From positions 35,543 through 99,542 of the forward strand of contig DFZN01000043.1 of NCBI GenBank assembly GCA_002382735.1: a stretch of DNA of 64,000 nt. The letters are read 5' to 3'. Below, piece after piece: positions 1 to 64,000 of the stretch. The position numbers and the translations under genes were made by a program. The notes under the pieces are model-generated. The model was given only the letters and a program-made list of their open reading frames with translations. It was not told where the DNA came from and ran no database searches. Each line of letters opens with the position of its first letter. Within the stretch, counting starts at the first letter, position 1. Source of the stretch: a bacterium UBP11_UBA4055. Its GTDB lineage: Bacteria > UBA4055.

Positions 1-1
1 C

Positions 2-1450
2 AATCAAACCTCCGAATTTAATAAAGCTGTTCTTCTCTTTCTTTAAAAGCGGAGTCCCTGTAAAACCGATATAGCAGGCTTTCGGGAACATCTGACGCAT
101 TCTTGCGGAAAAAGAGCCGAACTGAGTTCTGTGGCTTTCGTCAACAAGCACGAAAATATCTGGTGAATCGTCTTTAAACTGCTTATATGCCATAGCCTTG
201 TCGAATTTGTGAATCAGAGTCGTGATTATGCCTGCGCTTTTATTTACTACTAGACCTACGAGATTTTTTCCAGATGTCGCCCTTTTCGGTTCAAGACGGC
301 AGGCGGCGAAAGTATTTTTTAGCTGTCTGTCAAGATCGTCCCTGTCCGTAACAAGAACAATTCTAGGGTTGATTATTCTGTTCTCTATAGCGAGATTTCT
401 TGCCAGCATCACCATCGTTAAAGACTTCCCTGAACCCTGAGTGTGCCAGATTATACCGCCTCTTCTTCTTCCATCCTCATCAAGATGCTTTATTCTTTCG
501 AGAGTGGATTTTATTACCTGATACTGCTGATACCGTGCTATCTTCTTTATACCGCCGTCAAAAACGAGATATTTCCAGGTCAGTTCCAACAGCCTGCCCG
601 GCCTGCACAACGAATAAATTGCTTTATCCTGCTCCGTTACAAGCCTTTCCTGATTAAGCATAACTGATTTGACTTTAAAATATTCGGAAATGCTTTTAAC
701 AGTCTCTGCAGAAATCTTTTTATTTACCAATTCCTGTAATTTTTTATATTCGGACTCAGTCTGATTCATAAGCGGCTCTTTCCATACGCCCCAGAACTTT
801 TCCGAAGTGCCCGCTGTCGCATACTTAGCTTCATTTTTGTTAACTGTAAGAATAAGCTGATTATAAACAAAAAGATGCTGTATATATTCTGCCGTCTGAT
901 TCCTTATCATCTGAGAAATACCCTGACTGATTTCCTCCGTCGGCGATTTACACTCGATAACGCACATTGGAATTCCGTTCACAAAAAGAACAAGATCAGG
1001 CCTTGAAGTATCATTACTCCTTGACCTCTCTACGCTGAATTCAGGCGAAACATGAAAAGCATTATTCCCCGGATTCTTCCAGTCAATATAATTAAGATCA
1101 AAACTCTTTAAATCGCCCTCAATATTTTGCTCCATAGCGGTTCCAAGCGTCAATAGGTCATAAACAGCTTCATTCGTTTTAAGCAAGCCGTCATACTTGA
1201 TATTCTTGATCTTCTGAACCGCAGACTGAATATTCTCCTCGCTGAAAAGATACTCTTTTCCCTTATAATAAATCCGATTAATGTCCTTAAGCTTATTCCT
1301 TAAAACATTTTCAAGAATAACATTCGACAAACGACCCTGCCGTTCCTCAACCGCCTTTGCGGGAGTAATATAAACATAACCCAAATTAACCAGCAGCTCA
1401 ACCGCAGGTATCTGAGACAATAACTTTTCATTAAATTCAAGATCAGGCAT
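2..1450 (-). CDS. hsdR: Type I restriction enzyme R subunit (5' part; runs off the left edge)
   Basis: Absent from the ORF track because there is no stop in the window. Manual translation from ATG at 1450: MPDLEFNEKLLSQIPAVELL..., RPDLVLFVNGIPMCVIECK (PD..ExK nuclease), WHTQGSGKS (Walker A), VLVDESHR (DExH), GFTGTP. Confidence 0.95.
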   Translation of the reverse strand, partial: MPDLEFNEKLLSQIPAVELLVNLGYVYITPAKAVEERQGRLSNVILENVLRNKLKDINRIYYKGKEYLFSEENIQSAVQKIKNIKYDGLLKTNEAVYDLLTLGTAMEQNIEGDLKSFDLNYIDWKNPGNNAFHVSPEFSVERSRSNDTSRPDLVLFVNGIPMCVIECKSPTEEISQGISQMIRNQTAEYIQHLFVYNQLILTVNKNEAKYATAGTSEKFWGVWKEPLMNQTESEYKKLQELVNKKISAETVKSISEYFKVKSVMLNQERLVTEQDKAIYSLCRPGRLLELTWKYLVFDGGIKKIARYQQYQVIKSTLERIKHLDEDGRRRGGIIWHTQGSGKSLTMVMLARNLAIENRIINPRIVLVTDRDDLDRQLKNTFAACRLEPKRATSGKNLVGLVVNKSAGIITTLIHKFDKAMAYKQFKDDSPDIFVLVDESHRTQFGSFSARMRQMFPKACYIGFTGTPLLKKEKNSFIKFGGLI

Positions 1451-1580
1451 TTATACCCCTCGGCTTTAACCGCTTTATATCCTGTTCAAGCTCATTGATA
1501 CTTTCTTCGTACTCGATCTGCTTTTTCTTGTTTCTATAATTCTCATATTCAGTAAGATAATTTTTGGCGATGCTGACATC
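1443..1580 (-). pseudogene. RhuM-family 3' remnant, internally deleted
   Basis: Frame reads DVSIAKNYLT|EYENYRNKKKQIEYEESINELEQDIKRLKPRGINA*. DVSIAKNYL and EYExYR resemble two separate RhuM motifs that are normally far apart. There is no start codon, and the TGA overlaps the hsdR start (aATGCCTGA). Confidence 0.65.
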
Positions 1581-1768
1581 ATTCTTTCATGCTCATCATC
1601 TGGTATGTAAGTAACATTAGATAAATCTAAATAACCCATTCTAATGTTTTTTGAGGTTATATAAAGGTTTCTCCCTCCAAATTTGCTTGGTGAGAAATGA
1701 GTACAATCCTTAATGATTTCCAAGACATTACTGAATTTATCCTTTTTCCACCCAAGAGGTACTTTCAT
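1475..1768 (-). pseudogene. hsdS: Truncated Type I specificity subunit (first ~63 aa of a TRD, then out-of-frame tail)
   Basis: VPLGWKKDKFSNVLEII..THFSP...LYITSKNIRMGYLDLSNVTYI is a typical HsdS N-terminus. The ORF is only 97 aa and its start overlaps the dinD stop (ATGA). Confidence 0.8.
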
Positions 1769-2628
1769 TCGCCATCCTCCGGTTTTGTGGGTAGTCCGCA
1801 GTCTTTGACGAGTTTTTTATCGGAGGATTTTACTTTTCGTTCGAGTTTTTTGAGGTCTTCGGCTGGAGTAAGTTCTTCCGGTTTTATTCCTCTTTCTCCG
1901 AGAATTTTTCTGACGCTTGTGTTATTCCGGACATGTTCATCTGTGATCGAAGGTTCACCGTAAAGGTCTTTATGTTTTACATTATGGTTTGTCATTTCAG
2001 TGGCGAGATTCTTTGCAGCTATTGTAACCGTCGGGAGGAAATCGGCGAGAGGTCTGTTTTCGGGTACCGAAAGTTTGGTTTTCATAATCTGTGTATTGTG
2101 GCCTCCGAACAGTGCTGAATCACCCTTGGATCTAATCCTGCCGAAACCTTTTTCATCAACGCCTCTCTCATAGATGTTCCGGGATAATTCTGTTTCGGAT
2201 TCCGATAGTTTTTGTCTGGCAGAAAGTCTTTCGTTTAAACGGATCCTTTCTTCGATTATTTCCTGCTTTCTTGTCTGTACTGCAAAGTATGTCTGAGCGA
2301 AAGCTATCTCTTCTTTTCTCGGATCGCCGTTCTGTGCTATCAGGTAGCAGGCATATCGTGTTAGCATTATGTCGTCAATTTCTCTTTTTGTAACTGATCC
2401 TATTTCGACCATTTTCGTGACGCCACGAAAATGGTTTTCAATTTCTGCTCCTGCGGCTTTACATGAGACTGTCGCTTTAGTAATAACTTTACTGAAATTT
2501 TCCCAGCGATCGTAACCCAGTCTGTTCATAATTTCACGGGCATACCAAAACTCAACATTAGTTTCTGAGGTTGTTTTTACAATTTCATCCAGTGAGTTTT
2601 TTAGTTTTAATATTGTATCGTTGTTCAT
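1765..2628 (-). CDS. dinD: DNA damage-inducible protein D family
   Basis: EFWYARE..LGY.RWENF, DIMLTRYACYLIAQNGDPRKEEIAFAQTYFAVQTRKQE, FGRIRSKGD.ALFGG, RPLADFLPT. Confidence 0.9.
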   Translation of the reverse strand: MNNDTILKLKNSLDEIVKTTSETNVEFWYAREIMNRLGYDRWENFSKVITKATVSCKAAGAEIENHFRGVTKMVEIGSVTKREIDDIMLTRYACYLIAQNGDPRKEEIAFAQTYFAVQTRKQEIIEERIRLNERLSARQKLSESETELSRNIYERGVDEKGFGRIRSKGDSALFGGHNTQIMKTKLSVPENRPLADFLPTVTIAAKNLATEMTNHNVKHKDLYGEPSITDEHVRNNTSVRKILGERGIKPEELTPAEDLKKLERKVKSSDKKLVKDCGLPTKPEDGE

Positions 2629-2689
2629 ATATTTATATCCTCATTGCTTATTTCATCTTACCATTTTCACCGACCGGGAGAAATGGTTT

Positions 2690-2827
2690 TCATCGTTCAA
2701 ACCCTTGTAACATACTCTTTACTTGTACGGTTACTTGTTCGGTTACTTGTTCGGTTACTTCATTAACTGGTGCCATAACTGGTGCCGTTACTTCACCCAT
2801 ATCTTCAAATATCTGCTGGAGATTCAT
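2690..2827 (-). pseudogene. 45-aa micro-ORF with VTxQ repeats; probable remnant of a Fic-associated wHTH linker protein
   Basis: MNLQQIFEDMGEVTAPVMAPVNEVTEQVTEQVTVQVKSMLQGFER*. The ATG overlaps the hsdM stop (ATGA). A 12-bp tandem repeat GTTACTTGTTCG lies at ~2730-2760. Confidence 0.5.
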
Positions 2828-4377
2828 CTTTCAATCTTTTTTAACTTTTGCGCCATTTTAGTTTTGACTTCCGCAAGTTCTTTTTCAAGCTGGTCAATTT
2901 CATTCTGAACTTCATCTACATCAATTTCTTCCTCTTCCTCAAAAGTATCAACATAACGGGGAATATTTAAGTTGAAATCATTATCTTTTATCTCGTTGAA
3001 TGAGGCAAGATACGCATATTTATCTATATTTGTTCTTTCTGTGAAAGTCTGCATAATTTTGGTTATATGGTCATCCGATAGAGTGTTATGGTTCTTTTCC
3101 GAAACATAATCATTGCTTGCATCAATGAAAAGCACTTTATTGTCCATTTCCCGTACTCCGCCTTTTTCCCTGCTTCTGTCAAATACAAGTATGGCGACAG
3201 GTATGCTCGTTGTGGGAAAAAGATTTCCCGGCAGTCCGATTACGGCGTCAAGCATATTTTCTTCTATCATTTTTCTTCTTATGCGGCCTTCAGCTGCACC
3301 CCGAAAAAGTACTCCGTGAGGAACAACGACAGCTACTCTGCCTTCTTTTTCAAGAGCAGTCTCGATCATGTGCGTAATAAATGCCCAGTCACCTTTGCTT
3401 TTTGGCGGTACGCCTCTCCAGAACCTGTTGTAACGGTCGCTTTCGGCATTTTCCGCACCCCATTTATCAAGAGAAAATGGTGGATTTGCCACAACGCAGT
3501 TGTATTTAATAAGTTTGTCTTTTTCGATAAGAAGAGGGCCGTTCAGAGTATCGCACCATTCAATTCTCGCACTGTCGAAGCTGTGGAGAAACATATTCAT
3601 CCTGCAAAGCGCCCATGTGCTTCCATTTGATTCCTGGCCGAAAAGCGCAAAGTTTCTGCTTCCAACCTGATAAGCTGACTGAATAAGCAGGCCGCCTGCA
3701 CCGCAGGTCGGATCGCAGATTTTGTCACCGTCTTTCGGATTCGCGAGTTTAGCTACAAGTTCAGTTACTTTCAGCGGGGTAAAAAATTCTCCGGCTTTCT
3801 TGCCTGAATCTGAAGCAAATTTTTCTATTAGATAAATGTAAGTGTTACCGATAACATCTTCCGAAACTTTTGATGGGCTCATGTTAAGTTCCGGCTTGTG
3901 GAAATCCTCAAGAAGCCTCTTCAGCCTTCTGTTTCTGTCAGCAGTTCTTCCAAGATTCGATTCACTGTTAAAATCGATGTTTCTAAATACGCCCTCAAGC
4001 TTTGTTTTGTTGGCTTCTTCTATGTGATCAAGCACGATGTTTATCAGTTCTCCGAGATTAGGCGCGTTTCTTCTTTCGAATAAGCTGTAATAAGTAGCTT
4101 CAAATTTATCAATTACTTTCTTCTGATCGTTGTCTTTTATTTCAATAATAGGGATGAGGAATCTTTCTCTTTCGAGTTTTCTTCTAATCCTCATGTCATC
4201 GCCGTACATTTTTTTATATTCTTCGTAGTGATCAATCCAGACATCCGAAATATACTTAAGAAACAGCATTACCAGAATGTAATCCTTATATTGAGCGGGA
4301 TCAACTACTCCTCTGAATGTATCACATGCTGACCATGCTGCATTATTAATATCTCTTTGGTCAATTTTATTAGCCAT
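2824..4377 (-). CDS. hsdM: Type I R-M DNA methyltransferase subunit M
   Basis: AWSACDTFRG, GEFFTP, ICDPTCGAGG (motif I), VANPPF (motif IV), PHGVLFRG, FNLNIPRYVD. Confidence 0.97.
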   Translation of the reverse strand: MANKIDQRDINNAAWSACDTFRGVVDPAQYKDYILVMLFLKYISDVWIDHYEEYKKMYGDDMRIRRKLERERFLIPIIEIKDNDQKKVIDKFEATYYSLFERRNAPNLGELINIVLDHIEEANKTKLEGVFRNIDFNSESNLGRTADRNRRLKRLLEDFHKPELNMSPSKVSEDVIGNTYIYLIEKFASDSGKKAGEFFTPLKVTELVAKLANPKDGDKICDPTCGAGGLLIQSAYQVGSRNFALFGQESNGSTWALCRMNMFLHSFDSARIEWCDTLNGPLLIEKDKLIKYNCVVANPPFSLDKWGAENAESDRYNRFWRGVPPKSKGDWAFITHMIETALEKEGRVAVVVPHGVLFRGAAEGRIRRKMIEENMLDAVIGLPGNLFPTTSIPVAILVFDRSREKGGVREMDNKVLFIDASNDYVSEKNHNTLSDDHITKIMQTFTERTNIDKYAYLASFNEIKDNDFNLNIPRYVDTFEEEEEIDVDEVQNEIDQLEKELAEVKTKMAQKLKKIER

Positions 4378-4380
4378 GCT

Positions 4381-4950
4381 TTAATCTCCCTTGATTAGGT
4401 TTAACAACTTTTGCGTTATTACATTTTTTCTTTTTATTATAATTGTTTCCATTGTCTCAGTTTCTTTTTTTAGTAAAGAATCAAGCTCTACAATATGCTT
4501 TTGAATTTCTTTTGACGGTACTTCGATTTCCATCTCCTTAAGATTATTTATGCTTATGAGTTTCTGAGATGTCCCTTTCGAGATAATATTGTAATATTCT
4601 TTTGCAGATTTCTGATTCAGATACCAGTTAAGATATTCCGGCAATATGTCTTCTGCTTTCACTATTAATACTATTAGAGGTGCTGATGCCACTGCAAGTA
4701 TGTCTTTCCCAAAAATATAGGTAGAATTAATTTCTCCCCGCGTTTTGAAGAGTATATCGTTTTTCTTTAAATAATGATTTTCTCTTATCGAATCATCAGT
4801 GATGAAATCAATATTTTTAAAATCGATCTTATAATCCTTAAGATCTTTCATCTGGATAACACCGAGTTTTCCTTTCTGATACTTCTTTAACCCGTTACGA
4901 AATGTGTATCCCGTTTTTATTTCAGCTATATTATCAAGTTTAACCTTCAT
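4381..4950 (-). CDS. hsdS: Half-size (single TRD + conserved helix) Type I specificity subunit
   Basis: MKVKLDNIAEIKTG.., NDILF, PEYLNWYLN, GTSQKLI, IEVPSKEIQKHIV followed by an amphipathic helix. The start is probably 4950 (SD GGGGA) rather than 4968. Confidence 0.85.
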   Translation of the reverse strand: MKVKLDNIAEIKTGYTFRNGLKKYQKGKLGVIQMKDLKDYKIDFKNIDFITDDSIRENHYLKKNDILFKTRGEINSTYIFGKDILAVASAPLIVLIVKAEDILPEYLNWYLNQKSAKEYYNIISKGTSQKLISINNLKEMEIEVPSKEIQKHIVELDSLLKKETETMETIIIKRKNVITQKLLNLIKGD

Positions 4951-4977
4951 CAATTCCCCAATTAACATCCTGTGTCA

Positions 4978-5006
4978 AGTATAACATATTATTTCGATTC
5001 CGTCAA
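4978..5006 (-). promoter_or_regulatory. Sigma70-type promoter of the Type I R-M operon
   Basis: Minus strand TTGACG-17 nt-TATACT. Confidence 0.7.
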
Positions 5007-5181
5007 GTATTACTTTCTATATTTTGTTTATTGCAACATTTTTAGTTCAATTTTTGACAGCGTGATGTGAATTTTTTTTTTTAAAAACCCGCATTCTGAT
5101 AATTATTAAACAAAAACTTTCAAGTAACTTTCTAACACCTAAAAATTGTTTATTTTTTACATATAATCTAAAATTTCCTTC

Positions 5182-5210
5182 TTGCTATTTTCGTGCGATT
5201 TCATTATATT
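5182..5210 (+). promoter_or_regulatory. Sigma70-type promoter of the ffh operon
   Basis: TTGCTA-17 nt-TATATT, ~55 nt upstream of ffh. Confidence 0.6.
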
Positions 5211-5263
5211 CGCAGTTCCTTAGAAATAAGGGCTTTATTATAAATAATAAACGATCCGGAAGT

Positions 5264-6610
5264 ATGTTCGAAGATCTGAGCGGAAAGCTCGAATCCATAT
5301 TTAAAACCTTAAAAGGACAGCACAGGATCTCGGAAGAGAATATTAAAGTATCTCTCAGAGAGGTCAGGGTAGCCTTGCTTGAAGCCGATGTGAACTACAT
5401 TGTGGTGAAAGATTTCATCAACAGGGTGCGCGACAGGGCTATCGGCGAAAAGGTGTTCGAAAAACTTACGCCGGGTCAGCTCATTATAAAATTCATTCAC
5501 GAAGAACTTGTCAGAGTGCTCGGTGGCGGAACTGCTGAAGTTGCGATGCAGAAAGGCGCACCGACAGTGATCATGATGTGTGGGCTCCAGGGCTCAGGTA
5601 AAACCACCCACACCGCAAAGCTGGCCAGCTACTTCCGTAAGAAGAACAAGAGCAGACCGCTCATGGTAGCCGCGGACATTTACAGGCCGGCCGCGATCGA
5701 TCAGCTCAAGACGCTCGGTAAACAGCTCAACATACCTGTTTATTCCGAGGACTCGAAAGATGTGACCACCATTTGCGTCAACGCGCTTGAGTTCGCAAAA
5801 GAGAACAGGAACGATCTTATAATACTCGACACGGCCGGAAGGCTCCACATTGATGAGGAGATGATGAACGAGCTCATCCGTGTAAAAGAAAAGATTCAGC
5901 CGCACGAGATCCTTTTCGTGGCCGACAGTATGATCGGGCAGGACGCCGTGACGACAGCCGCCGAGTTCAACGAAAAGCTCAACTTTGACGGAGTGATCCT
6001 GACCAAGATGGACGGGGATTCGAGAGGAGGAGCGGCGCTTTCTATCCGCGAGGTGACCGGCAAGCCTATCAAGTTCGTGGGTACCGGCGAGAAATTGGAC
6101 GAGATCGAGGTCTTTCATCCGGACAGGCTCGCGCAGAGAATACTCGGCATGGGCGATATCCTGTCGCTCGTCGAAAAAGCTCAGGACAGCATGGACCAGT
6201 CGGAAGCTGAAAGACTTGCGAGAAAGATCGAGAAAGAGGATTTCACTTACGAGGATTTTTTGGCTCAGATCAGGCAGATCAAGAAAATGGGTTCAATAAA
6301 ATCGATGCTCAAAATGATGCCCGGCATAGGAAATAAACTTGACGCAATGGATATAGACGAAAAAGCTTTTGTCAAGATCGAGGCTATAATCCATTCGATG
6401 ACGAGAAAGGAAAGAAATAAACCCCAGCTTCTCAACGGATCAAGGAAACTCAGGATCGCCAAAGGTTCGGGCAGGAGCGTTCAGGAAATAAATCAGCTCA
6501 TTAAACAGTTCGAGCAGATGAACATGATGATGAGACAGATAAGAAAGATAGGATTCAATAAACTGGCCAGAGGAATGTTCGGGGCGAAAGCTCCGGCAAG
6601 GCCGTATTAA
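5264..6610 (+). CDS. ffh: Signal recognition particle protein Ffh
   Basis: GLQGSGKTT, DTAGR, TKMDGDSRGGAALS, RLAQRILGMGD, Met-rich M domain. Confidence 0.99.
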   Translation: MFEDLSGKLESIFKTLKGQHRISEENIKVSLREVRVALLEADVNYIVVKDFINRVRDRAIGEKVFEKLTPGQLIIKFIHEELVRVLGGGTAEVAMQKGAPTVIMMCGLQGSGKTTHTAKLASYFRKKNKSRPLMVAADIYRPAAIDQLKTLGKQLNIPVYSEDSKDVTTICVNALEFAKENRNDLIILDTAGRLHIDEEMMNELIRVKEKIQPHEILFVADSMIGQDAVTTAAEFNEKLNFDGVILTKMDGDSRGGAALSIREVTGKPIKFVGTGEKLDEIEVFHPDRLAQRILGMGDILSLVEKAQDSMDQSEAERLARKIEKEDFTYEDFLAQIRQIKKMGSIKSMLKMMPGIGNKLDAMDIDEKAFVKIEAIIHSMTRKERNKPQLLNGSRKLRIAKGSGRSVQEINQLIKQFEQMNMMMRQIRKIGFNKLARGMFGAKAPARPY

Positions 6611-6682
6611 TTGTGTAATGGGCGTACCGGACTGGTTCCCGGCCGTTCATTAAATTACATAAAACAAATAACCGGAGGAAAA

Positions 6683-7309
6683 ATGGTTAAACTGAGAATG
6701 ACCAGACTGGGGAAGAAAAAAGCCCCCTTCTACAGGATCATCGCGATCGATTCTAAAAAAAGAAGAGACGGTGATTACATCGAAAAGATCGGTCTCTACA
6801 ATCCCGTGGCTTCAGGAAAAGCCGAGAGACTGAAGATCGAAACAGAAAAAGCGTTAAAATGGCTTCTTGAAGGAGCACAGCCTTCACCGACCGTCAGAAA
6901 TCTTTTCAGCGAAGTAGGGATTATGCTGAGATACGACATGATGAGAAGGATCAAAAAGCAGAAAGTCGAGAAAAAGGGCGCTGACGGCAAGCCGGTCATA
7001 AAGTACATCGCCGTTCTTGACGAAAACGGAGAACCTATCAGGAAATACACTGATGAGCAGATCGAGGAAGCTCACAGAAACTGGCTGCTCATTCAGGAAA
7101 AGAAGAAGAACAAAAAACCTGTTGAGAAAAAAATACTTTCCAAAAAAGCCAAAGCGAAGATAGAAGCCGATAAGAAAGCCGCTGCAACTGCAGCCGAAGC
7201 TACTAAAAAAGCAGCCGAGGATGCAAAGAAGGCAGAAGAAGAAGCTAAAAAAGCCGCTGAAGCTGCTGTAGCTGAAGCTCCCGCTGCTGAAGAGAACAAG
7301 GCTGAATAA
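6683..7309 (+). CDS. rpsP: 30S ribosomal protein S16 with insertion and long Ala/Lys/Glu tail
   Basis: MVKLRMTRLGKKKAPFYRIIAIDS..RRDG.YIEKIG.YNP. True start is 6683 (SD GGAGG); the track's 6611 start is upstream. Confidence 0.97.
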   Translation: MVKLRMTRLGKKKAPFYRIIAIDSKKRRDGDYIEKIGLYNPVASGKAERLKIETEKALKWLLEGAQPSPTVRNLFSEVGIMLRYDMMRRIKKQKVEKKGADGKPVIKYIAVLDENGEPIRKYTDEQIEEAHRNWLLIQEKKKNKKPVEKKILSKKAKAKIEADKKAAATAAEATKKAAEDAKKAEEEAKKAAEAAVAEAPAAEENKAE

Positions 7310-7314
7310 AAAAA

Positions 7315-7842
7315 ATGATCAGTCCCGACGACTATATATTGGTAGGAAAATTAGGCAGAACAGCGGGATTGAACGGTTCATTGACAATAGTTTCACTCAC
7401 ATCTTTCCCTGAAAGGTTCGGATCCATGAAGAAATTCTTCCTGACCAGAGAGAAAAGAACGCCTTTTGAGCTTGAAGTTGAAAAAGTGACCTACCATGAC
7501 AGCAGGATCATTGTTAAGCTTAAGGGGATCGACACGGAAGAAAAGGCTAAAGAACTTACCGGGTACAGGATAACCGTGAGCAAAAAAGACAGGGTAAAAC
7601 CGCCGAAAGACTGCTATTTCATAGAAGACCTTCTGGAATGCCTTGTTTATTTGAAGAACGGCGACCTAATAGGGAAGATGAAAGATGTGATAGACATGTC
7701 CTCAAATGACATTTATGTTGTTGACCGTAAGGGACAGGATGTTCTTATACCTGCGATAAAGCAGTTTATAAAGAATATTGACATAGAAAACAAACGGATC
7801 ACGGTGCAACTTACAGACGGAATGCTTCCCGATGAAGATTGA
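7315..7842 (+). CDS. rimM: Ribosome maturation factor RimM
   Basis: LVGKLGRTAGLNG, YFIEDLLECLV, NDIYVV, VLIPAIKQFIKNID; lies between rpsP and trmD. Confidence 0.95.
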   Translation: MISPDDYILVGKLGRTAGLNGSLTIVSLTSFPERFGSMKKFFLTREKRTPFELEVEKVTYHDSRIIVKLKGIDTEEKAKELTGYRITVSKKDRVKPPKDCYFIEDLLECLVYLKNGDLIGKMKDVIDMSSNDIYVVDRKGQDVLIPAIKQFIKNIDIENKRITVQLTDGMLPDED

Positions 7843-8518
7843 CATTGTAACCGCTTTACCGGAGCTGTTAACCGGGTTTGTAGGAGAATCCATACTGAGG
7901 ATCGGACAGGAAAAAGGTCTTATTGAGCTTAAAGTACACGATTTGAGGGACTGGACTGCCGACAGGCACAGAACGGTCGATGACTCCCCCTACGGCGGAG
8001 GTCCCGGAATGATAATGAAGGTCGAGCCTTTTGTGAAGGCGATAAGAGACCTTAAGACTCCAAAGTCGACCGTTATCATGCCCACGCCCGCCGGAGAAGT
8101 ATATTCGCAGATGATCGCGAGAGAACTTCTGGAGCTGGAACACATGATCATCATCTGCGGGCATTACAAGGGGATAGACGCGAGGATCGAGCATTACATT
8201 GACAGGTTCATCTCGACGGGCGACTACATTCTGACCGGCGGAGAACTTCCCGCAGCGATGATAGCCGACTCGGTCTGCAGGCTGATCCCAGGAGTGATAT
8301 CGGACATCGGTTCCGCCGATTCGGACTCTTTTGAGAACGGACTTCTGGACTGCGGCTATTACACGAGACCGCCCGTCTTTGAGGGTCATGAGGTTCCCGA
8401 AGTGCTCATGTCGGGCAATCACAAGTCTATCGGCAAATGGCGGATGAACGACTCTCTGGAAAGAACCGGGCTTAAAAGGCCGGATCTGTTTGAAAAGTAT
8501 AATGAAAAATTAAAATAA
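7832..8518 (+). CDS. trmD: tRNA (guanine-N1)-methyltransferase
   Basis: TVDDSPYGGGPGM, ICGHYKGID, DYILTGGELPA, YTRP. Confidence 0.98.
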   Translation: MKIDIVTALPELLTGFVGESILRIGQEKGLIELKVHDLRDWTADRHRTVDDSPYGGGPGMIMKVEPFVKAIRDLKTPKSTVIMPTPAGEVYSQMIARELLELEHMIIICGHYKGIDARIEHYIDRFISTGDYILTGGELPAAMIADSVCRLIPGVISDIGSADSDSFENGLLDCGYYTRPPVFEGHEVPEVLMSGNHKSIGKWRMNDSLERTGLKRPDLFEKYNEKLK

Positions 8519-8529
8519 CGGGGTAAAAG

Positions 8530-8880
8530 ATGGATTTTTTACATTCACTTAATACTGAGCAGGTCAAGACTGACAGACCGGAATTCAAAGCCGGCGACAC
8601 TCTTGATGTGCATATCAGGATAGTCGAGGGCAACAAGGAGAGGGTACAGGTTTTCTCCGGTGTTGTCATTCAGGTAAAGGGAACAGGCGTCGGAAAAACT
8701 TTTACGATAAGAAAAATATCGAACGGTATCGGCGTTGAAAAAATTCTTCCTCTGAACTCACCATTCATTGACAAGATCGTTAAAGTCAAGGAAGGCAAAG
8801 TCAGACAGGCCAGGATATACTACTTCAGAGAAAGAAGGGGTAAATCTGCAAGGATCAAGGAAGTCAAAAAGGGTAAATAA
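8530..8880 (+). CDS. rplS: 50S ribosomal protein L19
   Basis: PEFKAGDT, GNKERVQVFSGVVI, TFTIRKISNGIGVEK, ARIYYFRERRGKSARIKE. Confidence 0.99.
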   Translation: MDFLHSLNTEQVKTDRPEFKAGDTLDVHIRIVEGNKERVQVFSGVVIQVKGTGVGKTFTIRKISNGIGVEKILPLNSPFIDKIVKVKEGKVRQARIYYFRERRGKSARIKEVKKGK

Positions 8881-8887
8881 ACAAATG

Positions 8888-8916
8888 AAAAAGGCTGCCT
8901 CGCGCAGCCTTTTTTT
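8888..8916. terminator. Bidirectional intrinsic terminator between rplS and smpB
   Basis: AAAAAGGCTGC-ctcgc-GCAGCCTTTTTT between convergent genes. Confidence 0.85.
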
Positions 8917-9382
8917 ATTTATTGAAAAATTTTGTGATCCTGTCCATTTCCCGTTTTACTTCCCTTTCCTTTATCGCATCTCTCTTCTCGTATTCCCTTT
9001 TGCCTTTGCAGAGCCCGATCTCTACCTTGATCAGATGCATCTTTCTGTATATTCTTAAAGGTATGACAGTCAGCCCTGTATTCTGAAGTTTGATCTGAAG
9101 TTTTTTCAGTTCCTTTTTCTTCATTAACAGCTTTCTGTTCCTTGTTGTTTCGTGATTGAAAATGTTTGCCTCTCTGAACTCCGAGACATGCATTCCCACA
9201 ATAAAAAGCTCGTTATCGAAAAACCTTGCGTAACATTCCTTCAGCGATACTTTTCCTGCTTTTATCGATTTGACTTCACTGCCGACGAGAACTATTCCGG
9301 CTTCATATTTCTCCAGTATCTCGTAATCGTGGAAAGCCTTCTTGTTCTGCGCCAGATTTGTATTTTTCGCTTCTTTAGCCAT
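8915..9382 (-). CDS. smpB: SsrA-binding protein SmpB
   Basis: NKKAFHDYEILEKYEAGIVLVGSEVKSIK, RNRKLLM, KREYEKRDAIKERE. Confidence 0.98.
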   Translation of the reverse strand: MAKEAKNTNLAQNKKAFHDYEILEKYEAGIVLVGSEVKSIKAGKVSLKECYARFFDNELFIVGMHVSEFREANIFNHETTRNRKLLMKKKELKKLQIKLQNTGLTVIPLRIYRKMHLIKVEIGLCKGKREYEKRDAIKEREVKREMDRITKFFNK

Positions 9383-9419
9383 TATGCCTTTTAGTTAACT
9401 CATCTTGCGTATTCCGAAC

Positions 9420-9446
9420 AAAAAGACGCGTAAACGCGTCTTTTTT
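9420..9446 (-). terminator. Intrinsic terminator after the lipoprotein gene
   Basis: AAAAA-GACGCG-taaa-CGCGTC-TTTTTT. Confidence 0.75.
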
Positions 9447-9474
9447 ATGTTACGGTATCTCATAACATTACATT

Positions 9475-10422
9475 TTATTCGATACCTGTAAAATCGCCTA
9501 TCGAGAATTCAATTATAGGGTTTTGTTTGCTGTTATCGTATTTTATGCTCATGGGATATTCGGTCTTTTCGAAAACACCCTTTTTTCTAATAATGTATTT
9601 ATTTATGTTCTCAATATCTTCGACGCTGTAGAATATCTCTCCTATCAGTTCAAATATAAGAACATTTGCGTCCTCATTTGAAAAACCGTCGGAATTATTA
9701 ATAACATGAATACCTATCACCTGACCTTCCTTCATGCTGAAATACAGCGATGTCTGTTTTTCCGTGAATTTAAGGGTTTTTGTAGCGTTCTGAGTATAAA
9801 CGAGATCTTCGGTATATTTGGGCGTCAGATATGATGAGAGCTGCTGATAAGTCATTTTCATCACTGACCTGCTGTCATTCCTCGCAGAAGCGATCGCGAG
9901 ATTATACTCCTTTTCTTTCTGCATTTCAATATTCTTACGCTGCCTTTCTTCTTCGCGTTTCTTTTGTTTTTCGACTTCGTTCTTCCTTCTTACTATCTCC
10001 ATTTCTGTGAGCTCATACGGTTCCGAGTAATAATCCGTGTCAAAGAAGAATTTGTTCTTGGTGAAACCTTCAATGTAGCCGCGCTCTTTATTAAATACTC
10101 TTATTCTTGTAAGTTCAAGACCGAGCTTTCCGTCAACGATCTCAACGAACTCTCTTGAGTAAACATAAGTTACAGGTTCGGCAAATTTAGATTCATCGGC
10201 ATATACCGGCACCTTACGGTTCTTGATCCACCTGAATTTTGACCAGTGAGGTTCGAGCTTAGTCTTATAAAATTCTTTCCCTTCCTCATCCGTAATAATA
10301 TCTTCCGAAACTTTTGCAGCTTCATATTTGCCGCCTTCTCTGTTTTCGTCTATCGTAAACTTTTTTTGTGCGCATCCGAAAAGCAGCAGTACCGTCATCA
10401 GAACAAATAAATATCTTATCAT
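9475..10422 (-). CDS. Hypothetical lipoprotein
   Basis: Signal peptide with lipobox LLLFGC; central charged coiled coil. Confidence 0.75.
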   Translation of the reverse strand: MIRYLFVLMTVLLLFGCAQKKFTIDENREGGKYEAAKVSEDIITDEEGKEFYKTKLEPHWSKFRWIKNRKVPVYADESKFAEPVTYVYSREFVEIVDGKLGLELTRIRVFNKERGYIEGFTKNKFFFDTDYYSEPYELTEMEIVRRKNEVEKQKKREEERQRKNIEMQKEKEYNLAIASARNDSRSVMKMTYQQLSSYLTPKYTEDLVYTQNATKTLKFTEKQTSLYFSMKEGQVIGIHVINNSDGFSNEDANVLIFELIGEIFYSVEDIENINKYIIRKKGVFEKTEYPMSIKYDNSKQNPIIEFSIGDFTGIE

Positions 10423-10450
10423 AGATTTAACCTCATCACTTAGGTAAGGA

Positions 10451-11509
10451 TTAATTATTTAACCTTTCGATCTCTCCGAGCCAAAAATCAACTGACTGCT
10501 TGGTGAGAAAATCCTCCTGAGCTATCATAAGCGACCTTTTAGCCTCGTCATACTTTTTCATTTTTACCAGTGCTATAGCCCGTTCAAGATGACCGAGGCT
10601 GTATTTTGCGTCCTTGCTGTATGTGATCGCTTTATCGGCATATTCGAGTGCGCTTATCGCCCTTCCCTGTACATTATACAACTGGGAAAGTCTGACGCAG
10701 AGTTCGTAGAATTTTCTGTAGCCTTTTGGTCCGAGCTGTATTCCTTTGAGGAAAACCGAAATGGCCTCATCGGTCAGCCTGTCCTTCTCCTCTTTTCCTT
10801 TTACGAGGTTGCTCTGCTCAACAAGGCTCCCGCCCAAAGCATTGTATATCTTATGGTCTTTCGGATCCAGTTTTAGAGCTTTCCGATAATATTCTACAGC
10901 TTTTCCCGGATCGTTCTTTTTTGTAACATATACGCCGCCGATAAGATAGAATGCATTTTCAGGTTTATAGTATTTCGACATCTTTAAATAATATTCGATG
11001 GCTCTGTCGGGATTGGAGTGAATTATATCATTACCGACCTTATAATATATCTTTCCCTTGTCCTCGGTGTTCTTCATTCCTTCAAGATACTTTTCCATTT
11101 CGGTGAAATTACCCAAGTCCGCGCATACATCCGCAGCCTGGTAATAAGCTTCATCAAAGTCGTCCTTAATAGCTATCGCTTCTTTGAATTTCTCGAGGGC
11201 TTCTTTTAGATTTTTGTCTTTTTTAAGCTGTATCCCCTGATTGTAAGCCGCTTTGTGGAGATTTTCCGACTCGTCTTTGCATTTGAGGTAATCTTTTCTG
11301 AGATTCTCAGACTCTTCCCAGAGAAGGTTATACTTAGGAAGAAGTTCGTCGTACTGAGCCTTTGTGATATCCGTGCTCTTCATTTTGGTCTCGATTTCTT
11401 TCCATGCATCGAGTTTGTCTTCAAAAAGCTTTTTCTTATCTCCGCAGGTCTCTGCGAGAAGTGAGGCGGTTAAGGCAAATATCATCAGGTTTATAAGTAT
11501 TAAACGCAT
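10451..11509 (-). CDS. Exported TPR-repeat protein
   Basis: Signal peptide MRLILINLMIFALTASLLA (start 11509, SD GGAG); TPR motifs AVEYYRKALKLDP, IYNALG. Confidence 0.85.
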   Translation of the reverse strand: MRLILINLMIFALTASLLAETCGDKKKLFEDKLDAWKEIETKMKSTDITKAQYDELLPKYNLLWEESENLRKDYLKCKDESENLHKAAYNQGIQLKKDKNLKEALEKFKEAIAIKDDFDEAYYQAADVCADLGNFTEMEKYLEGMKNTEDKGKIYYKVGNDIIHSNPDRAIEYYLKMSKYYKPENAFYLIGGVYVTKKNDPGKAVEYYRKALKLDPKDHKIYNALGGSLVEQSNLVKGKEEKDRLTDEAISVFLKGIQLGPKGYRKFYELCVRLSQLYNVQGRAISALEYADKAITYSKDAKYSLGHLERAIALVKMKKYDEAKRSLMIAQEDFLTKQSVDFWLGEIERLNN

Positions 11510-11588
11510 CTTTTTCTCCGTTACATTTTCATTCAGTTTTAAAAGAGTATGTAAAAAACTCAAAAAATATTGATTTCGCAAGTGAAAA

Positions 11589-13961
11589 TTATACTTTTTT
11601 TTGAGCTCCTATTTTCTTTTTTAAAGCTATTTTGAGCACATCGTCAATATGATCTACCGGAATGATGTTGAGGTGGTCAAGCACTTCTTTAGGGATTTCT
11701 TCGAGATCTTTCTGATTATCATGCGGTATTATTACGGTCTTTATCCCCGCTTTCTGAGCCGCAATGATCTTTTCTCTTAATCCCCCGATCTCCATCGCTT
11801 TACCCCTAAGGGATATTTCTCCGGTCATTGCCACATCTTTTCTTACGGGGTTTTTCGTGTAAAGGGATATTATCGCGGTTGTGATCGCGAGTCCGGCGGA
11901 AGGTCCGTCCTTGGGGGTCGCTCCGTCAGGAACATGAATATGAAGATCCGATTTTTCATATTTTTTCAGATCAACTCCCAGAGCATTTGCATTTGCTCTC
12001 ATATAGCTTATCGCTATTTCAGCCGATTCTTTCATCACATCTCCCAGCTGACCTGTTATCTTGACCCTTCCAGAACCTTTCATCAGATTGGCCTCAATGA
12101 ACAATATCGCACCCCCGGCCGGAGACCATGCAAGTCCTGTACAAACTCCCACTTCGTCCTTCCTGTTCGCCATTTCCGGCGTGATGAACTTGTTGCCGAG
12201 GTATTCCCTGACCTTCTTTTCATCAATTTTTACACCTGTCTTCTCGCCTTTTGCTTTCATCACCGCAACTTTTCTACATATCTTTTCGATCCTTTGTTCC
12301 AGTTTACGAACGCCGGCCTCTCTTGTAAAGTTCTGAACTATATGTTCAACAGCCTTTTTTGTGAACCTGATATCATTTGCGTTAAGCCCGTTCTGCTTCA
12401 TCTGTCTTTTTATTATGTAGTTTTCCGCGATCGCTACTTTTTCCTGTATAATGTAGCTGGGAAATTCGATTATCTCCATTCTGTCGTAGAGGGGTTCGGG
12501 AATATATTCTGGATAATTCGCCGTCATGATGAACATTATTTTTGAAAGATCGAACGGGACATCAAGATAATGGTCCACGAATGCGGAGTTCTGCTCAGGA
12601 TCGAGTGCTTCGAGAAGCGCTGCGGCGGGGTCTCCCTGATTGCTGATCGTGAGTTTGTCAATTTCGTCGAGCATCATGACCGGATTACGCACGCCTGCCT
12701 GCCTCAGCTGCTTTATTATTATCCCCGGCATCGAGCCTATATATGTCCTCCTGTGGCCCCTGATCTCCGCTTCGTCCCTTACTCCTCCGAGTGATGCGCG
12801 GGCGAACTTTCTCCCCATGGCCCTCGCGATAGACTTTCCTATCGATGTTTTACCTGTTCCGGGAGGTCCCACCAGGCACAGAATGCTTCCTTTCGAATCT
12901 TCGGTGAGCATTCTTACCGCCATATATTCAAGTATCCTTTCCTTGATCTCCTTCATTCCGTAGTGGTCCTCATCGAGTATTTTCCTGGCTTTTTCGATGT
13001 CTATGTCCCCACTCTCCTCCTCGTTCCAGGGAAGATCCAGAAGCCAGTCCAGATATGTTCTCGCGACTGTGTATTCGCTTGATGCGGATGACATTCTGTT
13101 CAGTCTCTTCAGCTCTCTTTTTGCCGATATCTGGGCCTGCTCGGGAAGTTTTTTCTTTGACAGTTTTTTCTGAAGGTCCTCCAGCTCCTGAGATTCATCC
13201 TCGGTCTCACCAAGCTCCTTCTTTATAGCTCTAAGCTGCTCCCTCAGGTAATAATCTTTCTGGTCTTTTTCAAGCTCTTCGTCAACATCTTCCTGGATCT
13301 TTGTGGTCAGCTTAAGCAGTTTAAGCTCTTTGTTTAGGTACGACGAAAGCAGTATCAGCCTTTCTTCAATATCCGTTTCCTCGAGTATCTTCTGCCTTTT
13401 GTCAATTGTCAGGTTCAGGTTCGATGCAATAAAATCCGCTACTTTTGACGGTGTTTTTATCGTATTCAGAGCTATCCGAAGCTCATCGGGAATGTTGTGG
13501 GAAAGATTAATGATCTCTGTGAAAGTCTCTGTCACCGACCTCAGAAGTGCGGTAAGTTTCAGGCTCTGGGTCTTTTTTTCCTTTAACGGCTCCACTCTGC
13601 CTACGATATAGGGAAGTTCTTTCTCTATCCTCTTAAGTTCTATCCTTCCCAGTCCCTGTACAAGCAGTCTGGCGGAATTGTCCCTGTCGCCCCGGAACAT
13701 TCTCAGTATAAGTACCGCTGTGCCTACATTATAAATTTCAGATTTCTTTGATGTTCCGGAATCGTCAGGCTTGTTGGCGAATATACCGACGATCTTCGTA
13801 GTACTTACTGAATCATTTATAAGTTTGATCAGAGATTCGTCATTAACTATCAGGGGCATAATGACATTAGGAAAAACGACCATGTTCATTAATGGAAGAA
13901 TGGGCAATCTGTCAGGAATGCTGAATGTTTTTCTGTTCTGATTATTGTTCTGCGCTGGCAT
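11589..13961 (-). CDS. lon: Lon ATP-dependent protease
   Basis: LPILPL N-domain, GPPGTGKTS, RRTYIGSMPG, KDGPSAG (Ser), IGGLREK (Lys). Confidence 0.99.
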   Translation of the reverse strand: MPAQNNNQNRKTFSIPDRLPILPLMNMVVFPNVIMPLIVNDESLIKLINDSVSTTKIVGIFANKPDDSGTSKKSEIYNVGTAVLILRMFRGDRDNSARLLVQGLGRIELKRIEKELPYIVGRVEPLKEKKTQSLKLTALLRSVTETFTEIINLSHNIPDELRIALNTIKTPSKVADFIASNLNLTIDKRQKILEETDIEERLILLSSYLNKELKLLKLTTKIQEDVDEELEKDQKDYYLREQLRAIKKELGETEDESQELEDLQKKLSKKKLPEQAQISAKRELKRLNRMSSASSEYTVARTYLDWLLDLPWNEEESGDIDIEKARKILDEDHYGMKEIKERILEYMAVRMLTEDSKGSILCLVGPPGTGKTSIGKSIARAMGRKFARASLGGVRDEAEIRGHRRTYIGSMPGIIIKQLRQAGVRNPVMMLDEIDKLTISNQGDPAAALLEALDPEQNSAFVDHYLDVPFDLSKIMFIMTANYPEYIPEPLYDRMEIIEFPSYIIQEKVAIAENYIIKRQMKQNGLNANDIRFTKKAVEHIVQNFTREAGVRKLEQRIEKICRKVAVMKAKGEKTGVKIDEKKVREYLGNKFITPEMANRKDEVGVCTGLAWSPAGGAILFIEANLMKGSGRVKITGQLGDVMKESAEIAISYMRANANALGVDLKKYEKSDLHIHVPDGATPKDGPSAGLAITTAIISLYTKNPVRKDVAMTGEISLRGKAMEIGGLREKIIAAQKAGIKTVIIPHDNQKDLEEIPKEVLDHLNIIPVDHIDDVLKIALKKKIGAQKKV

Positions 13962-13982
13962 TTTGTCCTCCGGATATATGTA

Positions 13983-14387
13983 TTAAAGCTTTTTTGCCGT
14001 GATTATGTAGAAACCCTTTTTATAACACTGTCTTACGGAAGAAAGGTCTATCGCAAAAGGAAGGTTGACAACTCTTTCGAAGGGTCCGAAATCGATCTCC
14101 ATCTTATGGTAATGCCTTTTTCTGTCACACCCGATCTGATCCCTGATGCCCTTGATTATAAGATGATCATCATCTACTTCAAGTTCCACTTTTTCTGGAT
14201 CAATATAGGAAAGATCGGCGACGATATAGAGCTCTTCTTTTATCTCGTAAACATCCACTCTCGGCCTCCAACCCACCGACTCGTCACATATAAATGTTTT
14301 GTGGCTGTTGAAATAATGATACTGGTCTGATTCGTAGATTATGCTGTCCGCATTGTACTTTATCAGTTTCTTTCTGAACTTGTCCAT
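13983..14387 (-). CDS. Hsp20/alpha-crystallin small heat-shock protein
   Basis: WRPRVDVYE, LIIKGIR, MEIDFGPFERVVNLP. Confidence 0.9.
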   Translation of the reverse strand: MDKFRKKLIKYNADSIIYESDQYHYFNSHKTFICDESVGWRPRVDVYEIKEELYIVADLSYIDPEKVELEVDDDHLIIKGIRDQIGCDRKRHYHKMEIDFGPFERVVNLPFAIDLSSVRQCYKKGFYIITAKKL

Positions 14388-14407
14388 CTGTTTCCCTCCG
14401 GAGATGA

Positions 14408-17400
14408 TTATATAGCCCAGTACTTATTCTGAAAATTCTCTCTTTTTTCAGAGGGCATATTACCTATAAGCTTTTCTGAAAGAAGATTAAGCTTTTCTTC
14501 AAAGAATTCCGCATTTCTTTTCTGAGATCTGTTCCTGAAATAAAAAAATGAGGATAGTATAGGAAAATAGCTGTCGAAAATATATCCCTTTGCGTAATTC
14601 TCTTTTCCCAGTTTCACGGTCGTTTTTAGAGAATAAGCGTAGTTTTCGCTTATCAGGCTTTCGATCACATCGAAATAGTCGTATATATGAGGAGTATCTG
14701 AAAATGATGATTTCAGCTCTCCGATCAAGCCTGTCAGCCGTGAGTTATTCCGGTCACCTTCATAATTGTTGGCCGAATTATTGAAATATTTCATGAGAAG
14801 AAGCATTTTTATATACCTTGCTGAAACCTTCGGGAGCTCCTGTATTATCTTTTCAGTAACTTCTTTTGAGTACATGGAGAAAAGCAGTTCGATCTGACTT
14901 AACAGAACTTTCATTGCCGGAGAGTTTTCAAGTTCGGGATATATCCTCAGAATATTCTTCTGATAGGCGTCATAACCTTCGGGGTCTTTTATTATGTAAT
15001 GGTAATACGCGAGTGACACGATGAATCTTTTTATCTCGTCCTTATTCGCCACTTTGGAAACAAGGTTCATAGCGAAGCGTATGTTGATCTCCACATCGCG
15101 CCACCGTCCGGTACCGATCAGAAAATTTACATATTTGCTGTATATCCTGAAAAGCCCCAGGTAATCCCTGAACCTTTTACCGAGTGTTATGGCTTTCTCG
15201 AATTCTATATCCACTTTGGCGGCACTCATCCTCATATTGCTCATCGCCTCTACCTTATCGGAGATCACCGTGATCAGGTTGTTCCCTATTGTCTTCTTTA
15301 TCGATATCTGTTCTATCGCGGAGAGAAGCTCATATGCTCTCTTCAGCTTCCCGCTCCTGAGCATAAGGTTCGCATAGAGATACTTAAGGGTAAGTTCTTC
15401 GACCTTGTTAATATCGTGCGAATGATTTTTCAGGAGGGTTTCGCAAAGTTCGGCTGCTGTCCTGCTTTTTCTTGTCACGATCAGGTCGAGTATCAGTGCA
15501 AGATTAATGTCCAGAGTCTCTGCCGGATATACGAAATCCGCCTCAAGATATTTGTAAATATGTATCAGTTTCAGATATATTTCTGACTTCTGAATAAGCG
15601 AGGCGTTAGAGAAATACACGCCCACGGCAGAAACGGCTTTAAGAGTCGTATCGTCAAGAACGGCAGAATTCTTTTTCAGTTCATGTTCAATCAGATCTCT
15701 GCATATCTTTATTCTTCCGGTTCTTGTGAGGAATGTCAGCCTCTTGAAAAAAACTTTCAGATACTGGTCGAAATCGCCCGTTCTCTTTAACACGGAAGAA
15801 GCTTTCTTAAGAAATTCCGATTTTTTGTGGAGAGATATCTGGGTTCTGGAAAAACAGATGCTGTCGGATATTATTTGTGCGTATTCCGCGGATCTTTTTG
15901 GTATTTTGATATTTTTAAGAAGCTCTTTATAATATGTAAACGCTTCGTCAAAACTGCCCATGGATATCAGGAGAAGATAGAGATCTTTCAGTATCGAAAC
16001 TCTTGTTTTCGTTGTAATATTGAAACTCTTGTAATAGAATATCAGAAAATTCTTTCTGTCAATGTTCAGGCTATGTTCCCTGCAGTATTCAATTGTTTCC
16101 TTAAGCTGTTTTTTCTTTATTCTGCCTTCCGCCGACGATTTTATCAGGCAATAAGTATATGTTATAAGGCTTCTTTTCTTCTTTGCCCCGTAATACTCAG
16201 TCAGCCTGTCATAAAAACTCTGCCTGTCCTCTTTCGAAACATTTCTGATCACTTTTGTAAAATTTTCGTTCTTGATGAAAAAATATTTATCCCCTCTCTT
16301 GATCCTGAAATCGATAAGGCTCATGCGCTGCAGCTTGGACATTATACTTCTCAGGTCATCAATATCGAATATATGCCTGATCTTGTCATAATTTGCACCT
16401 TCGTCGAATTTACCGGCTATGAAAAGGAATATGAACTTCTCGTTCTGGGACAGATTTGCGAACCTTGCCTGATAGATATCGATGATCTTGGAGTGGTAGC
16501 TTATATTCTCCGGAAATTCAAATTCATACCTGCCCTCTTTGAGATTGAAGTATTTGTGAGATATAAGAAATTCAAGATAGCTTTTGACCAGGAACATATT
16601 GCCGTTGCTTTCTTTCATCACATAAGGGATGATCTTATCGTCAATGTTCTCAGGGGCTGTTCTGAGCAGAAAGGAGATATACTTTTTAATCTCGATTATT
16701 TTAAGATTTTCGATATAAAACCTTTTGGGAGGTATCAGATAGTAAATATCCTCGTATGACTTGAGCCTGCATTCCTGCCTGTCAACGAGATCGATGTCTA
16801 TCGAAAGGATCACAAATAGAGGTGATGTAACCGAAAGGTTAAAGATAAAGGTCATCAGGTCTTTACCTGTATCCTCCAGGTTCGTTATGTCGTCGATCAG
16901 CAGCAGAATGGACTGTTTTGTGTTAAGGTTGTCGAATATTTCCTTTATAACTGTCCTTATTTTGAAAATCAGCTCTCTGTCCTGCACGAATGACCCGTCC
17001 GTATTTATCAGAGCGTTAGCTTTATCGAATATCCCGCTGCTTGTTTCATTCTTGTCCAGAAACCCGATAAGACCGAAGATCAGTTTTCTGAAAAATATAT
17101 TAACGGTACCTTCCTCTTTCTCGACCGTAAAGTAAAGGGACGGAATTCTGTTGAGCTGTGATTTGATATTGAAAGAGTCCATCAGCTGCGTTTTTCCGTT
17201 GCCGTTCTCCGAAATGACCGATATAAGCATTCCCGTTCTCTTTTCGGTTCTCAGACAGAAGTTCAGGTATTCGTCCTGAAGTTCGGTAAGAAGGTTATTC
17301 TTGTCGTAATACTCGTTGTTGAAGATGGTCTCGATCCTCTCCTCTTCCTCTCTTATGTTCATTTCAAGAGCCGTCTCGAGATACAGAATGAGCTGCTGGG

Positions 17401-18172
17401 CGGAATGTATCCTGTCCTCTTTTCTTGCAGCGCAGAGGTCTTTAATGAGATTCTTTACAAAATTTTCCCGGATCGAATTGAACGCTTCTTCCTCACGGAA
17501 TGCCTCTTCAAGTTTTTTTTGTACTATCTCCTTGACAGATTTGCATTCATCGAAGGGGAGCTTGTTTGAGAAAATATAATATATGACCATGCCCAGCGAA
17601 TACAGGTCCACTCTGTAATCAATATCCTTTTTAAGAAGGACTTCAGGTGCTATATATATCAGCGTTCCCCTGACTTTTCCGGAAAAATCCTCCACGAGAT
17701 TAGCGAGTCCGAAATCCATGACCTTTGCTTTAATTCCTTCCTTTTCCTTTATCAGAAAAATGTTGTCGGTCTTGATGTCAAAATGGATTATGTGCCTGTT
17801 ATGGATATAATTAAGACCTCTTGCGATCTGAAGAAGTATCTCCAGTTTTTCCTTGTAAGAAAGTTCCGGAAAAGCAGTTGTAAGGTTTTCCCCCTCAACG
17901 AACTCCATCGTGAAAAAATAGGTATCCGTATCTTTATATACATCAAGATCATATACTTTTATTATGTTCGGGTGTTTGAGCGCGCTTACGAGCTTGAACT
18001 CGTTCTTGAACCTGTCGATCGCCTTGTTAGAAAAGAATTTATCCTTGATGAGCTTCAGCGCGACGACCCTGTTCTCCACAAAATCCTTGACAAGGTAAAC
18101 ATTCCCCATACCGCCCTCTCCGAGAAGACGGATTATCTCATACCTGTCGTTTATTTTGCTTCCGGGCTCCAT
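14408..18172 (-). CDS. Ser/Thr protein kinase fused to a degenerate P-loop NTPase and helical repeats (1254 aa)
   Basis: LGEGGMG, VALK, HFDIKTDN, DFG, YIAPE; ENGNGKT (Walker A-like), LLIDD (Walker B); long alpha-helical C-terminus. Confidence 0.9.
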   Translation of the reverse strand: MEPGSKINDRYEIIRLLGEGGMGNVYLVKDFVENRVVALKLIKDKFFSNKAIDRFKNEFKLVSALKHPNIIKVYDLDVYKDTDTYFFTMEFVEGENLTTAFPELSYKEKLEILLQIARGLNYIHNRHIIHFDIKTDNIFLIKEKEGIKAKVMDFGLANLVEDFSGKVRGTLIYIAPEVLLKKDIDYRVDLYSLGMVIYYIFSNKLPFDECKSVKEIVQKKLEEAFREEEAFNSIRENFVKNLIKDLCAARKEDRIHSAQQLILYLETALEMNIREEEERIETIFNNEYYDKNNLLTELQDEYLNFCLRTEKRTGMLISVISENGNGKTQLMDSFNIKSQLNRIPSLYFTVEKEEGTVNIFFRKLIFGLIGFLDKNETSSGIFDKANALINTDGSFVQDRELIFKIRTVIKEIFDNLNTKQSILLLIDDITNLEDTGKDLMTFIFNLSVTSPLFVILSIDIDLVDRQECRLKSYEDIYYLIPPKRFYIENLKIIEIKKYISFLLRTAPENIDDKIIPYVMKESNGNMFLVKSYLEFLISHKYFNLKEGRYEFEFPENISYHSKIIDIYQARFANLSQNEKFIFLFIAGKFDEGANYDKIRHIFDIDDLRSIMSKLQRMSLIDFRIKRGDKYFFIKNENFTKVIRNVSKEDRQSFYDRLTEYYGAKKKRSLITYTYCLIKSSAEGRIKKKQLKETIEYCREHSLNIDRKNFLIFYYKSFNITTKTRVSILKDLYLLLISMGSFDEAFTYYKELLKNIKIPKRSAEYAQIISDSICFSRTQISLHKKSEFLKKASSVLKRTGDFDQYLKVFFKRLTFLTRTGRIKICRDLIEHELKKNSAVLDDTTLKAVSAVGVYFSNASLIQKSEIYLKLIHIYKYLEADFVYPAETLDINLALILDLIVTRKSRTAAELCETLLKNHSHDINKVEELTLKYLYANLMLRSGKLKRAYELLSAIEQISIKKTIGNNLITVISDKVEAMSNMRMSAAKVDIEFEKAITLGKRFRDYLGLFRIYSKYVNFLIGTGRWRDVEINIRFAMNLVSKVANKDEIKRFIVSLAYYHYIIKDPEGYDAYQKNILRIYPELENSPAMKVLLSQIELLFSMYSKEVTEKIIQELPKVSARYIKMLLLMKYFNNSANNYEGDRNNSRLTGLIGELKSSFSDTPHIYDYFDVIESLISENYAYSLKTTVKLGKENYAKGYIFDSYFPILSSFFYFRNRSQKRNAEFFEEKLNLLSEKLIGNMPSEKRENFQNKYWAI

Positions 18173-18181
18173 ACTGGCCTT

Positions 18182-19441
18182 CTATAATTTATCCGAGATC
18201 GGGTACATATCGATTATCTCTTCCCGTGATTTCCCGAGTATCCCGTACTTTTTCCCGACTTTAACGAACGCTTCGAGAGCCTTTTCGAGATGATGCTTCT
18301 CATGAGCTGCGGATATCTGTGTCCTTATCCTCGCTTTGCCTTTCGGCACTACCGGATAAAAGAATCCTGTCGCATATACGCCTTCCTCATACAGTGTCCT
18401 TGAGAAATCCTGTGAAAGTTTTGCGTTGAAGAGCATGACCGGAACGATCGGGCTTTGTGTTGGGGTTAAAATAAATCCTGCTTCCTGAAGACCGCTTTTC
18501 CAGAATTCCGTATTCTTGTCCAGTTTATCCTTCCTTTCTGACGAATGCATTATCATTTCCATCACCTTAAGCACTCCTCCCACGACCACCGGAGAAATGG
18601 AATTTGAAAAGAGATACGGCCTTGATCTCTGCCTGAGGATGTCGATTATTTCCTGCCTTCCGGAAATGCAGCCTCCTGACGCCCCGCCGAGAGCCTTACC
18701 GAAAGTAGTGCTTATGAGGTCCACCTCGCCCATGACATTCATAAGCTCATGAGTACCTCTTCCGGTCTTACCCATAAAACCTGTGGCGTGAGAATCATCG
18801 ACCATGACGAGAGCTTTATACATTTTTGCCAGCTCGCAGATCTTATCAACTTTCGCCACCGTTCCGTCCATCGAGAACACGCCGTCGGTTACGATAAGTT
18901 TTACCTTATAATCCCTCTCTTCCTCAAGTTTGAGCTGAAGATCGTCCATGTCGTTATTCGCGTATCTGATCTTTTTTGCCTTACAAAGCCTTGTACCGTC
19001 AATTATTGAGGCGTGATTCAGCGCATCGGTGAAGATCGCGCAGTCCTCGTCAAGAAGAGCTTCGAAAACACCGAGATTCGCATCAAAAGCGGACGAGTAA
19101 AGTATTGTGTCGTCCATGCCCAGAAAAAGCGACACCTTGTTTTCGAGCTCGACATGAATATCCTGGGTACCGCAGATGAACCTTACCGACGACATCCCGT
19201 AGCCTCTCGTTGTCAGAATATCCCTGGCCGCGGTTATTACATCAGGATGGTTCGACATGCCGAGATAATTATTCGAGCAGATGTTTACTATACCTTCGGA
19301 TCTTACTCCATTGGGATATTCGACATCGATATCCGCATACTGCGGAGACATTATCTTTCTTTCCTGTTTGTAAAGACTGCCTTCTCTGATCTGCTCAAGC
19401 TGATCAGTGTAGAACTTCTTCATTTCCCTGTCGAATGCCAA
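18182..19441 (-). CDS. kbl: Glycine C-acetyltransferase / alpha-oxoamine synthase, copy with canonical Kbl motifs
   Basis: CSNNYLG, SSVRFICGTQ, DALNHASIIDG.RLCKA, DDSH, TFGKALGG, ARIRTQISAAH. Confidence 0.9.
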   Translation of the reverse strand: MAFDREMKKFYTDQLEQIREGSLYKQERKIMSPQYADIDVEYPNGVRSEGIVNICSNNYLGMSNHPDVITAARDILTTRGYGMSSVRFICGTQDIHVELENKVSLFLGMDDTILYSSAFDANLGVFEALLDEDCAIFTDALNHASIIDGTRLCKAKKIRYANNDMDDLQLKLEEERDYKVKLIVTDGVFSMDGTVAKVDKICELAKMYKALVMVDDSHATGFMGKTGRGTHELMNVMGEVDLISTTFGKALGGASGGCISGRQEIIDILRQRSRPYLFSNSISPVVVGGVLKVMEMIMHSSERKDKLDKNTEFWKSGLQEAGFILTPTQSPIVPVMLFNAKLSQDFSRTLYEEGVYATGFFYPVVPKGKARIRTQISAAHEKHHLEKALEAFVKVGKKYGILGKSREEIIDMYPISDKL

Positions 19442-19512
19442 CTGATACCTCTGCTGATATAACAGCTTTAAGTTTATTATTTATCCGGATCCTCTCGGAT
19501 CCAAGCCCGGCT

Positions 19513-20760
19513 TTACTGGCCGTATTTTGCGATTATTTCCTGCTTTGTCTTTCCGAGTATGTCGAACTTTTTACCGACTTTTATAAAAGCTTCAAGCGCT
19601 TTTTCCAAATGATGCATCTCATGTCCGGCCGATATCTGCGTTCTTATCCTTGCCTGTCCCTGCGGAACTACCGGGAAGAAGAAGCCGATGGCATATATAC
19701 CTTCTTCATACAGTGCTTTTGAGAAGTCCTGGGAAAGTTTTGCGTTGAAAAGCATTACCGGAACGATCGGAGTATCTCCGTCCTTAAGAACAAAACCGGC
19801 TTCAGTGAGACCTTTTCTCCAGAATTCCGTGTTCTTTTCAAGCTTGTCCCTTCTCTCGGTGCTTTTGGAAAGAATGTCGAGAACCGTGTTCACGCCTGAA
19901 ACCACCACTGGAGCTATAGTGTTGGAGAAAAGGTACGGCCTTGCTTTCTGGCGGCACATTTCGACAAGTTCTTTTCTGCCCGATACACATCCGCCCGACG
20001 CTCCGCCGAGTGCTTTTCCGAAAGTGGTGGTAATAATGTCTATCTTGCCCATCACTCCGTATTTTTCGTGAGTTCCTCTGCCTGTTTTGCCGATAAAGCC
20101 TGAAGAATGGGATTCGTCAACAAAAAGCATCGCGTCGTATTTCTCACACAGTGCTGCCATCTCGTCCAGCTTTGCCGTATCTCCGTCCATTGAGAACACT
20201 CCGTCAGTGATGACTACCTTGAGCCTCTTGTCGGCATGAAGCTGAAGTTTTTCTTCAAGATGCGCCATATCGGAATGCTTGAAAGTGTCGTGCATGGCCG
20301 GCGCAAGTCTGATCCCGTCGATTATTGATGCGTGGACCAGCCTGTCGGAGATCATAACATCATCCTTGGTCAGTATAGCCTCGAAAACACCGGCATTCGC
20401 ATCCATGCAGGAAGGGAACAGGATCGTGTCCTCCGTTCCTAAGAATTCGGTGACCTTTCTTTCAAGCTCCTTGTGGATGTCCTGCGTTCCGCAGATGAAA
20501 CGGACCGATGACATGCCGTAGCCTCTTGTGTCAAGACCTTCGTGGGCAGCTTTGATCACATCGGGGTGGCTTGAAAGACCGAGATAGTTGTTCGCGCACA
20601 TGTTGATAACTTTTTTTAGAGCGGATCCCGTGGGGAATTCAACCTCTATGTCGGCTGCCTGAGAAGAGTGAATGTACCTTTCCTGCTTGAATATTCCCTT
20701 TTCCCTGATCTCATCAAGAGAGCCGTTGTATATGTTCCTAACTTTATCACTGTAAGCCAT
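19513..20760 (-). CDS. Alpha-oxoamine synthase (Kbl-like), ACP-linked copy
   Basis: CANNYLG, SSVRFICGTQ, variant DRLVHASIIDG, DESH, TFGKALGG. Confidence 0.9.
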   Translation of the reverse strand: MAYSDKVRNIYNGSLDEIREKGIFKQERYIHSSQAADIEVEFPTGSALKKVINMCANNYLGLSSHPDVIKAAHEGLDTRGYGMSSVRFICGTQDIHKELERKVTEFLGTEDTILFPSCMDANAGVFEAILTKDDVMISDRLVHASIIDGIRLAPAMHDTFKHSDMAHLEEKLQLHADKRLKVVITDGVFSMDGDTAKLDEMAALCEKYDAMLFVDESHSSGFIGKTGRGTHEKYGVMGKIDIITTTFGKALGGASGGCVSGRKELVEMCRQKARPYLFSNTIAPVVVSGVNTVLDILSKSTERRDKLEKNTEFWRKGLTEAGFVLKDGDTPIVPVMLFNAKLSQDFSKALYEEGIYAIGFFFPVVPQGQARIRTQISAGHEMHHLEKALEAFIKVGKKFDILGKTKQEIIAKYGQ

Positions 20761-20770
20761 ATCGGGTCTC

Positions 20771-21016
20771 CTACTTCAAAAATTCATTTACGAGTTTTAC
20801 GATCTTGGTCACGCTGTCGAAAGCTTCCGGAGTAGCTTTGTCGTCAGGTATTGAGATCTTGTATTTGTTCTCGAGGAACCTTTTTAATGATACCATCGAA
20901 AAAGAGTCCACGATGCCGCCTGAAATTAAAGGGGTGTCGTAGGTCAGCACTTCATCTTCGTCTTCGAGATATTCGTTTATTACATACTTCAGAACTACAT
21001 CTTTCATTTCGTCCAT
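20771..21016 (-). CDS. Acyl/aminoacyl carrier protein
   Basis: 81 aa, acidic, GIVDSFSMV phosphopantetheine site, PEAFDSV. Confidence 0.92.
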   Translation of the reverse strand: MDEMKDVVLKYVINEYLEDEDEVLTYDTPLISGGIVDSFSMVSLKRFLENKYKISIPDDKATPEAFDSVTKIVKLVNEFLK

Positions 21017-21054
21017 TTTGCTTCTCCTCCTGTTTTTTTTATTTTTTATGTTTT

Positions 21055-22764
21055 TTATTCGTCATCGAGCGTTGAAGTATCGCCTATGTCCTGACCCCAT
21101 TCCTGAGCCCTGAGCATCCTTCTCATGATCTTGCCGCTTCTCGTTTTAGGCAGCTTTTCTAAGTATTCGATCTCCTGAGGCATGGCGAGAGGAGACAGTT
21201 TTTTCCTGATGAAGTTCATTATCTCAAGCTCAAGGTCTTCATCCGGTTCGAATCCCGGTTTTAAAGTAACGAAAGCCTTAACTACTTCCATATTGACTTC
21301 ATCAGGCTTGGAGACCACCGCTGATTCCGCTACGGCGGGATGCTCGAGAAGCGCCGATTCGACCTCAAACGGGCTGACAAGGTGGCCGGCAGTATTGATG
21401 ACATCGTCGTCCCTGCCCACGAACCAGTAGTATCCGTCCGCGTCAACAGTTGATTTGTCGCCGGGCAGGTACCAGCCGTTGGCGAATTTCTTTTTATATA
21501 TCTCCTCGTTATTCCAGTATGCCCTCATCATAGCCGGCCACCCGGGTCTAAATCCGATCAGTCCGGGCTTGTTCGGTTCGGTGATCGGCTCAAAAGTCTT
21601 CTCGTCAATGACCGCGCCCGTAACGCCGGGGAACACTTTGCCCATCGAGCCGGGTTTGACCTTCATTCCGGGATAGTTGCAGATCATCATCGATCCGGTC
21701 TCGGTCTGCCAGTATGTGTCGTAGAACGGTTTGCCGAACACTCTCTGCGACCAGATGACCGCCTCTGCATTGAGAGGCTCGCCTACGCTCGCGAGATGCC
21801 TGAGCGAGCTCAGGTCGTACTGTTTTACAAGCTCTTCGCCGGCTTTCATCAGTGACCTTATCGCCGTAGGGGCAGAGTACCACATGGTCACTTTGTTCTT
21901 CTGTATGAATTTGTACCAGCTGTCAGCAGAGAAGCCGGCATCGAGAACGCACTGCGTCACCCCGTTCGACCACGCACCGATTATTCCGTATGATGTTCCA
22001 GTGACCCAGCCCGGATCCGCGGTGCACCAGTAAATATCGTCATCCTGCAGGTCAAGGACCCATTTAGCTGTAAGATACTGTGAGATTATCGAATAATGAA
22101 CATGCTTTACGCCTTTCGGCAGCCCGGTCGTTCCTGATGTATAGTGAAGCACCGAGGGCGACTCAGCTTTAGTCGGAAAGATCTCGAATTCGTCTATCCA
22201 TTCAGCTTTTTCAAGATCAAAAGCTTTTTCTCTCTCTTTAAGGGGCTTTAAACCGTCATGGTCGATTATTATTATATGCTCTAAGAACGGTGTTCTTTCA
22301 AGAAGCTTCCTTACTTTGCCGACATGCTTTCTCTGAGTGATTATAGCTTTCGTCTGAGCGTTCTCAAGCCTTACAAAAAGGCTCTCGTCCCCGAATGCGG
22401 AAAAAAGCGGCTGAGCTATTGCGCCTATCTTTAAGACCCCGAGAAATCCGAGATACAGTTCGGGAACTTTGTCCATGAACAAACAGACCCTGTCCTCGCT
22501 CTTTATCCCGATGCTCTTCAGGTAATGCCCTATCGTGTTGGTCGCTTTTCTGATGTCGTCGAATGTGTATCTTTTTTCTTCACCGCCGTGACCCTCCCAG
22601 ATAAGGGCTGTTTTCTGCGCTTTTCCCATTTTGCAGATCCTGTCGGTGCAGTGCCATCCTATGTTGATAACTTCGCCTTCTTTGTAGCCGAGCTCTTCTT
22701 CAGCCGTTTTCCAGCTGAAATCCTTCACTCTTTCTTCGTAGGAACCGATGTTTGACATATACAT
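21055..22764 (-). CDS. AMP-forming acyl-CoA/ACP ligase (acetate-CoA ligase-like)
   Basis: YTSGTTGLPKG, ADPGWVTG, SVGEPL, YWQTETG, GRDDDVI, LPKTRSGKIMRR. Confidence 0.92.
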   Translation of the reverse strand: MYMSNIGSYEERVKDFSWKTAEEELGYKEGEVINIGWHCTDRICKMGKAQKTALIWEGHGGEEKRYTFDDIRKATNTIGHYLKSIGIKSEDRVCLFMDKVPELYLGFLGVLKIGAIAQPLFSAFGDESLFVRLENAQTKAIITQRKHVGKVRKLLERTPFLEHIIIIDHDGLKPLKEREKAFDLEKAEWIDEFEIFPTKAESPSVLHYTSGTTGLPKGVKHVHYSIISQYLTAKWVLDLQDDDIYWCTADPGWVTGTSYGIIGAWSNGVTQCVLDAGFSADSWYKFIQKNKVTMWYSAPTAIRSLMKAGEELVKQYDLSSLRHLASVGEPLNAEAVIWSQRVFGKPFYDTYWQTETGSMMICNYPGMKVKPGSMGKVFPGVTGAVIDEKTFEPITEPNKPGLIGFRPGWPAMMRAYWNNEEIYKKKFANGWYLPGDKSTVDADGYYWFVGRDDDVINTAGHLVSPFEVESALLEHPAVAESAVVSKPDEVNMEVVKAFVTLKPGFEPDEDLELEIMNFIRKKLSPLAMPQEIEYLEKLPKTRSGKIMRRMLRAQEWGQDIGDTSTLDDE

Positions 22765-22813
22765 TTCTCCCTGATTTATTTTAATTATCTGTAAAGTTCG
22801 TCCAAAGAGAATT

Positions 22814-22842
22814 AATTTATGATTTTATTGCGTTTAAATCAA
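22814..22842 (-). promoter_or_regulatory. Possible internal promoter ahead of ligase-ACP-AOS genes
   Basis: Minus strand TTGATT-17 nt-TAAATT in a 110-bp AT-rich gap. Confidence 0.45.
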
Positions 22843-22874
22843 TCAAATTTTTATGTATTTAAGGGACAGTGTTT

Positions 22875-23489
22875 TTACCTTCCCAGATAATATTTAGCCG
22901 GCTCGTTGTCTTTATCCAGAATTATGACACTGCCGAAGATGAGTAGAGCTTCGTCCTTTTCGCCGTTTAAGAATTTACTTTCGGCGAGTATGTTCAAGAA
23001 TACGACATTCGTTGGAAAAATTGACACCATTTTTTCTGCTGTTTTTATTGCGAGATCATATTTTTTCTGCTTCATAAGAGCGACTGCGTACCAGTAATTT
23101 GCGTAATAGTTGTAATGATCTATTTTAAATACCTTTACAGATTGGATTTCGACCTTCTCCCATTCCATTTTAGCTACATTTATCAGATTTATAGTGTTCA
23201 GGACTTCGACTGAGTAGGGATAAATTAACAGAGCTGTTTCAAGATGTTTTTGAGCGTTCGAATAATTTCCGGAAAGATAATATAACCATCCGAGCCTGTA
23301 ATTTACCGTATAGCCTGAGGGATAATCCTTTATAACTTTACCGAGCGCAGAGATCGCCTTATCGTATTTCTGGCCCGTTTCAAATTTTATCGAGTTGTTG
23401 TAAGCCTCTTCCAGCTCTTTCTGCGTCATTTCTGCAACTAGTGATACAGTCGCAATAAAAAGGAACAGAATTAAGGATATTTTCTTCAT
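22875..23489 (-). CDS. Exported TPR protein
   Basis: Signal peptide MKKISLILFLFIATVSLVA; TPRs (YRLGWLYYLSGNY). Confidence 0.85.
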   Translation of the reverse strand: MKKISLILFLFIATVSLVAEMTQKELEEAYNNSIKFETGQKYDKAISALGKVIKDYPSGYTVNYRLGWLYYLSGNYSNAQKHLETALLIYPYSVEVLNTINLINVAKMEWEKVEIQSVKVFKIDHYNYYANYWYAVALMKQKKYDLAIKTAEKMVSIFPTNVVFLNILAESKFLNGEKDEALLIFGSVIILDKDNEPAKYYLGR

Positions 23490-24904
23490 TTTACTCTCCA
23501 GTTGTAGTTAGCCGTTATTGAATTCGTCAGTATGGTGTAGTCCTCAAAATCCGAAAAAGAAACCGTATAGCCCAGTATCCAGTCGCCGAACAGCTTTCTG
23601 AATATTACTCCGGCGATGATGTTGGTTTTAAGCTTTGAATCGTTCGTATTGAGATATCTGCCCTCGCCTGTGTTGACAAGGAATATATCGCCCTTCGAAT
23701 AGCTTGTAAAAATATCATAGTCTTCGCTTCTGAACCCCGCCGTGGCTCCGTAAAGAAATCTCGCGCCCCCTTTGACGATATCAGGTGAGAGCTCCGTAAC
23801 AAGAGTTTCTCTGTCGGAACTAAGCATGTCGGACGCATAATCCGAATCTATATCCTCAACTATATTCACTATGCCGCCAAGGAATACATAACCCAGATTG
23901 ACAGATCCGTCAAATGTAAACTGAAGAGAAGTGAAAGAATCCGTATATGTTTCGTATTTTTCCCCTCTGGGAAGGGGATTTACGACGAATTTGTAATAAT
24001 TGTAATTTATGCCTGAATAATTCACGAATGTGTCGCCACTGAAATATCTGCCTAACCCGAATCTTGCGCCGGCTGAAACTGCGCTCATGTTCTGGATATA
24101 GTCGTTCACGAGAATACTTCCCTTCAGCCCACCGTAAACTGTCAGAGCACGGTTCAGGGTATAATTGTACTGCCCGAAGAACTCGTACTGGCCAATATCG
24201 TCATAGAACAAAAACCCCCGCTCTTTGTTCATAGCAGGATCAATGCCCGTGCCCTGCAAAACGAAATTCGTGTTGAACCTGTGACGGGCTTTTCCGAAAT
24301 TATAGTTGATGTTGAAATTATAGCCGCCCAAAAGAAGCTCGTTACTGCCGTAGTCGTAGAAGGAGAATATTACATCTAAAAACCGCCTGTCCTCATTTAG
24401 CTTTGGAAGCAGAGTGGAGTAAGCCTTTCTGAATTCGTCCGAACCGAAACCGTCGCTTATTGCCTTGCCGTACCAGTCAGCCGTCTTCTGATAATAACCG
24501 GTCTGAGACAGTCCCCATCCCGTGAGAGAGTATATCTGCTTTTTTCTAAAATAATCACTACCCGATCTGAGAAGTTTTTCCGCATACGATGTTTTTCCGA
24601 GCAGCGCGTCAGAATAAATGACTCTGTCCTGATTCAATTCCGAATTGCTGAGCTTAAGAAGTTTATTGGCATATTTATTCGCAGTTTTGATCCCGCCTGA
24701 GTTTATACTCGCGTTGTATATACCTGTCATGGCTCCCGCATTCTCAGGATCGGAATTTTCAGCTTCGTAATAATATTCGAGTGCTTTTAACATATCGCCC
24801 TTAAAATAAAATTCATCGCCTTTTACAAGCAACTGTTCTGACCCTGTTGCCGCAAAAATATTCCCCAAAGCTGATAATAGTACTACAAAGAAGAAACATT
24901 TCAT
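23486..24904 (-). CDS. Exported protein: N-terminal TPRs plus probable outer-membrane beta-barrel
   Basis: Signal peptide, TPR region, then amphipathic strands (YNFNINYNFG, YEFFGQYNYT, WILGYTVSF) and terminal YNW. Confidence 0.65.
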   Translation of the reverse strand: MKCFFFVVLLSALGNIFAATGSEQLLVKGDEFYFKGDMLKALEYYYEAENSDPENAGAMTGIYNASINSGGIKTANKYANKLLKLSNSELNQDRVIYSDALLGKTSYAEKLLRSGSDYFRKKQIYSLTGWGLSQTGYYQKTADWYGKAISDGFGSDEFRKAYSTLLPKLNEDRRFLDVIFSFYDYGSNELLLGGYNFNINYNFGKARHRFNTNFVLQGTGIDPAMNKERGFLFYDDIGQYEFFGQYNYTLNRALTVYGGLKGSILVNDYIQNMSAVSAGARFGLGRYFSGDTFVNYSGINYNYYKFVVNPLPRGEKYETYTDSFTSLQFTFDGSVNLGYVFLGGIVNIVEDIDSDYASDMLSSDRETLVTELSPDIVKGGARFLYGATAGFRSEDYDIFTSYSKGDIFLVNTGEGRYLNTNDSKLKTNIIAGVIFRKLFGDWILGYTVSFSDFEDYTILTNSITANYNWRVK

Positions 24905-26979
24905 ATCTTTGTTATCCTTATCTCTTTCCCGCCGGACATTATACCCACTTCTCTTATGCCTTTTCGCTGACAGAGCTCAGCTTCCGTCCGGGCTGACACC
25001 TTACCGTTCTTCACGATCCTTCCCGTTACCTTTTTGCCGTCATGTTTTGCGTAGAATCCCTTCTGGCTGCTTAGACCGGTTCCGAAAGATTTTATTAAGA
25101 GAGGAATTCTTGAACTTCTAAGCACATTTTCAGGAATATATTCGTTCCATTCTATATCGTCGTCGTCGGAAAACGGGACAGAGGGAAGCGCGAGGAAAAA
25201 ATATCGTAAGGCTGAAGTATAATTCCCGTCGTATTTGAAGAAAACGAACCTGCCTTTATCGGTACCGAAGTACAATCTGCTTCCTTTGCCGTCGGAAAAA
25301 TAATATGTGCCTTCTACTTCCATCCCGACCTTTAATGTCAGATCGGATATTACCCTGCCGTTTTCTGTCACTTTATAGCTGAACTGCTCATCGAGAACGA
25401 ACTGAAGTTTTCTCGAAAGCGTTTTCGAAGTGACGAGCGGAATGACCGTGTCGTTCTTTGAAAGATATTTTGCATCTGTATCCTTTCCGTTGACCTTGAG
25501 AGAGTTGAAGGCGAATTCTATGCCGGGCGTTCCTATCAGATGATTAAGTTGTACCTGAACATGAAGGTGAGGCTCGGGCGAATAACCTGAATTCCCGCAT
25601 TCGGCTATGAGCCGGCCTTTTGTAATCTGGTCGTTCTTTTTGACTCTGACCGAACCCTGTTTCAAATGCGACAGTTCGACATAATATCCCGGATAAACAT
25701 AAATTATGATATAATTCCCCCAGTTGCTGGATTTATCGACCTCGCCTATCTCATTGTCGTCAAGGTCGTCGAACACTTCGACTACCGTACCGTCGGCCGG
25801 AGAGAGTACGGGTTTTCCGAAGCAGAAATAATCCTCTCTTTTTGACCCGTCGCCGGAAAATGTTTTACCGTTCTCCGAAATAACGAAGTCGTACGCATAT
25901 TTCCAGAACCCTTTGTGCGTCCACTCGCCGTCAAATCCCTGATAAACAGTCCATTTACCGGAGAACGGCAGCCTGATCGAAGGCGTGACCCAGTCGAACC
26001 TGTTCGAATAGTTGAGGTGGTCAACGAGCGCCATCTCAGGCTGTTCGAGGCCGGTTGAGTTCATCATCACATATTTCACGCTTCCGAGAACATAGATGTA
26101 TAAGAGCACAGTAAGGTTGAACGGAAGGGTGAATACCGGTATGCCGAAGGAGATCCAGAACACAGATGCGGCGTCAATGATGAAGACCGAGCCGAGTACT
26201 GCCGTCAGGGTCAAGAGGTATGTCCTCTTGGACGGTATCAGGAACATTCCGCCGAGAGCAGCGCCGACGAGTATGAAGTTGAATGAGGATATTTCGGCGA
26301 AAGCGAGCGGGATGCTTCCCTTTAACAGAGACAGGAAAAATATTCCTGCGTAATACGAAGCGACGGCGGAAAAGAATGTAATTCTGGAGTACAGAAGTAT
26401 CGCGAGCAGAAGTATCAGTCCCACGATGTCGTAAGGCATGAATATCAGTATGCCGGCGGCGCGTAGGAGACCCTGTACATATCCGGGCAGAAAGTCGAGG
26501 TTAAAATATTCCTGCTTATAGAATGAGTCGACGATAAGGCTGCTGTATTTACCTGAAGCAAGATATATTATCGTAGCCGAGATCGTGAAAGGGATGTTGA
26601 GCACCGGCAGTTTGAAGTACAGATACAGCGCAGAACTTATGGTATATGTGAGAAGGACGGTAAATATGCTCATTCCGACTGCCAGCAGCATCGAAAGGTA
26701 AGTTACCTTGAATATGAACCCGACAGCGAACCCGGTCAGAAGCGCGTTGTAGGTGAGAAGCTTGTTGACAGGATCATCCTTTTTTATTCCGATGAATCTG
26801 GAGAATAATAGAGCGGTGATCAGCCCGATAATTCCCGTAAGAGCTATATTTCTGTTGAACAGTGTCGCAAAGAAAAGAATGAGGCCGAGCGCCTGATTTC
26901 TTATGAAGAACAGGTTGGAGTAGGCGTGGAGCAGTTCTCGAATGAACTCAGCGGCCTTCGAAGCTCTTTTTTCTTCCAT
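24901..26979 (-). CDS. Urea-transporter-like membrane domain fused to an M23 peptidase domain
   Basis: ~300-aa polytopic N-terminus (YNALLTG, LPVLNIPF, IPVFTLPFN); M23 motifs H..YAYD, SHLKQGS, GNSGYSPEPHLH. Confidence 0.85.
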   Translation of the reverse strand: MEEKRASKAAEFIRELLHAYSNLFFIRNQALGLILFFATLFNRNIALTGIIGLITALLFSRFIGIKKDDPVNKLLTYNALLTGFAVGFIFKVTYLSMLLAVGMSIFTVLLTYTISSALYLYFKLPVLNIPFTISATIIYLASGKYSSLIVDSFYKQEYFNLDFLPGYVQGLLRAAGILIFMPYDIVGLILLLAILLYSRITFFSAVASYYAGIFFLSLLKGSIPLAFAEISSFNFILVGAALGGMFLIPSKRTYLLTLTAVLGSVFIIDAASVFWISFGIPVFTLPFNLTVLLYIYVLGSVKYVMMNSTGLEQPEMALVDHLNYSNRFDWVTPSIRLPFSGKWTVYQGFDGEWTHKGFWKYAYDFVISENGKTFSGDGSKREDYFCFGKPVLSPADGTVVEVFDDLDDNEIGEVDKSSNWGNYIIIYVYPGYYVELSHLKQGSVRVKKNDQITKGRLIAECGNSGYSPEPHLHVQVQLNHLIGTPGIEFAFNSLKVNGKDTDAKYLSKNDTVIPLVTSKTLSRKLQFVLDEQFSYKVTENGRVISDLTLKVGMEVEGTYYFSDGKGSRLYFGTDKGRFVFFKYDGNYTSALRYFFLALPSVPFSDDDDIEWNEYIPENVLRSSRIPLLIKSFGTGLSSQKGFYAKHDGKKVTGRIVKNGKVSARTEAELCQRKGIREVGIMSGGKEIRITKI

Positions 26980-26991
26980 GCTCTCCCGCTG

Positions 26992-28344
26992 TTACAAATT
27001 AAATTTTCTTAGTTTGTCAGGCACGAACTCCGGTCCTGTAATGTCCTCGAGCTTTTCTGCCCGCCTGATCTGCTCAAGCTTTCCGTCCTCCATTATCATC
27101 GCTACTGCCGGACGGTAGCGGATGAACTGCATCCACTGCGTCACATTATATGCGCCCATGGGCGACAGGATTATCCTTGTCCCTTTGGGCAGAGGAGGAA
27201 GAAACGCGCTTTCTGCGACGACATCGATATTCATGCAGAGCGGACCGTACAGTATGCTGTTCTCGTACGCGCCGTGAAGCTCGCGGTCTATCTCGACCTT
27301 GTAGTTGTACCAGGCTGAAGTGTAGAGCAGATTCACGCCGGCGTCGATGATGTAGGACTTCGTCCCGTCGGGCAGGCGCTTGACCGCATCGACGGTTGAG
27401 ATAAGCCAGCCGGCCTCGTCCACTATAGCGCGCCCGGTCTCGAGATACACATCCGGATACTCGTCCGGCGCGAGCTCGTCAAGAAGCGTGTCCGCCACGG
27501 CGTCGATGAAATTCTCGACGGGCTGGACGGCGACTTCGGGCGGAAGATAGGTCCCTTTAAGTTTGTTGTTCGAAGGAAAACCGCCCCCGAAATCGAGGTA
27601 CGATATTGTTATTTCAAATTCATGCTCTATCTTCCGCATCAGCTGCACAACTTTTTTCACTGCCTCTTTGTACGCGTTTGGATCCATCATGAATGTACCT
27701 ATGTGGCAGTGTATCCCCTCGAGGTGCAGATGTTCGCTGTGAGAGATCCTCTTCACAGCGTTGAAGGCGCCGTTGTTCTCGATCGGGAAGCCGAAGCGCG
27801 ACCACTGCGGATAAACTCCCGTGTCCATGTTGACCCTTATGCCGACGGAAACTTTTTTCCCGACTTTTTTTGCGGCTTCCTCCGCCTTGATGATCTCGTC
27901 AAAATTGTCGAGGTTCACCATCGCGCCGTCGGTAAAAGCGGTCACGAGAGAATCCAGCGGCTTATACGGTCCGTTGTAGATTATCCTGTTACCCGGCACG
28001 CCGAGGCTCCTCGCCTTTTCGTACTCGAAGTCGGACACGACCTCGGCAGTCTCACCCTCTTGGTGCAGGATCGAGCATACCGCGCCGAGATAGTTCGTCT
28101 TGTAGGACCAGCTCATCTTCGCTTTCGGGTACTTGCTGGAGAAATATGAATAAATTTTCCTGTACCTTTCCCTTATCACCTTCTCGCTCAGGACGAAAAC
28201 GGGGGATCCGAACTCATCGGTGAACCTGCCTATGGGAATTCCTTCGATGTCCTCCCTGTGGCCTTTGTTGTATGTCACACCGAACTTGTTCATCACTCCG
28301 GCCGACTGTCTTTTTATGTATGGTTTGATGTATTCTTTTTTCAT
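26992..28344 (-). CDS. Fold-type III PLP enzyme (DAP/Orn/Arg decarboxylase family)
   Basis: SYKTN (PLP Lys), HCHIGT, DFGGGF, ETGR, GPLCMNID, GAY. Confidence 0.9.
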   Translation of the reverse strand: MKKEYIKPYIKRQSAGVMNKFGVTYNKGHREDIEGIPIGRFTDEFGSPVFVLSEKVIRERYRKIYSYFSSKYPKAKMSWSYKTNYLGAVCSILHQEGETAEVVSDFEYEKARSLGVPGNRIIYNGPYKPLDSLVTAFTDGAMVNLDNFDEIIKAEEAAKKVGKKVSVGIRVNMDTGVYPQWSRFGFPIENNGAFNAVKRISHSEHLHLEGIHCHIGTFMMDPNAYKEAVKKVVQLMRKIEHEFEITISYLDFGGGFPSNNKLKGTYLPPEVAVQPVENFIDAVADTLLDELAPDEYPDVYLETGRAIVDEAGWLISTVDAVKRLPDGTKSYIIDAGVNLLYTSAWYNYKVEIDRELHGAYENSILYGPLCMNIDVVAESAFLPPLPKGTRIILSPMGAYNVTQWMQFIRYRPAVAMIMEDGKLEQIRRAEKLEDITGPEFVPDKLRKFNL

Positions 28345-29393
28345 TTTTTCACCTCTCCTGATTCGCCGTAAGTGCTTATCTGTTCAAAATCGGATATGTC
28401 TTTTACAAGTTCGTTGGTGTATCTGATCATCAGTTTGCCGCTTTTGTAGTCAGAATGAGTTTCAAACTCCTGACCCGTTAAAAGTTTTACCATTCTCGCA
28501 GGCAGATTTATCCCGCATCCGGCCGGAAAATACACCCATGCAGGGAATCTCGGGTTTATCTCGAGCACATAAATGTCCTGAGTTTTGTTCTCCATGAGCA
28601 CTTCGAACTCGAACCCGCCGCGCCATTTCAGGCCGCTCACGACCTTTTTTGTAGCCTCGATCAGCCGCTCGTTCCTTATGCTGACGGCGTTCCATACCTT
28701 ACCGAGCTTGGTTATTGTCATCTTGCGGATAGCGAAAACGCCCATGTCGTTGCCTTTGCCGTCCCCGCAGCCTATCACATCGTATTCGTCGCCCTGAATG
28801 AACTTCTGGGCTATGATCGGGTAGCCCCATGCGGCCGCGATCTTGATAAAATAACCTTCAGCCTCGCCGGGTGAAGTCGCCTTGAACGCTTCATAGAACG
28901 GGCCTTTGACCATGCAGGGAAAACCGAGCTTCTCTGTGGCCTTGTGCAGGTCGGAAAGTGATGTGCAGCTTATGTATTCCGGTGCTTTCACGCCTATTTT
29001 TTCCGAAAGTTCTTTCAGTTTGAGTTTGTCCCTTAGTCTGAACATCTCCTTTGTGGGTATCAGCATCTTTATGCCCATTTCCACCAGCACCGGCTCGATA
29101 TCCATATAGATCGGAAGTTCGGCGTCTAAAGCTGAGATTATCACATCAAGGTTTTCTTTTTCGTGGATATCCCTGATACGCTCGATAAATGCTTCTTTAC
29201 TGCCTGACGGATATGGCATTATGTAACTTTTGTCTATTATGTGATCAAGATATATTCCAGGTTCAAGAGCGTCGTAGGCAAGACCGATCGCCCTGATCTC
29301 CATCCCGCTTTCCTTAAGCGCACGGCATATTCCGGCACCCGGCCCCGGATTGTCTATCGTATTAATTCCGCTCACCGCGACTGTTATTTTCAT
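28341..29393 (-). CDS. ATP-grasp ligase
   Basis: DKL, PCMVKG, QKFIQGDE, FEFE, LEINPRF. Confidence 0.9.
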   Translation of the reverse strand: MKITVAVSGINTIDNPGPGAGICRALKESGMEIRAIGLAYDALEPGIYLDHIIDKSYIMPYPSGSKEAFIERIRDIHEKENLDVIISALDAELPIYMDIEPVLVEMGIKMLIPTKEMFRLRDKLKLKELSEKIGVKAPEYISCTSLSDLHKATEKLGFPCMVKGPFYEAFKATSPGEAEGYFIKIAAAWGYPIIAQKFIQGDEYDVIGCGDGKGNDMGVFAIRKMTITKLGKVWNAVSIRNERLIEATKKVVSGLKWRGGFEFEVLMENKTQDIYVLEINPRFPAWVYFPAGCGINLPARMVKLLTGQEFETHSDYKSGKLMIRYTNELVKDISDFEQISTYGESGEVKK

Positions 29394-29402
29394 ATTAGCC
29401 GC

Positions 29403-29648
29403 CTAAACAAGAAAATATTTTTTGAGATTTTCGACAAAATCCTGAATATCGACAGTTACTTCATCGTCGGAAGCCTCGAATTCATCCATGATCGCCGACT
29501 TTATCTCATCCTCTTCCTTACCCGCCTTCAGAAGCTCAAGGATCTTAAGCCCGGTCGCGTTAGCTGTGTACGAATGACCCGTCACAGGATCGAAAATGAA
29601 GCCGCTGTCGCTTATTGCAAGTACCGATAATTTGTCTCTGTCCATCAT
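29403..29648 (-). CDS. Stand-alone PqqD/RRE-family protein
   Basis: 81 aa; beta-strands FIFDPVTGHSYTANATGLKILELL then helices EIKSAIMDEFE..EVTVDIQDFVENL, the PqqD wHTH pattern. Confidence 0.85.
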   Translation of the reverse strand: MMDRDKLSVLAISDSGFIFDPVTGHSYTANATGLKILELLKAGKEEDEIKSAIMDEFEASDDEVTVDIQDFVENLKKYFLV

Positions 29649-29740
29649 AAATTCTCCGATAGATTTTTCACAGGTGAACGGAACGCCGGGGTATTTATTT
29701 CACATACCGCCTGATCTGCTGCTTTTTTCAACAGCTTGAT

Positions 29741-29769
29741 AATATACTAATGAAAATCGGTTTTATCAA
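29741..29769 (-). promoter_or_regulatory. Promoter of the PqqD/ATP-grasp operon
   Basis: Minus strand TTGATA-17 nt-TATATT; ~86-nt leader. Confidence 0.6.
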
Positions 29770-29827
29770 TTAAAATAGATTCGGTGAATAAGTAATAACG
29801 ATCATATCCAACATCGAAAATATCTGA

Positions 29828-30250
29828 TTATTCTTTTATCAGATTCACTGTAAAAATATAATCAGTTTTAATTTCGCACTTTTTATTTTCGGTGTTAGTT
29901 ACGACTAACTTAAAAGCGATGTTTGTAGTCTTCTTTATCTTTATCAGTTCTTTTATCATCGAGATATTGAAGTGCCTAGTCGGTTCTTTGTTAGGATCGA
30001 TAAAAACGGTTCGCTTTAGAATTTCTTTACCATCATCCAAAAGGCAAACATCGATAGTTTTGAGCTTTAAATCCTTTTTATAATTTGTAGTTCTGAATAA
30101 AAAACTCAAAGGGAAAATCGCTTCACCTGTGAAATTTTTGCTGACTTTTGCATTTAACTCATTTACCAAACCAACAATTGTATGTTTGCCACCGATTTCA
30201 CTTCTTATATCGTCACAAACTATCACATCATTTAATTTAATATTTTCCAT
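29828..30250 (-). CDS. Beta-rich hypothetical protein (DUF6941-like), third gene of the TA operon
   Basis: VIVCDDIRSEIGGKHTIVG. The start at 30250 (SD GGAGA) overlaps the antitoxin 3' end by 14 nt. Confidence 0.7.
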   Translation of the reverse strand: MENIKLNDVIVCDDIRSEIGGKHTIVGLVNELNAKVSKNFTGEAIFPLSFLFRTTNYKKDLKLKTIDVCLLDDGKEILKRTVFIDPNKEPTRHFNISMIKELIKIKKTTNIAFKLVVTNTENKKCEIKTDYIFTVNLIKE

Positions 30251-30866
30251 TTTGATCTCCTGCGTTATAATCATTACTGCTTTCTTTTACCATCTTATAT
30301 TTCTGTTCCGTAACTATGTAACCATTTTCGCTAACAGCGATCAATGAAACAGCGGAAGCATTTGAAATCTCCGGACTTGCATATTTATTTCTTTCAACAA
30401 GATCGAACTTCTTCATCGCTGCCTCTTTGAATACAGCATCAGTATATTTTTTATCGAACTTACGGGCGGCTACATAAATGATCCATGGATAACTTCTTAT
30501 AACCCTTAACAGAGTTAATCCAATAGCTGAATAATTCAATCTGCTTTTCCACCTTGAGAGTGTGCGGACAGGCAATCCCAATGAATCTTCAATATCCTTA
30601 AGTTTTATATTCTTCTTATTAAAGAATTCAAGAATATTCTTTATTGAGCTTTGCTCAGATATTTTCTGAGCTTTTTCATATTCATCTGTGTAATTCAGCG
30701 TGAAGTTTATTTCATCACCGCATTTCTTGCATCTCAATATTTTTTCTTCAAACTCAACTATTTCACCGAAAGGCACATACTCTGTCTGCTTTTCAATTAC
30801 AGAAGTAAAACTTTCGTTTCCGCAGTAATTGCATTTGATATTTTTCCCATTCAGCTTCATAATCAT
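30237..30866 (-). CDS. MqsA-like antitoxin: Zn ribbon + XRE HTH + ~70-aa C-terminal extension
   Basis: CNYC...CKKC, LKDIEDSLGLPVRTLSRWKS, LLRVIRSYPW. Confidence 0.8.
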   Translation of the reverse strand: MIMKLNGKNIKCNYCGNESFTSVIEKQTEYVPFGEIVEFEEKILRCKKCGDEINFTLNYTDEYEKAQKISEQSSIKNILEFFNKKNIKLKDIEDSLGLPVRTLSRWKSRLNYSAIGLTLLRVIRSYPWIIYVAARKFDKKYTDAVFKEAAMKKFDLVERNKYASPEISNASAVSLIAVSENGYIVTEQKYKMVKESSNDYNAGDQNGKY

Positions 30867-30874
30867 TCCTTTCT

Positions 30875-31282
30875 TTAGATCAATCCCAGTTCGCGCAACT
30901 GCCTTCCCAGATCTGTTTCTTTTTTTCCGTAACCTTCATCATACTTCTTAAACGATTTTATAACCCATATTCCGGTATATTCTGAAAGATAAAACGCAAG
31001 ATAACCGTCAATAAACTTGTAAACGAACATATAAGAATCTACTTTCGGTGGCGGAGTTTCTGATGTCTTTTCCAAATCCCGGGTTTTGAGGTATTTCAAC
31101 TCTTTTATATTTAAATTTATGACCGCAGAGAATAATTCATTCTTATTATCGATACCGAAAACAGACTTTGCATCCTCAATAACCTTTGTCTTGATCTCTA
31201 CGGTATTTTTGCCATTCATTGCAAACTTACACGCTGTCTTCAATTTGCCGAATTCATAATATGGTCCCGATTTTGCCAACAT
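30875..31282 (-). CDS. MqsR/RelE-like toxin (putative)
   Basis: GPYY N-terminus, DSY, YLAF, VIKSFK; lies directly upstream of the Zn-HTH gene. Start is likely 31282. Confidence 0.65.
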   Translation of the reverse strand: MLAKSGPYYEFGKLKTACKFAMNGKNTVEIKTKVIEDAKSVFGIDNKNELFSAVINLNIKELKYLKTRDLEKTSETPPPKVDSYMFVYKFIDGYLAFYLSEYTGIWVIKSFKKYDEGYGKKETDLGRQLRELGLI

Positions 31283-31294
31283 TTCTTCCCGTTT

Positions 31295-31336
31295 ATACAC
31301 GGAATGTATTATAATGATACACAACACGAAATGCAA
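31295..31336 (-). promoter_or_regulatory. Consensus promoter of the TA operon with overlapping palindrome
   Basis: TTGCAT-17 nt-TATAAT (31336-31308); palindrome ATACA-cggaa-TGTAT at 31295-31309. Confidence 0.75.
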
Positions 31337-31514
31337 GAAGATTTATTAATTTCTTTTTGGCGGCGGGAAACAAATTGTGGCGACAGTGTATCTACAATCG
31401 TATATTACTTGAAATATTTATTACTTATATAAAGTCTAACTTACTAAGAACAACCTACCCCAACACATAACCCGCAAGGATCTTCTGCACTTCATAAATA
31501 TGATACTTTTCCCT

Positions 31515-31557
31515 TTGACTTTACAGAGGATTTACTTTAAATTGATACTGTAAAAGT
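31515..31557 (+). promoter_or_regulatory. Promoter of the DUF4365-like cassette, framed by an inverted repeat
   Basis: TTGACT-17 nt-TAAATT; TTTACAG (31520-31526) / CTGTAAA (31548-31554). Confidence 0.55.
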
Positions 31558-31579
31558 GAAAAAGAGAATAAAATAAACC

Positions 31580-32095
31580 ATGATGACTGAACAACATATA
31601 AAAGAAGCAATCTCTAAGAAATTTATAGGCTTAATTGCTTCAAAGTGCGGATATTCTACCTCTGAACCTTCTCAAGATTACGGTAGAGATTTATCAATTG
31701 TTGAAGTTGGTATCAGGAACGAAAATAATAAATCCAGATATTCTGAAACCGGTAGAGAACTTAAATTTCAACTTAAGGCTACAACTGAAAATTCTGTAAT
31801 TGTATCAGACGATAATCTTAAATATGATCTGGAAGCAAAAAATTACAACGATCTAATTATGAGACGCAATACGAAAAGTCCGCTTATTCTTGTGCTTTTT
31901 ATACTCCCGACAAATCAGACTGAGTGGCTGATTGTGTCAGAAAACGAACTAATTTCAAAAAAATGTGCTTATTGGTATATTCCTCAACAAAACGAAGCAA
32001 CAACAGAAAACACCGATACTAAACGAATCGTAATTAATAAAAACAATCTTGTAAATCCTGAGTCATTAAATCAACTGTTTGAAGAGTACGCATGA
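31580..32095 (+). CDS. DUF4365-like PD-(D/E)xK nuclease-fold protein
   Basis: DYGRD, FQLKAT, YDLEAKNYNDL, PLILVLFILP, CAYW. Confidence 0.85.
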   Translation: MMTEQHIKEAISKKFIGLIASKCGYSTSEPSQDYGRDLSIVEVGIRNENNKSRYSETGRELKFQLKATTENSVIVSDDNLKYDLEAKNYNDLIMRRNTKSPLILVLFILPTNQTEWLIVSENELISKKCAYWYIPQQNEATTENTDTKRIVINKNNLVNPESLNQLFEEYA

Positions 32096-33189
32096 TGAAT
32101 AACGAAATCATTTACAAAAATATTAACGATTTACTTTCGGGCAGAAATTGGACTTTGGCTGATACGAAAAGTAAATACGACATTTATTTACCTCCGCAGG
32201 ATTTGAACTTTGAAAACAGCTATAAGTTATTTCTATACAATAAACCCGATTTCTCAGATTACGAATCCGAGATAATAAAAATTCTTGAAATATTATCCCA
32301 AATATATAAAGAAGACCCTGACGAATTGGCTTCGATAGTAATTGAGGACCGTCAGATATTATCTTTGCATATCTCAGATGACGACAAACTGGATGAAAGA
32401 CCAAGCATACCATTTTTCGATAATTTAATCCATAAGGCTAAAGAGCTGCTTCAGGAAAATGCGAATTTTACTGTCATGCAACAGGCACACCTCTTTGACA
32501 GATGCGAAGAATCCGAAAGATACCTGAATTACTGCAACTTTTTCAAAAATGATAAAGGTAGTTTAATAACCAAGATTCAGCTCCCTAACAAAGAAGAAAT
32601 AAAAGAAAGCAATCTTTTTAACAAACCTATTACCGGCAACTCTATAAACAACAGACTAATGCAAATAACTAAATTCATTAATGACAAAATAATTACAGCT
32701 GACAATTATGAGCCGGATGATGCATTTCTATTAAAAAATCAGGATAATATCAGTGTTAATGTGTCAGGGAAATTAAGAGAACTCTATCTCGGCGTAGATT
32801 TAGCCGACATGGAAATAACACTTAACAGCACAGAGAAAAAACAAACTACTTTTGTAAAGAATCTTACTAAAGACAGCGTAGAAAATTTAAATAAATTCTC
32901 GAAAGTAATACGGGAAAGAATGAAAGAAATATTAGACGATCAGTTTGTAGGAAAAGTAGTCAAACTGGAATCTAAAGATATCGAAAGCGACAAAAATAAA
33001 GTCTATGTTTTAGCTGAAATCAAAAAGATAAAAAAGAATGTACTCGTTTATCTTGACTCTGACGATTATCAAACAGCCATAGAGGCGCACAAAAACAATA
33101 AATCCGTATTAGTAAACGGAACAATTGAAAAAGAAAAAACTCAATACAAAGTCACAGAGCTAAAATCGTTCAAAAAACTCTCGGAATAA
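32092..33189 (+). CDS. Hypothetical protein coupled to the DUF4365-like gene (365 aa)
   Basis: ATGA overlap with the upstream stop; C-terminal OB-like strands FVGKVVKL...DYQTAIEAHKNNKSVLVNG. Confidence 0.8.
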   Translation: MMNNEIIYKNINDLLSGRNWTLADTKSKYDIYLPPQDLNFENSYKLFLYNKPDFSDYESEIIKILEILSQIYKEDPDELASIVIEDRQILSLHISDDDKLDERPSIPFFDNLIHKAKELLQENANFTVMQQAHLFDRCEESERYLNYCNFFKNDKGSLITKIQLPNKEEIKESNLFNKPITGNSINNRLMQITKFINDKIITADNYEPDDAFLLKNQDNISVNVSGKLRELYLGVDLADMEITLNSTEKKQTTFVKNLTKDSVENLNKFSKVIRERMKEILDDQFVGKVVKLESKDIESDKNKVYVLAEIKKIKKNVLVYLDSDDYQTAIEAHKNNKSVLVNGTIEKEKTQYKVTELKSFKKLSE

Positions 33190-33216
33190 ATCGGTAAAAT
33201 AAAACCCAAGAGACGC

Positions 33217-34449
33217 ATGGATCAGACAGAAAAACCTACTTTTTTAATCAATCCCGACAGGTTCAGATATCAGCTTGAACGGTATAATATGTCTGTTCCG
33301 GAATTTCTAATTCTGATCAACGAGGACAGGACGAGAGATGTTTATACAAAAGAGGATATTGACGATTATCTGAACGGGAAAGCTAAAGTCAACGAAAGGT
33401 TCTTATCAAGGTTTGATAAAATATTTGAATCTGGCCTCTCATGGGTGATCTCGAACAGAGCTTTGCCGGACAAAATGAAAATGAGCATTTTCTTTAGAAA
33501 AGACACCTTCAATTCTGAACTCAATCTTGAATCGAGAAAGAAGATTGCGCAGTTCGAGGAACTCAAGACAGAAATAAGCATAATGACCAAGCAGATCGGC
33601 TTTAAATCTGAGCGCAAACTAAAACAATTTACCTGTGAAGATAATCCCAAATCAGTTGCGCTTGAAATAAGAGAAGAATTCGACAAAGCTATTGAGCTTC
33701 TAAAGAAAGAAAAAGAGATCAATAAGCACAGGGACGAGAAAGATTATCTGAAAAACCTCATATCCGCCTGCGAATATTTCAACATCTTCGTATTTGAATT
33801 CATTGACAGAAGCAGAACGCCGGGGAACGATATCCGCTTTAACGGTTTTTACACTCATCCGAACATCATAGCCATAAAAAGAAATCAGAATTACATGAAA
33901 AGGGAGATCTTCACTCTCGCCCACGAACTCGCGCATTATCTCATCAATGCCGAAGAAATAGATGAAGTCATTGAATCATTCGTCAAAGGTAAAACCGAAA
34001 GATGGTGCAACGATTTCGCATTTCATTTCCTACTCGGAAAACACATAAATACATTCAATGCACTACCTGAAGCTACAAGCGAGAACAATTTTCACAGAAC
34101 CACTATTAAACAATTATCTGAGCAAACATACCTGAGTGAATACGCATTCTACACACGCCTGAAAATCGAAAACAAAATATCAGATTCCGATTATAATGAT
34201 AAAAAGAATCAGATCGAAGCAGCCTTCAGAGCTACATTAGACGCGAAAAAAGCCCAGCAGGATTTACAGGATGAAATAGCAAAACTACAGGGAATCGATC
34301 AATTTAAATCCGGCCCCAAAGAAATAAGATCAAAGCTTTTTGAAGAGATCGTCAAGCTCAATTACTTTCAGGGAAACATAAACGAAACACAGGCAAGAAA
34401 ATACCTGAAAGTAAGCAAAGATAAAACACTCGATGAGGTAATCTACTAA
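33217..34449 (+). CDS. ImmA/IrrE (M78) Zn-metallopeptidase with degenerate N-terminal HTH
   Basis: FNGF, FTLAHELAH (HExxH), ERWCNDFA. Confidence 0.9.
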   Translation: MDQTEKPTFLINPDRFRYQLERYNMSVPEFLILINEDRTRDVYTKEDIDDYLNGKAKVNERFLSRFDKIFESGLSWVISNRALPDKMKMSIFFRKDTFNSELNLESRKKIAQFEELKTEISIMTKQIGFKSERKLKQFTCEDNPKSVALEIREEFDKAIELLKKEKEINKHRDEKDYLKNLISACEYFNIFVFEFIDRSRTPGNDIRFNGFYTHPNIIAIKRNQNYMKREIFTLAHELAHYLINAEEIDEVIESFVKGKTERWCNDFAFHFLLGKHINTFNALPEATSENNFHRTTIKQLSEQTYLSEYAFYTRLKIENKISDSDYNDKKNQIEAAFRATLDAKKAQQDLQDEIAKLQGIDQFKSGPKEIRSKLFEEIVKLNYFQGNINETQARKYLKVSKDKTLDEVIY

Positions 34450-35018
34450 TGGCACAAATCCTCGTCATGGACACATCAAGCATAATTCACTATCTCCACT
34501 ATTACAGATTCGACAAGTTCCATTCAAAAGAAATCTATAACAAACTCAACAGCTTTATCTATCGAAAAATCACCGAAGGCAAAATCCATATAATAGATAA
34601 AGTATATGACGAACTACAAGACAGACTAGAAACAGCCGAAATTAAAAGAATTATACATCCTCATAAGAAATCCACACTTGATTTACTCCCCGAAGTTCAA
34701 GAACTCATTGAAAAATATAAAATACTCGGAATAGTAAGAACTCTCGCATCAGAAGAATTAGAGCTTGAGTTAACAAAATATGAAAACACAATAGCTGATC
34801 TCTTCCTCGTAGCTTACTGCAAAAAACTGCGAAGCCAAGGACACCAACCCATACTCATCAACGACGAAACAAGAAAAAGCGATAGAAAATTCATAGCTAA
34901 AATCCCCACAATCTGCATAGCAGAAGAAATCCGGTTTGAAAAAATCCCGGATGTACTCTTTGAAATATACAAAGACGAGCTTGAATTTAGTCTAGACAAA
35001 AACTTATTATTGAGGTAA
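34449..35018 (+). CDS. DUF4411-like PIN-domain protein
   Basis: MDTSSII, IIDKVYDEL, ADLFLVAY, INDE, KIPTIC; TAATG coupling to the peptidase. Confidence 0.85.
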   Translation: MAQILVMDTSSIIHYLHYYRFDKFHSKEIYNKLNSFIYRKITEGKIHIIDKVYDELQDRLETAEIKRIIHPHKKSTLDLLPEVQELIEKYKILGIVRTLASEELELELTKYENTIADLFLVAYCKKLRSQGHQPILINDETRKSDRKFIAKIPTICIAEEIRFEKIPDVLFEIYKDELEFSLDKNLLLR

Positions 35019-35021
35019 CTA

Positions 35022-35588
35022 TTGGAAAAAACAATAACTAAAGATAAGAATATGGAATTCCATTTGCTTGAATATCAGATGATATTTAACGATTTGGCAA
35101 GATATGATTCTCAAAGCCAAAAAAGTATAACTTTTTTCTCTATAATCATTACTGTGTTATTCTCCTACGGTATGAAGGAAAATATTAATGAAGTCTTCCT
35201 TGCGTTGCCTTTATTACTGATAATCTATTATTCTTTTTTATTAAATAACTCTTATGCCTATTTAATAAGAGAAAAGTACATAATGCAAATTGAAAATATG
35301 TTGTCAGAAAATTCTACTCACTTCTTTTCTGAAATTGTACAAAACTTGTATTATAATAAAAAGAAATTAAACTATCTTAATCCTTTCTCTTTCCTGATTA
35401 TTACAATAACTATAATATGCACTATTCTTATTTTTTTTTGCTTTTATAAAATCTCTAAATATTATACTTTCTCATCTTTACTCGTTTATTTTTGCTTACT
35501 AATAGCTTATATTTCTTGTTGCTGGTATATTTATAGAAAGTCTGTTTATAGGTTAAACAATATTTATAATATTAGAAAAAGGGGATAA
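35022..35588 (+). CDS. Small membrane protein with ~4 TM segments
   Basis: EY..IFNDL helix, two hydrophobic hairpins, REKYIMQIE linker; start is TTG 35022 or ATG 35052. Confidence 0.75.
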   Translation: MEKTITKDKNMEFHLLEYQMIFNDLARYDSQSQKSITFFSIIITVLFSYGMKENINEVFLALPLLLIIYYSFLLNNSYAYLIREKYIMQIENMLSENSTHFFSEIVQNLYYNKKKLNYLNPFSFLIITITIICTILIFFCFYKISKYYTFSSLLVYFCLLIAYISCCWYIYRKSVYRLNNIYNIRKRG

Positions 35589-35591
35589 AAA

Positions 35592-36167
35592 ATGAACAAA
35601 AAAAATACTTTCGATGACTTCGTAAACGCAGAAGTTGCAAAAACAAAAAAGCCTGAACATATAAAAGAAGACTGGGAGAAGAGAAAAAAAGACTGGGTAA
35701 AGCAGACGCAAGATTTTTTCCAAAAAATTAGGCTATGGCTTAAAGAATACACAGATTCTGGTAATATAAAATTAGAATCATCGGAAATAACAATTAATGA
35801 AGAGGAACTTGGCAGCTACAAGGTAGATGAGTTGAATATTGTAATTGGATCAAAAGTAGCAAAGTTAACACCGTATGGCACCATACTTATTGGTGCAAGT
35901 GGTAGAATCGACCTTACTTACGGGACAAATAAAATAAAATTTATTCTCACAAATAAAGATTTGAAAGGTATTGGGTTTACAACTAAAATATATTCAAATC
36001 AAGCCAAGGAAAAAATAGAGAAAGAAAATAAAGAAGAAGTAAAAAAAATGCAGAAGACTACTAATTTAGAGTGGAAAATTGCCACGGAACCACCTATTAT
36101 TACGTTTAAATCCTTAGATAAAGAATCATTCCTTAATGTGTTAATGGCTGCTATGGTTGAAAAATAA
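35592..36167 (+). CDS. Hypothetical protein (191 aa)
   Basis: Clean ORF with SD GGGGA; motif EEELGSY...LTPYGTILIGASGRIDL. Confidence 0.8.
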   Translation: MNKKNTFDDFVNAEVAKTKKPEHIKEDWEKRKKDWVKQTQDFFQKIRLWLKEYTDSGNIKLESSEITINEEELGSYKVDELNIVIGSKVAKLTPYGTILIGASGRIDLTYGTNKIKFILTNKDLKGIGFTTKIYSNQAKEKIEKENKEEVKKMQKTTNLEWKIATEPPIITFKSLDKESFLNVLMAAMVEK

Positions 36168-36666
36168 TATGAAGATAGATATCCTTGATTTTGATACAAT
36201 TGCGCAAATTTTTGAGTATAGAAAAAAAGCTTTAAATTTTTTATATAGTGAAACTAATCCTGAGTATACAACATTATTTTTAGGATTGTCGAGGTCTGAA
36301 ATACTGGAACAAAAGAAAAATGAAATCAAAGAAATAGAAAGAGATGCTTGTTTAAATATTATTGCATCCGTTGAAGCTCGTTTTATGGAAGACTTTAAAT
36401 TCAGAGTAAAAAGAAATAGGTCTAATAATATATTCAGAAATATATTGCCATTTGCTTCAAAGCCAGACAGAATACCAATTGATCACATTATTGATGCTTG
36501 GAAAGTGCAAGAAATAATTGCAAGTGGCATACTCTCAAGATTTAAAGGTGCGTACAAATATAGAAATTGGTTAGCTCATGGCAGACACTGGGCAAAACCT
36601 CAAGAGCATGATTTTTGGGATTTATATACTATTGCAATCTCAACTCGTTTACTACCATTGAACTAA
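36157..36666 (+). CDS. HEPN-domain protein (putative RNase)
   Basis: All-helical 169 aa with RNWLAH (R-x4-H); overlaps the upstream gene by 11 nt. Confidence 0.75.
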   Translation: MKNNMKIDILDFDTIAQIFEYRKKALNFLYSETNPEYTTLFLGLSRSEILEQKKNEIKEIERDACLNIIASVEARFMEDFKFRVKRNRSNNIFRNILPFASKPDRIPIDHIIDAWKVQEIIASGILSRFKGAYKYRNWLAHGRHWAKPQEHDFWDLYTIAISTRLLPLN

Positions 36667-36673
36667 AAATGAA

Positions 36674-37729
36674 TTGGATTATATTATGGATAACGCAGCA
36701 AATAAACTCGAAGGTATAACTCTTAAATCAGGTTGGCTCGTAAAAAAGAAAATTGAAAAATATGACAACCAAACAGGTTCGATTTTTTCAGTCTGTTACA
36801 AAGCAGAAAAAAACGGAGTAACATGTTTTTTAAAAGCATTTGATTTCTCTAAATTCTTTATGTTACATGCCGGTAAATCGGCAATGGAGGTACTAAATGA
36901 AATGTCAAGTGCTTATCTTTATGAAGAAAAATTATCTAATTTTTGTAAAAATAAACATGTGAAGAAAGTTGCATTCGTTATAGAAGCCGGACAAGAAATT
37001 GTAAATGGTTATGCTATAAATATTGTACCATACTTAATTTTTGAGCTTGCTGATGGTGATGTGAGAAAAAAATTAACTATTTCAAAAAATCTAGATTATG
37101 CTTGGAGGTTAAAATCACTTCACGATGTAGCAATAGGCTTAAATCAATTACATAAAATTAATGTCATGCATCAAGATTTAAAACCTTCTAATATTCTTGT
37201 ATTCAGTGATGAATGTAAGATAGGCGATCTTGGTAGGTCTTTATGTAATGACATTGATAGCCCTTTAAGAAATATTTCCTTTTCGGGTGATTTTAATCAT
37301 GCACCTCCTGAAATATTATACAATTATTATGATCCCGATTTAAACAAACGAGCTTATGCTGCTGATTGTTACCTTCTAGGCAGTTTAATAGTATTCTATT
37401 TTTCAGGTTTTAGTATGAATGCACTTTTGATAAAACATATTGAGGATTGTTTTAGTTGGCCGAAGTGGACTGGTAGCTTTACAGAATTGGAACCCTATCT
37501 TGAGCATGCTTTTTCAAAAGCATTAAAGGAATTTGAACATAATATTGATAACATTGAAATTAAGAAAGGTACACTAGAGCTTGTTGAATATTTATGTAAT
37601 CCTATTCCAGCGAAAAGAGGTCATCCGAAAAGTATAGCTTCTATCGGAAGCAATTACAGCTTAGAAAGATTTGTCTCTATGCTGGCTACTCTACAAAAAA
37701 AAGCTGAAGTTATGGTTACACATGGCTAA
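36674..37729 (+). CDS. Ser/Thr protein kinase
   Basis: TGSIFSVCY, FLKAFD, HQDLKPSN, KIGDLG, HAPPE, DCYLLG. Confidence 0.92.
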   Translation: MDYIMDNAANKLEGITLKSGWLVKKKIEKYDNQTGSIFSVCYKAEKNGVTCFLKAFDFSKFFMLHAGKSAMEVLNEMSSAYLYEEKLSNFCKNKHVKKVAFVIEAGQEIVNGYAINIVPYLIFELADGDVRKKLTISKNLDYAWRLKSLHDVAIGLNQLHKINVMHQDLKPSNILVFSDECKIGDLGRSLCNDIDSPLRNISFSGDFNHAPPEILYNYYDPDLNKRAYAADCYLLGSLIVFYFSGFSMNALLIKHIEDCFSWPKWTGSFTELEPYLEHAFSKALKEFEHNIDNIEIKKGTLELVEYLCNPIPAKRGHPKSIASIGSNYSLERFVSMLATLQKKAEVMVTHG

Positions 37730-39293
37730 TTTAAATATAAATAAAAACCGGAACATGATTCCCAATTGGAGAAGTTTCGGTAAATCAGTAATTCTTGGTG
37801 AATTAGATTCTTGTAATAAAAATAACGCTCCTAGAATAGTCACATCAATTGACGAATATATAATTGATTGGAAAGTAAATGGAACTTTAGTTCATGCTTC
37901 AGAACTATTAAGCGCAGCTATTGTTAATAATTTAAGAAATGACATTAATGTGATTGAAGCTGCAAAATTTATTCTTAATAATTCGAAAAATGCTAATTAT
38001 TCCCATATATCAACGGCAAAAATGATATTATCTGGCATATCGAGTATAGATATAAAATCAGATGATATTACAAGAATCGAAATCTTGAATGATCAAATTG
38101 ATAATGACATCGCTAATATAAAGCGAAAAATAACCGATACCAAATTATTATTGAGAAAGTATCCAACCAATCCGATTCTATATACAGAACTTTCTAGATA
38201 CTACTCGATAATAGGGAATGAAAAGAAAGCAATCGAAGCAATGAAAATAGCACTTCATTTTTCAAAAGACAATCGCTTTATCCTTAGATGCGCTACAAGA
38301 CTTTTCACCCATTACGGTAATCCTACTAACGACTATATTGATTATATCCATAAGATTCTCGTGAATAGTATTGCTACACAATATGATCCTTGGCTCACTT
38401 CTGCCGAAATATCTCTTTCTGGGCTGAAGGGAGTATCATCAAAGAATGTAAAAAAGGGAATTGAATTAGCAACTTCAAAAAACATTATGCCTGCTCACAT
38501 TTCTGAATTATCTAGTGCTCTTGCAACTATTGAATTATCGCACGGTAATAGAAAAAAAAGTAGATCGTTTTTTGAAAATGCTTTAATATCTCCAAATGAT
38601 AATACATTAGCGCAGGTTGAATGGGCAATGCAGAAGGACAAAAGTTTGATTCGAGAAAAAATTGATTTCAGCCAGAAATATAATTATGAAGCCGAAAGTC
38701 TTAAATATTTTAATGAACAAAAATATGAATTATCTGTTTTTTATTCAGCTCGATGGTTTATAGATATGCCTTATTCAATAAGGTCGCTTCTGTTTGGTTC
38801 TTATATTTCATCGAATTTCTTGAAGGATCAAAAGAAATCTATTATCTTATTGCAAGCGGGTTTAAAAGGTCATCAAAATGATCCTAAATTAATAAATAAT
38901 CTCGCATATGCTCTTTCACTCGATGGCAAGCCAAATGAAGCTCTTATTGAGCTAAACAAAATCAAATATAATTCAATTCTCGATAGTGAAACTAAAGCTT
39001 GTGTAATTGCAACAGAGGGTTTAGCCAATTACAGACTAGGAAATGAAGATGACGGAAGAGCAATGTATTTAAAAGCTTTAGAAATTACCAAAAGTATTAA
39101 TAATGAAACATTGAATAGGTTAGCCTTGCTCAATCTAGCAAGAGAAGAAATTAGAATAAATTCTAAATATATTAGCAATATTATCGATACGGTAAAAAAA
39201 ATACCCGAATTTCTAAGTGAACCTGAAGTTGTACTGTTAAAAAAGGAAGTCCTTGATCAATTTGAAGTAAATATTAATAAAACGAGGAAATAA
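37722..39293 (+). CDS. TPR/helical-repeat protein coupled to the kinase
   Basis: Start MANLNINK at 37722 overlaps the kinase stop by 8 nt; TPR motifs (YTELSRYY..GNEKKA, NNLAYAL); no signal peptide. Confidence 0.85.
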   Translation: MANLNINKNRNMIPNWRSFGKSVILGELDSCNKNNAPRIVTSIDEYIIDWKVNGTLVHASELLSAAIVNNLRNDINVIEAAKFILNNSKNANYSHISTAKMILSGISSIDIKSDDITRIEILNDQIDNDIANIKRKITDTKLLLRKYPTNPILYTELSRYYSIIGNEKKAIEAMKIALHFSKDNRFILRCATRLFTHYGNPTNDYIDYIHKILVNSIATQYDPWLTSAEISLSGLKGVSSKNVKKGIELATSKNIMPAHISELSSALATIELSHGNRKKSRSFFENALISPNDNTLAQVEWAMQKDKSLIREKIDFSQKYNYEAESLKYFNEQKYELSVFYSARWFIDMPYSIRSLLFGSYISSNFLKDQKKSIILLQAGLKGHQNDPKLINNLAYALSLDGKPNEALIELNKIKYNSILDSETKACVIATEGLANYRLGNEDDGRAMYLKALEITKSINNETLNRLALLNLAREEIRINSKYISNIIDTVKKIPEFLSEPEVVLLKKEVLDQFEVNINKTRK

Positions 39294-39448
39294 TGAATCA
39301 TTCCTGTTTTCAGTATTGAAGTAAGATTATCCGCAATCTGTTTGCGGTTAAGCTTATCATATTTTGCATTAAATGGATCTTTTTTATCGAAATCTAGTTT
39401 TTCTGAATTTGACATAATTCTGCCTTATGTAATTATTTATAACCATTC

Positions 39449-42253
39449 TTATTCAAAATACTTAAACTCATCTACCAGCAGCCTGTAGATTTCTTCTCTA
39501 ACTTCCTTAGTCTTTTCAGTGATCTTTTTGATTATCAGGTTCAAATCTTCCCTGTTGTTGATCTCAGCATATTTTTTGATCTGGATGAGCCCGCTGTTTG
39601 GGGTCATAAAATCAGGATAATCGAAATACTTGAAATAAGCCTCATCGTGAAGTCCGACATTTCTGATTATGCCTGACTGACAATCTTTTGATGCAAAATT
39701 TATGTATAATTCTTTGATCAGTTTTACTAATTCCATAGCCAACGGAGGATCGGCGACAATTTCTCGATCGAGCGTAGTATTCCAGAAACTCTCAGGATTG
39801 TTCGGGGACATAGGATTATCTACAAAAACTTCCGGTGCTCCTTCAACAGGATTATCCTTTTCAAATTTCGTTACTACGCATCTGTTTTCTGCAAGTGCAA
39901 ATGCAAAACAAAGCGAATAGAAATATTTCTCTTTTTCTTTCGGAATGACAGGATTCCAGATATCGTACTGATTTGCCCATACCGGATATTTACCGTTTAG
40001 AGCTTTTGTAATAGCGAACCACAAAAGGCAAATTTTTGCAGATTCGAGATTGTAACAGCAAAACCCATATTTATCTGGAGGACCTGATAATATCCTAGTT
40101 TGATTAATGTTGATAAATGCATTATCCAATCTAAACCATATTCTATCACAGAAATTTGACATTCTGAAAAGTGAATCTTGCTTTACTCTAACAGGAGTGT
40201 TGTCATCGTAAAACCCGATAAATCTCCCATCAATTTGCCCACATTTTCTTCTTAATTTATAGTGTCGATCTTCATCTTTTAATGGAAACCCACTTACAAT
40301 TTTTTCGAAATCTGTTTTCTTTTTTGCTACACTATAATCATATCTTGTTTGCCTTATCAATTTGCTCTTTTTGTTACTAACTACAGGAAGCAGCAATCTT
40401 ATATCACCTCTACAATTATCAAAAGGGACATTTCTCGCACTACTTATTATCGGTTTGAGATTGCTATAAATCTCATCCAAGCTTGCATCCCAGTTTATGG
40501 CCAAATCTTTCTTCGTTATATATGTATAATCTTTGAGTAAAACCTTGTTGTCGTTTCCATTTTCTTCGTAGTTGTATCTCCAGATCGTGAATGATAAAGG
40601 CCATTTGCCGTCAAGCTTGAAAAATTCTTTGCTGGTAATTATAAAACCAAGTTCGTATTTGAAATACTTATCGAATTCTTTGCGGAAATTTGCGTATGTC
40701 GGCCTCGGTATCAGCCATGAAGTAGGAGTAAAGATCAAAAGCAGAGGTTTTACAGATTTATTTTCACTGTTCTGCTGCCTGGCAATATTAACGATCTGAG
40801 CAAGAAAAGCCAAATACCTTTCTTTTCCGGCATCTTCCCCGGTCAGCTTTAATATATCAGGATCAATTGTATATTCAGCTGCATTGCCCGTGCGGACTTC
40901 TTCATTTTCGTCAGTATTCTTATAAGGCGGATTTAAAAGAAATGCGAGAGGTTTGTCCAGATTCAGATTTTTCTCTTTGAGGACATTTTTGATTTCATCA
41001 ATATAAGACTTCGCAGATCTGTCGAGGAAATTCAAACCTATATTGTCTTTAGTTTTAGGAATGATTGTGAAACCAGTTTGCATAAGTTCAGAGTCTTCCT
41101 GTACTGCAAGCTTCAGCCTTCGCTCAATAGTTTTAAGCAAATCAGGCTGTAATTCTGAAACGATTTTGTGTTTTAAGTTACCGTGCCAGCTCGTTACAAG
41201 GTTGCCTGAGCCACCGGCCGGATCGAAAACAATATACTTGTCGCTTAACTTATTTTCATAATATTTATGAACGAACCACAAAGCAAATTTACTCAGATTA
41301 ATATCCGTAAAGAAAATTCCGTGCTGTTTTGCGTATTCAGGATTTATTCTTGTAATAACCTCATCGAAACGGCTGAAATAATAATCAGCGGTAATGCCTG
41401 AACCTTCATTCGTAAAAACATAATGGCTCTCAACAAATTTCTTAAATTCCGGTTTGTGTTTGGGCTTAATTTTGATTTGCTCGCTTATTCTACCCGTTTT
41501 ATTGCTTGCGACTTGAACATCATAATCTTCTTCATCATTATCCATGACCTTCGAGGTTACATCCCAAAATCCTACGATCGCATAAAAACAGTGAACGGCA
41601 TCAATAGGATCATCATAAAACTTCTTTAAAGATTCGATATGATCTATAAAATCGTAAGTATTTATTTGGATTCTATTTGAGTCCAAGTTTTTTAGAACTT
41701 TCAGAAATTCTGACAAATCTATTTGTGTACTTTTTACTGATGAAAATAAATTATCATACTCTTTCGCGTTCATCTTGAAAAAAGCAGATTTGTATATCTC
41801 CAATGCATCTGATTTAGTCGTATTCCTTGGAGCTGCGTTTAATTTTCCAATTTCATTCGGAGCAGATTGGGCATCGCTTCTTGCGACCAGTTTTTTTGCT
41901 TTGTCAGGAATATCACTCAGCCTCCACAAACCGATAAAATCTTTTGTGACCACGCACACAGACGAGTAACTCAATCCTTTCTTTGAATAATGAAGAGCCT
42001 GATAAAATCCCTCAAGCCACTGATCGTAGCGGGACTTAAGTTCTACAACAAGCTCTCCCTGAATATACACATCTGCAGAAGATGCGTTCGATTCGACTTT
42101 GAATTTCTCAGGAAAAAGCGCTTTGAATAGAGGATAAACAAGCGGACGCTTTGCGTCTTCGTTAAGGTCGCTTGTGATATACTGGCGGATTCCATCTAAT
42201 TCTTCATAATATGGTTTCAGATCAGTTACTTTCTTAATACTGTCCTTACTCAT
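39449..42253 (-). CDS. Type IIG-like fused restriction endonuclease / N6-adenine methyltransferase (934 aa)
   Basis: N-terminal ADVY..VVELK..QALHY (PD-ExK + QxxxY), GIFFT, FDPAGGSG (motif I), NPPY (motif IV), long C-terminal putative TRD. Confidence 0.85.
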   Translation of the reverse strand: MSKDSIKKVTDLKPYYEELDGIRQYITSDLNEDAKRPLVYPLFKALFPEKFKVESNASSADVYIQGELVVELKSRYDQWLEGFYQALHYSKKGLSYSSVCVVTKDFIGLWRLSDIPDKAKKLVARSDAQSAPNEIGKLNAAPRNTTKSDALEIYKSAFFKMNAKEYDNLFSSVKSTQIDLSEFLKVLKNLDSNRIQINTYDFIDHIESLKKFYDDPIDAVHCFYAIVGFWDVTSKVMDNDEEDYDVQVASNKTGRISEQIKIKPKHKPEFKKFVESHYVFTNEGSGITADYYFSRFDEVITRINPEYAKQHGIFFTDINLSKFALWFVHKYYENKLSDKYIVFDPAGGSGNLVTSWHGNLKHKIVSELQPDLLKTIERRLKLAVQEDSELMQTGFTIIPKTKDNIGLNFLDRSAKSYIDEIKNVLKEKNLNLDKPLAFLLNPPYKNTDENEEVRTGNAAEYTIDPDILKLTGEDAGKERYLAFLAQIVNIARQQNSENKSVKPLLLIFTPTSWLIPRPTYANFRKEFDKYFKYELGFIITSKEFFKLDGKWPLSFTIWRYNYEENGNDNKVLLKDYTYITKKDLAINWDASLDEIYSNLKPIISSARNVPFDNCRGDIRLLLPVVSNKKSKLIRQTRYDYSVAKKKTDFEKIVSGFPLKDEDRHYKLRRKCGQIDGRFIGFYDDNTPVRVKQDSLFRMSNFCDRIWFRLDNAFININQTRILSGPPDKYGFCCYNLESAKICLLWFAITKALNGKYPVWANQYDIWNPVIPKEKEKYFYSLCFAFALAENRCVVTKFEKDNPVEGAPEVFVDNPMSPNNPESFWNTTLDREIVADPPLAMELVKLIKELYINFASKDCQSGIIRNVGLHDEAYFKYFDYPDFMTPNSGLIQIKKYAEINNREDLNLIIKKITEKTKEVREEIYRLLVDEFKYFE

Positions 42254-42338
42254 AAACTACTCCGTTCTTTGTAGTACTAAAGTGTAATATTACGATAATA
42301 TAAGGACTTGAACAGTATTTCGCAATTCAATTAATTCT

Positions 42339-43436
42339 TCATTTACAGAGATCGTAGCTGGTGCTCCGTCCGCCTGCAGGATTTTTTTCGAGTATTCTTT
42401 TATCTATCAGGTCATTGATGTCCCTCAAGGCTGTATCGGTCGAGCAGTGAGTTATCTTTGCCCATTTCTTTGTAGTGAGCCTTCCTTCAAAACCGTCGAG
42501 AAGCTTATTGAGCATGAGTTTCTGCCTTGAATTGAACTCTGTGTGCGAATGGGTTTGCCAGAAGGTAGATTTTTCCGTCACTTTTTCCAGAGTTTTACCG
42601 GTGGAATTGAGCGCGTTGTAAAGACAGTCCAAAAACCATTTGAGCCAGCCTGTTATGTCTGTGCCGCCTTTCTGCGTGCGCTCGAGCATGTCGTAATACT
42701 GTTTCCTCTGAACCCTGATCTGCGCCGAGAAGCTGTAGAACCTCTGACTGCTCATATCCGACCTGGCGAGAAGCATATCGGTCAAAGCGCGGGCGATCCT
42801 GCCGTTCCCGTCATCAAAAGGGTGCAGCGTGACGAACCTCAAATGAGCCAGTGCGGCTTTTATTACCGGATCAGTGTTTTTATCAGAATTAAACCATGCG
42901 ATAAAAGCCTTCATCTCTTTCTTTAGTACGGAAGCCGAAGGAGCCTGAAAATGAACTTTTTCCTTTCCGATCGCGCCAGAAACCACCTGCATAGGACCGT
43001 TCTCGTCTTTTCTCCAACCGCCTGTCGTTATTTTAAACATCCCGCTCCTGCCTGAAGGGAACAGAGATGAATGCCACCCGAACAGCCTGTCCTCTGTTAA
43101 AGGCTCGTTATATCTCTGTGTAGCGTCGAGCATCATATCAACGACTCCGTCAACATTCCTGTCTGATTCTATAAGCCCTGAAATCTCAAGTCCGAGCTTT
43201 CTCGCTATCGAAGACCTTACCTGGTCGTAATTGAGGATCTCGCCTTCGATCTCAGTGGATTTTACCACATCAAGAGTCAGAGTTCCGAGAAGAGCTTCCG
43301 ATCTTAAGCCGAAACCGAGCGATTCCATTTTCCCCAGAAGTTTTCCCTGAAGGTTGCGCACAATACTCAGCTGCGTAAGTATCCCGTCCGCATCCCAGGT
43401 AAAGTCCGGCCATCCTTTATGTTGATATATATACAT
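42339..43436 (-). CDS. Fic-family protein (DUF4172-like N-terminus, C-terminal HTH)
   Basis: MYIYQ..WPDF.W, HPFDDGNGRIAR (canonical Fic motif), TALRDINDL, GGRSTSY; start likely ATG 43436. Confidence 0.93.
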   Translation of the reverse strand: MYIYQHKGWPDFTWDADGILTQLSIVRNLQGKLLGKMESLGFGLRSEALLGTLTLDVVKSTEIEGEILNYDQVRSSIARKLGLEISGLIESDRNVDGVVDMMLDATQRYNEPLTEDRLFGWHSSLFPSGRSGMFKITTGGWRKDENGPMQVVSGAIGKEKVHFQAPSASVLKKEMKAFIAWFNSDKNTDPVIKAALAHLRFVTLHPFDDGNGRIARALTDMLLARSDMSSQRFYSFSAQIRVQRKQYYDMLERTQKGGTDITGWLKWFLDCLYNALNSTGKTLEKVTEKSTFWQTHSHTEFNSRQKLMLNKLLDGFEGRLTTKKWAKITHCSTDTALRDINDLIDKRILEKNPAGGRSTSYDLCK

Positions 43437-43440
43437 GATT

Positions 43441-43491
43441 ATTCTCCGCAACTTTTGCGGTAAATATACGGACTAATCTCCGCAAACGCAA
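43441..43491 (-). promoter_or_regulatory. fic promoter with palindromic operator-like site
   Basis: TTGCGT-17 nt-TATATT (43491-43463); CCGCAA-ctt-TTGCGG at 43446-43460; second TCTCCGCAA half-site in the spacer. Confidence 0.65.
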
Positions 43492-43492
43492 C

Positions 43493-44356
43493 TTAATTCT
43501 TCACTACCCTGATGAGGCACCACTCGTTCTTTTCATAGTATCCGTCAACGATAAGCCCGCCCACTTCGCTGATCCTTTTGTACATCTTCTGATTCTCGTC
43601 AACGAGTATGCCTGAAAGTATTATCATTCCGCCCGGCTTGACTATGTGCTTGAATTTGGGCAGCAGCTCCTCGAGCATCGACCTGTCTATATTGGCCAGC
43701 ACGGTATCGTAAACATTCTCTTTTTCGTAATCAGTTTCCGTGGCGAATTTTGTGTGAATATGCATATCGGCGTGATTTAAGTGCGCGTTCTCTTTGCAGT
43801 TGTCGTAGCTTTCCTCATCTATATCGACGGCCGTGACGCCCAAAGAACCCATTTTGACCGCCGCTATTGCCAGTATGCCTGAACCTGAACCTGCATCGAA
43901 TATGGTCGTATCCTTAAGGTCGTGCTTACTGATCTCCTCCAGCATGAGCTTTGTCGTTTCGTGCGTGCCTGTCCCGAACGCCATCTTCGGTTCGATGAGT
44001 ATCTTTATCTTATCGGTCTCCACATTCATCCATGCGGGTACGACGAGAAAACTGCCCGCCTCGACAGGCTCATAAGTCTTCTTCCATTCCTCCCGCCAGT
44101 CAGCGTTCGGTATCTTCTCCGATCTGATTTCAGGCACATCTTCTATCCCGTGCTCGTGAAAGAAAAGTTTTATCGAATTTATGATCATGAGAGGGTCTTC
44201 GTCCTCCTCAAAGAACAGCCTGAGCCCGCTTTGATCTTCGAAGGTCGTTTCGTCAAGGTCCTCTATGCCTTTGCAGCCTATCGTAAAAACGAATTCCATG
44301 AGCACATCCTTCATAATTTCGTCGTTGACATCTATATCCACAAAAAACCATTCCAT
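43493..44356 (-). CDS. prmA: Ribosomal protein L11 methyltransferase
   Basis: DWREEWKK, PKMAFGTGTHETT, DAGSGSGILAI, LANI, LSGIL. Confidence 0.96.
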   Translation of the reverse strand: MEWFFVDIDVNDEIMKDVLMEFVFTIGCKGIEDLDETTFEDQSGLRLFFEEDEDPLMIINSIKLFFHEHGIEDVPEIRSEKIPNADWREEWKKTYEPVEAGSFLVVPAWMNVETDKIKILIEPKMAFGTGTHETTKLMLEEISKHDLKDTTIFDAGSGSGILAIAAVKMGSLGVTAVDIDEESYDNCKENAHLNHADMHIHTKFATETDYEKENVYDTVLANIDRSMLEELLPKFKHIVKPGGMIILSGILVDENQKMYKRISEVGGLIVDGYYEKNEWCLIRVVKN

Positions 44357-44357
44357 A

Positions 44358-45341
44358 TTAACTCCCTTTGAACTGATTTGCGATCTCGTTCAATATCTTA
44401 TCGGCGACTTTGAGGGCTTTTAAGCCGTCCTCTCCGGTGACCCTGACCTCCTTTTTACCCTGTATCGCTTCAACAAAATCCCTGTTCTCCTCCAAAAGCG
44501 CGTTGACTTCGATCTTATCCCGCTTGGAGTAAATTATCTTCTTATTTACATGGTCCAGGTTCGCGACAGCCATTCCGTCCGTGACCTGAGCGTCCGTGTC
44601 GGCGAGGTAGAAAATGTCAGCTATGCCAGTATCGAGGTCGAGGGAGAGATATTTGTGCTCCTGGAATATCCTGAACTTTCTCATTTTTTTCAGGCTTATC
44701 CTTGAGGCTGTAAGATTCGCGACGGCACCGTTTTTGAACTTTATCCTGACATTGGCGATATCGGTCGTGTCAGTTACGACGGCTACACCTGCCGCGTCTA
44801 TTTTTTCAACATCGGATTTTATCAGGCTTAAAATAAGATCGATATCGTGGATCATAAGGTCTAATACGACCGAAACATCCGCGCCTCTCGGGTTGAAGGA
44901 GGCGAGCCGGTGCGCTTCTATGAATTTGGGCTCGATCTCGAAATTCTTGAGCTGATTGAAGGCGGGATTGTAGCGCTCTATCTGGCCGACCTGGATGATA
45001 AGCCCTTTTTCTTTTGCGAGCGAAATGAGCTCTTCGCCCTGCGCGACGGTGGCTGTGATCGGCTTTTCGATAAAGACATGCTTTCCGGCTTCGAGGCATT
45101 TTTTGGCCACCTCGTAATGACCCTGTGTAGCCACTGCCACGACGACACCGTCAACGAGCGGCAGCATATCGTCAAGTTTGCCGAACGCGCGGCATCCGAA
45201 CTGCTCAGCCGCTGCTTTTGCGGCATCCGCGTTTATGTCATATACTCCTATAAGCTCCGAAATATCCGGCAGCATAGTGTGCATTTTAGTGTGCAGCTTT
45301 CCGAGATGACCGCATCCCGCGATCCCGATCCTTGTTTTCAT
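44358..45341 (-). CDS. Gfo/Idh/MocA NAD-dependent oxidoreductase
   Basis: True start MKTRIGIAGCGHLG at 45341; HVFIEKP, ERYNPA, DLMIHDID. Confidence 0.92.
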   Translation of the reverse strand: MKTRIGIAGCGHLGKLHTKMHTMLPDISELIGVYDINADAAKAAAEQFGCRAFGKLDDMLPLVDGVVVAVATQGHYEVAKKCLEAGKHVFIEKPITATVAQGEELISLAKEKGLIIQVGQIERYNPAFNQLKNFEIEPKFIEAHRLASFNPRGADVSVVLDLMIHDIDLILSLIKSDVEKIDAAGVAVVTDTTDIANVRIKFKNGAVANLTASRISLKKMRKFRIFQEHKYLSLDLDTGIADIFYLADTDAQVTDGMAVANLDHVNKKIIYSKRDKIEVNALLEENRDFVEAIQGKKEVRVTGEDGLKALKVADKILNEIANQFKGS

Positions 45342-45349
45342 GATCTTCC

Positions 45350-47017
45350 TTATTTCATTTCCTGATTCGAGGCTTTTATATAATAGAATTTCTCTGTAGC
45401 TGAAGTAACCGAAAGGTCGTAGCTCGTCTGATCCGTTGTGTCGAGGTAAGTAAAGCCCGAATACGGATCGTCGGAGTGATAGACGAGATATGAGAGCGCG
45501 TTCGTTACGGCTGACCATGATACGGTGAGGGTGGTCCCGGAAACGGAAGTGGAAATGTTCTGCGGATCGGCGAGATGGACATAGTTCACTGCAGCGAGTG
45601 CGTCGATAAGCCCCCAGCCGTACCTCGTGCTGTCCGGATTCGACGCTCTGTCCGCGGTCATCGTTAGCGCTTCGCGCACATCCATGTTCGTCCATTCCGG
45701 ATGAGCGGACAGGAGCAGGCAGGACACGCCTGCAACCAGCGGCGTCGCGAACGAGGTTCCGTTGCCGGTGCCGTATCCGTCCGTCGAATAATTCGCGTTA
45801 TAGTCGCTTACGCCCCTTGCGACGACCTCCGGCTTGATCCTCTGGTCATAAGACGGGCCGTAGGATGAGTCTGACGCAATAACAGCGTTAACATCCACCG
45901 AGCCGACCGAGATTATGCTGTCGGCATCAGCCGGGGCGGAAAGATATTTCCACGCGCTCGTACCAGAATTCCCCATGGCGTTGCAGACTGTGACGCCGAG
46001 ATACGCGGCGTATTTTGCGCCGAGCGTGCATACAGCTGTCTGACCGTCCATATCCTCATAAGTGTAATTGTCTAAAGGGTCATCAAATTCGGAATACCCC
46101 AGCGATATGGACGCTACATCGGCGCCCCGGGCTTCGCCCCACTCCAGCGCGGCGACCATCCTGTCCTCCTCAACAGTTCCCTCGTTCACATAATCCTCCG
46201 TCTTTGCGAGGAGGAAATCCGATCCGTAGGCCGGACCCACGAAAGTGCCCGGATCGTATCCCGCCGCGATCGACCAGCAGCTTGTCCCGTGGCTTTCCTG
46301 GTACGAGATGACATCATTTGCGTCATAGCTCACATTACCGTCGTTGAAAATAAAATCCCACTCGTCAACCACGGTCAGGCTGTCAAAAGCAGGATGGGTC
46401 TTCTTGAACCCCGTATCAATTATAAGCAGCCTTACCCCCTGTCCCGTATGACCCAAAGCGTGAACGGCGGGCACATTTATCTGGTTCACCTGATCGTAAG
46501 TCAGATTATAGAAAGAATCTTTCGCTCCGCCGATGTCTGTTTCCTGCTTAATTTCGGGATATTTTCCCTTTTTCGGCAGAATATCGATGTGCCTCACGAA
46601 TTCCAATTTTGATATCTCAAGAGCTTTAGCCGCGCTTATTTCGGCAGATACGAAATTGAACCACTTCGATACGGCTCTTACCTTCTCCAGTCCGAGCTTT
46701 TCGATATATGCTTCGTTGACAGGCAGGTCGGAGAACATGATCAGATCATTTTCGCGCTTGAATGATTTAGCTCTTCTCCTGAGAGTCTTTTCATCGAGCT
46801 TTACCGAGCATACAGCCTGAGCGAAACTTTTCTGGTCGAATATATTTTTATCGGTGAAATAAATTACAAATCCCCTCGTCTCTTTGGCATCGGAATTTAT
46901 AAATCTTTCGGCATTTTCTGTGAATTTATTCTCCTTTGGCGGAGTGTAGAATTCCATCGCACTAAGGCTTATGGTAAGCGTGATAAGTATTAAAGATCTC
47001 AAATTTCTCATATTCAA
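45350..47017 (-). CDS. Secreted S8 (subtilisin-like) serine peptidase
   Basis: Signal peptide; IDTG (Asp), HGT (His), GTSFATP (Ser); FN3-like C-terminal domain. Confidence 0.93.
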   Translation of the reverse strand: MNMRNLRSLILITLTISLSAMEFYTPPKENKFTENAERFINSDAKETRGFVIYFTDKNIFDQKSFAQAVCSVKLDEKTLRRRAKSFKRENDLIMFSDLPVNEAYIEKLGLEKVRAVSKWFNFVSAEISAAKALEISKLEFVRHIDILPKKGKYPEIKQETDIGGAKDSFYNLTYDQVNQINVPAVHALGHTGQGVRLLIIDTGFKKTHPAFDSLTVVDEWDFIFNDGNVSYDANDVISYQESHGTSCWSIAAGYDPGTFVGPAYGSDFLLAKTEDYVNEGTVEEDRMVAALEWGEARGADVASISLGYSEFDDPLDNYTYEDMDGQTAVCTLGAKYAAYLGVTVCNAMGNSGTSAWKYLSAPADADSIISVGSVDVNAVIASDSSYGPSYDQRIKPEVVARGVSDYNANYSTDGYGTGNGTSFATPLVAGVSCLLLSAHPEWTNMDVREALTMTADRASNPDSTRYGWGLIDALAAVNYVHLADPQNISTSVSGTTLTVSWSAVTNALSYLVYHSDDPYSGFTYLDTTDQTSYDLSVTSATEKFYYIKASNQEMK

Positions 47018-47019
47018 TC

Positions 47020-48192
47020 CTATTTAAGGTAAAGCATTTTGTTGAAAGCTGCCCGCCTGCCGTCTATCTGAAGTTCATAATAATAGACACCCGAATTAAT
47101 CCCCGAAGTATCAAATGTTACCGAGTGGCTTCCTATTCCGAAATTTCTGCCTCCCAGGCTCTTAACGAATTCACCTTTGGAGTTATACACCCTGATCTGA
47201 GCGTTCCCGGGCTCCCGCATAGTCCAGCTGATCAAGGTTGATCCGTTGAAAGGATTTGGATAATTTTTGATCAGGTCGAACGACTTTTCTGACGAAATTG
47301 CTTCCTCTATGCCTGAGGAAGTATCTTTGACGAGCAGCCTGATATACCATGCGCCGGCATAATCTTCCGAAATATCCTCAGGATGAACCCAGAGAGAATC
47401 TAGTCCGACCGGATATATCCATGTGTGATCGCTGTTCCCCGCCGGGTCCATGCACATGAAGTTCGCTGTCGTTTTAAAAACAACAGCAATACTTCCCGTC
47501 AGCGTATCCGTGAGATTTTCGATGTAAACGGCGTTACCTCCTTTGAAGCTCTTTATACCTGAATAGTAAGCGAATCCTGTATCGACGGGCACTGTCTCAA
47601 AAGGCACTATTCTCCATTCCGCTACACCGTCCCAGGCGTATCCGAATTCGATCTCTTGCAGCAAATAAGTATCAGAACCGAGATCAAAATCAAGTGCGGC
47701 GATCCATTCTTCTGTCGGACTCCCTAAAGTATTCTGGGGATCGAAACTGTATGCGGTACCCCATTCAATAAATTCACTGGAGGGATCATCAACTTTAACA
47801 GTCAAAGTGTCTGATGCGCTCCCGAATTCAGTATTGACCTTCACAGATACTTGTGCCGAACCGTAAACGGTTTTTGATATCAGATCAAGAAAAAGCTTTC
47901 CGGTACTTTCGTTATATGTCAGATTGCCTGTTACCATCAGATTGTTTGTCGAGGCGGGAAATTCGAATTCCATTGCTGTACTGTCGGGATTTGTTGCGAA
48001 GACATCAGTAATATCAATAGTTTTTGTCTCCGAAGGCCCCATTCTGACATCGGGTATCGGGTTCGCCACCCAGACCGTTCCGGAATCCTGCTTCGCCTCA
48101 TTATGTTCCAGTTCGGAAAGTTTATAAAATTCCGCCGGAAAAAGTACTGTGCTTATGGTAATTATAAAGAATATGATGCTTTTGAAGTTCAA
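47020..48192 (-). CDS. Secreted protein with T9SS type-A-like C-terminal domain
   Basis: Signal peptide; NYPNPFN...SGVYY...KMLYLK. Confidence 0.85.
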   Translation of the reverse strand: MNFKSIIFFIITISTVLFPAEFYKLSELEHNEAKQDSGTVWVANPIPDVRMGPSETKTIDITDVFATNPDSTAMEFEFPASTNNLMVTGNLTYNESTGKLFLDLISKTVYGSAQVSVKVNTEFGSASDTLTVKVDDPSSEFIEWGTAYSFDPQNTLGSPTEEWIAALDFDLGSDTYLLQEIEFGYAWDGVAEWRIVPFETVPVDTGFAYYSGIKSFKGGNAVYIENLTDTLTGSIAVVFKTTANFMCMDPAGNSDHTWIYPVGLDSLWVHPEDISEDYAGAWYIRLLVKDTSSGIEEAISSEKSFDLIKNYPNPFNGSTLISWTMREPGNAQIRVYNSKGEFVKSLGGRNFGIGSHSVTFDTSGINSGVYYYELQIDGRRAAFNKMLYLK

Positions 48193-48259
48193 AACGGACC
48201 CCGCAATTTTCTTACATTAACATTATACGCAAAATCTGACAAAATCACAAGATTATAAG

Positions 48260-48288
48260 TTGACAAATCTTATCAAAATAATTATCTT
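48260..48288 (+). promoter_or_regulatory. tRNA promoter
   Basis: TTGACA-17 nt-TATCTT. Confidence 0.65.
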
Positions 48289-48303
48289 GCCGTCTCGAAA
48301 ATT

Positions 48304-48389
48304 GCCTTGGTGGCGGAATTGGCAGACGCACTGGACTCAAAATCCAGCGGGGCTTAAACCCCGTACCGGTTCGACCCCGGTCCGAGGCA
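48304..48389 (+). tRNA. tRNA-Leu (CAA)
   Basis: Acceptor GCCTTGG/CCGAGGC, D-loop GGAATTGGCAGAC, anticodon arm CTGGA-CTCAAAA-TCCAG, long variable arm, T-arm ACCGG-TTCGACC-CCGGT; CCA not encoded. Confidence 0.97.
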
Positions 48390-48475
48390 CTAAATTAATT
48401 TTTTTCCATCTTTTATTCAATTAATCATATTTTTGCCTAATATTTTTTCTTATATTCGTTACCGTTGAGGAGTCA

Positions 48476-49165
48476 ATGGAAACATTTTACATACATACAG
48501 ATATACAAAAGGGTATTTTTGCCTCGATTACCGACCCGAACGAGACACTTCACGCCTATGCGAGTCTCAGGATAAAACCCGGCGAGTTCGTGGAAGTGAT
48601 CAACGGAAAAGGTGACCGGTACAGAGCGGAAGTACTTGAATGTAATAAAAAGCAATTCGTTCTTATGCCGCTTGAAAAAGAAGAACGGGATTCTGAATAT
48701 TCAAATATCAGACTTACAGTTGCTGTCTCCCTTCTGAACAAAAATTCCAAGATGAAGCTGCTGATTGAGAAACTGACTGAGCTCGGCATAAGCGGATTCA
48801 TACCGTTCATTTCTGACCGGACCGCTTTCCCCAAAATGAAAACGGAATCTCTGAGACCTTCCATGGTATCGGCTTTGAAACAGTGCGGCGGAAGTGTCGA
48901 TGTAAAGATCTCTGATACGATCAAATTCAACCAGCTTACTGAACTTGGAGGTTTTGACGGAAAGTATTTTTCGGATATGACCGGAAATGAACTCAAGATC
49001 AGAAAAGAGGGGAATATTCTCGCCGCTGTCGGTCCTGAGGGGGGATTTACTTCTGACGAGAAAAAATTAATGATAAACGCGGGTTTTGTACCCGTAAAAC
49101 TGAACAAACGGAGTTTGAGGGCGGAGACTGCAGCTATCGTTACCGCTTCAAAATTTTTGGACTGA
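48476..49165 (+). CDS. rsmE: 16S rRNA m3U1498 methyltransferase
   Basis: LIEKLTELG, ALKQCG, VGPEGGF, LRAETAA. Confidence 0.95.
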   Translation: METFYIHTDIQKGIFASITDPNETLHAYASLRIKPGEFVEVINGKGDRYRAEVLECNKKQFVLMPLEKEERDSEYSNIRLTVAVSLLNKNSKMKLLIEKLTELGISGFIPFISDRTAFPKMKTESLRPSMVSALKQCGGSVDVKISDTIKFNQLTELGGFDGKYFSDMTGNELKIRKEGNILAAVGPEGGFTSDEKKLMINAGFVPVKLNKRSLRAETAAIVTASKFLD

Positions 49166-49176
49166 AGGAGGAGTGT

Positions 49177-49386
49177 ATGTGCGGCATATCGAAAAATGAC
49201 CTCATTCTCAACATTTTCAAAAAATGCCCTTCCGCAAGAAGATATTTTATAAAAAAAAGTATGCGGTGCCCTGTCTGCGAGCTTAACAGGTTCGCAACAG
49301 TGGAGGAGTGCTGCAAGAATCATAAGGTCAGGGATGTTGAAAATTTTGTTAACGAACTAAATAAATTCAGTGAAGCAGCGGTGTAA
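49177..49386 (+). CDS. DUF1858-like small Cys-containing protein
   Basis: MRCPVC...TVEECCKNH pattern, 69 aa. Confidence 0.7.
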   Translation: MCGISKNDLILNIFKKCPSARRYFIKKSMRCPVCELNRFATVEECCKNHKVRDVENFVNELNKFSEAAV

Positions 49387-50412
49387 ATGGATAAACACTA
49401 TTACGGAACAGAATTCGCAAAAAAAAGAAATATCTGGCTTAAAGAAGTTTCAAGGACATTCTACCCTTCTATTAAGATCCTTCCAAAAGACCTTCATTTC
49501 TATGTGGGACACTCTTACCTGATCTGCCGTCTGCTTGACACTCTCGAGGATGCTTACGACATCACGGTCGAAAAGAAGAAAGAAGCGATTCATCAGGCGG
49601 TAATCAGCATCAGAGACCATTCGTACTTTCCTAAAAAAAATAACACATTCGCAGAAATAGCAGCGACTTCAGACATTAAACCTTTCGAAAAAGTGATACT
49701 TGAAAATGCTTTCGAGGTTTTTGAGTGCATCGATACTTTTCCCGATATCGTAAGATCCGACATTAGGACATGGACGACCGAAATGGCTGAAGGGATGAAG
49801 AAATATTCCTTCGGGTCGGACAACCCCAAGGCTCAGCTATCCACTATGTACGAACTTGAAGAATATACATACTATGTGGCCGGGACTGTGGGAGAGCTTC
49901 TTTCAGGGCTTTTCACTTTGGATCATTTTAAAGTTCCCAAAGAAAGAAGCGAAGTCATGTACGCGAACGGAGTGTCGTTCGGAAAGGCTCTGCAGTATGT
50001 CAACATCATAAAGGATTCGAGGGAGGATTTTACCGAAGGCAGATGTTTTATTCCCGCCGATCTGATAAAAAAATACGGTATAACGCTTGAGGAATTTTTT
50101 AAAACCGACAGAAAGACAGAAATAAAAGCGGTTTACAGTGAACTCATCAGCAGAGCCGAAGAACATCTAAAAGCGGCTGTCAAATACATCGAGGCTGTAC
50201 CTGTCAGGTTATGGAGGATCAGGCTTTTCTGCATCTGGCCCGTCGTCCTGGCTGTTGCCACACTCAACGGCATAAAGCGCGACCTCGATATTTTTATAAA
50301 TACCAGCCACACTTACAAGATCACAAGAAAAGAAGTCAAAAAACTGTTGTTCAGGGGATATTTCGCCGCATTCTCGAATTGGTATTTTAAGCGTATCCTC
50401 AAAAATAATTAA
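49387..50412 (+). CDS. Squalene/phytoene synthase family protein
   Basis: VSRTF, YLICRLLDTLED, YYVAGTVG, LQYVNIIKD..ED...GRCFIP. Confidence 0.92.
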   Translation: MDKHYYGTEFAKKRNIWLKEVSRTFYPSIKILPKDLHFYVGHSYLICRLLDTLEDAYDITVEKKKEAIHQAVISIRDHSYFPKKNNTFAEIAATSDIKPFEKVILENAFEVFECIDTFPDIVRSDIRTWTTEMAEGMKKYSFGSDNPKAQLSTMYELEEYTYYVAGTVGELLSGLFTLDHFKVPKERSEVMYANGVSFGKALQYVNIIKDSREDFTEGRCFIPADLIKKYGITLEEFFKTDRKTEIKAVYSELISRAEEHLKAAVKYIEAVPVRLWRIRLFCIWPVVLAVATLNGIKRDLDIFINTSHTYKITRKEVKKLLFRGYFAAFSNWYFKRILKNN

Positions 50413-50510
50413 TTATTTGATTGTCCGTACAGTATATTTTTATTATATTGAAATTCAAGTAAAAGACAGAATCCGAGCATTGTAATTTTAAGCGTGGAGT
50501 GAGGTATTAT

Positions 50511-53336
50511 ATGAAGAAATTTTTGCTGTTTATCCTTTCTTTAGCGATTTTTTTATCCGCGTCGGTCGTCCCTGTCGAAAGAGCGCAGAAAGTCGCGGAA
50601 AACTATTATCAGAATTATGCTCCTGTAACTGAAAAAGGCAATGCGGTTCAGAAAATCCTGACCAAAGAGTATATGGGACAGCCGACATGGTATGTAGTGC
50701 AGTTTACAAAAGGCTGGGTGATAGTATCTGCCGACGATGCAGTCCGGCCCATACTCGGTTACTCCTTTGACGGAAAGATCACGGAAGACCTCGAAAATAT
50801 GCAGAACCCGTTCGTCAACAGGTTCAGTTACTACGACAGGCAGATCGTCCACACTGTGAGAGAAAAAGGATATGTTGACGGGAAGTCGAGCGCGGAGTGG
50901 AAGGAAATCGAAAACGGTGTATTTCCGAAAGATTCTAAAGCTATCATCGTGCCCGCCCTGATCGAGACGAAATGGGGACAGGGCTGGCCGTGGAACGAAA
51001 TGTGCCCGGCAGGTACACCCGTAGGTTGCGTTGCAACAGCCATGCACCAGATAATGAGATATTGGCAAAACCCCGCACAAGGTGCCGGTTCGCACAGCTA
51101 CGATGATATATGGGGATCCACAACAGGATCCCACTCAGTCAACTTTTCTTCAGCGGTTTACGACTGGGATTTAATGGCTCCTCTTACATCCGGACAGGTT
51201 ACAACTCAGGCACAGATAGACGAGCTTGCTGAGCTGAGCTACCATTGCGGTGTCGCGGTTGAAATGGATTATGAGGCTTCAGGATCAGGAGCTTATATCT
51301 CCGATGTGACTTCAGCTCTCGAGACATATTTCGACTTCAGCACTGACGCTGCTTACATTTCTGTGGGTACAGTTACAAACGCAACCTCCCAGTCCACTAA
51401 AATCAGGACTGACCTCGATATCGGACACCCTATCATTTGGGGCGGGTCTGGCTCGCAGGGAGGCCACGCGTTCATCCTCGACGGATACACAGACGACTAC
51501 TATTATCACTTCAACTGGGGCTGGGAAGGGAATTTTGACGGATGGTTCCAGCTGAATGATCTAACACCTGACAGCATGGATTTCACTTCATCACAATCAT
51601 GCGTTTATAATTTATGGGGATACGGACCTTACCCTTATCCTGCTCCAAATATTGAGAGTATAGAAATATCGGACAGGGAAAACATTATAATAAGCTGGTC
51701 TATTCCTTCATATCATAACGAAATTCTCTATTTTGAAATTTTCAGAAATAACGAAGCAATAGTTCAGCTTCCCGACTCTGTCTTTTCATATACCGATTAT
51801 GCTCTTCCGGCAGGAACATACAATTACACAGTGGATGCAGCATATCAGTATTTTCCGTCGACTGCATACTGCCCGTCTGTAGAGATCGAAGACGATCTGA
51901 ACTATCCAACGCCACGATATTTCGAAACTTACCTTGAAACTTATAACAGGCATCATATTGATCTCTCGTGGTCCGCCCCGTCTGCAGCAACCCCGGATTC
52001 ATACAGGATATTCCGAAATGATACTCTCGCTGATGAAGTTCTCTTTACCGGAGAGGAAGAAACTTACAGAGATTCGCTTTTCTCTGACGGCTGGAATGAG
52101 TATTACATAAAAGCAGTTTATCCTACCGGCGTATCTATTCCTTCAGTTAAATCAAATGAGTTCATGGACGCAAATCCCAAGCCTTGGTTCTTGAATGCGT
52201 TCCTGCCCGGTGCAAGTACAGTTGAACTTTCATGGTTCGAACCTTATACGACTCCTTCACAATGGTTTAATTATGTCGACAAAGAACCTGATTCATGGTG
52301 GGACCATATGCCCAGCGGTCTGGGATTTGATTATTCAGCATATCAGAACAGGACCCTTTTCAATAAAGACGAGATTTATGAATATCCTGTTATAATTGAC
52401 AGTATCGCTGCGGCTTTCTATGAAGATACTGAAGATCCTTGGGTGAGTGACAAATTCACTTTCTCTATCTATTCAGGTGGTTCTACGGTTATGGGACCGA
52501 CTGCAGAGATCACGGCAGTAAGCGGTAAATATGTTAAATATCCTCTTCCGGACCTGCTGGACCTAACAGCCCCATGGTATGTTATTGTCGATCCGAAAGA
52601 TAATACAAAAGGTCATCCCGGCATTTTGTCATCTTATACAGACCAGACACACTCTGAAACATATCTCGACCTGAGCAATGATGGAACACCCGACGGATGG
52701 CATAACATTTCAGCAGACAGTCTTTATCATGAATGGTGGATTTCATGTCATGTGACTTCAGGTTTGCCGTCAAATGAGAAGAATAGCAGGTGGATCTCCT
52801 TTTCTCCTGTAATTTCTGTAAACGGCAGGAAAACACCAGAAATTGAACTGAAAGATCTGAAAATAATTCCTGCAGGTTTCCTCGGTTACAAGATATACCG
52901 CGACAACGCTGAGATTGCGACAACTGATTCGACATCATACACCGATATACTGTCCAAAGAACTGACAACTGCTGATTATCATGTTACAGCATTTTACGAG
53001 GATCCTACCGGAGAGTCAGCTCCATCGAATGTAGTGACTGTCACGATCACTTCTATTGAAGACAATGTTCCTTACGAAACCGCACTTTCGCAGAATTATC
53101 CGAACCCTTTCAATCCTGAGACGAATATAAAATTCACTATCGCATCCGATACAAAAGTCAGTTTGAAGATATTCAATACTTCAGGACAGCTCGTTGCGGT
53201 ACCGGTGGACAGATTCATGAAGAGAGGAAGTTACAACATAAATATGAACGCTTCGAAATTGAGCGGCGGGGTTTATATCTACAAGCTCGAAGCGGACGGG
53301 AAAGAGTTCAGTAAGAAAATGACGGTTGTGAAGTAG
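50511..53336 (+). CDS. C10 (streptopain-like) cysteine protease with FN3-like modules and T9SS-type CTD
   Basis: Signal peptide, Spi-like prodomain, GCVATAM (Cys), GHAFILDG (His), WGW, NYPNPFNP...KKMTVVK. Confidence 0.93.
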   Translation: MKKFLLFILSLAIFLSASVVPVERAQKVAENYYQNYAPVTEKGNAVQKILTKEYMGQPTWYVVQFTKGWVIVSADDAVRPILGYSFDGKITEDLENMQNPFVNRFSYYDRQIVHTVREKGYVDGKSSAEWKEIENGVFPKDSKAIIVPALIETKWGQGWPWNEMCPAGTPVGCVATAMHQIMRYWQNPAQGAGSHSYDDIWGSTTGSHSVNFSSAVYDWDLMAPLTSGQVTTQAQIDELAELSYHCGVAVEMDYEASGSGAYISDVTSALETYFDFSTDAAYISVGTVTNATSQSTKIRTDLDIGHPIIWGGSGSQGGHAFILDGYTDDYYYHFNWGWEGNFDGWFQLNDLTPDSMDFTSSQSCVYNLWGYGPYPYPAPNIESIEISDRENIIISWSIPSYHNEILYFEIFRNNEAIVQLPDSVFSYTDYALPAGTYNYTVDAAYQYFPSTAYCPSVEIEDDLNYPTPRYFETYLETYNRHHIDLSWSAPSAATPDSYRIFRNDTLADEVLFTGEEETYRDSLFSDGWNEYYIKAVYPTGVSIPSVKSNEFMDANPKPWFLNAFLPGASTVELSWFEPYTTPSQWFNYVDKEPDSWWDHMPSGLGFDYSAYQNRTLFNKDEIYEYPVIIDSIAAAFYEDTEDPWVSDKFTFSIYSGGSTVMGPTAEITAVSGKYVKYPLPDLLDLTAPWYVIVDPKDNTKGHPGILSSYTDQTHSETYLDLSNDGTPDGWHNISADSLYHEWWISCHVTSGLPSNEKNSRWISFSPVISVNGRKTPEIELKDLKIIPAGFLGYKIYRDNAEIATTDSTSYTDILSKELTTADYHVTAFYEDPTGESAPSNVVTVTITSIEDNVPYETALSQNYPNPFNPETNIKFTIASDTKVSLKIFNTSGQLVAVPVDRFMKRGSYNINMNASKLSGGVYIYKLEADGKEFSKKMTVVK

Positions 53337-53346
53337 GGGGAATGTT

Positions 53347-55716
53347 ATGAAGAAATTGTTATTGAGTATTCTATTACTAATTACCGGACTCGCAGCACAG
53401 GAATGGCCGGCTCCGACAAACCTTCAGGGTTCTCTTTCGAACCTTGACGACATCACTCTTACATGGGACAGGCCTGCAGGCGTAAAATACGGAATACTTA
53501 CAGGTTATAACATATACAGGAACGGCATGCTCAAGGAAACTACTACAGCCGCTCAGACGACTTATGACGACACCGACCTTTCTTCAGGAACATACCTGTA
53601 CACCGTAAAAGCTGAATACACAACTCCTGACGGAGAATCATTACCGTCGAATACTTATGAGGTCGCGGTTGTTCCGGACGATAATTATCCTGTTCCGACA
53701 AGTATCTCATGTAGCGTTAACGGGAGACATTCAATAGATATTTCATGGGTTACACCGTATTGCGGGAGTATCTATTTTTTTTGCGACTTCGAAACTCTCG
53801 ATGCCGATTCTGACTGGCATCACGAAAGAACAGTGGACTATCCTCCGACGGGGAGAAAGATCCAGCAGACTTTGACTATTGACAATTTCAATCAGGATGA
53901 TATAACTGACGGATGGTTCCAGTGCGATGCGGCTTCATTCTCCGGCAGCGGATCTGACTATATCTACAAAGGGGATTACTCTATGGCAATAGACAAGTCC
54001 TCATCAGGCCACACATGGGCTTTTTCTCCTGTATTTACAATAGAACATCCGGATGCTGAACTTAGGTTCCGGCACAGAATAACCGGCAATTCTTCATCCG
54101 GACAATATACAACCGCTTATGTCAATCTCTATACTGGTGATTTTACTGAGACCGATCCTTCTGAGAATCTTACGGAAATAGCTGCATATATTAATATTAA
54201 CGAATCAACCCAAAATCTTTTCGAATCAGATGAAGCAATAGAACTGACTGCATTCACCGGAAATTTCAGGCTGGCGTGGGTCTATAAACAGAACAATGGT
54301 CAAAATATGGCTGTAGACGAAATAATCATAGGAAGTAATGGTGGTTATTATGGAGTAAATGAAATCTACAGGAATGGCATTTATGCGGCTACTGTTGAAA
54401 ACGAAATATACTGGTCAGACACCGGATTCGATGACGGGCTTAACGAATACTACATTAAAGCTGTTTACCCGACTGGTACTTCGATAGCATCGGATCGAAC
54501 ATCTGCTTACATCATGGCAAATCCGTCACCCGGCTATCTGGCTGGAGTCCTTTCCGCCAATCAGCGGGATGTTGACCTAAGCTGGTATGCGCCGCTTCAC
54601 CTTCCTCCGCACTGGTTTGGTTATATTGACGACATATTTGAAGAATATTTTGACAATTTCTTTGATATGGGACTTCCGGGAACATGGGCTGAAAGAAGAA
54701 CGGTATTCACGGCTTCCGGTTTAGGTCCTGGTAACACTTACCCGTTCACCGTTGACTCGCTGGCGGCAGCTTTCTATGAAGGAGATTACTATTGGACCGG
54801 TTCTAATTTCACTTACGAAGTATGGACGACCAACACGGCCGGAACTGCCGACTCTACAATATATCTGACAGGTAATCAGACAGCCTTAAGCGGATACTGG
54901 TCAACTCACGGACTTCCCGCTCAGCGCACAATGAACTGGGGATGGTATGTGTCGCTTCATGTTAATAATGACGGAACGCCTTCTTCATTGGTCAATGTTC
55001 ACGGCGACGGAACACCGACCCATTCTCAGGTCTACTACGGCGGGGACGGTACCTATAGCCCCGGATGGTATTCGATCACTTTTGGCGATGATAATACGGG
55101 CGACTGGGCGATCCTGTGCTTCGGTCAGGGAGCCGTTGATGAGTGGTACTTCAACAAAGCTGAGGCTCCTGTTGAAAAACTCACTTTAACCCCGAACGGG
55201 GTCCTGAAAGGAACGGTTAAACCTGACCTTAACGCTGCTGTAGAGAACAGCAAAGCTCTGATCAAATACAATGTCTGGAGGAACGGCGTTGATATTGCTG
55301 ATGTTAGTCACGGCGCTTCTCCCGTTAGCTTTACCGATATAAACGTGCCTGCTGCACCATTTGAAGGACATGAGTACTGGATAACGGCGGTTTATTCCAA
55401 TCCTGAAGGCGAGTCTGACCCTTCTGAATCATTCATACTATGCGTTTCGGTCATCGACCCGTGTATCGTTAATTTAACAACAAGTTATGACGGATCAAAT
55501 TTCTGTCTAAGCTGGGACGCCAGCCCGATTGCAACAGGATACTGCATATACTCATCTTCGAATCCCTATGGCACTTTCGATCTGATCGATTCAACAGCAG
55601 AAACTTCATGGAGTGTTCCGGCTTCGGAATCAAAAAAATTCTATTACATAACCGCGACCGACGAAGTCAAGAAAAAAACTCCGGAAAAGATATTTCTCCA
55701 AAAGGACAGCAGATAG
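53347..55716 (+). CDS. Secreted modular protein (FN3-like and adhesin-like domains)
   Basis: Signal peptide; repeated LSW..P / YNIYRNG / Y.V.AVY modules. Confidence 0.85.
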   Translation: MKKLLLSILLLITGLAAQEWPAPTNLQGSLSNLDDITLTWDRPAGVKYGILTGYNIYRNGMLKETTTAAQTTYDDTDLSSGTYLYTVKAEYTTPDGESLPSNTYEVAVVPDDNYPVPTSISCSVNGRHSIDISWVTPYCGSIYFFCDFETLDADSDWHHERTVDYPPTGRKIQQTLTIDNFNQDDITDGWFQCDAASFSGSGSDYIYKGDYSMAIDKSSSGHTWAFSPVFTIEHPDAELRFRHRITGNSSSGQYTTAYVNLYTGDFTETDPSENLTEIAAYININESTQNLFESDEAIELTAFTGNFRLAWVYKQNNGQNMAVDEIIIGSNGGYYGVNEIYRNGIYAATVENEIYWSDTGFDDGLNEYYIKAVYPTGTSIASDRTSAYIMANPSPGYLAGVLSANQRDVDLSWYAPLHLPPHWFGYIDDIFEEYFDNFFDMGLPGTWAERRTVFTASGLGPGNTYPFTVDSLAAAFYEGDYYWTGSNFTYEVWTTNTAGTADSTIYLTGNQTALSGYWSTHGLPAQRTMNWGWYVSLHVNNDGTPSSLVNVHGDGTPTHSQVYYGGDGTYSPGWYSITFGDDNTGDWAILCFGQGAVDEWYFNKAEAPVEKLTLTPNGVLKGTVKPDLNAAVENSKALIKYNVWRNGVDIADVSHGASPVSFTDINVPAAPFEGHEYWITAVYSNPEGESDPSESFILCVSVIDPCIVNLTTSYDGSNFCLSWDASPIATGYCIYSSSNPYGTFDLIDSTAETSWSVPASESKKFYYITATDEVKKKTPEKIFLQKDSR

Positions 55717-55790
55717 GGCTCTAAACTTAATATAATTTGACTTTTGACTCAAAATCATTATATTTCAAGCTTTATAATTAATTATGCATT

Positions 55791-56723
55791 ATGGAACGCG
55801 TGTTAATGACAGAATTATCAGTGAACATAGGCGGAGGCATAACTCTTAAAAACCCGGTACTGACAGCATCAGGGACTTTCGGGTACGGTGAGGAATTTGC
55901 CGAGCTGTACGACCTTTCCGCGCTGGGAGGCATCGTGACGAAGGCGATAACTCCTGAAGTGAGGATCGGAAATCTTATGCCGAGAATAGCTGAGACGGAG
56001 TTCGGGATGCTCAACTCGATCGGGCTGGCGAATGTGGGGCTCGATGAATTTCTTGAAAAGAAAATACCCGTGATCAGAACTCTGAACACCGTCGTGATAG
56101 TGAATGTGGCGGGAAAAGAGCTGAAGGACTATGTGAAAGTAGCCGAAGCTCTGAACGATATCGACTGCATTGACGGGATCGAGGTGAACATTTCCTGCCC
56201 GAATGTGAAGGAGGGCGGGGTGGCTTTCGGGACGGACCCGAAGGTGGCCGCGGAGGTGACGAGAGAGGTGAGGAAGGTTTACTCAAAGCATATTATGGTC
56301 AAACTTTCACCGAATGTCACCGACATTACCGCAATAGCGAAGGCGGCGGAAGGCGAGGGCGCCGATTCCTTATCCCTGATCAACACGCTCTTCGGGATGG
56401 CGATCGACCTGAAAACTTTCAGGCCGAAGATAAAGTCCGTAGTGGCCGGATACAGCGGACCGGCTATAAAACCTGTGGCGCTACAGGCCGTTTACAAATG
56501 CTCGAAAGCCGTAAAGATCCCGCTGATCGGAATGGGCGGAATATATACAGCTGAAGATGTGATCGAGTTCATTCTCGCAGGAGCCACCGCGATACAGGTC
56601 GGAACGGCGAACTTCACAAACCCTCTGTCCGCTAAAACTATAGCCGAAGGAGTGAGAGAATTTATTGAAGAAAGAAATATCTCAGATATAAAAAGCCTCA
56701 TCGGAGGAATGATAATTGACTAA
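55791..56723 (+). CDS. pyrD: Dihydroorotate dehydrogenase, family 1B catalytic subunit
   Basis: KNPVLTASGTFG, MLNSIGLAN, NISCPN, KLSPNV, SGPAIKP; start may be 55806. Confidence 0.96.
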   Translation: MERVLMTELSVNIGGGITLKNPVLTASGTFGYGEEFAELYDLSALGGIVTKAITPEVRIGNLMPRIAETEFGMLNSIGLANVGLDEFLEKKIPVIRTLNTVVIVNVAGKELKDYVKVAEALNDIDCIDGIEVNISCPNVKEGGVAFGTDPKVAAEVTREVRKVYSKHIMVKLSPNVTDITAIAKAAEGEGADSLSLINTLFGMAIDLKTFRPKIKSVVAGYSGPAIKPVALQAVYKCSKAVKIPLIGMGGIYTAEDVIEFILAGATAIQVGTANFTNPLSAKTIAEGVREFIEERNISDIKSLIGGMIID

Positions 56724-57906
56724 TTACGACGACAGATATCTGAAAAGGGGCGTGAGCGCCTCAAAATCAGAGGTCCACGACTCGATAAAGAACGCGGACA
56801 GAGGGCTTTTTCCCGGAGCGTTCTGCAAGATCATCGAAGATGTTCTGGGCGGAGACGACGCCTTCTGCAACATCATGCACGCCGACGGCGCGGGAACCAA
56901 ATCTTCGCTGGCCTACATCTACTACAGGGAGACCGGCGATATCAGCGTGTTCCGCGGCATAGCCCAGGACTCTCTGGTCATGAATGTTGACGATGTGATA
57001 GCCGCGGGAGCCGTATCGAACATGCTGTTCTCGAACACGATCGGGCGGAACAAGCACCTTATACCCGGAGAAGTGATAAAAGAAATCATCGCCGGCTACG
57101 AAGAAATGATAGCGATGCTTAACGACAACGGCGTCGGCATCCGGTCCTGCGGCGGCGAGACCGCTGATGTGGGCGATCTCGTCAAGACCGTCATCGCCGA
57201 TTCCACCATAGCGGTCAGGATGAAGCGGGCTGATGTTATTGACAACTCGAACATCGCGCCCGAGGATGTGATCGTAGCCCTCGCGAGCCACGGACAGGCT
57301 GCATACGAGAAGCACTATAATGCCGGAATCGGCTCGAACGGACTGACCTCCGCAAGGCACGATGTATTCACAAAGATATATATGGACAAATATCCCGAGT
57401 CATTTGCGGACAAGACCCCCGCCGACTATGTTTACTGCGGGAAATATAACCTGACGGACGATTTCGGGCACGGCGGGCTGACCGTGGGACAGGCCGTCCT
57501 CTCGCCCACCAGAACTTACGCGCCGGTGCTGAAAAAGGTCTTCGACGAGATCGGAAGAAAGAACATCCACGGCATAGTTCACAATTCAGGCGGCGGACAG
57601 GTCAAATGCAGAAGCTTCGGCAGAGGAGTTGTTTATGTCAAGGATTCAATGATGGACATACCTCCGTTGTTCGAGCTGATAAGATCATCTTCCGGAACAG
57701 ACTATCCCGAAATGTATCAGGTCTTCAACATGGGTTCGCGCATGGAAGTTATCCTGCCTGAAAGATATGCCGAAGAGGTAATGTCGGTCGCCGGGTCGTT
57801 CAATATAGACTCAAAAGTCATAGGATTCGTAGATAAAAATCCGGACAGTTGTGAAAGCAACAGGGTCATCATCACTGCGCCCGACGGAAGAAAGATCGAA
57901 TATTAG
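56716..57906 (+). CDS. purM: AIR synthase (PurM, Bacteroidota-type)
   Basis: RGVSASK, AFCKI, HADGAGTK, GETAD, SNGLTSARH, FNMG. Confidence 0.9.
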   Translation: MTNYDDRYLKRGVSASKSEVHDSIKNADRGLFPGAFCKIIEDVLGGDDAFCNIMHADGAGTKSSLAYIYYRETGDISVFRGIAQDSLVMNVDDVIAAGAVSNMLFSNTIGRNKHLIPGEVIKEIIAGYEEMIAMLNDNGVGIRSCGGETADVGDLVKTVIADSTIAVRMKRADVIDNSNIAPEDVIVALASHGQAAYEKHYNAGIGSNGLTSARHDVFTKIYMDKYPESFADKTPADYVYCGKYNLTDDFGHGGLTVGQAVLSPTRTYAPVLKKVFDEIGRKNIHGIVHNSGGGQVKCRSFGRGVVYVKDSMMDIPPLFELIRSSSGTDYPEMYQVFNMGSRMEVILPERYAEEVMSVAGSFNIDSKVIGFVDKNPDSCESNRVIITAPDGRKIEY

Positions 57907-57912
57907 GAATTT

Positions 57913-58500
57913 ATGCACATTAACGAAAGGAACATAATTTTAGCCTCAAAGTCGCCCAGAAGAAAAGAACTTCTTGAAAATATCGGGCTCAAATTTTCTG
58001 TAAAACCTGCAGAGATAGAGGAGGTTCACAGAGGAGCTGAGAGTTTCGGCGATATCGTGATCGACCTGGCCGAGCAGAAAGGGGAAGCCGTAAAAGTGCT
58101 CATGTTCCACGAAAGGCTGATAATCGCTTCGGACACGATTGTTGTGATAAACGGACAGATATTGAATAAACCTGACGACAGGGATCACGCATTCGAAATG
58201 CTGAGGACTTTAAGCGGAAATGTTCACAGCGTATTCACTTCGCTCTATGTTTCCGACGCCTATAAGAACGCCGTTGTAAAAGAGTTTACAGAAACTAAGG
58301 TCGAGTTCTTTCAAATGACCGGCGAACAGATAAACGCTTATCTCGACACTCACGAACCTTTCGACAAGGCGGGAGCATACGGCATTCAGGGCTACGGATC
58401 GAAGTTCATCAAAAAGATCGACGGCTGTTTCTTTTCAGTTATGGGATTTCCCGTTCCGCTTTTCTCGCAGAAAATGTACGAACTGGGGTATGCTCTATGA
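57913..58500 (+). CDS. maf: Maf nucleoside-triphosphate pyrophosphatase
   Basis: ILASKSPRRKELL, SDTIV, KP, DKAGAYGIQG, VMGFP. Confidence 0.96.
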   Translation: MHINERNIILASKSPRRKELLENIGLKFSVKPAEIEEVHRGAESFGDIVIDLAEQKGEAVKVLMFHERLIIASDTIVVINGQILNKPDDRDHAFEMLRTLSGNVHSVFTSLYVSDAYKNAVVKEFTETKVEFFQMTGEQINAYLDTHEPFDKAGAYGIQGYGSKFIKKIDGCFFSVMGFPVPLFSQKMYELGYAL

Positions 58501-59723
58501 TGAAATGTTTTTTACTTGCAATTCTTACCTGCCTGTCGGTGTCGGTGACTCAGGATATAGTTTTTAAAGACAGGGTCGTTACCATGAAATGTACGGGAAT
58601 ATCCTTCATGGGCTCCGGTATTACAATTGACGATGCCAAGAAATTCGCGGTCAATGACGCAAAAAGGAACGCTTTGGAAAGGGCGGGCACCTACCTTGCA
58701 TCCCGCATTATATTAAAAGACCATACGGTCACAGAGGACGAGATCGAGACCTATACGGCGGGAATACTGAAAACAGAGATCGTATCTGCTGTGAACAAAC
58801 TGGTCGAAGGCACTTTTGCTGTCGAAGTAGTGATAGAGGCGAAGATAGACACGAAATTTCTCGAAGACAGGCTGAACAGAGTTCCGAATGATGCCCAGCT
58901 GAGAAAGATGCTCGAAGAGCAGAAAAAACTGAACGACAAACTGACAAAGGAAATATCCGATCTGAGGAAAACGAAGACCGGCAAGGCTGAAAGAAGCCGT
59001 GACATAGCCAGATCTTTGGAGGCTGCGGACTGGTTCGATAAGGGCTTTAAGTCACAGGAGGCCGGAAAATATATTGACGCTCTTGTCCACTACGGAAAAG
59101 CCATCCAGCTTGATCCGGAAATAGCCCAGATATACAATAACAGAGGCCTCGTCTATTATTTTATGGATGATTTTGCGAATGCGGAGAGTAATTTCGATAA
59201 AGCTCTTGAACTTGATCCCGGACTTGCAATGGCCTATAATAACAAAGCTGTTCTAAGCTACGAGAGAAGAGACTTCACCGGTGCGATCGCGTATTTCAAT
59301 CAGGTGCTCTCACTGGATCCTAAGCTTGAGCAAACCTATTTCAACAGAGCTTTCGCATATCACAAGATCGGGAGCAGCGAATTATGCATAAAGGACCTTG
59401 AAGAATATCTGAGACTGGCCGGGAACAAGAACGGCGACGAGAACAGGATAAAGAATTTTATTAAAGACCTGAAGGAACCCAAACCGGTCGAGGCTGAACC
59501 TGTTTACTGCAAGGTGCCGGATCTTTATTACTTGAGCCCGTGCACTGCTGAAAAAAAGCTGAAGGAAGCCGGACTGATGCTTGGAGTGACATACAGAATA
59601 ACCGATATTGATAAAGGGTTCGACAGGGTGATAGGCCAGTCTGTTCCGGCCGGGAATGAACTTGAAGCCGGATCCGCAGTTGACATTACCGTCAATGTCG
59701 AAGCCGAAGACGAAGGCTGGTAG
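58497..59723 (+). CDS. Exported TPR protein with C-terminal PASTA-like domain
   Basis: Signal peptide, coiled coil, 4-5 TPRs (YNNRG), VPDL...VIGQSVPAG. Confidence 0.85.
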   Translation: MMKCFLLAILTCLSVSVTQDIVFKDRVVTMKCTGISFMGSGITIDDAKKFAVNDAKRNALERAGTYLASRIILKDHTVTEDEIETYTAGILKTEIVSAVNKLVEGTFAVEVVIEAKIDTKFLEDRLNRVPNDAQLRKMLEEQKKLNDKLTKEISDLRKTKTGKAERSRDIARSLEAADWFDKGFKSQEAGKYIDALVHYGKAIQLDPEIAQIYNNRGLVYYFMDDFANAESNFDKALELDPGLAMAYNNKAVLSYERRDFTGAIAYFNQVLSLDPKLEQTYFNRAFAYHKIGSSELCIKDLEEYLRLAGNKNGDENRIKNFIKDLKEPKPVEAEPVYCKVPDLYYLSPCTAEKKLKEAGLMLGVTYRITDIDKGFDRVIGQSVPAGNELEAGSAVDITVNVEAEDEGW

Positions 59724-59736
59724 AAGGGAGGAATGT

Positions 59737-60252
59737 ATGATATATGAATACAAAGGATTTAAACCTGAAATAGACGAAAGCGTTTTCGTGGCGCCCTCCG
59801 CCGATGTGATAGGCAGAGTGACGATAGGAAAGAACTCGAGCGTATGGTTCAACGCCACCGTGCGTGCCGACGAGGACGATGTGATAATAGGCGAGAACTC
59901 GAACATACAGGATAACTGCTGCCTGCACCAGACGAAAGGCTATCCTCTTGTGATAGGCAATAATGTGATAGCAGGCCACAGTGTGACCCTCCACGGGTGC
60001 AGGATAGGCGATAACACGCTTATCGGCATGGGCGCGACCGTGCTTGACGACGCCAAGATCGGCAGATGCTGTATCGTCGCCGCGGGATCTGTCGTGCTGG
60101 AGCACAAGAGCTTCCCGGATTTTTCTCTCATCGCGGGAGTGCCTGCGAAAGTGATAAAACAGCTTCCGGCAGAAACTGAGGAGAAATTCGCTCACCATGC
60201 GGAAAGCTATGTGAGATACGCAAGTGAATACATGAATGAAATGAATAAATAA
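59737..60252 (+). CDS. Gamma carbonic anhydrase family protein
   Basis: Hexapeptide repeats, NIQDNCCLH, GHSVTLHG, LIGMGA; start 59737 (SD GGAGG). Confidence 0.93.
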   Translation: MIYEYKGFKPEIDESVFVAPSADVIGRVTIGKNSSVWFNATVRADEDDVIIGENSNIQDNCCLHQTKGYPLVIGNNVIAGHSVTLHGCRIGDNTLIGMGATVLDDAKIGRCCIVAAGSVVLEHKSFPDFSLIAGVPAKVIKQLPAETEEKFAHHAESYVRYASEYMNEMNK

Positions 60253-60269
60253 CATAAACAGGAGAAACG

Positions 60270-62360
60270 ATGTTTTTTTCAAAAAAGATGATGCTGGGCG
60301 GAAAGGAATTGATCCTCGAATCCGGAAAAATGGCCAGACAGGCTAACGGCGCTGCCGTAGTAAAATACGGCGACAATATGCTGCTTGTTACGATCTGCGC
60401 GCAGAAAACACCTGCAGTGGGATTTGACTTCTTCCCGATGACTGTAGAGTACAAAGAAAAAATGTATGCCGCCGGTAAATTCCCCGGCGGATTTATTAAA
60501 AGAGAATCCAGACCTTCGAATAACGAGATCTTAAGCGCAAGGATCATCGACAGACCGATAAGGCCTTTGTTCCCTGAAGGCTTTAACAATGAAGTTCAGA
60601 TAATGTGCAGTGTTCTTTCCTCAGACGGAGAGATCGCGATGGATGTTTTCGGTATAATCGGAACCTCGCTTGCCGTAAACCTCTCCGACATACCTTTTTC
60701 CGAGCCGGTCTCTGCGGTAAGGGTCGGCAGGCTCAACGGCGAATTTATAGCCAATCCTACGGTAAAGCAGATTAAAGAATGCGATATCGAGCTTGTAATA
60801 AGCGGCGGAAAAGGATTCATTTCAATGGTCGAGGGAGAATCAAAAGAAGTGAGCGAAGATGATCTGCTGCAGGCTGTTCAGTTCGGTCAGAAGATAATTG
60901 ATGAGATCTGTGATTTTCAGGCTGAGATCGTAAAGGAATTCGGAAAACCGAAATTCGAATATACGGTACCTGAAATATCAAAAGAACTGATAGAAAAAGT
61001 GACTTCGCTTTCCGAAAGCAAGACCCATGAATTCACAAAGATCAAGATAAAGGAGGACAGGAATGAAGCGAGAAGACTTCTTTATGCGGATGTAGTCGAT
61101 GCTCTTGAGGACGAATTCCCGGAAGACGAAAAACATTTCGTTACGGTAATGCACGATCTCGAAAAAGATATCGTAAGAAAGAACATAATTAAAAATCAGG
61201 TCAGAATTGACGGCAGAAAACCGGATCAGATCAGGCAGATCACCTGCGAACTCGATATACTGCCGAGAGTTCACGGCTCAGCACTTTTTACAAGAGGCGA
61301 AACGCAGAGTTTGGGCGTCTGTACGCTCGGAGGTGATTCCGACACTCAGACCGTCGAGAACATCTATGAAAATGAAGAGCAGAAATTTTATCTTCACTAC
61401 AACTTCCCTCCTTTCTCTGTTGGAGAAGTAAAAAGAATTACAGGCGTTTCGAGAAGAGAGATAGGCCACGGGAATCTGGCGGAAAGATCTTTCAAACCTG
61501 TTCTGCCGGCGGAAGAGGACTTCCCTTACACGATCAGGCTGGTGTCCGAGATTCTTGAATCCAACGGATCGTCCTCAATGGCGTCCGTATGTTCGAACTC
61601 AATGGCGATGATGGCTGCCGGAGTTCCTGTCAAAAAGCAGGTCGCGGGAATTGCGATGGGTCTGATAAAAGAGGGCGATGATGTCGTTATTCTTTCCGAT
61701 ATACTCGGAGATGAGGACCATCTTGGAGATATGGACTTCAAAGTTACGGGGACAGAAGACGGAATCTGCGCATATCAGATGGACATCAAGATACAGGGTA
61801 TCTCGATTGACATTATGAAAAGAGCTCTGGAACAGGCTAAACAGGGAAGAAAACACATTCTAGGAATCATGAACGAAGCGATATCCAAACCTAGGCCGGA
61901 GCTCTCCGAACACGCTCCGAGGATCCTTAATTTCAAGATCGCGGCCGATGAGATCGGACTGTTCGTGGGACCGGGCGGAAAGAACATTAAGGGGATTATC
62001 GCCGAATTCGGCGTAAAGATCGATGTTGACGATAACGGTTTTATAAAGATCCTTTCCGACGGCGAGAACGGCGAAGCAGCCCTCAAACATATACAGGCGA
62101 TGTTCGCAAAACCTGAAGTCGGCACGGTCTATGAAGGGGTTGTGAGAGGAGTTAAACCTTTCGGCGTCTTCGTGGAGATAATGCCCAGGATCGAAGGCCT
62201 CGTACATGTTTCTGAACTTTCACTCGAGAGGATCGATAATGTGGAGGCTCATTTCAAAATGGGCGACAAAATGAAAGTAAAATATATCGGGACAGACAAA
62301 GAGGGCAGGATCAAGCTTGTTAGAAAGGAACTTCTGAAAGCTGAAGCCGAAAAAAAATAA
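60270..62360 (+). CDS. pnp: Polyribonucleotide nucleotidyltransferase
   Basis: DFFPMTVEY, RPIRPLFP, RREIGHG, ESNGSSSMAS, DHLGDMDFK, KH and S1 domains. Confidence 0.99.
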   Translation: MFFSKKMMLGGKELILESGKMARQANGAAVVKYGDNMLLVTICAQKTPAVGFDFFPMTVEYKEKMYAAGKFPGGFIKRESRPSNNEILSARIIDRPIRPLFPEGFNNEVQIMCSVLSSDGEIAMDVFGIIGTSLAVNLSDIPFSEPVSAVRVGRLNGEFIANPTVKQIKECDIELVISGGKGFISMVEGESKEVSEDDLLQAVQFGQKIIDEICDFQAEIVKEFGKPKFEYTVPEISKELIEKVTSLSESKTHEFTKIKIKEDRNEARRLLYADVVDALEDEFPEDEKHFVTVMHDLEKDIVRKNIIKNQVRIDGRKPDQIRQITCELDILPRVHGSALFTRGETQSLGVCTLGGDSDTQTVENIYENEEQKFYLHYNFPPFSVGEVKRITGVSRREIGHGNLAERSFKPVLPAEEDFPYTIRLVSEILESNGSSSMASVCSNSMAMMAAGVPVKKQVAGIAMGLIKEGDDVVILSDILGDEDHLGDMDFKVTGTEDGICAYQMDIKIQGISIDIMKRALEQAKQGRKHILGIMNEAISKPRPELSEHAPRILNFKIAADEIGLFVGPGGKNIKGIIAEFGVKIDVDDNGFIKILSDGENGEAALKHIQAMFAKPEVGTVYEGVVRGVKPFGVFVEIMPRIEGLVHVSELSLERIDNVEAHFKMGDKMKVKYIGTDKEGRIKLVRKELLKAEAEKK

Positions 62361-62396
62361 GATCAATTCTCCGTATAAATTTAAGGCGGGATCGTA

Positions 62397-64000
62397 ATGG
62401 ATGAACCGAATACTATAAGAAAACTAAGGGCAATAATGTTCTCCGACATCGTCGGATATACAAAGATGATGCAGAACAACGAGTCTGAATCTCTTAAACT
62501 GCTCCAGAAGCACAAGGATATCGTGACAGAGATATCCGCCAAATACGGCGGAAAGATCATAAAGCATATCGGGGACGAGATACTTGTGGAGTCTGAAAGC
62601 GCGGTCATGCTTGTATATTGCGCCAAGGAGCTTCAGAAGTATTTTGCCGACAGGAACGCCACGGTACCGAAATCGAGGGAACTGTCGGTCAGGATAGGCA
62701 TCCACATCGGGGATGTGATCATAAAGGATGACGACATCTTCGGCGACGGGGTCAATATAGCCTCAAGAATAAGGCCTCTGGCTCAGCCCGGGGGTATAGT
62801 GATTACTCATTCTGTTCTGATTCTTCTCGGCAATCAGGACGATATAAAGTGTGAGCTTATCGGGAACAAGAGACTCAAGAACATAAAGGAAAAAATTAAG
62901 GTCTATCAGGTACTGACCGATGCTGAAATTTCACATTCGCCCGGCAGAAAATCCTCCGGCAGAAGCATGAATATCGACACTCTTTTAAAATTCGTCCTCC
63001 CTGCTTTCGGAACGACTCTCTTTCTCATACTGCTTATGTTCGTGTTCTTCTTCGATCACTTCACAGATTTCGAGGAAAACTACTTCAGGTCAGAATACTC
63101 AGAAGCGAGAGAGATCACAAAAGGTCTCAGAAGCGAAAAAAATATCAAATCGAACTATTACAATATCATGTCGGCGGATAGTGAGGAAGGCAAAGAGATA
63201 CTTTCATACTACTCCGATATGTACTCAAAAAACCCCGACGATCCCAAAAAGGCTTTATATCTTGCTCTGTCATATTTCAGGTTCCATTCCGACAGAAATC
63301 AGCTTGACAGTTCTTATATTCTGATGAAAAAAGCGTCTGATTCAGGTCTAAAAAGCATTTACCTCGAGTTTTTCCGGCTCGACCTGTTCAGCAGGCTTAA
63401 CATCAGGACCGCGTGTAACAGAACCGCAGAACTGCTGGCTGAAGAGTATTCTGACGATCCTATGAGTTTCGTAAAGATAGGAGATGCTTATTCTTCGGTT
63501 CTGTCCGACAGGGTTAAAGCAGCCGAGATGTATCGCAGAGCGCTTGATATATATCCTGAAACCACCACAGCGTACAACGGTCTTGCACAGATCGAGTTCT
63601 CGCTTTCGAATGTCGAAAAGGCGAAAGCACTGTCGGACTCGGCGCTCATGATAAACTCTGGTGCTCAGAATTCCGCGGTTACCGCAATAGAGATAAGAAA
63701 AAGTCTTTCCGACTTTTCAGGCGCAAGAGAGATACTCCGGAAACTGCCGGAAAGTTCTGTCAGAAAATACACTGAATCAGCTAATGTATGCCTTCTTGAG
63801 AACGATCCTTCTTCGGCCCTGGGCCATATCAACAGCGGGCTCGATATGTTCCCGAACAGGACAGAGCTGGTGAGACTGCAGAGAGATATACAGAAAATGA
63901 TACTGATTTCAGATTCTATACAGCAGAAGGAAGCTTCTCTGTCAAGAGTAAAGAACAAATGGTACAGTTCGTGGGATGAAGCCGTACAGGCTTCTTTAAA
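62397..64000 (+). CDS. Class III adenylate cyclase - TM - TPR protein (runs off the right edge)
   Basis: Not in the ORF track. Manual translation gives AIMFSDIVGYT, IKHIGDE, RIGIHIGD, DIFGDGVNIASRI, then a TM helix and TPRs, open to the window end. Confidence 0.9.
   Translation, partial: MDEPNTIRKLRAIMFSDIVGYTKMMQNNESESLKLLQKHKDIVTEISAKYGGKIIKHIGDEILVESESAVMLVYCAKELQKYFADRNATVPKSRELSVRIGIHIGDVIIKDDDIFGDGVNIASRIRPLAQPGGIVITHSVLILLGNQDDIKCELIGNKRLKNIKEKIKVYQVLTDAEISHSPGRKSSGRSMNIDTLLKFVLPAFGTTLFLILLMFVFFFDHFTDFEENYFRSEYSEAREITKGLRSEKNIKSNYYNIMSADSEEGKEILSYYSDMYSKNPDDPKKALYLALSYFRFHSDRNQLDSSYILMKKASDSGLKSIYLEFFRLDLFSRLNIRTACNRTAELLAEEYSDDPMSFVKIGDAYSSVLSDRVKAAEMYRRALDIYPETTTAYNGLAQIEFSLSNVEKAKALSDSALMINSGAQNSAVTAIEIRKSLSDFSGAREILRKLPESSVRKYTESANVCLLENDPSSALGHINSGLDMFPNRTELVRLQRDIQKMILISDSIQQKEASLSRVKNKWYSSWDEAVQASL

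Follow-up and report, generated by a model that had tools for sequence, protein, structure and literature searches.

A candidate three-gene toxin-antitoxin cassette of TAC-like build with a distant MqsR/MqsA-type pair and a DUF6941-like third protein

To our knowledge, all three-part systems described so far in which a dedicated chaperone holds a tail that destabilises the antitoxin use a SecB-like protein. Among these toxin-antitoxin-chaperone (TAC) systems, HigBAC senses lambda gpV and CmdTAC is a second such defence system. In TAC, SecB associates with several toxin-antitoxin families (PMC5105189), the ChAD varies more than any other part of the antitoxins (PMC5105189; bioRxiv 10.1101/2024.02.24.581848) and the third protein is a phage sensor in the SecB-type systems (bioRxiv 10.1101/2024.02.24.581848). 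A TAC built on a protein other than SecB is not described in the literature searched.

Here, we analysed a stretch of 64,000 nucleotides from the bacterium UBP11_UBA4055 (contig DFZN01000043.1, hereafter the window), which carries a compact cassette of three genes, g1, g2 and g3 (Table 1). We propose, on a balance that we judge to be about even, that this cassette is a three-gene toxin-antitoxin candidate of TAC-like build, in which a distant MqsR/MqsA-type pair is combined with a DUF6941-like third protein.

Table 1. Position of the cassette, its genes and their parts in the window, with the evidence on which each feature rests.
Feature	Coordinates	Strand	Basis
Low-GC variable defence island, cassette at one edge	29700..42314	.	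GC 0.30-0.36
Whole cassette (promoter, g1, g2 and g3)	29821..31501	-	discrete, horizontally shared block (blastn and GC)
Promoter and candidate operator	31305..31336	-	alignment of six homologous loci and direct sequence reading
g1, candidate toxin, 135 aa, distant MqsR-like (RelE/ParE superfamily)	30875..31282	-	profile-profile homology
g1 C-terminal extension, residues 113-135, YDEGYGKKETDLGRQLRELGLI	30878..30946	-	absent from MqsR
g2, antitoxin candidate, 207 aa, MqsA-like Zn ribbon and HTH followed by about 80 extra residues	30237..30860	-	TIGR03830 and hhalign
g2 residues 128-158, conserved extension past the HTH, IIYVAARKFDKKYTDAVFKEAAMKKFDLVER	30387..30479	-	conservation and dN/dS
g2 residues 159-207, variable C-terminal tail, candidate ChAD-like element	30240..30386	-	conservation and dN/dS
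g3, DUF6941-like all-beta sandwich (predicted), 140 aa	29828..30250	-	Pfam match below gathering score and AF2 model
g3 residues 9-27, family signature V-I-V-C-D-D-I-R-x-E-I-G-G-K-x-T-x-V-G	30170..30226	-	conserved across 28 divergent members

A shared block at the edge of a defence island

The three genes are tightly packed and form a single unit of 1.68 kb, with a gap of 14 nt between g1 and g2 and an overlap of 14 nt between g2 and g3. All three lie on the minus strand. The order toxin, antitoxin and third gene had already been recognised in a sequence-only reading of the window, and the homologue contexts keep the same order. The exact block is common to the related strain L001 (96.7% identity) and to a second locus, L006 (85%), with differing flanking genes (blastn), and its GC content, about 0.335, is below the 0.40-0.51 of the genome around it. 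The island in which it lies contains PDC-M02A/B, a capP-like M78 peptidase and PDC-M71A/B according to PADLOC, and DUF4365, DUF4411 and a protein kinase according to Pfam, the cassette itself adjoining PDC-M02, PDC-M71 and ImmA/DUF4411. In L001, the same island flanks (PqqD; Fic/PrmA) enclose other contents, and the neighbours of the cassette in other loci are R-M, TIR, helicase, Rep3 or ParA genes. None of g1, g2 and g3 is covered by a PADLOC model, and the cassette sequence is present in DNA metagenomes only.

The alignment of homologous loci revealed a promoter and a palindrome that an automated sigma-70 scan and an inverted-repeat scan had both missed. The -35 box (TTGCAT, 31331-31336) and the -10 box (TATAAT, 31308-31313) are separated by a 17-nt spacer, and the -10 box is overlapped by the 17-bp palindrome TGTATCATTATAATACA (31305-31321). 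Upstream of g1, the pattern CTTGC-N12-TGTAT(C/T)ATTATAATACA is invariant in the six loci while the flanks diverge. By likeness to MqsA autoregulation, g2 may bind this palindrome. The promoter also bears on the start of g1: because it occupies the upstream part of the open reading frame and the homologues begin at the shorter start, g1 most likely starts at ATG 31282 (MLAKSG...), and the longer start at TTG 31336 was rejected. The span up to 31336 proposed initially thus holds the three genes, with the start of the first one displaced.

The g1-g2 pair and its likeness to MqsR/MqsA

The first gene has no Pfam or NCBIfam match at E <= 1 and none in PADLOC or PDB sequence searches, and PHROGs gives only a weak match to a family of unknown function. 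The MqsR_toxin model (PF15723) matches none of the 20 g1-family members, and hhalign comparisons with E. coli MqsR or MqsA as single sequences are not significant. In hhalign, significance was reached only with profiles of the true MqsR and MqsA families built from plasmid records. Aligned to the bona fide MqsR family (A6, composed of E. coli MqsR and eight plasmid MqsR proteins), the g1 family (A5) scores a probability of 89% and an E value of 2.3e-6 across 97 columns (hhalign). This alignment is full length (query 2-109 on template 6-103 of 106) and includes the stretches VDAY/QDVY, GYiAF/vYiKF and KSFK/VSFKE. MqsR stops at SFKEK, whereas all members of the g1 family run on for about 20-35 residues more; in close homologues, dN/dS is 0-0.04 in this C-terminal extension, the value for g1 being 0.08-0.14.

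We take the proposed catalytic residues of MqsR to be K56, Q68, Y81 and K96. In the alignment of the two families, Y81 corresponds to Y94 of g1, which is nearly invariant, and K96 to K/H112. The counterpart of K56 is position 66, a lysine in the window protein and mostly an asparagine across the wider family, and that of Q68 is V81. Since two of these four positions are not consistently kept in the g1 family, the activity of g1 may differ from that of MqsR. K109, W106, C18 and P7 are further invariant residues of the g1 family.

The second gene starts at 30860 (MKLNGK), as in the gene call on record (P0041), with AAGGA located 6-7 nt upstream. Its product matches the MqsA family model TIGR03830 across the whole profile (E 1.4e-4) with 21.6 bits against a cutoff of 61.8, and 19 of the 21 g2-family members match it at E <= 0.01 (best 1.1e-7), all below the cutoff. 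In hhalign, residues 1-127 of g2 cover residues 1-130 of 140 of the MqsA family (Prob 75.5%, E 2.4e-5). The protein also gives a weak HTH_3 match, and C10, C13, C44 and C47, forming two CxxC pairs, are invariant in the 21 members. The Zn-ribbon/HTH build perceived in the sequence of the candidate antitoxin is confirmed and is collinear with MqsA; the wider label "MqsRA-like" stands in the sense of distant homology, as given by the two hhalign E values, with no curated model threshold reached.

Past the HTH, all 21 members of the g2 family continue for 57-91 residues, as opposed to about 5-12 in real MqsA. A tail of about 70 residues with little structure had been described at this place. The extension is present and spans about 80 residues past the MqsA part, but it is variable only from residue 159 to 207. 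Residues 128-158 are conserved, with a majority-residue frequency of 0.77 in close homologues, a dN/dS of 0.06-0.16 and a VAxxxF[DE]xxxA pattern that is retained in distant members. In the tail proper, the majority-residue frequency falls to 0.38 (0.22 in the wide alignment), compared with 0.71-0.83 for the domains, and dN/dS over the last 49 residues rises to 0.47-0.59, compared with 0.04-0.18 for the domains. The tails of the DUF6941-linked antitoxins (see below) have no detectable motif in common.

The third protein, its recurrence and its possible roles

The start of g3 at 30250 (MENIK) is identical in all homologues, from which the longer start at ATG 30274 was rejected. An AGGAG ribosome-binding site lies inside g2 at 30257-30261, 6 nt upstream of the g3 start, and together with the overlap of the two genes it makes translational coupling, as first suspected, plausible. 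The protein matches Pfam DUF6941 (PF22091) over positions 3-122 of the 125-position profile at an E value of 7e-5; its 23.7 bits fall short of the gathering score, 27. Among its relatives, 21 of 28 match DUF6941 (best 3.7e-8), and a precomputed "DUF6941 (weak)" match is on record for one homologue (L066). AlphaFold2 (AF2) supplied with 28 diverse sequences modelled g3 with a pLDDT of 93 and a pTM of 0.85, as 10 strands and no helix of 4 residues or more; supplied with five close homologues it reached a pLDDT of 51.6, which was unusable. The top Foldseek matches in the PDB are the Ig-like sandwiches of PDE6delta, RhoGDI, UNC119 and Wzt-CBD (TM 0.35-0.49, E about 1e-4). The sequence-only reading had anticipated a DUF6941-type beta-sandwich instead of SecB: the sandwich is borne out by a confident model and by the relatives, with the window protein itself below the family threshold. 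A SecB identity was rejected on the grounds of the all-beta model and of the lack of SecB among the Pfam and NCBIfam matches and the top Foldseek matches. The predicted fold is an all-beta sandwich, not SecB. DUF6941 has no function, structure or paper attached to it and is not mentioned in the literature searched.

Strong purifying selection acts on g3 (dN/dS 0.03-0.06). Its family signature includes the motif CDDIRSEIGGKHTIVG (residues 12-27), and among 28 divergent members C12, D14, R16, E18 and G27 do not vary, and D13, K22 and L48 are almost invariant. The concentration of invariant Cys, Asp, Asp, Arg, Glu and Lys residues in one hairpin, combined with such selection, could point to enzymatic modification of the antitoxin or the toxin by g3, or to their delivery by g3 as a protease adaptor, for instance by tail-directed processing or by hand-over to Lon or ClpXP. 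In that case g3 would regulate the antitoxin negatively or serve as a second effector. SocAB is a precedent for an adaptor-type toxin-antitoxin component. We nevertheless consider this explanation distinctly unlikely: searches of Pfam, of PDB sequences and with Foldseek returned no catalytic fold or family, only non-enzymatic sandwiches, and g3 is a small single domain of 140 aa in a family without an invariant His.

The third gene belongs firmly with its two partners. In every homologue context where the contig allows, the g1-g2-g3 trio is found in the same order; it was seen in about ten metagenome contexts and in 20 of 43 GTDB species loci, in roughly ten phyla. Across phyla, over 30 independent loci keep its order and spacing. 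Such co-occurrence is far beyond chance, and the conservation of gene 3 beside such pairs, on which the sequence-only reading depended, is strict in the contexts examined. In one locus (L020), g2 and g3 are kept and the toxin is lost, which points to the antitoxin and g3 being a linked unit. Homologues in cultured strains are carried by plasmids of Bosea sp. NBC_00550, Rhodoferax antarcticus and Burkholderia vietnamiensis G4. An exhaustive HMMER protein search yielded just 25 representatives at E <= 1e-3, a k-mer-seeded protein search returned close relatives only, and tblastn found no match to g3 in phage GenBank records.

With the g3 signature motif as a search pattern for related loci (GTDB species loci and IMG/VR viral loci), DUF6941 was found directly after a toxin-antitoxin pair in 48 of 57 loci, sampled independently from genomes and viruses. 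The viral share, 14 loci from IMG/VR, has the arrangement throughout, and it recurs on annotated plasmids. The preceding pairs are diverse: beside MqsR/MqsA-like ones, they include HicAB, ParE-like (ParE_toxin) with XRE (HTH_3), DUF4258 with MqsA-like (HTH), DUF4160 with HTH, and a 170-aa family, without Pfam or PDB match, with XRE. The antitoxins concerned (MqsA-like, XRE/HigA-like, HicB and DUF2442-HTH) mostly have variable C-terminal tails, with at least one exception, the ParE-type locus L052, whose antitoxin has little tail past the HTH. DUF6941 clades track the type of toxin-antitoxin pair, and about 9 of the 43 genome loci, including a Nitrospirota clade, have DUF6941 without such a pair. 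The settings comprise chromosomal defence islands, plasmids and prophages. This pattern mirrors that of SecB in TAC (PMC5105189). These co-occurrence data effectively refute the view that g3 is an unrelated passenger beside an ordinary two-gene MqsRA-like module. Given the constant order and spacing of the trio, the overlap of g3 with g2, the frequency with which DUF6941 follows toxin-antitoxin pairs and the low dN/dS of g3, we find that view scarcely credible.

We infer a g3-tail interaction, a g3-dependent neutralisation, an RNase activity of g1 and a role in defence. In the mechanism that we propose, g1 would belong to the RelE/ParE superfamily as a divergent toxin of the MqsR type that presumably cleaves mRNA as an endonuclease, and the Zn-ribbon and HTH body of g2 would neutralise it. 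By way of the conserved palindrome over the -10 box, g2 probably also represses the operon. The g3 protein, whose start codon falls within the final stretch of g2, would bind the g2 extension and might thereby control the stability or the activity of the antitoxin. Neutralisation would then depend on g3, as in chaperone addiction, and g3 could be the point where an invader, for example through a phage protein, releases the toxin. Extending this to the whole family, we propose tentatively, at slightly less than even confidence, that DUF6941 is a second, SecB-unrelated partner class: a holdase and/or invader sensor built as a beta sandwich, which would capture variable antitoxin tails and which at least six toxin families (MqsR-like, ParE/RelE-like, HicA, DUF4258, DUF4160 and the new 170-aa family) would have recruited independently across many phyla. 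The sequence-only reading of the cassette is partly supported: none of the computational tests able to refute it did so, and the chaperone or sensor role of gene 3 is a proposal.

The DUF6941 motif bears on which of these two activities g3 would have. Because the polar residues C-D-D-x-R-x-E...G-K are invariant in all toxin-antitoxin contexts while the tails share no motif, they resemble a site for catalysis, for a ligand or for a common partner more than a groove for variable clients, and they would fit a generic client-binding chaperone poorly. It may be, then, that g3 is a sensor or trigger and not a holdase: g1 and g2 would be self-sufficient, and DUF6941 would bind a phage component or a small ligand via CDDxRxE and act on the tail, freeing the toxin, so that g3 would be needed for activation and not for neutralisation. 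The location of the cassette within a defence island, the resemblance of the predicted fold to ligand- or tail-binding sandwiches (PDE6delta, RhoGDI, UNC119 and Wzt-CBD) and the phage-sensing third protein of SecB-type TAC (bioRxiv 10.1101/2024.02.24.581848) are all in line with this explanation. We hold it to be unlikely, as the structural likeness is weak (TM < 0.5) and the toxin-less g2-g3 pair of L020 argues for a constitutive relationship between the two proteins; the computational data do not separate a sensor from a holdase.

Another way in which g3 could act through the g2 extension is as a transcriptional co-regulator, a corepressor or anti-repressor that tunes operator binding and leaves the folding and stability of the antitoxin unaffected. 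All antitoxins linked to DUF6941 are DNA-binding proteins (HTH or RHH), a conserved palindrome covers the -10 box, and the third gene is a regulator in the three-gene toxin-antitoxin operons omega-epsilon-zeta and paaR-paaA-parE. Yet g3 has no DNA-binding features and the antitoxin already possesses an HTH; moreover, a client and its binder would account better than a co-regulator for a fast-evolving tail facing a partner that is strictly conserved, and we regard co-regulation as very unlikely.

Should the proposal of a tail-capturing DUF6941 partner be true, antitoxins would have come under tail-plus-keeper control more than once in evolution, and chaperone addiction would be a convergent design principle and not a peculiarity of SecB. 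DUF6941, whose only annotation is "hypothetical protein", would acquire a function, unrecognised candidate defence modules would be added in bacteria, plasmids and prophages, and attention would be drawn to an uncharacterised candidate toxin family of 170 aa.

Comparison with known systems

PDE6delta, RhoGDI and UNC119 shield the C-terminal tail of a partner inside their sandwich. Like them, g3 is predicted to be an Ig-like beta sandwich of about 140-150 residues, a likeness by fold analogy only: beyond the low TM values, RMSD is 6-10 A and sequence identity 6-16%, and the clients of these factors are eukaryotic. This modelled resemblance to GDI-like factors is weak and may serve as a lead, not as a classification; it supports neither common ancestry nor a lipid pocket.

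The likeness to E. coli MqsR/MqsA concerns the whole pair: the toxin precedes the antitoxin, which combines a 2xCxxC zinc ribbon at its N-terminus with an HTH towards its C-terminus, and the profile matches are collinear and full length. However, g1 and g2 remain below all curated family thresholds. The candidate toxin g1 ends in 23 extra residues under constraint, its family does not conserve the positions of K56 and Q68, g2 is longer than MqsA (207 versus 131 aa), and the cassette has a third gene. The MqsA operator is the palindrome ACCT-N-AGGT; both systems have a promoter palindrome, but the candidate operator of the cassette is unlike that of MqsA in sequence.

Compared with TAC (HigBAC of M. 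tuberculosis; MqsRAC, HigBAC and CmdTAC of E. coli), the build departs in the third protein, an alpha/beta SecB tetramer fold in TAC and a predicted all-beta DUF6941 sandwich in the cassette. Unlike in TAC, the first third of the antitoxin extension (128-158) is conserved, and DUF6941 is also found behind ParE-like, DUF4258 and DUF4160 toxins and the 170-aa family. The operon order toxin, antitoxin and third gene is nonetheless the same, and so is the division of the antitoxin into a conserved DNA-binding body and a variable C-terminal extension. Finally, TAC and DUF6941 systems alike pair their third gene with several antitoxin families (MqsA, HigA/XRE-type and HicB) and are carried on mobile elements and in defence islands.

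Composition of the cassette

The sequence-only reading had described three genes, and these are indeed present, all on the minus strand, with gene starts corrected (Table). A longer g1 (candidate toxin) ORF from a TTG at 31336 was rejected because it would span a promoter conserved at homologous loci: in the upstream regions of six aligned loci, CTTGC-N12-TGTAT(C/T)ATTATAATACA was invariant while the flanks had diverged, a block that reads as a putative promoter, with TTGCAT as -35 and TATAAT as -10, 17 nt apart. Only 14 nt separate the g1 stop from g2 (candidate antitoxin), and the g3 ATG lies 14 nt within the g2 3' end with AGGAG 6 nt upstream, making g2-g3 translational coupling plausible. 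The second inverted repeat is common to the closest homologues only (upstream regions of loci L006 and L001), is perfect in L006 (ATTGTCGTGACA-C-TGTCACGACAAT) and precedes a T-rich run; it may terminate transcription or mark where the mobile unit ends.

Features of the window and their positions
Feature	Position	Strand	Description
Co-directional cluster	21055-29648	-	Adjoins island; PqqD-like protein (81 aa), ATP-grasp enzyme, PLP-dependent Orn/DAP/Arg decarboxylase, urea-transporter/M23 peptidase fusion, unknown 472-aa protein, TPR protein, AMP-binding enzyme
Cassette block	29821-31501		1.68 kb, found in L001 and L006
g3	29828-30250	-	140 aa, begins MENIK...; start common to all homologues
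g2	30237-30860	-	207 aa; recorded gene call P0041; AAGGA motif upstream
g1	30875-31282	-	135 aa, begins MLAKSG...; best placement
17-bp palindrome	31305-31321		Over -10; candidate operator
Second inverted repeat	31374-31398		Upstream of cassette promoter
PDC-M02A/B	31580-33189	+	PADLOC candidate defence system, divergent from cassette; A, DUF4365, 171 aa, E 1e-47; B, 365 aa, E 1e-26
M78 metallopeptidase + DUF4411 protein	33217-35018	+	ImmA/IrrE-type, 410 aa, capP-like in PADLOC; 189 aa
Three consecutive ORFs	35022-36666	+	188, 191, 169 aa; no Pfam/PADLOC match
PDC-M71A/B	36674-39293	+	PADLOC candidate defence system; A, protein kinase, E 1e-148; B, TPR protein, E 5e-162
ORF	39449-42253	-	934 aa; no Pfam/PADLOC match

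g1 matched no curated family. Its family profile (A5, made from metagenome and genome homologues) was compared with a reference profile of E. coli K-12 MqsR and eight annotated plasmid MqsR genes; the full-length match (Prob 89%, E 2.3e-6) and the aligned signature blocks (VDAY/QDVY, GY-AF/VY-KF, KSFK/VSFKE) identify g1 as a distant MqsR-like protein. The proposed MqsR catalytic set is partially retained, and g1 has an added 23-residue C-terminal extension (dN/dS 0-0.04, a very strong constraint). g2 and 19/21 members of its family match the whole MqsA model TIGR03830 with scores under the cutoff (far under for g2), and against a profile of real MqsA (E 2.4e-5) g2 residues 1-127 span the entire protein. 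The MqsRA-like label held as distant homology, detected by profile comparison; neither g1 nor g2 belongs to its curated family (MqsR and MqsA, respectively). Everything in g2 beyond residue 127 is extra relative to MqsA: residues 128-158 are conserved and are followed by a variable tail (159-207), whose majority-residue frequency is 0.38 vs 0.71-0.83 for the g2 domains and whose dN/dS is 0.47-0.59 vs 0.04-0.18. All 21 family members carry 57-91 residues after the HTH, compared with ~5-12 in real MqsA. Together with four invariant Cys, the MqsA-wide match and this extension fit the proposed Zn-ribbon/HTH antitoxin with a long C-terminal tail.

The third protein had been proposed to be a DUF6941-type beta-sandwich and not SecB, and the predicted structure agrees. 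g3 matches Pfam DUF6941 just under the gathering score (E 7e-5), and 21/28 relatives also match that model; the family is rare (25 at E <= 1e-3 in an exhaustive HMMER search of 1.84 billion representatives). An AF2 model from 28 diverse sequences is a ten-stranded all-beta sandwich (pLDDT 93, pTM 0.85); its top Foldseek PDB matches are PDE6delta, RhoGDI, UNC119 and the Wzt carbohydrate-binding domain, with E about 1e-4 but TM only 0.35-0.49, and a search of a viral library gave uncharacterised ~135-aa phage proteins (TM <=0.64). Neither family models, the AF2 model nor Foldseek returned a SecB-like fold or family.

A variable defence island

A low-GC island of 12.6 kb (0.30-0.36 vs 0.40-0.51 in the rest of the window) has the cassette at its edge and contains two candidate defence systems (PDC-M02A/B and PDC-M71A/B), the M78 metallopeptidase with its DUF4411 partner, and several unknown genes, among them the four ORFs that match neither Pfam nor PADLOC. 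The M78 metallopeptidase and DUF4411 genes overlap by 1 nt and look like another toxin-antitoxin or sensor-effector pair. The adjoining co-directional cluster may encode a pathway for peptide modification or for a small molecule.

Locus L001, from a related strain, has the same island flanks as the window (PqqD on one side, Fic and PrmA on the other) and different island content, the cassette block being 96.7% identical; in L006 the block recurs at 85% identity in an unrelated context. Present both in a changed island and elsewhere, the cassette is therefore a discrete mobile unit, and the defence hotspot in which it lies is variable. L001 (GCA_028691405.1, contig JAQUZI010000021.1, 8.8 kb) is labelled Candidatus Paceibacterota; it shares 89-97% identity with the window over three separate parts (cassette, PqqD side, Fic/PrmA side) and is therefore of the same lineage, and the taxonomic label of this short binned contig may be unreliable.

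DUF6941 genes behind diverse toxin-antitoxin pairs

Conservation of gene 3 beside such pairs had been predicted, and every homologue contig of adequate length, whether found by g1, g2 or g3, carries the whole trio in unchanged order. The flanking genes vary (Fic, ORF6N/Bro-N, RmuC, DUF1016, an Eco57I-type R-M system, SWI2/SNF2 helicase, radical-SAM genes, ParA, a Rep3 replicon). A DUF6941 motif scan of one genome per GTDB species gave 43 loci. In 20 of these, counting two without a detected g1 (L042, cut by a contig end, and L020), local HMM searches showed DUF6941 to be immediately preceded by g1-like and g2-like genes, with junctions from small overlaps to ~30-nt gaps. The 20 loci belong to Lentisphaerae, Chloroflexi, Legionellaceae, Spirochaetes, Fibrobacterota, WWE3, Gammaproteobacteria, Myxococcota, Nitrospina, Desulfobacula and Clostridia. 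L020 (Fibrobacterota, 3415-4426) is an orphan antitoxin-partner pair, keeping the MqsA-like antitoxin and DUF6941 with no toxin ORF upstream.

Other genome loci have different pairs ahead of DUF6941: HicA with a long HicB (Pfam HicB, E 2.8e-13), DUF4258 with a 240-aa MqsA-like protein, ParE_toxin with HTH_3, DUF4160 with a DUF2442-like HTH protein and, at nine loci, an uncharacterised ~170-aa family with an XRE-HTH protein. Most of these antitoxins extend 35-100 low-complexity residues past the DNA-binding domain; the ParE-linked antitoxin of L052 does not. In IMG/VR viral contigs, 14/14 DUF6941 loci follow ParE-like+XRE or 170-aa+XRE pairs, and the same layout occurs on annotated plasmids of Bosea, Rhodoferax and Burkholderia vietnamiensis, where all three genes are called 'hypothetical' or 'XRE regulator'. 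Overall, a TA-like pair lies immediately upstream in the same orientation at 48/57 loci from two independent samples (43 GTDB species-genome, 14 IMG/VR), and DUF6941 clades largely track the pair type in a neighbour-joining tree.

The ~165-190-aa family (consensus ...VWxFxxR...R[IL]FGxF...D.FVA...; L022, L026, L030, L032, L035, L037, L039, L044, L053, L088; viral L073, L077, L081-L086) is in every case followed by an XRE-HTH protein and then DUF6941; without a Pfam or PDB sequence match, it is a candidate new toxin family. Two DUF6941 genes nested in the MqsRA-type clade (L021, 2831-4456; L024, 2783-4465) follow an unknown Cys-rich ~354-aa protein, split in L024, and not a TA pair. A separate Nitrospirota clade (L041, L043, L048, L055, L056) has no TA neighbours and lies beside a queA-like gene, and the DUF6941 family may also serve a second function, outside toxin-antitoxin systems.

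Comparison with SecB-type TAC systems

g3 is a well-supported member of the toxin-antitoxin module, with a molecular role that we infer. It is the most strongly constrained of the three cassette genes (dN/dS 0.03-0.06). The DUF6941 polar motif (C12, D13, D14, R16, E18, K22) is invariant in all contexts despite antitoxin tails with no motif in common; this, and the occurrence of some family members without toxin-antitoxin genes, are two reasons for care in viewing g3 simply as a 'generic chaperone'. As rival roles, g3 may act as a sensor or trigger, may be an enzyme or an adaptor for a protease, or may co-regulate transcription. The best-supported reading is a TAC-like module with a DUF6941 sandwich in SecB's place; the original interpretation is upheld in part, by the g3 fold and by the conservation predictions.

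We found no mention of DUF6941 in the literature searched, and the only chaperones that a 2025 survey of RelE/ParE toxins describes in three-component toxin-antitoxin-chaperone modules are SecB-like (PMC11980606). SecB-type TAC systems are ordered toxin, antitoxin, third gene; their antitoxins are MqsA, HigA/XRE or HicB, with C-terminal extensions highly variable in length and composition, and the third protein holds the tail, that of HigBAC also sensing a phage protein (PMC5105189; 10.1101/2024.02.24.581848). The DUF6941 loci resemble them in gene order, in MqsA/XRE/HicB antitoxins and in variable C-terminal extensions. Because its third gene encodes a DUF6941 sandwich and no SecB, the cassette falls outside TAC as currently defined, while plausibly working in a TAC-like manner.

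What the first reader, a model, noticed from the sequence alone, without database searches (positions are those of the whole stretch)
31515..33189. Two-gene DUF4365-like nuclease + unknown partner cassette: candidate anti-phage system
The cassette has its own promoter framed by an inverted repeat. A stand-alone 171-aa PD-(D/E)xK protein (D..D..QxK) is ATGA-coupled to a 365-aa protein with no motif I can assign: a small alpha/beta N-domain, a helical middle and an OB-like C-terminus that could bind nucleic acid. There is no methyltransferase, so it is not a classical R-M system. Inference: sensor plus nuclease effector, or a toxin-antitoxin pair.
Basis: partly seen in the sequence, partly recalled or inferred. 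Interest (0 to 1): 0.7.

Follow-up and report, generated by a model that had tools for sequence, protein, structure and literature searches.

The report
Catalogued nuclease-plus-partner defence candidate (PDC-M02)
The two overlapping genes are real and always travel together, but they belong to a gene pair already listed in a public database as an untested candidate anti-phage system, so this is a further member of a known candidate family, not a new kind of system.

Summary
A 171-aa DUF4365 (DREN-type PD-(D/E)xK) nuclease gene (31580-32095) overlaps by ATGA a 365-aa gene (32092-33189). Both hit, full length, the PADLOC-DB models PDC-M02A (E 1e-47) and PDC-M02B (E 1e-26). PDC-M02 is a "phage defence candidate" defined by Payne et al. 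2024 through embedding in BREX/DISARM/type I R-M loci (894 RefSeq occurrences); I found no experimental test of it.

New here:
- The pair is near-obligate: 70 of 72 informative loci sampled from the A side and 23 of 26 from the B side. The two proteins co-diverge (r = 0.91).
- It also occurs in Leptospira phage LE1, Mycobacterium abscessus prophages and a Methylobacterium plasmid.
- Bases 31498-33191 recur at 95% identity in an unrelated context, so the cassette moves as one 1.7-kb unit with its promoter-like leader.
- B has a C-terminal OB fold. Its first 278 residues match no solved structure, and no catalytic-looking residues are conserved.
- Some loci keep an intact A with only B's first 93 residues.

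Best reading (inferred): A is an indiscriminate effector nuclease, restrained and licensed by the non-enzymatic sensor B. The cassette sits in a 12.5-kb low-GC defence island in a Candidatus Delongbacteria genome. Interest is modest.

The parts
31498..33191 (+). The whole mobile unit: leader plus gene A plus gene B. This is the only stretch shared with an unrelated genomic context.
   Evidence: blastn against L041: 94.9% identity over 1694 nt with unrelated flanks. A contig of run X6 covers 31506-33191 and then runs into unlike sequence.
31498..31579 (+). Leader with promoter-like hexamers (TTGACT at 31515-31520, TAAATT at 31538-31543) and a weak inverted repeat (31519-31527 / 31549-31558).
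   Evidence: Found by the consensus scan. Both hexamers are identical in L041, while the right arm of the repeat has an uncompensated G>A. No transcript data were available.
31580..32095 (+). Gene A: a 171-aa stand-alone DUF4365/DREN PD-(D/E)xK nuclease (PDC-M02A). Predicted catalytic residues are D37 (31688-31690), Q64 (31769-31771) and K66 (31775-31777); E9, D33 and G35 are also conserved.
   Evidence: Pfam PF14280, E 1.9e-18. PADLOC PDC-M02A, E 1.1e-47, full length. The G-x-D...Q-x-K pattern matches the NbaSPARDA DREN catalytic residues D41/Q60/K62 (PMC12205087).
32092..33189 (+). Gene B: a 365-aa partner (PDC-M02B) with no curated family. Predicted to be a non-enzymatic sensor or regulator.
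   Evidence: PADLOC PDC-M02B, E 1.4e-26, full length. The family has 789 representatives at 50% identity, almost all 350-390 aa. Across the wide family only S157 and P165 are invariant, and L15, W20, G156, G287, L292, Y326, A329, A332, H333 and G343 are at least 90% conserved.
32092..32376 (+). B N-terminal alpha/beta domain (aa 1-95). Candidate A-binding or A-restraining module.
   Evidence: AlphaFold2 secondary structure. In loci L072, L077 and L078 an intact A is followed by a 93-aa ORF that is this domain alone. In other family members this domain is replaced or absent (P0325, P0355).
32407..32919 (+). B middle region (aa 106-276), mixed alpha/beta. It carries the most conserved motif, E-x-E-R-Y...C-x-F...G-S-x-x-T-K-I-x-L-P (aa 140-165). 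No match to any solved fold.
   Evidence: Model of aa 1-278: pLDDT 88.1, pTM 0.85. Best Foldseek PDB hit has E 0.2, not significant.
32929..33177 (+). B C-terminal OB fold (aa 280-362). Putative nucleic-acid-binding sensor domain.
   Evidence: Foldseek against PDB: Stn1, RPA, Teb1, SSB, LysRS anticodon-binding domain, ExoVII large subunit, RecG wedge and HIN domains; about 90 aligned columns, probability 0.97-1.0, E 2e-3 to 5e-2.

Best explanation
The cassette is a member of the PDC-M02 family, a two-gene module carried in defence islands and on mobile elements. It most likely acts as an anti-phage (or anti-plasmid) system.

Gene A is a stand-alone DREN-type (DUF4365) PD-(D/E)xK nuclease and is the effector. 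Gene B has no enzyme-like conserved residues. I read it as a regulator and sensor: its N-terminal ~90-aa domain holds A in an inactive state, while its middle region and C-terminal OB fold detect an infection cue, most plausibly phage single-stranded or replicating nucleic acid, or a phage protein. Sensing would release A or assemble it into its active oligomer, by analogy with the DREN tetramer of SPARDA. A would then degrade nucleic acids indiscriminately and stop the infection at the cost of the cell.

Shown here: family membership, an intact active-site motif, near-obligate A-B linkage with co-divergence, the OB fold, the mobile-unit boundaries, and the defence-island and prophage contexts.

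Inferred, not shown: any protection, A-B binding, the trigger, oligomerisation, and cell death.
For: - Family membership: full-length hits to PADLOC PDC-M02A and PDC-M02B. PDC-M02 was defined from genes embedded in BREX/DISARM/type I R-M systems, with 894 RefSeq cassettes.
- I saw the embedding directly: in L024, B follows hsdM-hsdS.
- Linkage: A lies directly upstream of B in 23 of 26 informative GTDB loci, and B directly downstream of A in 70 of 72 loci sampled from the A side. Stop/start overlap occurs in 17 of 21 pairs. The A and B identity matrices correlate at r = 0.91, with 0 of 2000 Mantel permutations reaching that value.
- No third gene recurs next to the pair.
- Neighbours elsewhere include AbiLi/HEC-01/AriA-like ATPases, type IIG R-M enzymes, other PDC candidates, GmrSD, HEPN, RES and RelA_SpoT genes.
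- In the window the pair lies in a low-GC island with an M78+DUF4411 pair, PDC-M71 and a SoFic-like gene.
- The pair is carried by Leptospira phage LE1 (gp38/gp37), by M. abscessus prophages (genes 1 and 2, at the prophage end) and by a Methylobacterium plasmid.
- The cassette moves as a discrete 1.7-kb unit.
- The catalytic G-x-D...Q-x-K motif is invariant. It corresponds to the DREN residues whose mutation abolishes SPARDA activity. Isolated DREN is monomeric and inactive until it tetramerises (PMC12205087; 10.1101/2023.06.08.544223).
- B has an OB fold and no catalytic constellation.
- Where loci decay, an intact A always keeps at least B's N-domain (L072, L077, L078). B survives with A frameshifted, truncated or absent (L005, L009, L011, L012, L024).
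Against: - No member of the family has been tested. No paper in the searched library names PDC-M02, and reviews say most PDCs await validation.
- Many neighbours are housekeeping genes, so defence-island association is partial. Payne et al. themselves note that candidates found by embedding associate less with other systems.
- The close clade is absent from 2.9 million IMG/VR contigs.
- The OB matches are weak in E-value (about 1e-3 to 5e-2), and an OB fold need not bind nucleic acid.
- The SPARDA analogy rests on the shared nuclease domain only.
- The 93-aa B remnants could simply be decay inherited from one ancestor.
Confidence: 0.5

Rival explanations
1. A toxin-antitoxin or addiction module. 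A is a constitutively toxic nuclease and B is a stoichiometric protein antitoxin (through its N-domain). The pair's main role is to stabilise the island, plasmid or prophage that carries it; any phage defence is incidental.
For: - Tight translational coupling and co-divergence.
- Carriage on a plasmid beside a serine recombinase and on prophages.
- The decay pattern: A is lost or broken while B stays, and an intact A never occurs without at least B's N-domain.
- TA-like neighbours in the window: an MqsA-like gene and the M78+DUF4411 pair.
Against: - The organisation is atypical for type II TA: B is twice the size of A, lies downstream, and has no recognisable DNA-binding autoregulator domain.
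- B's 270-aa middle-plus-OB portion is conserved across 789 clusters, which a plain antitoxin would not need.
- Isolated DREN is inactive in the one system studied.
- The two readings are not exclusive, since many TA modules are abortive-infection systems.
Confidence: 0.2
2. A restriction-like system that attacks foreign DNA directly (type IV-like, or structure-specific). B recognises a feature of invading DNA, such as modified bases, ssDNA or replication forks, through its OB fold and recruits A to cut that DNA, without killing the cell.
For: - A PD-(D/E)xK nuclease with no methyltransferase nearby.
- B's OB fold resembles ssDNA- and fork-binding domains such as RPA, SSB, the RecG wedge and ExoVII.
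- Embedding in R-M loci (Payne et al.).
- DUF4365 has the topology of Hjc-type junction resolvases (10.1101/2023.06.08.544223).
Against: - B has none of the known modified-base reader folds (SRA, EVE/ASCH, YTH); Foldseek returned only generic OB matches.
- There is no NTPase or translocase in the module.
- The only characterised DUF4365 nuclease is non-specific.
Confidence: 0.15
3. Not an immune system. The pair is a DNA-processing function of mobile elements (recombination, replication restart or repair) that hitch-hikes in variable islands.
For: - The combination of a Hjc-like nuclease fold and an OB-fold protein also fits recombination or repair.
- Many neighbours are housekeeping genes.
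- The pair is present on a phage and a plasmid.
Against: - Distribution is patchy across phyla, with no conserved linkage to integrases, replication genes or repair genes.
- The cassette occurs as an isolated 1.7-kb unit between defence genes in two unrelated contexts.
- It is embedded in R-M operons.
Confidence: 0.1

Closest known systems
PDC-M02 (PADLOC-DB v2 'phage defence candidate'; Payne, Hughes, Fineran & Jackson, bioRxiv 2024, 10.1101/2024.01.29.577857)
   Same: Same two protein families in the same order and orientation. Both proteins match the PDC-M02A and PDC-M02B models over their full length. The cassette is CAS_00021, with 894 RefSeq occurrences.
   Different: Nothing structural differs. 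This copy is from a Candidatus Delongbacteria MAG and is 41-63% identical to most relatives; one is at 86%. PDC-M02 itself is only a prediction: no phenotype, mechanism or description of B has been published, as far as I could find.
SPARDA (short prokaryotic Argonaute + DREN-APAZ)
   Same: The effector domain is the same family (DUF4365/DREN) with the same G-x-D...Q-x-K active site. A weak PADLOC hit to an Argonaute-associated REase also points this way (E 1.8e-4). The likely shared logic is an effector that is inactive until a sensor partner assembles it.
   Different: There is no APAZ domain on A, and no MID-PIWI protein among the genes annotated at 24901-44356. B gives no match to Argonaute or APAZ structures in the PDB. 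Sensing therefore cannot be guide-directed in the SPARDA manner.
Divona (Vibrio integron-cassette defence; 10.1101/2024.07.02.601686)
   Same: A validated defence protein described with a DUF4365 N-terminus and an Mrr-subfamily RecB-like nuclease, carried on a small mobile cassette.
   Different: Divona is a single fused protein with a crr6 domain. Here the nuclease stands alone beside an OB-fold partner. No sequence 3' of B's stop codon is shared between the two copies, so no attC-like element travels with the cassette.
Type II toxin-antitoxin modules that act as abortive-infection systems
   Same: A two-gene, translationally coupled, mobile module with a nuclease and a co-evolving protein partner. 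The partner or a fragment of it always accompanies an intact nuclease.
   Different: Gene order and sizes are atypical. B has no recognisable DNA-binding antitoxin domain and carries a large conserved extra region.

Membership tests
PDC-M02 (PADLOC candidate system) | First protein matches a PDC-M02A model | tested here: met
   PDLC04290, E 1.1e-47, residues 1-169 on profile positions 1-162 of 170; 23 further PDC-M02A models also hit.
PDC-M02 (PADLOC candidate system) | Second protein matches a PDC-M02B model | tested here: met
   PDLC04307, E 1.4e-26, residues 3-362 on profile positions 8-367 of 373; 22 further PDC-M02B models also hit.
PDC-M02 (PADLOC candidate system) | The two genes are adjacent on the same strand, in the order A then B | tested here: met
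   ATGA overlap at 32092-32095. The same arrangement is seen in 70 of 72 and in 23 of 26 related loci.
PDC-M02 (PADLOC candidate system) | Confers protection against phages | not testable with these tools
   No experiment on any member was found in the searched literature.
DUF4365 / DREN PD-(D/E)xK nucleases | Pfam PF14280 match above the gathering score | tested here: met
   67.3 bits against a cut-off of 24.3, covering residues 9-168.
DUF4365 / DREN PD-(D/E)xK nucleases | Catalytic D ... Q-x-K (D41/Q60/K62 in NbaSPARDA) is conserved | tested here: met
   D37, Q64, K66 and G35 are invariant in 38 homologues. The reference residues come from PMC12205087 and 10.1101/2023.06.08.544223. The correspondence is by motif pattern, not by a direct alignment to NbaDREN.
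DUF4365 / DREN PD-(D/E)xK nucleases | Metal-dependent nuclease activity, activated by oligomerisation | not testable with these tools
   Needs biochemistry.
SPARDA (short pAgo system) | DREN fused to an APAZ domain | tested here: not met
   A is 171 aa and consists of DUF4365 only.
SPARDA (short pAgo system) | Adjacent short Argonaute (MID-PIWI) | tested here: not met
   No PIWI hit in B or in any annotated neighbour across 24901-44356. No Argonaute structure appears among the Foldseek matches to B.
Classical R-M system (types I-III) | Cognate DNA methyltransferase in the module | tested here: not met
   None within the cassette or the island. The mobile unit holds only A and B. The PrmA gene at 43493-44356 is a housekeeping protein methyltransferase.
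Type IV (modification-dependent) restriction | Nuclease paired with a modified-base reader domain (SRA, EVE/ASCH, YTH, or an McrB-type N-domain with GTPase) | tested here: inconclusive
   B shows only a generic OB fold and an unmatched N-terminal two-thirds. This is negative evidence only.
Type II toxin-antitoxin | Toxin neutralised by direct binding of a labile antitoxin that usually carries a DNA-binding autoregulator domain | tested here: inconclusive
   No HTH, RHH or AbrB-type domain was detected in B. Binding and toxicity cannot be tested here. The decay pattern is compatible with this family.
Integron gene cassette | An attC recombination site travels with the cassette, 3' of the ORF | tested here: not met
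   Similarity between the two copies ends 2 nt after B's stop codon.

The most novel reading that the evidence does not exclude
PDC-M02 would be an Argonaute-independent way of arming the DREN collateral nuclease. A new type of sensor protein (B) would hold a stand-alone DREN monomer through a small N-terminal domain. On binding phage ssDNA or replication intermediates through its OB fold, B would oligomerise and assemble DREN into its active tetramer. B's N-terminal 278 residues match no solved structure. This would make DREN a portable effector, like TIR or SIR2, that different sensors can plug into, and would give a second, simpler activation route to compare with the SPARDA filaments.
Probability: 0.25. 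Interest if true: 0.6.

Novelty: new member of a known kind. Interest (0 to 1): 0.35.

Why it matters
PDC-M02 is one of the more frequent multi-gene candidates in PADLOC (894 RefSeq cassettes). I found no published description of its second protein or of how it might work.

If the family does protect against phages, it would show that the SPARDA effector nuclease is also used outside Argonaute systems, with a small protein sensor in place of a guide. A compact 1.7-kb module of that kind is easy to study and might be adapted for nucleic-acid detection.

Three results here make the experiment easy to design:
- the exact boundaries of the unit to clone (31498-33191);
- the catalytic residues to mutate (D37, Q64, K66);
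- the domain split of B to test (aa 1-93 against the rest).

For the scan itself, the main value is negative: this finding is already in a public catalogue.

Tried and rejected
- PDB sequence searches with A, with B and with profiles of both gave nothing real. The profile hits were a DUF-like chain at E 0.23 and summed TALE repeats.
- Foldseek of B aa 1-278 against the PDB: best E 0.2 (adenylyl cyclase and Thg1 palm domains, TM 0.2-0.3). I treat this as noise.
- From memory, B's N-domain (helix, three strands, helix, with a 'GW' after the first helix) resembles the HicA/dsRBD fold. Pfam scans of ten isolated N-domains gave no support, so I dropped the idea.
- Pfam, NCBIfam and PHROGs on B returned only sub-threshold scatter: Nse4_C, PDZ_3, CcdA.
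- I looked for a third conserved gene; only A recurs. The M78+DUF4411 pair, which sits 27 nt downstream on the same strand, is not part of the unit. It is absent from the second copy and lies on the other side of the pair in L005.
- I looked for A-B fusion proteins (a 'Rosetta stone' for physical interaction). None was found among 389 fetched proteins.
- An IMG/VR scan for the close B clade found no locus.
- No RNA runs hold the cassette, so operon structure and the transcription start could not be checked.
- Literature searches for PDC-M02 under several spellings gave no hit.
Full report
**What is there**

A is at 31580-32095 (171 aa) and B at 32092-33189 (365 aa), and they overlap in ATGA.

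A is a DUF4365 protein (Pfam PF14280, E 1.9e-18, 67 bits against a cut-off of 24). In an alignment of 38 homologues at 36-85% identity, E9, G35, D37, Q64, K66, T68 and T69 are invariant and D33 is nearly so.

B matches no Pfam, NCBIfam or PHROG family and no PDB sequence.

Both genes are under purifying selection. Against a 95%-identical copy from an activated-sludge contig, A shows 14 synonymous and 3 non-synonymous codon changes, and B shows 48 and 9.

**It is already catalogued**

Against PADLOC-DB v2, A hits PDC-M02A over its full length (E 1.1e-47) and B hits PDC-M02B over its full length (E 1.4e-26). No other PADLOC family gives a comparable hit.

PDC stands for 'phage defence candidate'. 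Payne et al. (bioRxiv 2024, 10.1101/2024.01.29.577857) derived 145 such candidates from genes embedded inside BREX, DISARM and type I R-M systems, and added them to PADLOC without testing them. Their supplementary table lists cassette CAS_00021 (FAM_01850>>FAM_00842), with 894 RefSeq occurrences, as 'Assign as candidate PDC-M02'.

No paper in the searched library mentions PDC-M02 under any spelling.

**Is the pair a unit?**

Yes, on several counts.

- From the B side: 29 loci in GTDB genomes encode a B relative. Three are cut by contig ends. Of the other 26, 23 have A (or a frameshifted or truncated A) directly upstream.
- From the A side: 80 metagenome loci were found with an A profile. Of the 72 with at least 700 nt downstream, 70 have a B-family ORF directly downstream on the same strand. 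The two exceptions have a truncated A.
- Three distant A homologues that I checked individually (from Aquimarina, a JGI metagenome contig, and a MAG labelled Pacearchaeota) are each followed by a B homologue.
- Across 21 pairs, down to 15-19% identity, the A and B identity matrices correlate at r = 0.91, with 0 of 2000 Mantel permutations reaching that value. The genes overlap (TAATG or ATGA) in 17 of the 21 pairs.
- Clustering the neighbouring ORFs (up to five genes either side) of 26 of these loci with the window's island genes shows that A is the only gene that recurs next to B.
- The pair is also found on a Methylobacterium bullatum plasmid, where A is unannotated and lies beside a serine recombinase. 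It is found in Leptospira phage LE1 (gp38 and gp37) and at the end of two identical-length Mycobacterium abscessus prophage records; gene 2 of one (prophi102-2) was confirmed as a B homologue. LE1 gp37 was also the top full-length structural match to my B model (BFVD, E 4e-22, TM 0.59).

**The cassette is a discrete mobile unit**

The activated-sludge contig L041 shares window 31498-33191 at 94.9% identity over 1694 nt, with unrelated flanks on both sides (junction alignments). Laying public contigs on the window gave the same boundaries, 31506-33191.

Similarity begins about 80 nt upstream of A and ends 2 nt after B's stop codon. In L041 the unit sits after a pair of ORFs of 437 aa and 182 aa, and before a 294-aa ORF. 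From their sequences I read the 437-aa product as an AAA-type ATPase and the 294-aa product as CoiA-like; neither was run against a family library.

The TTGACT-17-TAAATT hexamers at 31515-31543 are identical in both copies.

It does not support a functional inverted repeat. The repeat is 9 bp with a bulge, its right arm has an uncompensated G>A in L041, and similar repeats abound in the same 320 nt. Promoter-like sites are no more frequent here than in shuffled sequence. No RNA data exist for this sequence.

**Context in the window**

The cassette lies in a low-GC island from about 29.7 to 42.3 kb (GC 0.31-0.36, against about 0.45 in the flanks). The island sits between a PqqD/ATP-grasp operon and prmA.

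The island also holds:
- an M78 (ImmA/IrrE) peptidase plus DUF4411 pair (33217-35018);
- three small unknown ORFs;
- PDC-M71 (kinase plus TPR protein; E 1e-148 and 5e-162);
- a 934-aa orphan;
- a SoFic-like Fic protein (E 2e-47).

PrmA falls in a 90%-identity cluster most of whose named members are labelled Candidatus Delongbacteria MAGs. The sequence recurs in hydrocarbon, groundwater, oil-field and wastewater metagenomes. The host is therefore not Bacteroides. The closest relatives of the cassette are, however, mostly from Bacteroidota, which fits horizontal acquisition.

Elsewhere, neighbours of the pair are mixed. Defence-type neighbours include AbiLi/HEC-01/AriA-like ATPases, type IIG R-M enzymes, PDC-M07/M30/M41, GmrSD, HEPN and RES genes. 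Housekeeping neighbours include Hsp70, AdoHcy hydrolase and PheRS. In L024, B lies immediately after hsdM-hsdS.

**What B looks like**

AlphaFold2 with a 47-sequence alignment gave a confident model (pLDDT 87.7, pTM 0.77). Its parts are:
- an alpha/beta N-domain (aa 1-95);
- a mixed alpha/beta middle (aa 106-276);
- a five-stranded barrel with an inserted helix (aa 280-362).

Foldseek against the PDB matched only the last part, to OB folds of Stn1, RPA, Teb1, SSB, the LysRS anticodon-binding domain, ExoVII, the RecG wedge and HIN domains (probability 0.97-1.0, E 2e-3 to 5e-2).

A separate model of aa 1-278 (pLDDT 88, pTM 0.85) has no significant PDB match (best E 0.2).

The family is sizeable and uniform. 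It has 789 representatives of 50%-identity clusters at E <= 1e-3, nearly all 350-390 aa. Across 57 members at 17-41% identity only S157 and P165 are invariant, and L15, W20, G156, G287, L292, Y326, A329, A332, H333 and G343 are at least 90% conserved. Nothing in this set looks like an active site, so B is most likely a binding or regulatory protein.

**A clue to the division of labour**

Three related contigs with different downstream contexts (L072, L077, L078) have an intact A followed by a 93-aa ORF. That ORF is B's N-domain alone, ending at the same stop codon, and the three copies differ from one another at several residues.

Two further loci (L070, L079) keep similarity to B only over the N-domain. 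Conversely, some family members replace or lack the N-domain (P0325, P0355). B also persists where A is frameshifted, truncated or absent (L005, L009, L011, L012, L024).

In this sample an intact A is never found without at least B's N-domain. I read the N-domain as the part that binds and restrains A, and the middle plus OB fold as the sensing part. This is inference from about 110 loci, and the truncations may share one origin.

**Mechanism proposed**

DUF4365 is the DREN effector nuclease of SPARDA. Mutating D41, Q60 and K62 abolishes its indiscriminate DNase/RNase activity (10.1101/2023.06.08.544223; PMC10810196). The isolated domain is monomeric and inactive until filament formation brings it into tetramers (PMC12205087).

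A carries the same G-x-D...Q-x-K pattern but has no APAZ domain, and there is no Argonaute nearby.

The best-supported model (confidence 0.5) is that B replaces the Argonaute/APAZ sensor. B would hold A inactive. On sensing an infection cue through its OB fold, B would release A or assemble it into an active oligomer, leading to collateral nucleic-acid degradation and abortive infection.

Rivals:
- a plain toxin-antitoxin or addiction module (0.2);
- a restriction-like system in which B directs A to foreign DNA (0.15);
- a non-immune DNA-processing function of mobile elements (0.1).

The first two overlap with the main model and can be separated only by toxicity, multiplicity-of-infection and biochemical experiments.

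**Verdict**

The finding is real and correctly interpreted as a candidate defence pair, but it is a new member of an already catalogued, untested family. This analysis adds the following to the catalogue entry:
- the fold description of B;
- the strength of the A-B linkage;
- the exact mobile-unit boundaries;
- the prophage and plasmid copies;
- the variants with only B's N-domain.

Interest is 0.35.

Noticed in passing
window 33217-35018 (+); also L005 7565-9207: An M78 ImmA/IrrE-type metallopeptidase (410 aa, HExxH; Pfam E 2e-7; PADLOC capP E 4e-9) overlaps by 1 nt with a DUF4411 protein (189 aa). It is a separate two-gene module 27 nt downstream of B. The same pair lies directly upstream of a decayed PDC-M02 in a Porphyromonas MAG, so the two modules are neighbours in two independent loci, in different order.
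   Followed up: partly
window 36674-39293 (+): A second PADLOC candidate system, PDC-M71: a Ser/Thr kinase (E 1e-148) plus a TPR protein (E 5e-162), in overlapping ORFs.
   Followed up: no
window 39449-42253 (-): A 934-aa ORF in the island with no Pfam, PADLOC, PHROG or NCBIfam hit. It is a singleton at 90% identity among about 15 billion proteins. It lies between PDC-M71 and a SoFic-like Fic gene (42339-43451; PADLOC SoFic E 2e-47).
   Followed up: no
window 30237-31336 (-): A 153-aa ORF followed by a 209-aa ORF with two CxxC pairs and a weak MqsA-family hit (TIGR03830, E 1.5e-4, below the cut-off). This may be an MqsRA-like toxin-antitoxin pair, transcribed divergently from the cassette. The next ORF (29828-30274) is a weak DUF6941 match.
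   Followed up: no
window 29700-42300: A low-GC island (0.31-0.36, against about 0.45 in the flanks) with no integrase; the only tRNA in the window (tRNA-Leu, 48304-48390) is not at either edge. Contigs from an oil-field run (X4) cover 27.0-33.0 kb and 39.6-45 kb at about 95-100% identity, but nothing between 33.6 and 39.6 kb. This suggests the island's modules turn over between strains. The data show presence only, not absence.
   Followed up: partly
L072 4491-4772, L077 4449-4730, L078 4240-4521: An intact DUF4365 gene followed by a 93-aa ORF that equals B's N-terminal domain alone. The stop codon is the same in three contigs with different downstream genes. This may be a minimal nuclease-plus-restraint variant.
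   Followed up: partly
L024 295-4465; L012 434-2604: B occurs without any DUF4365. In L024 it lies directly after hsdM-hsdS of a type I R-M system. In L012 it lies after two tandem DUF5618 genes and beside an Eco57I/TaqI_C-type methylase fragment. B may work with other partners.
   Followed up: no
window 31491-31497 and 33186-33191; L041 2547-2552 and 4231-4236 (approximate): The hexamer ATAAAT lies at or next to both ends of the shared 1.7-kb unit in both copies. On the right it overlaps B's stop codon. It could be microhomology used for insertion, or chance in AT-rich DNA.
   Followed up: no
window 24901-29648 (-): An operon of a PqqD-like protein (81 aa), an ATP-grasp enzyme, a PLP-dependent Orn/DAP-type decarboxylase and a urea-transporter/M23-peptidase fusion (692 aa). 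It looks like a small peptide-modification or RiPP-like cluster bordering the island.
   Followed up: no
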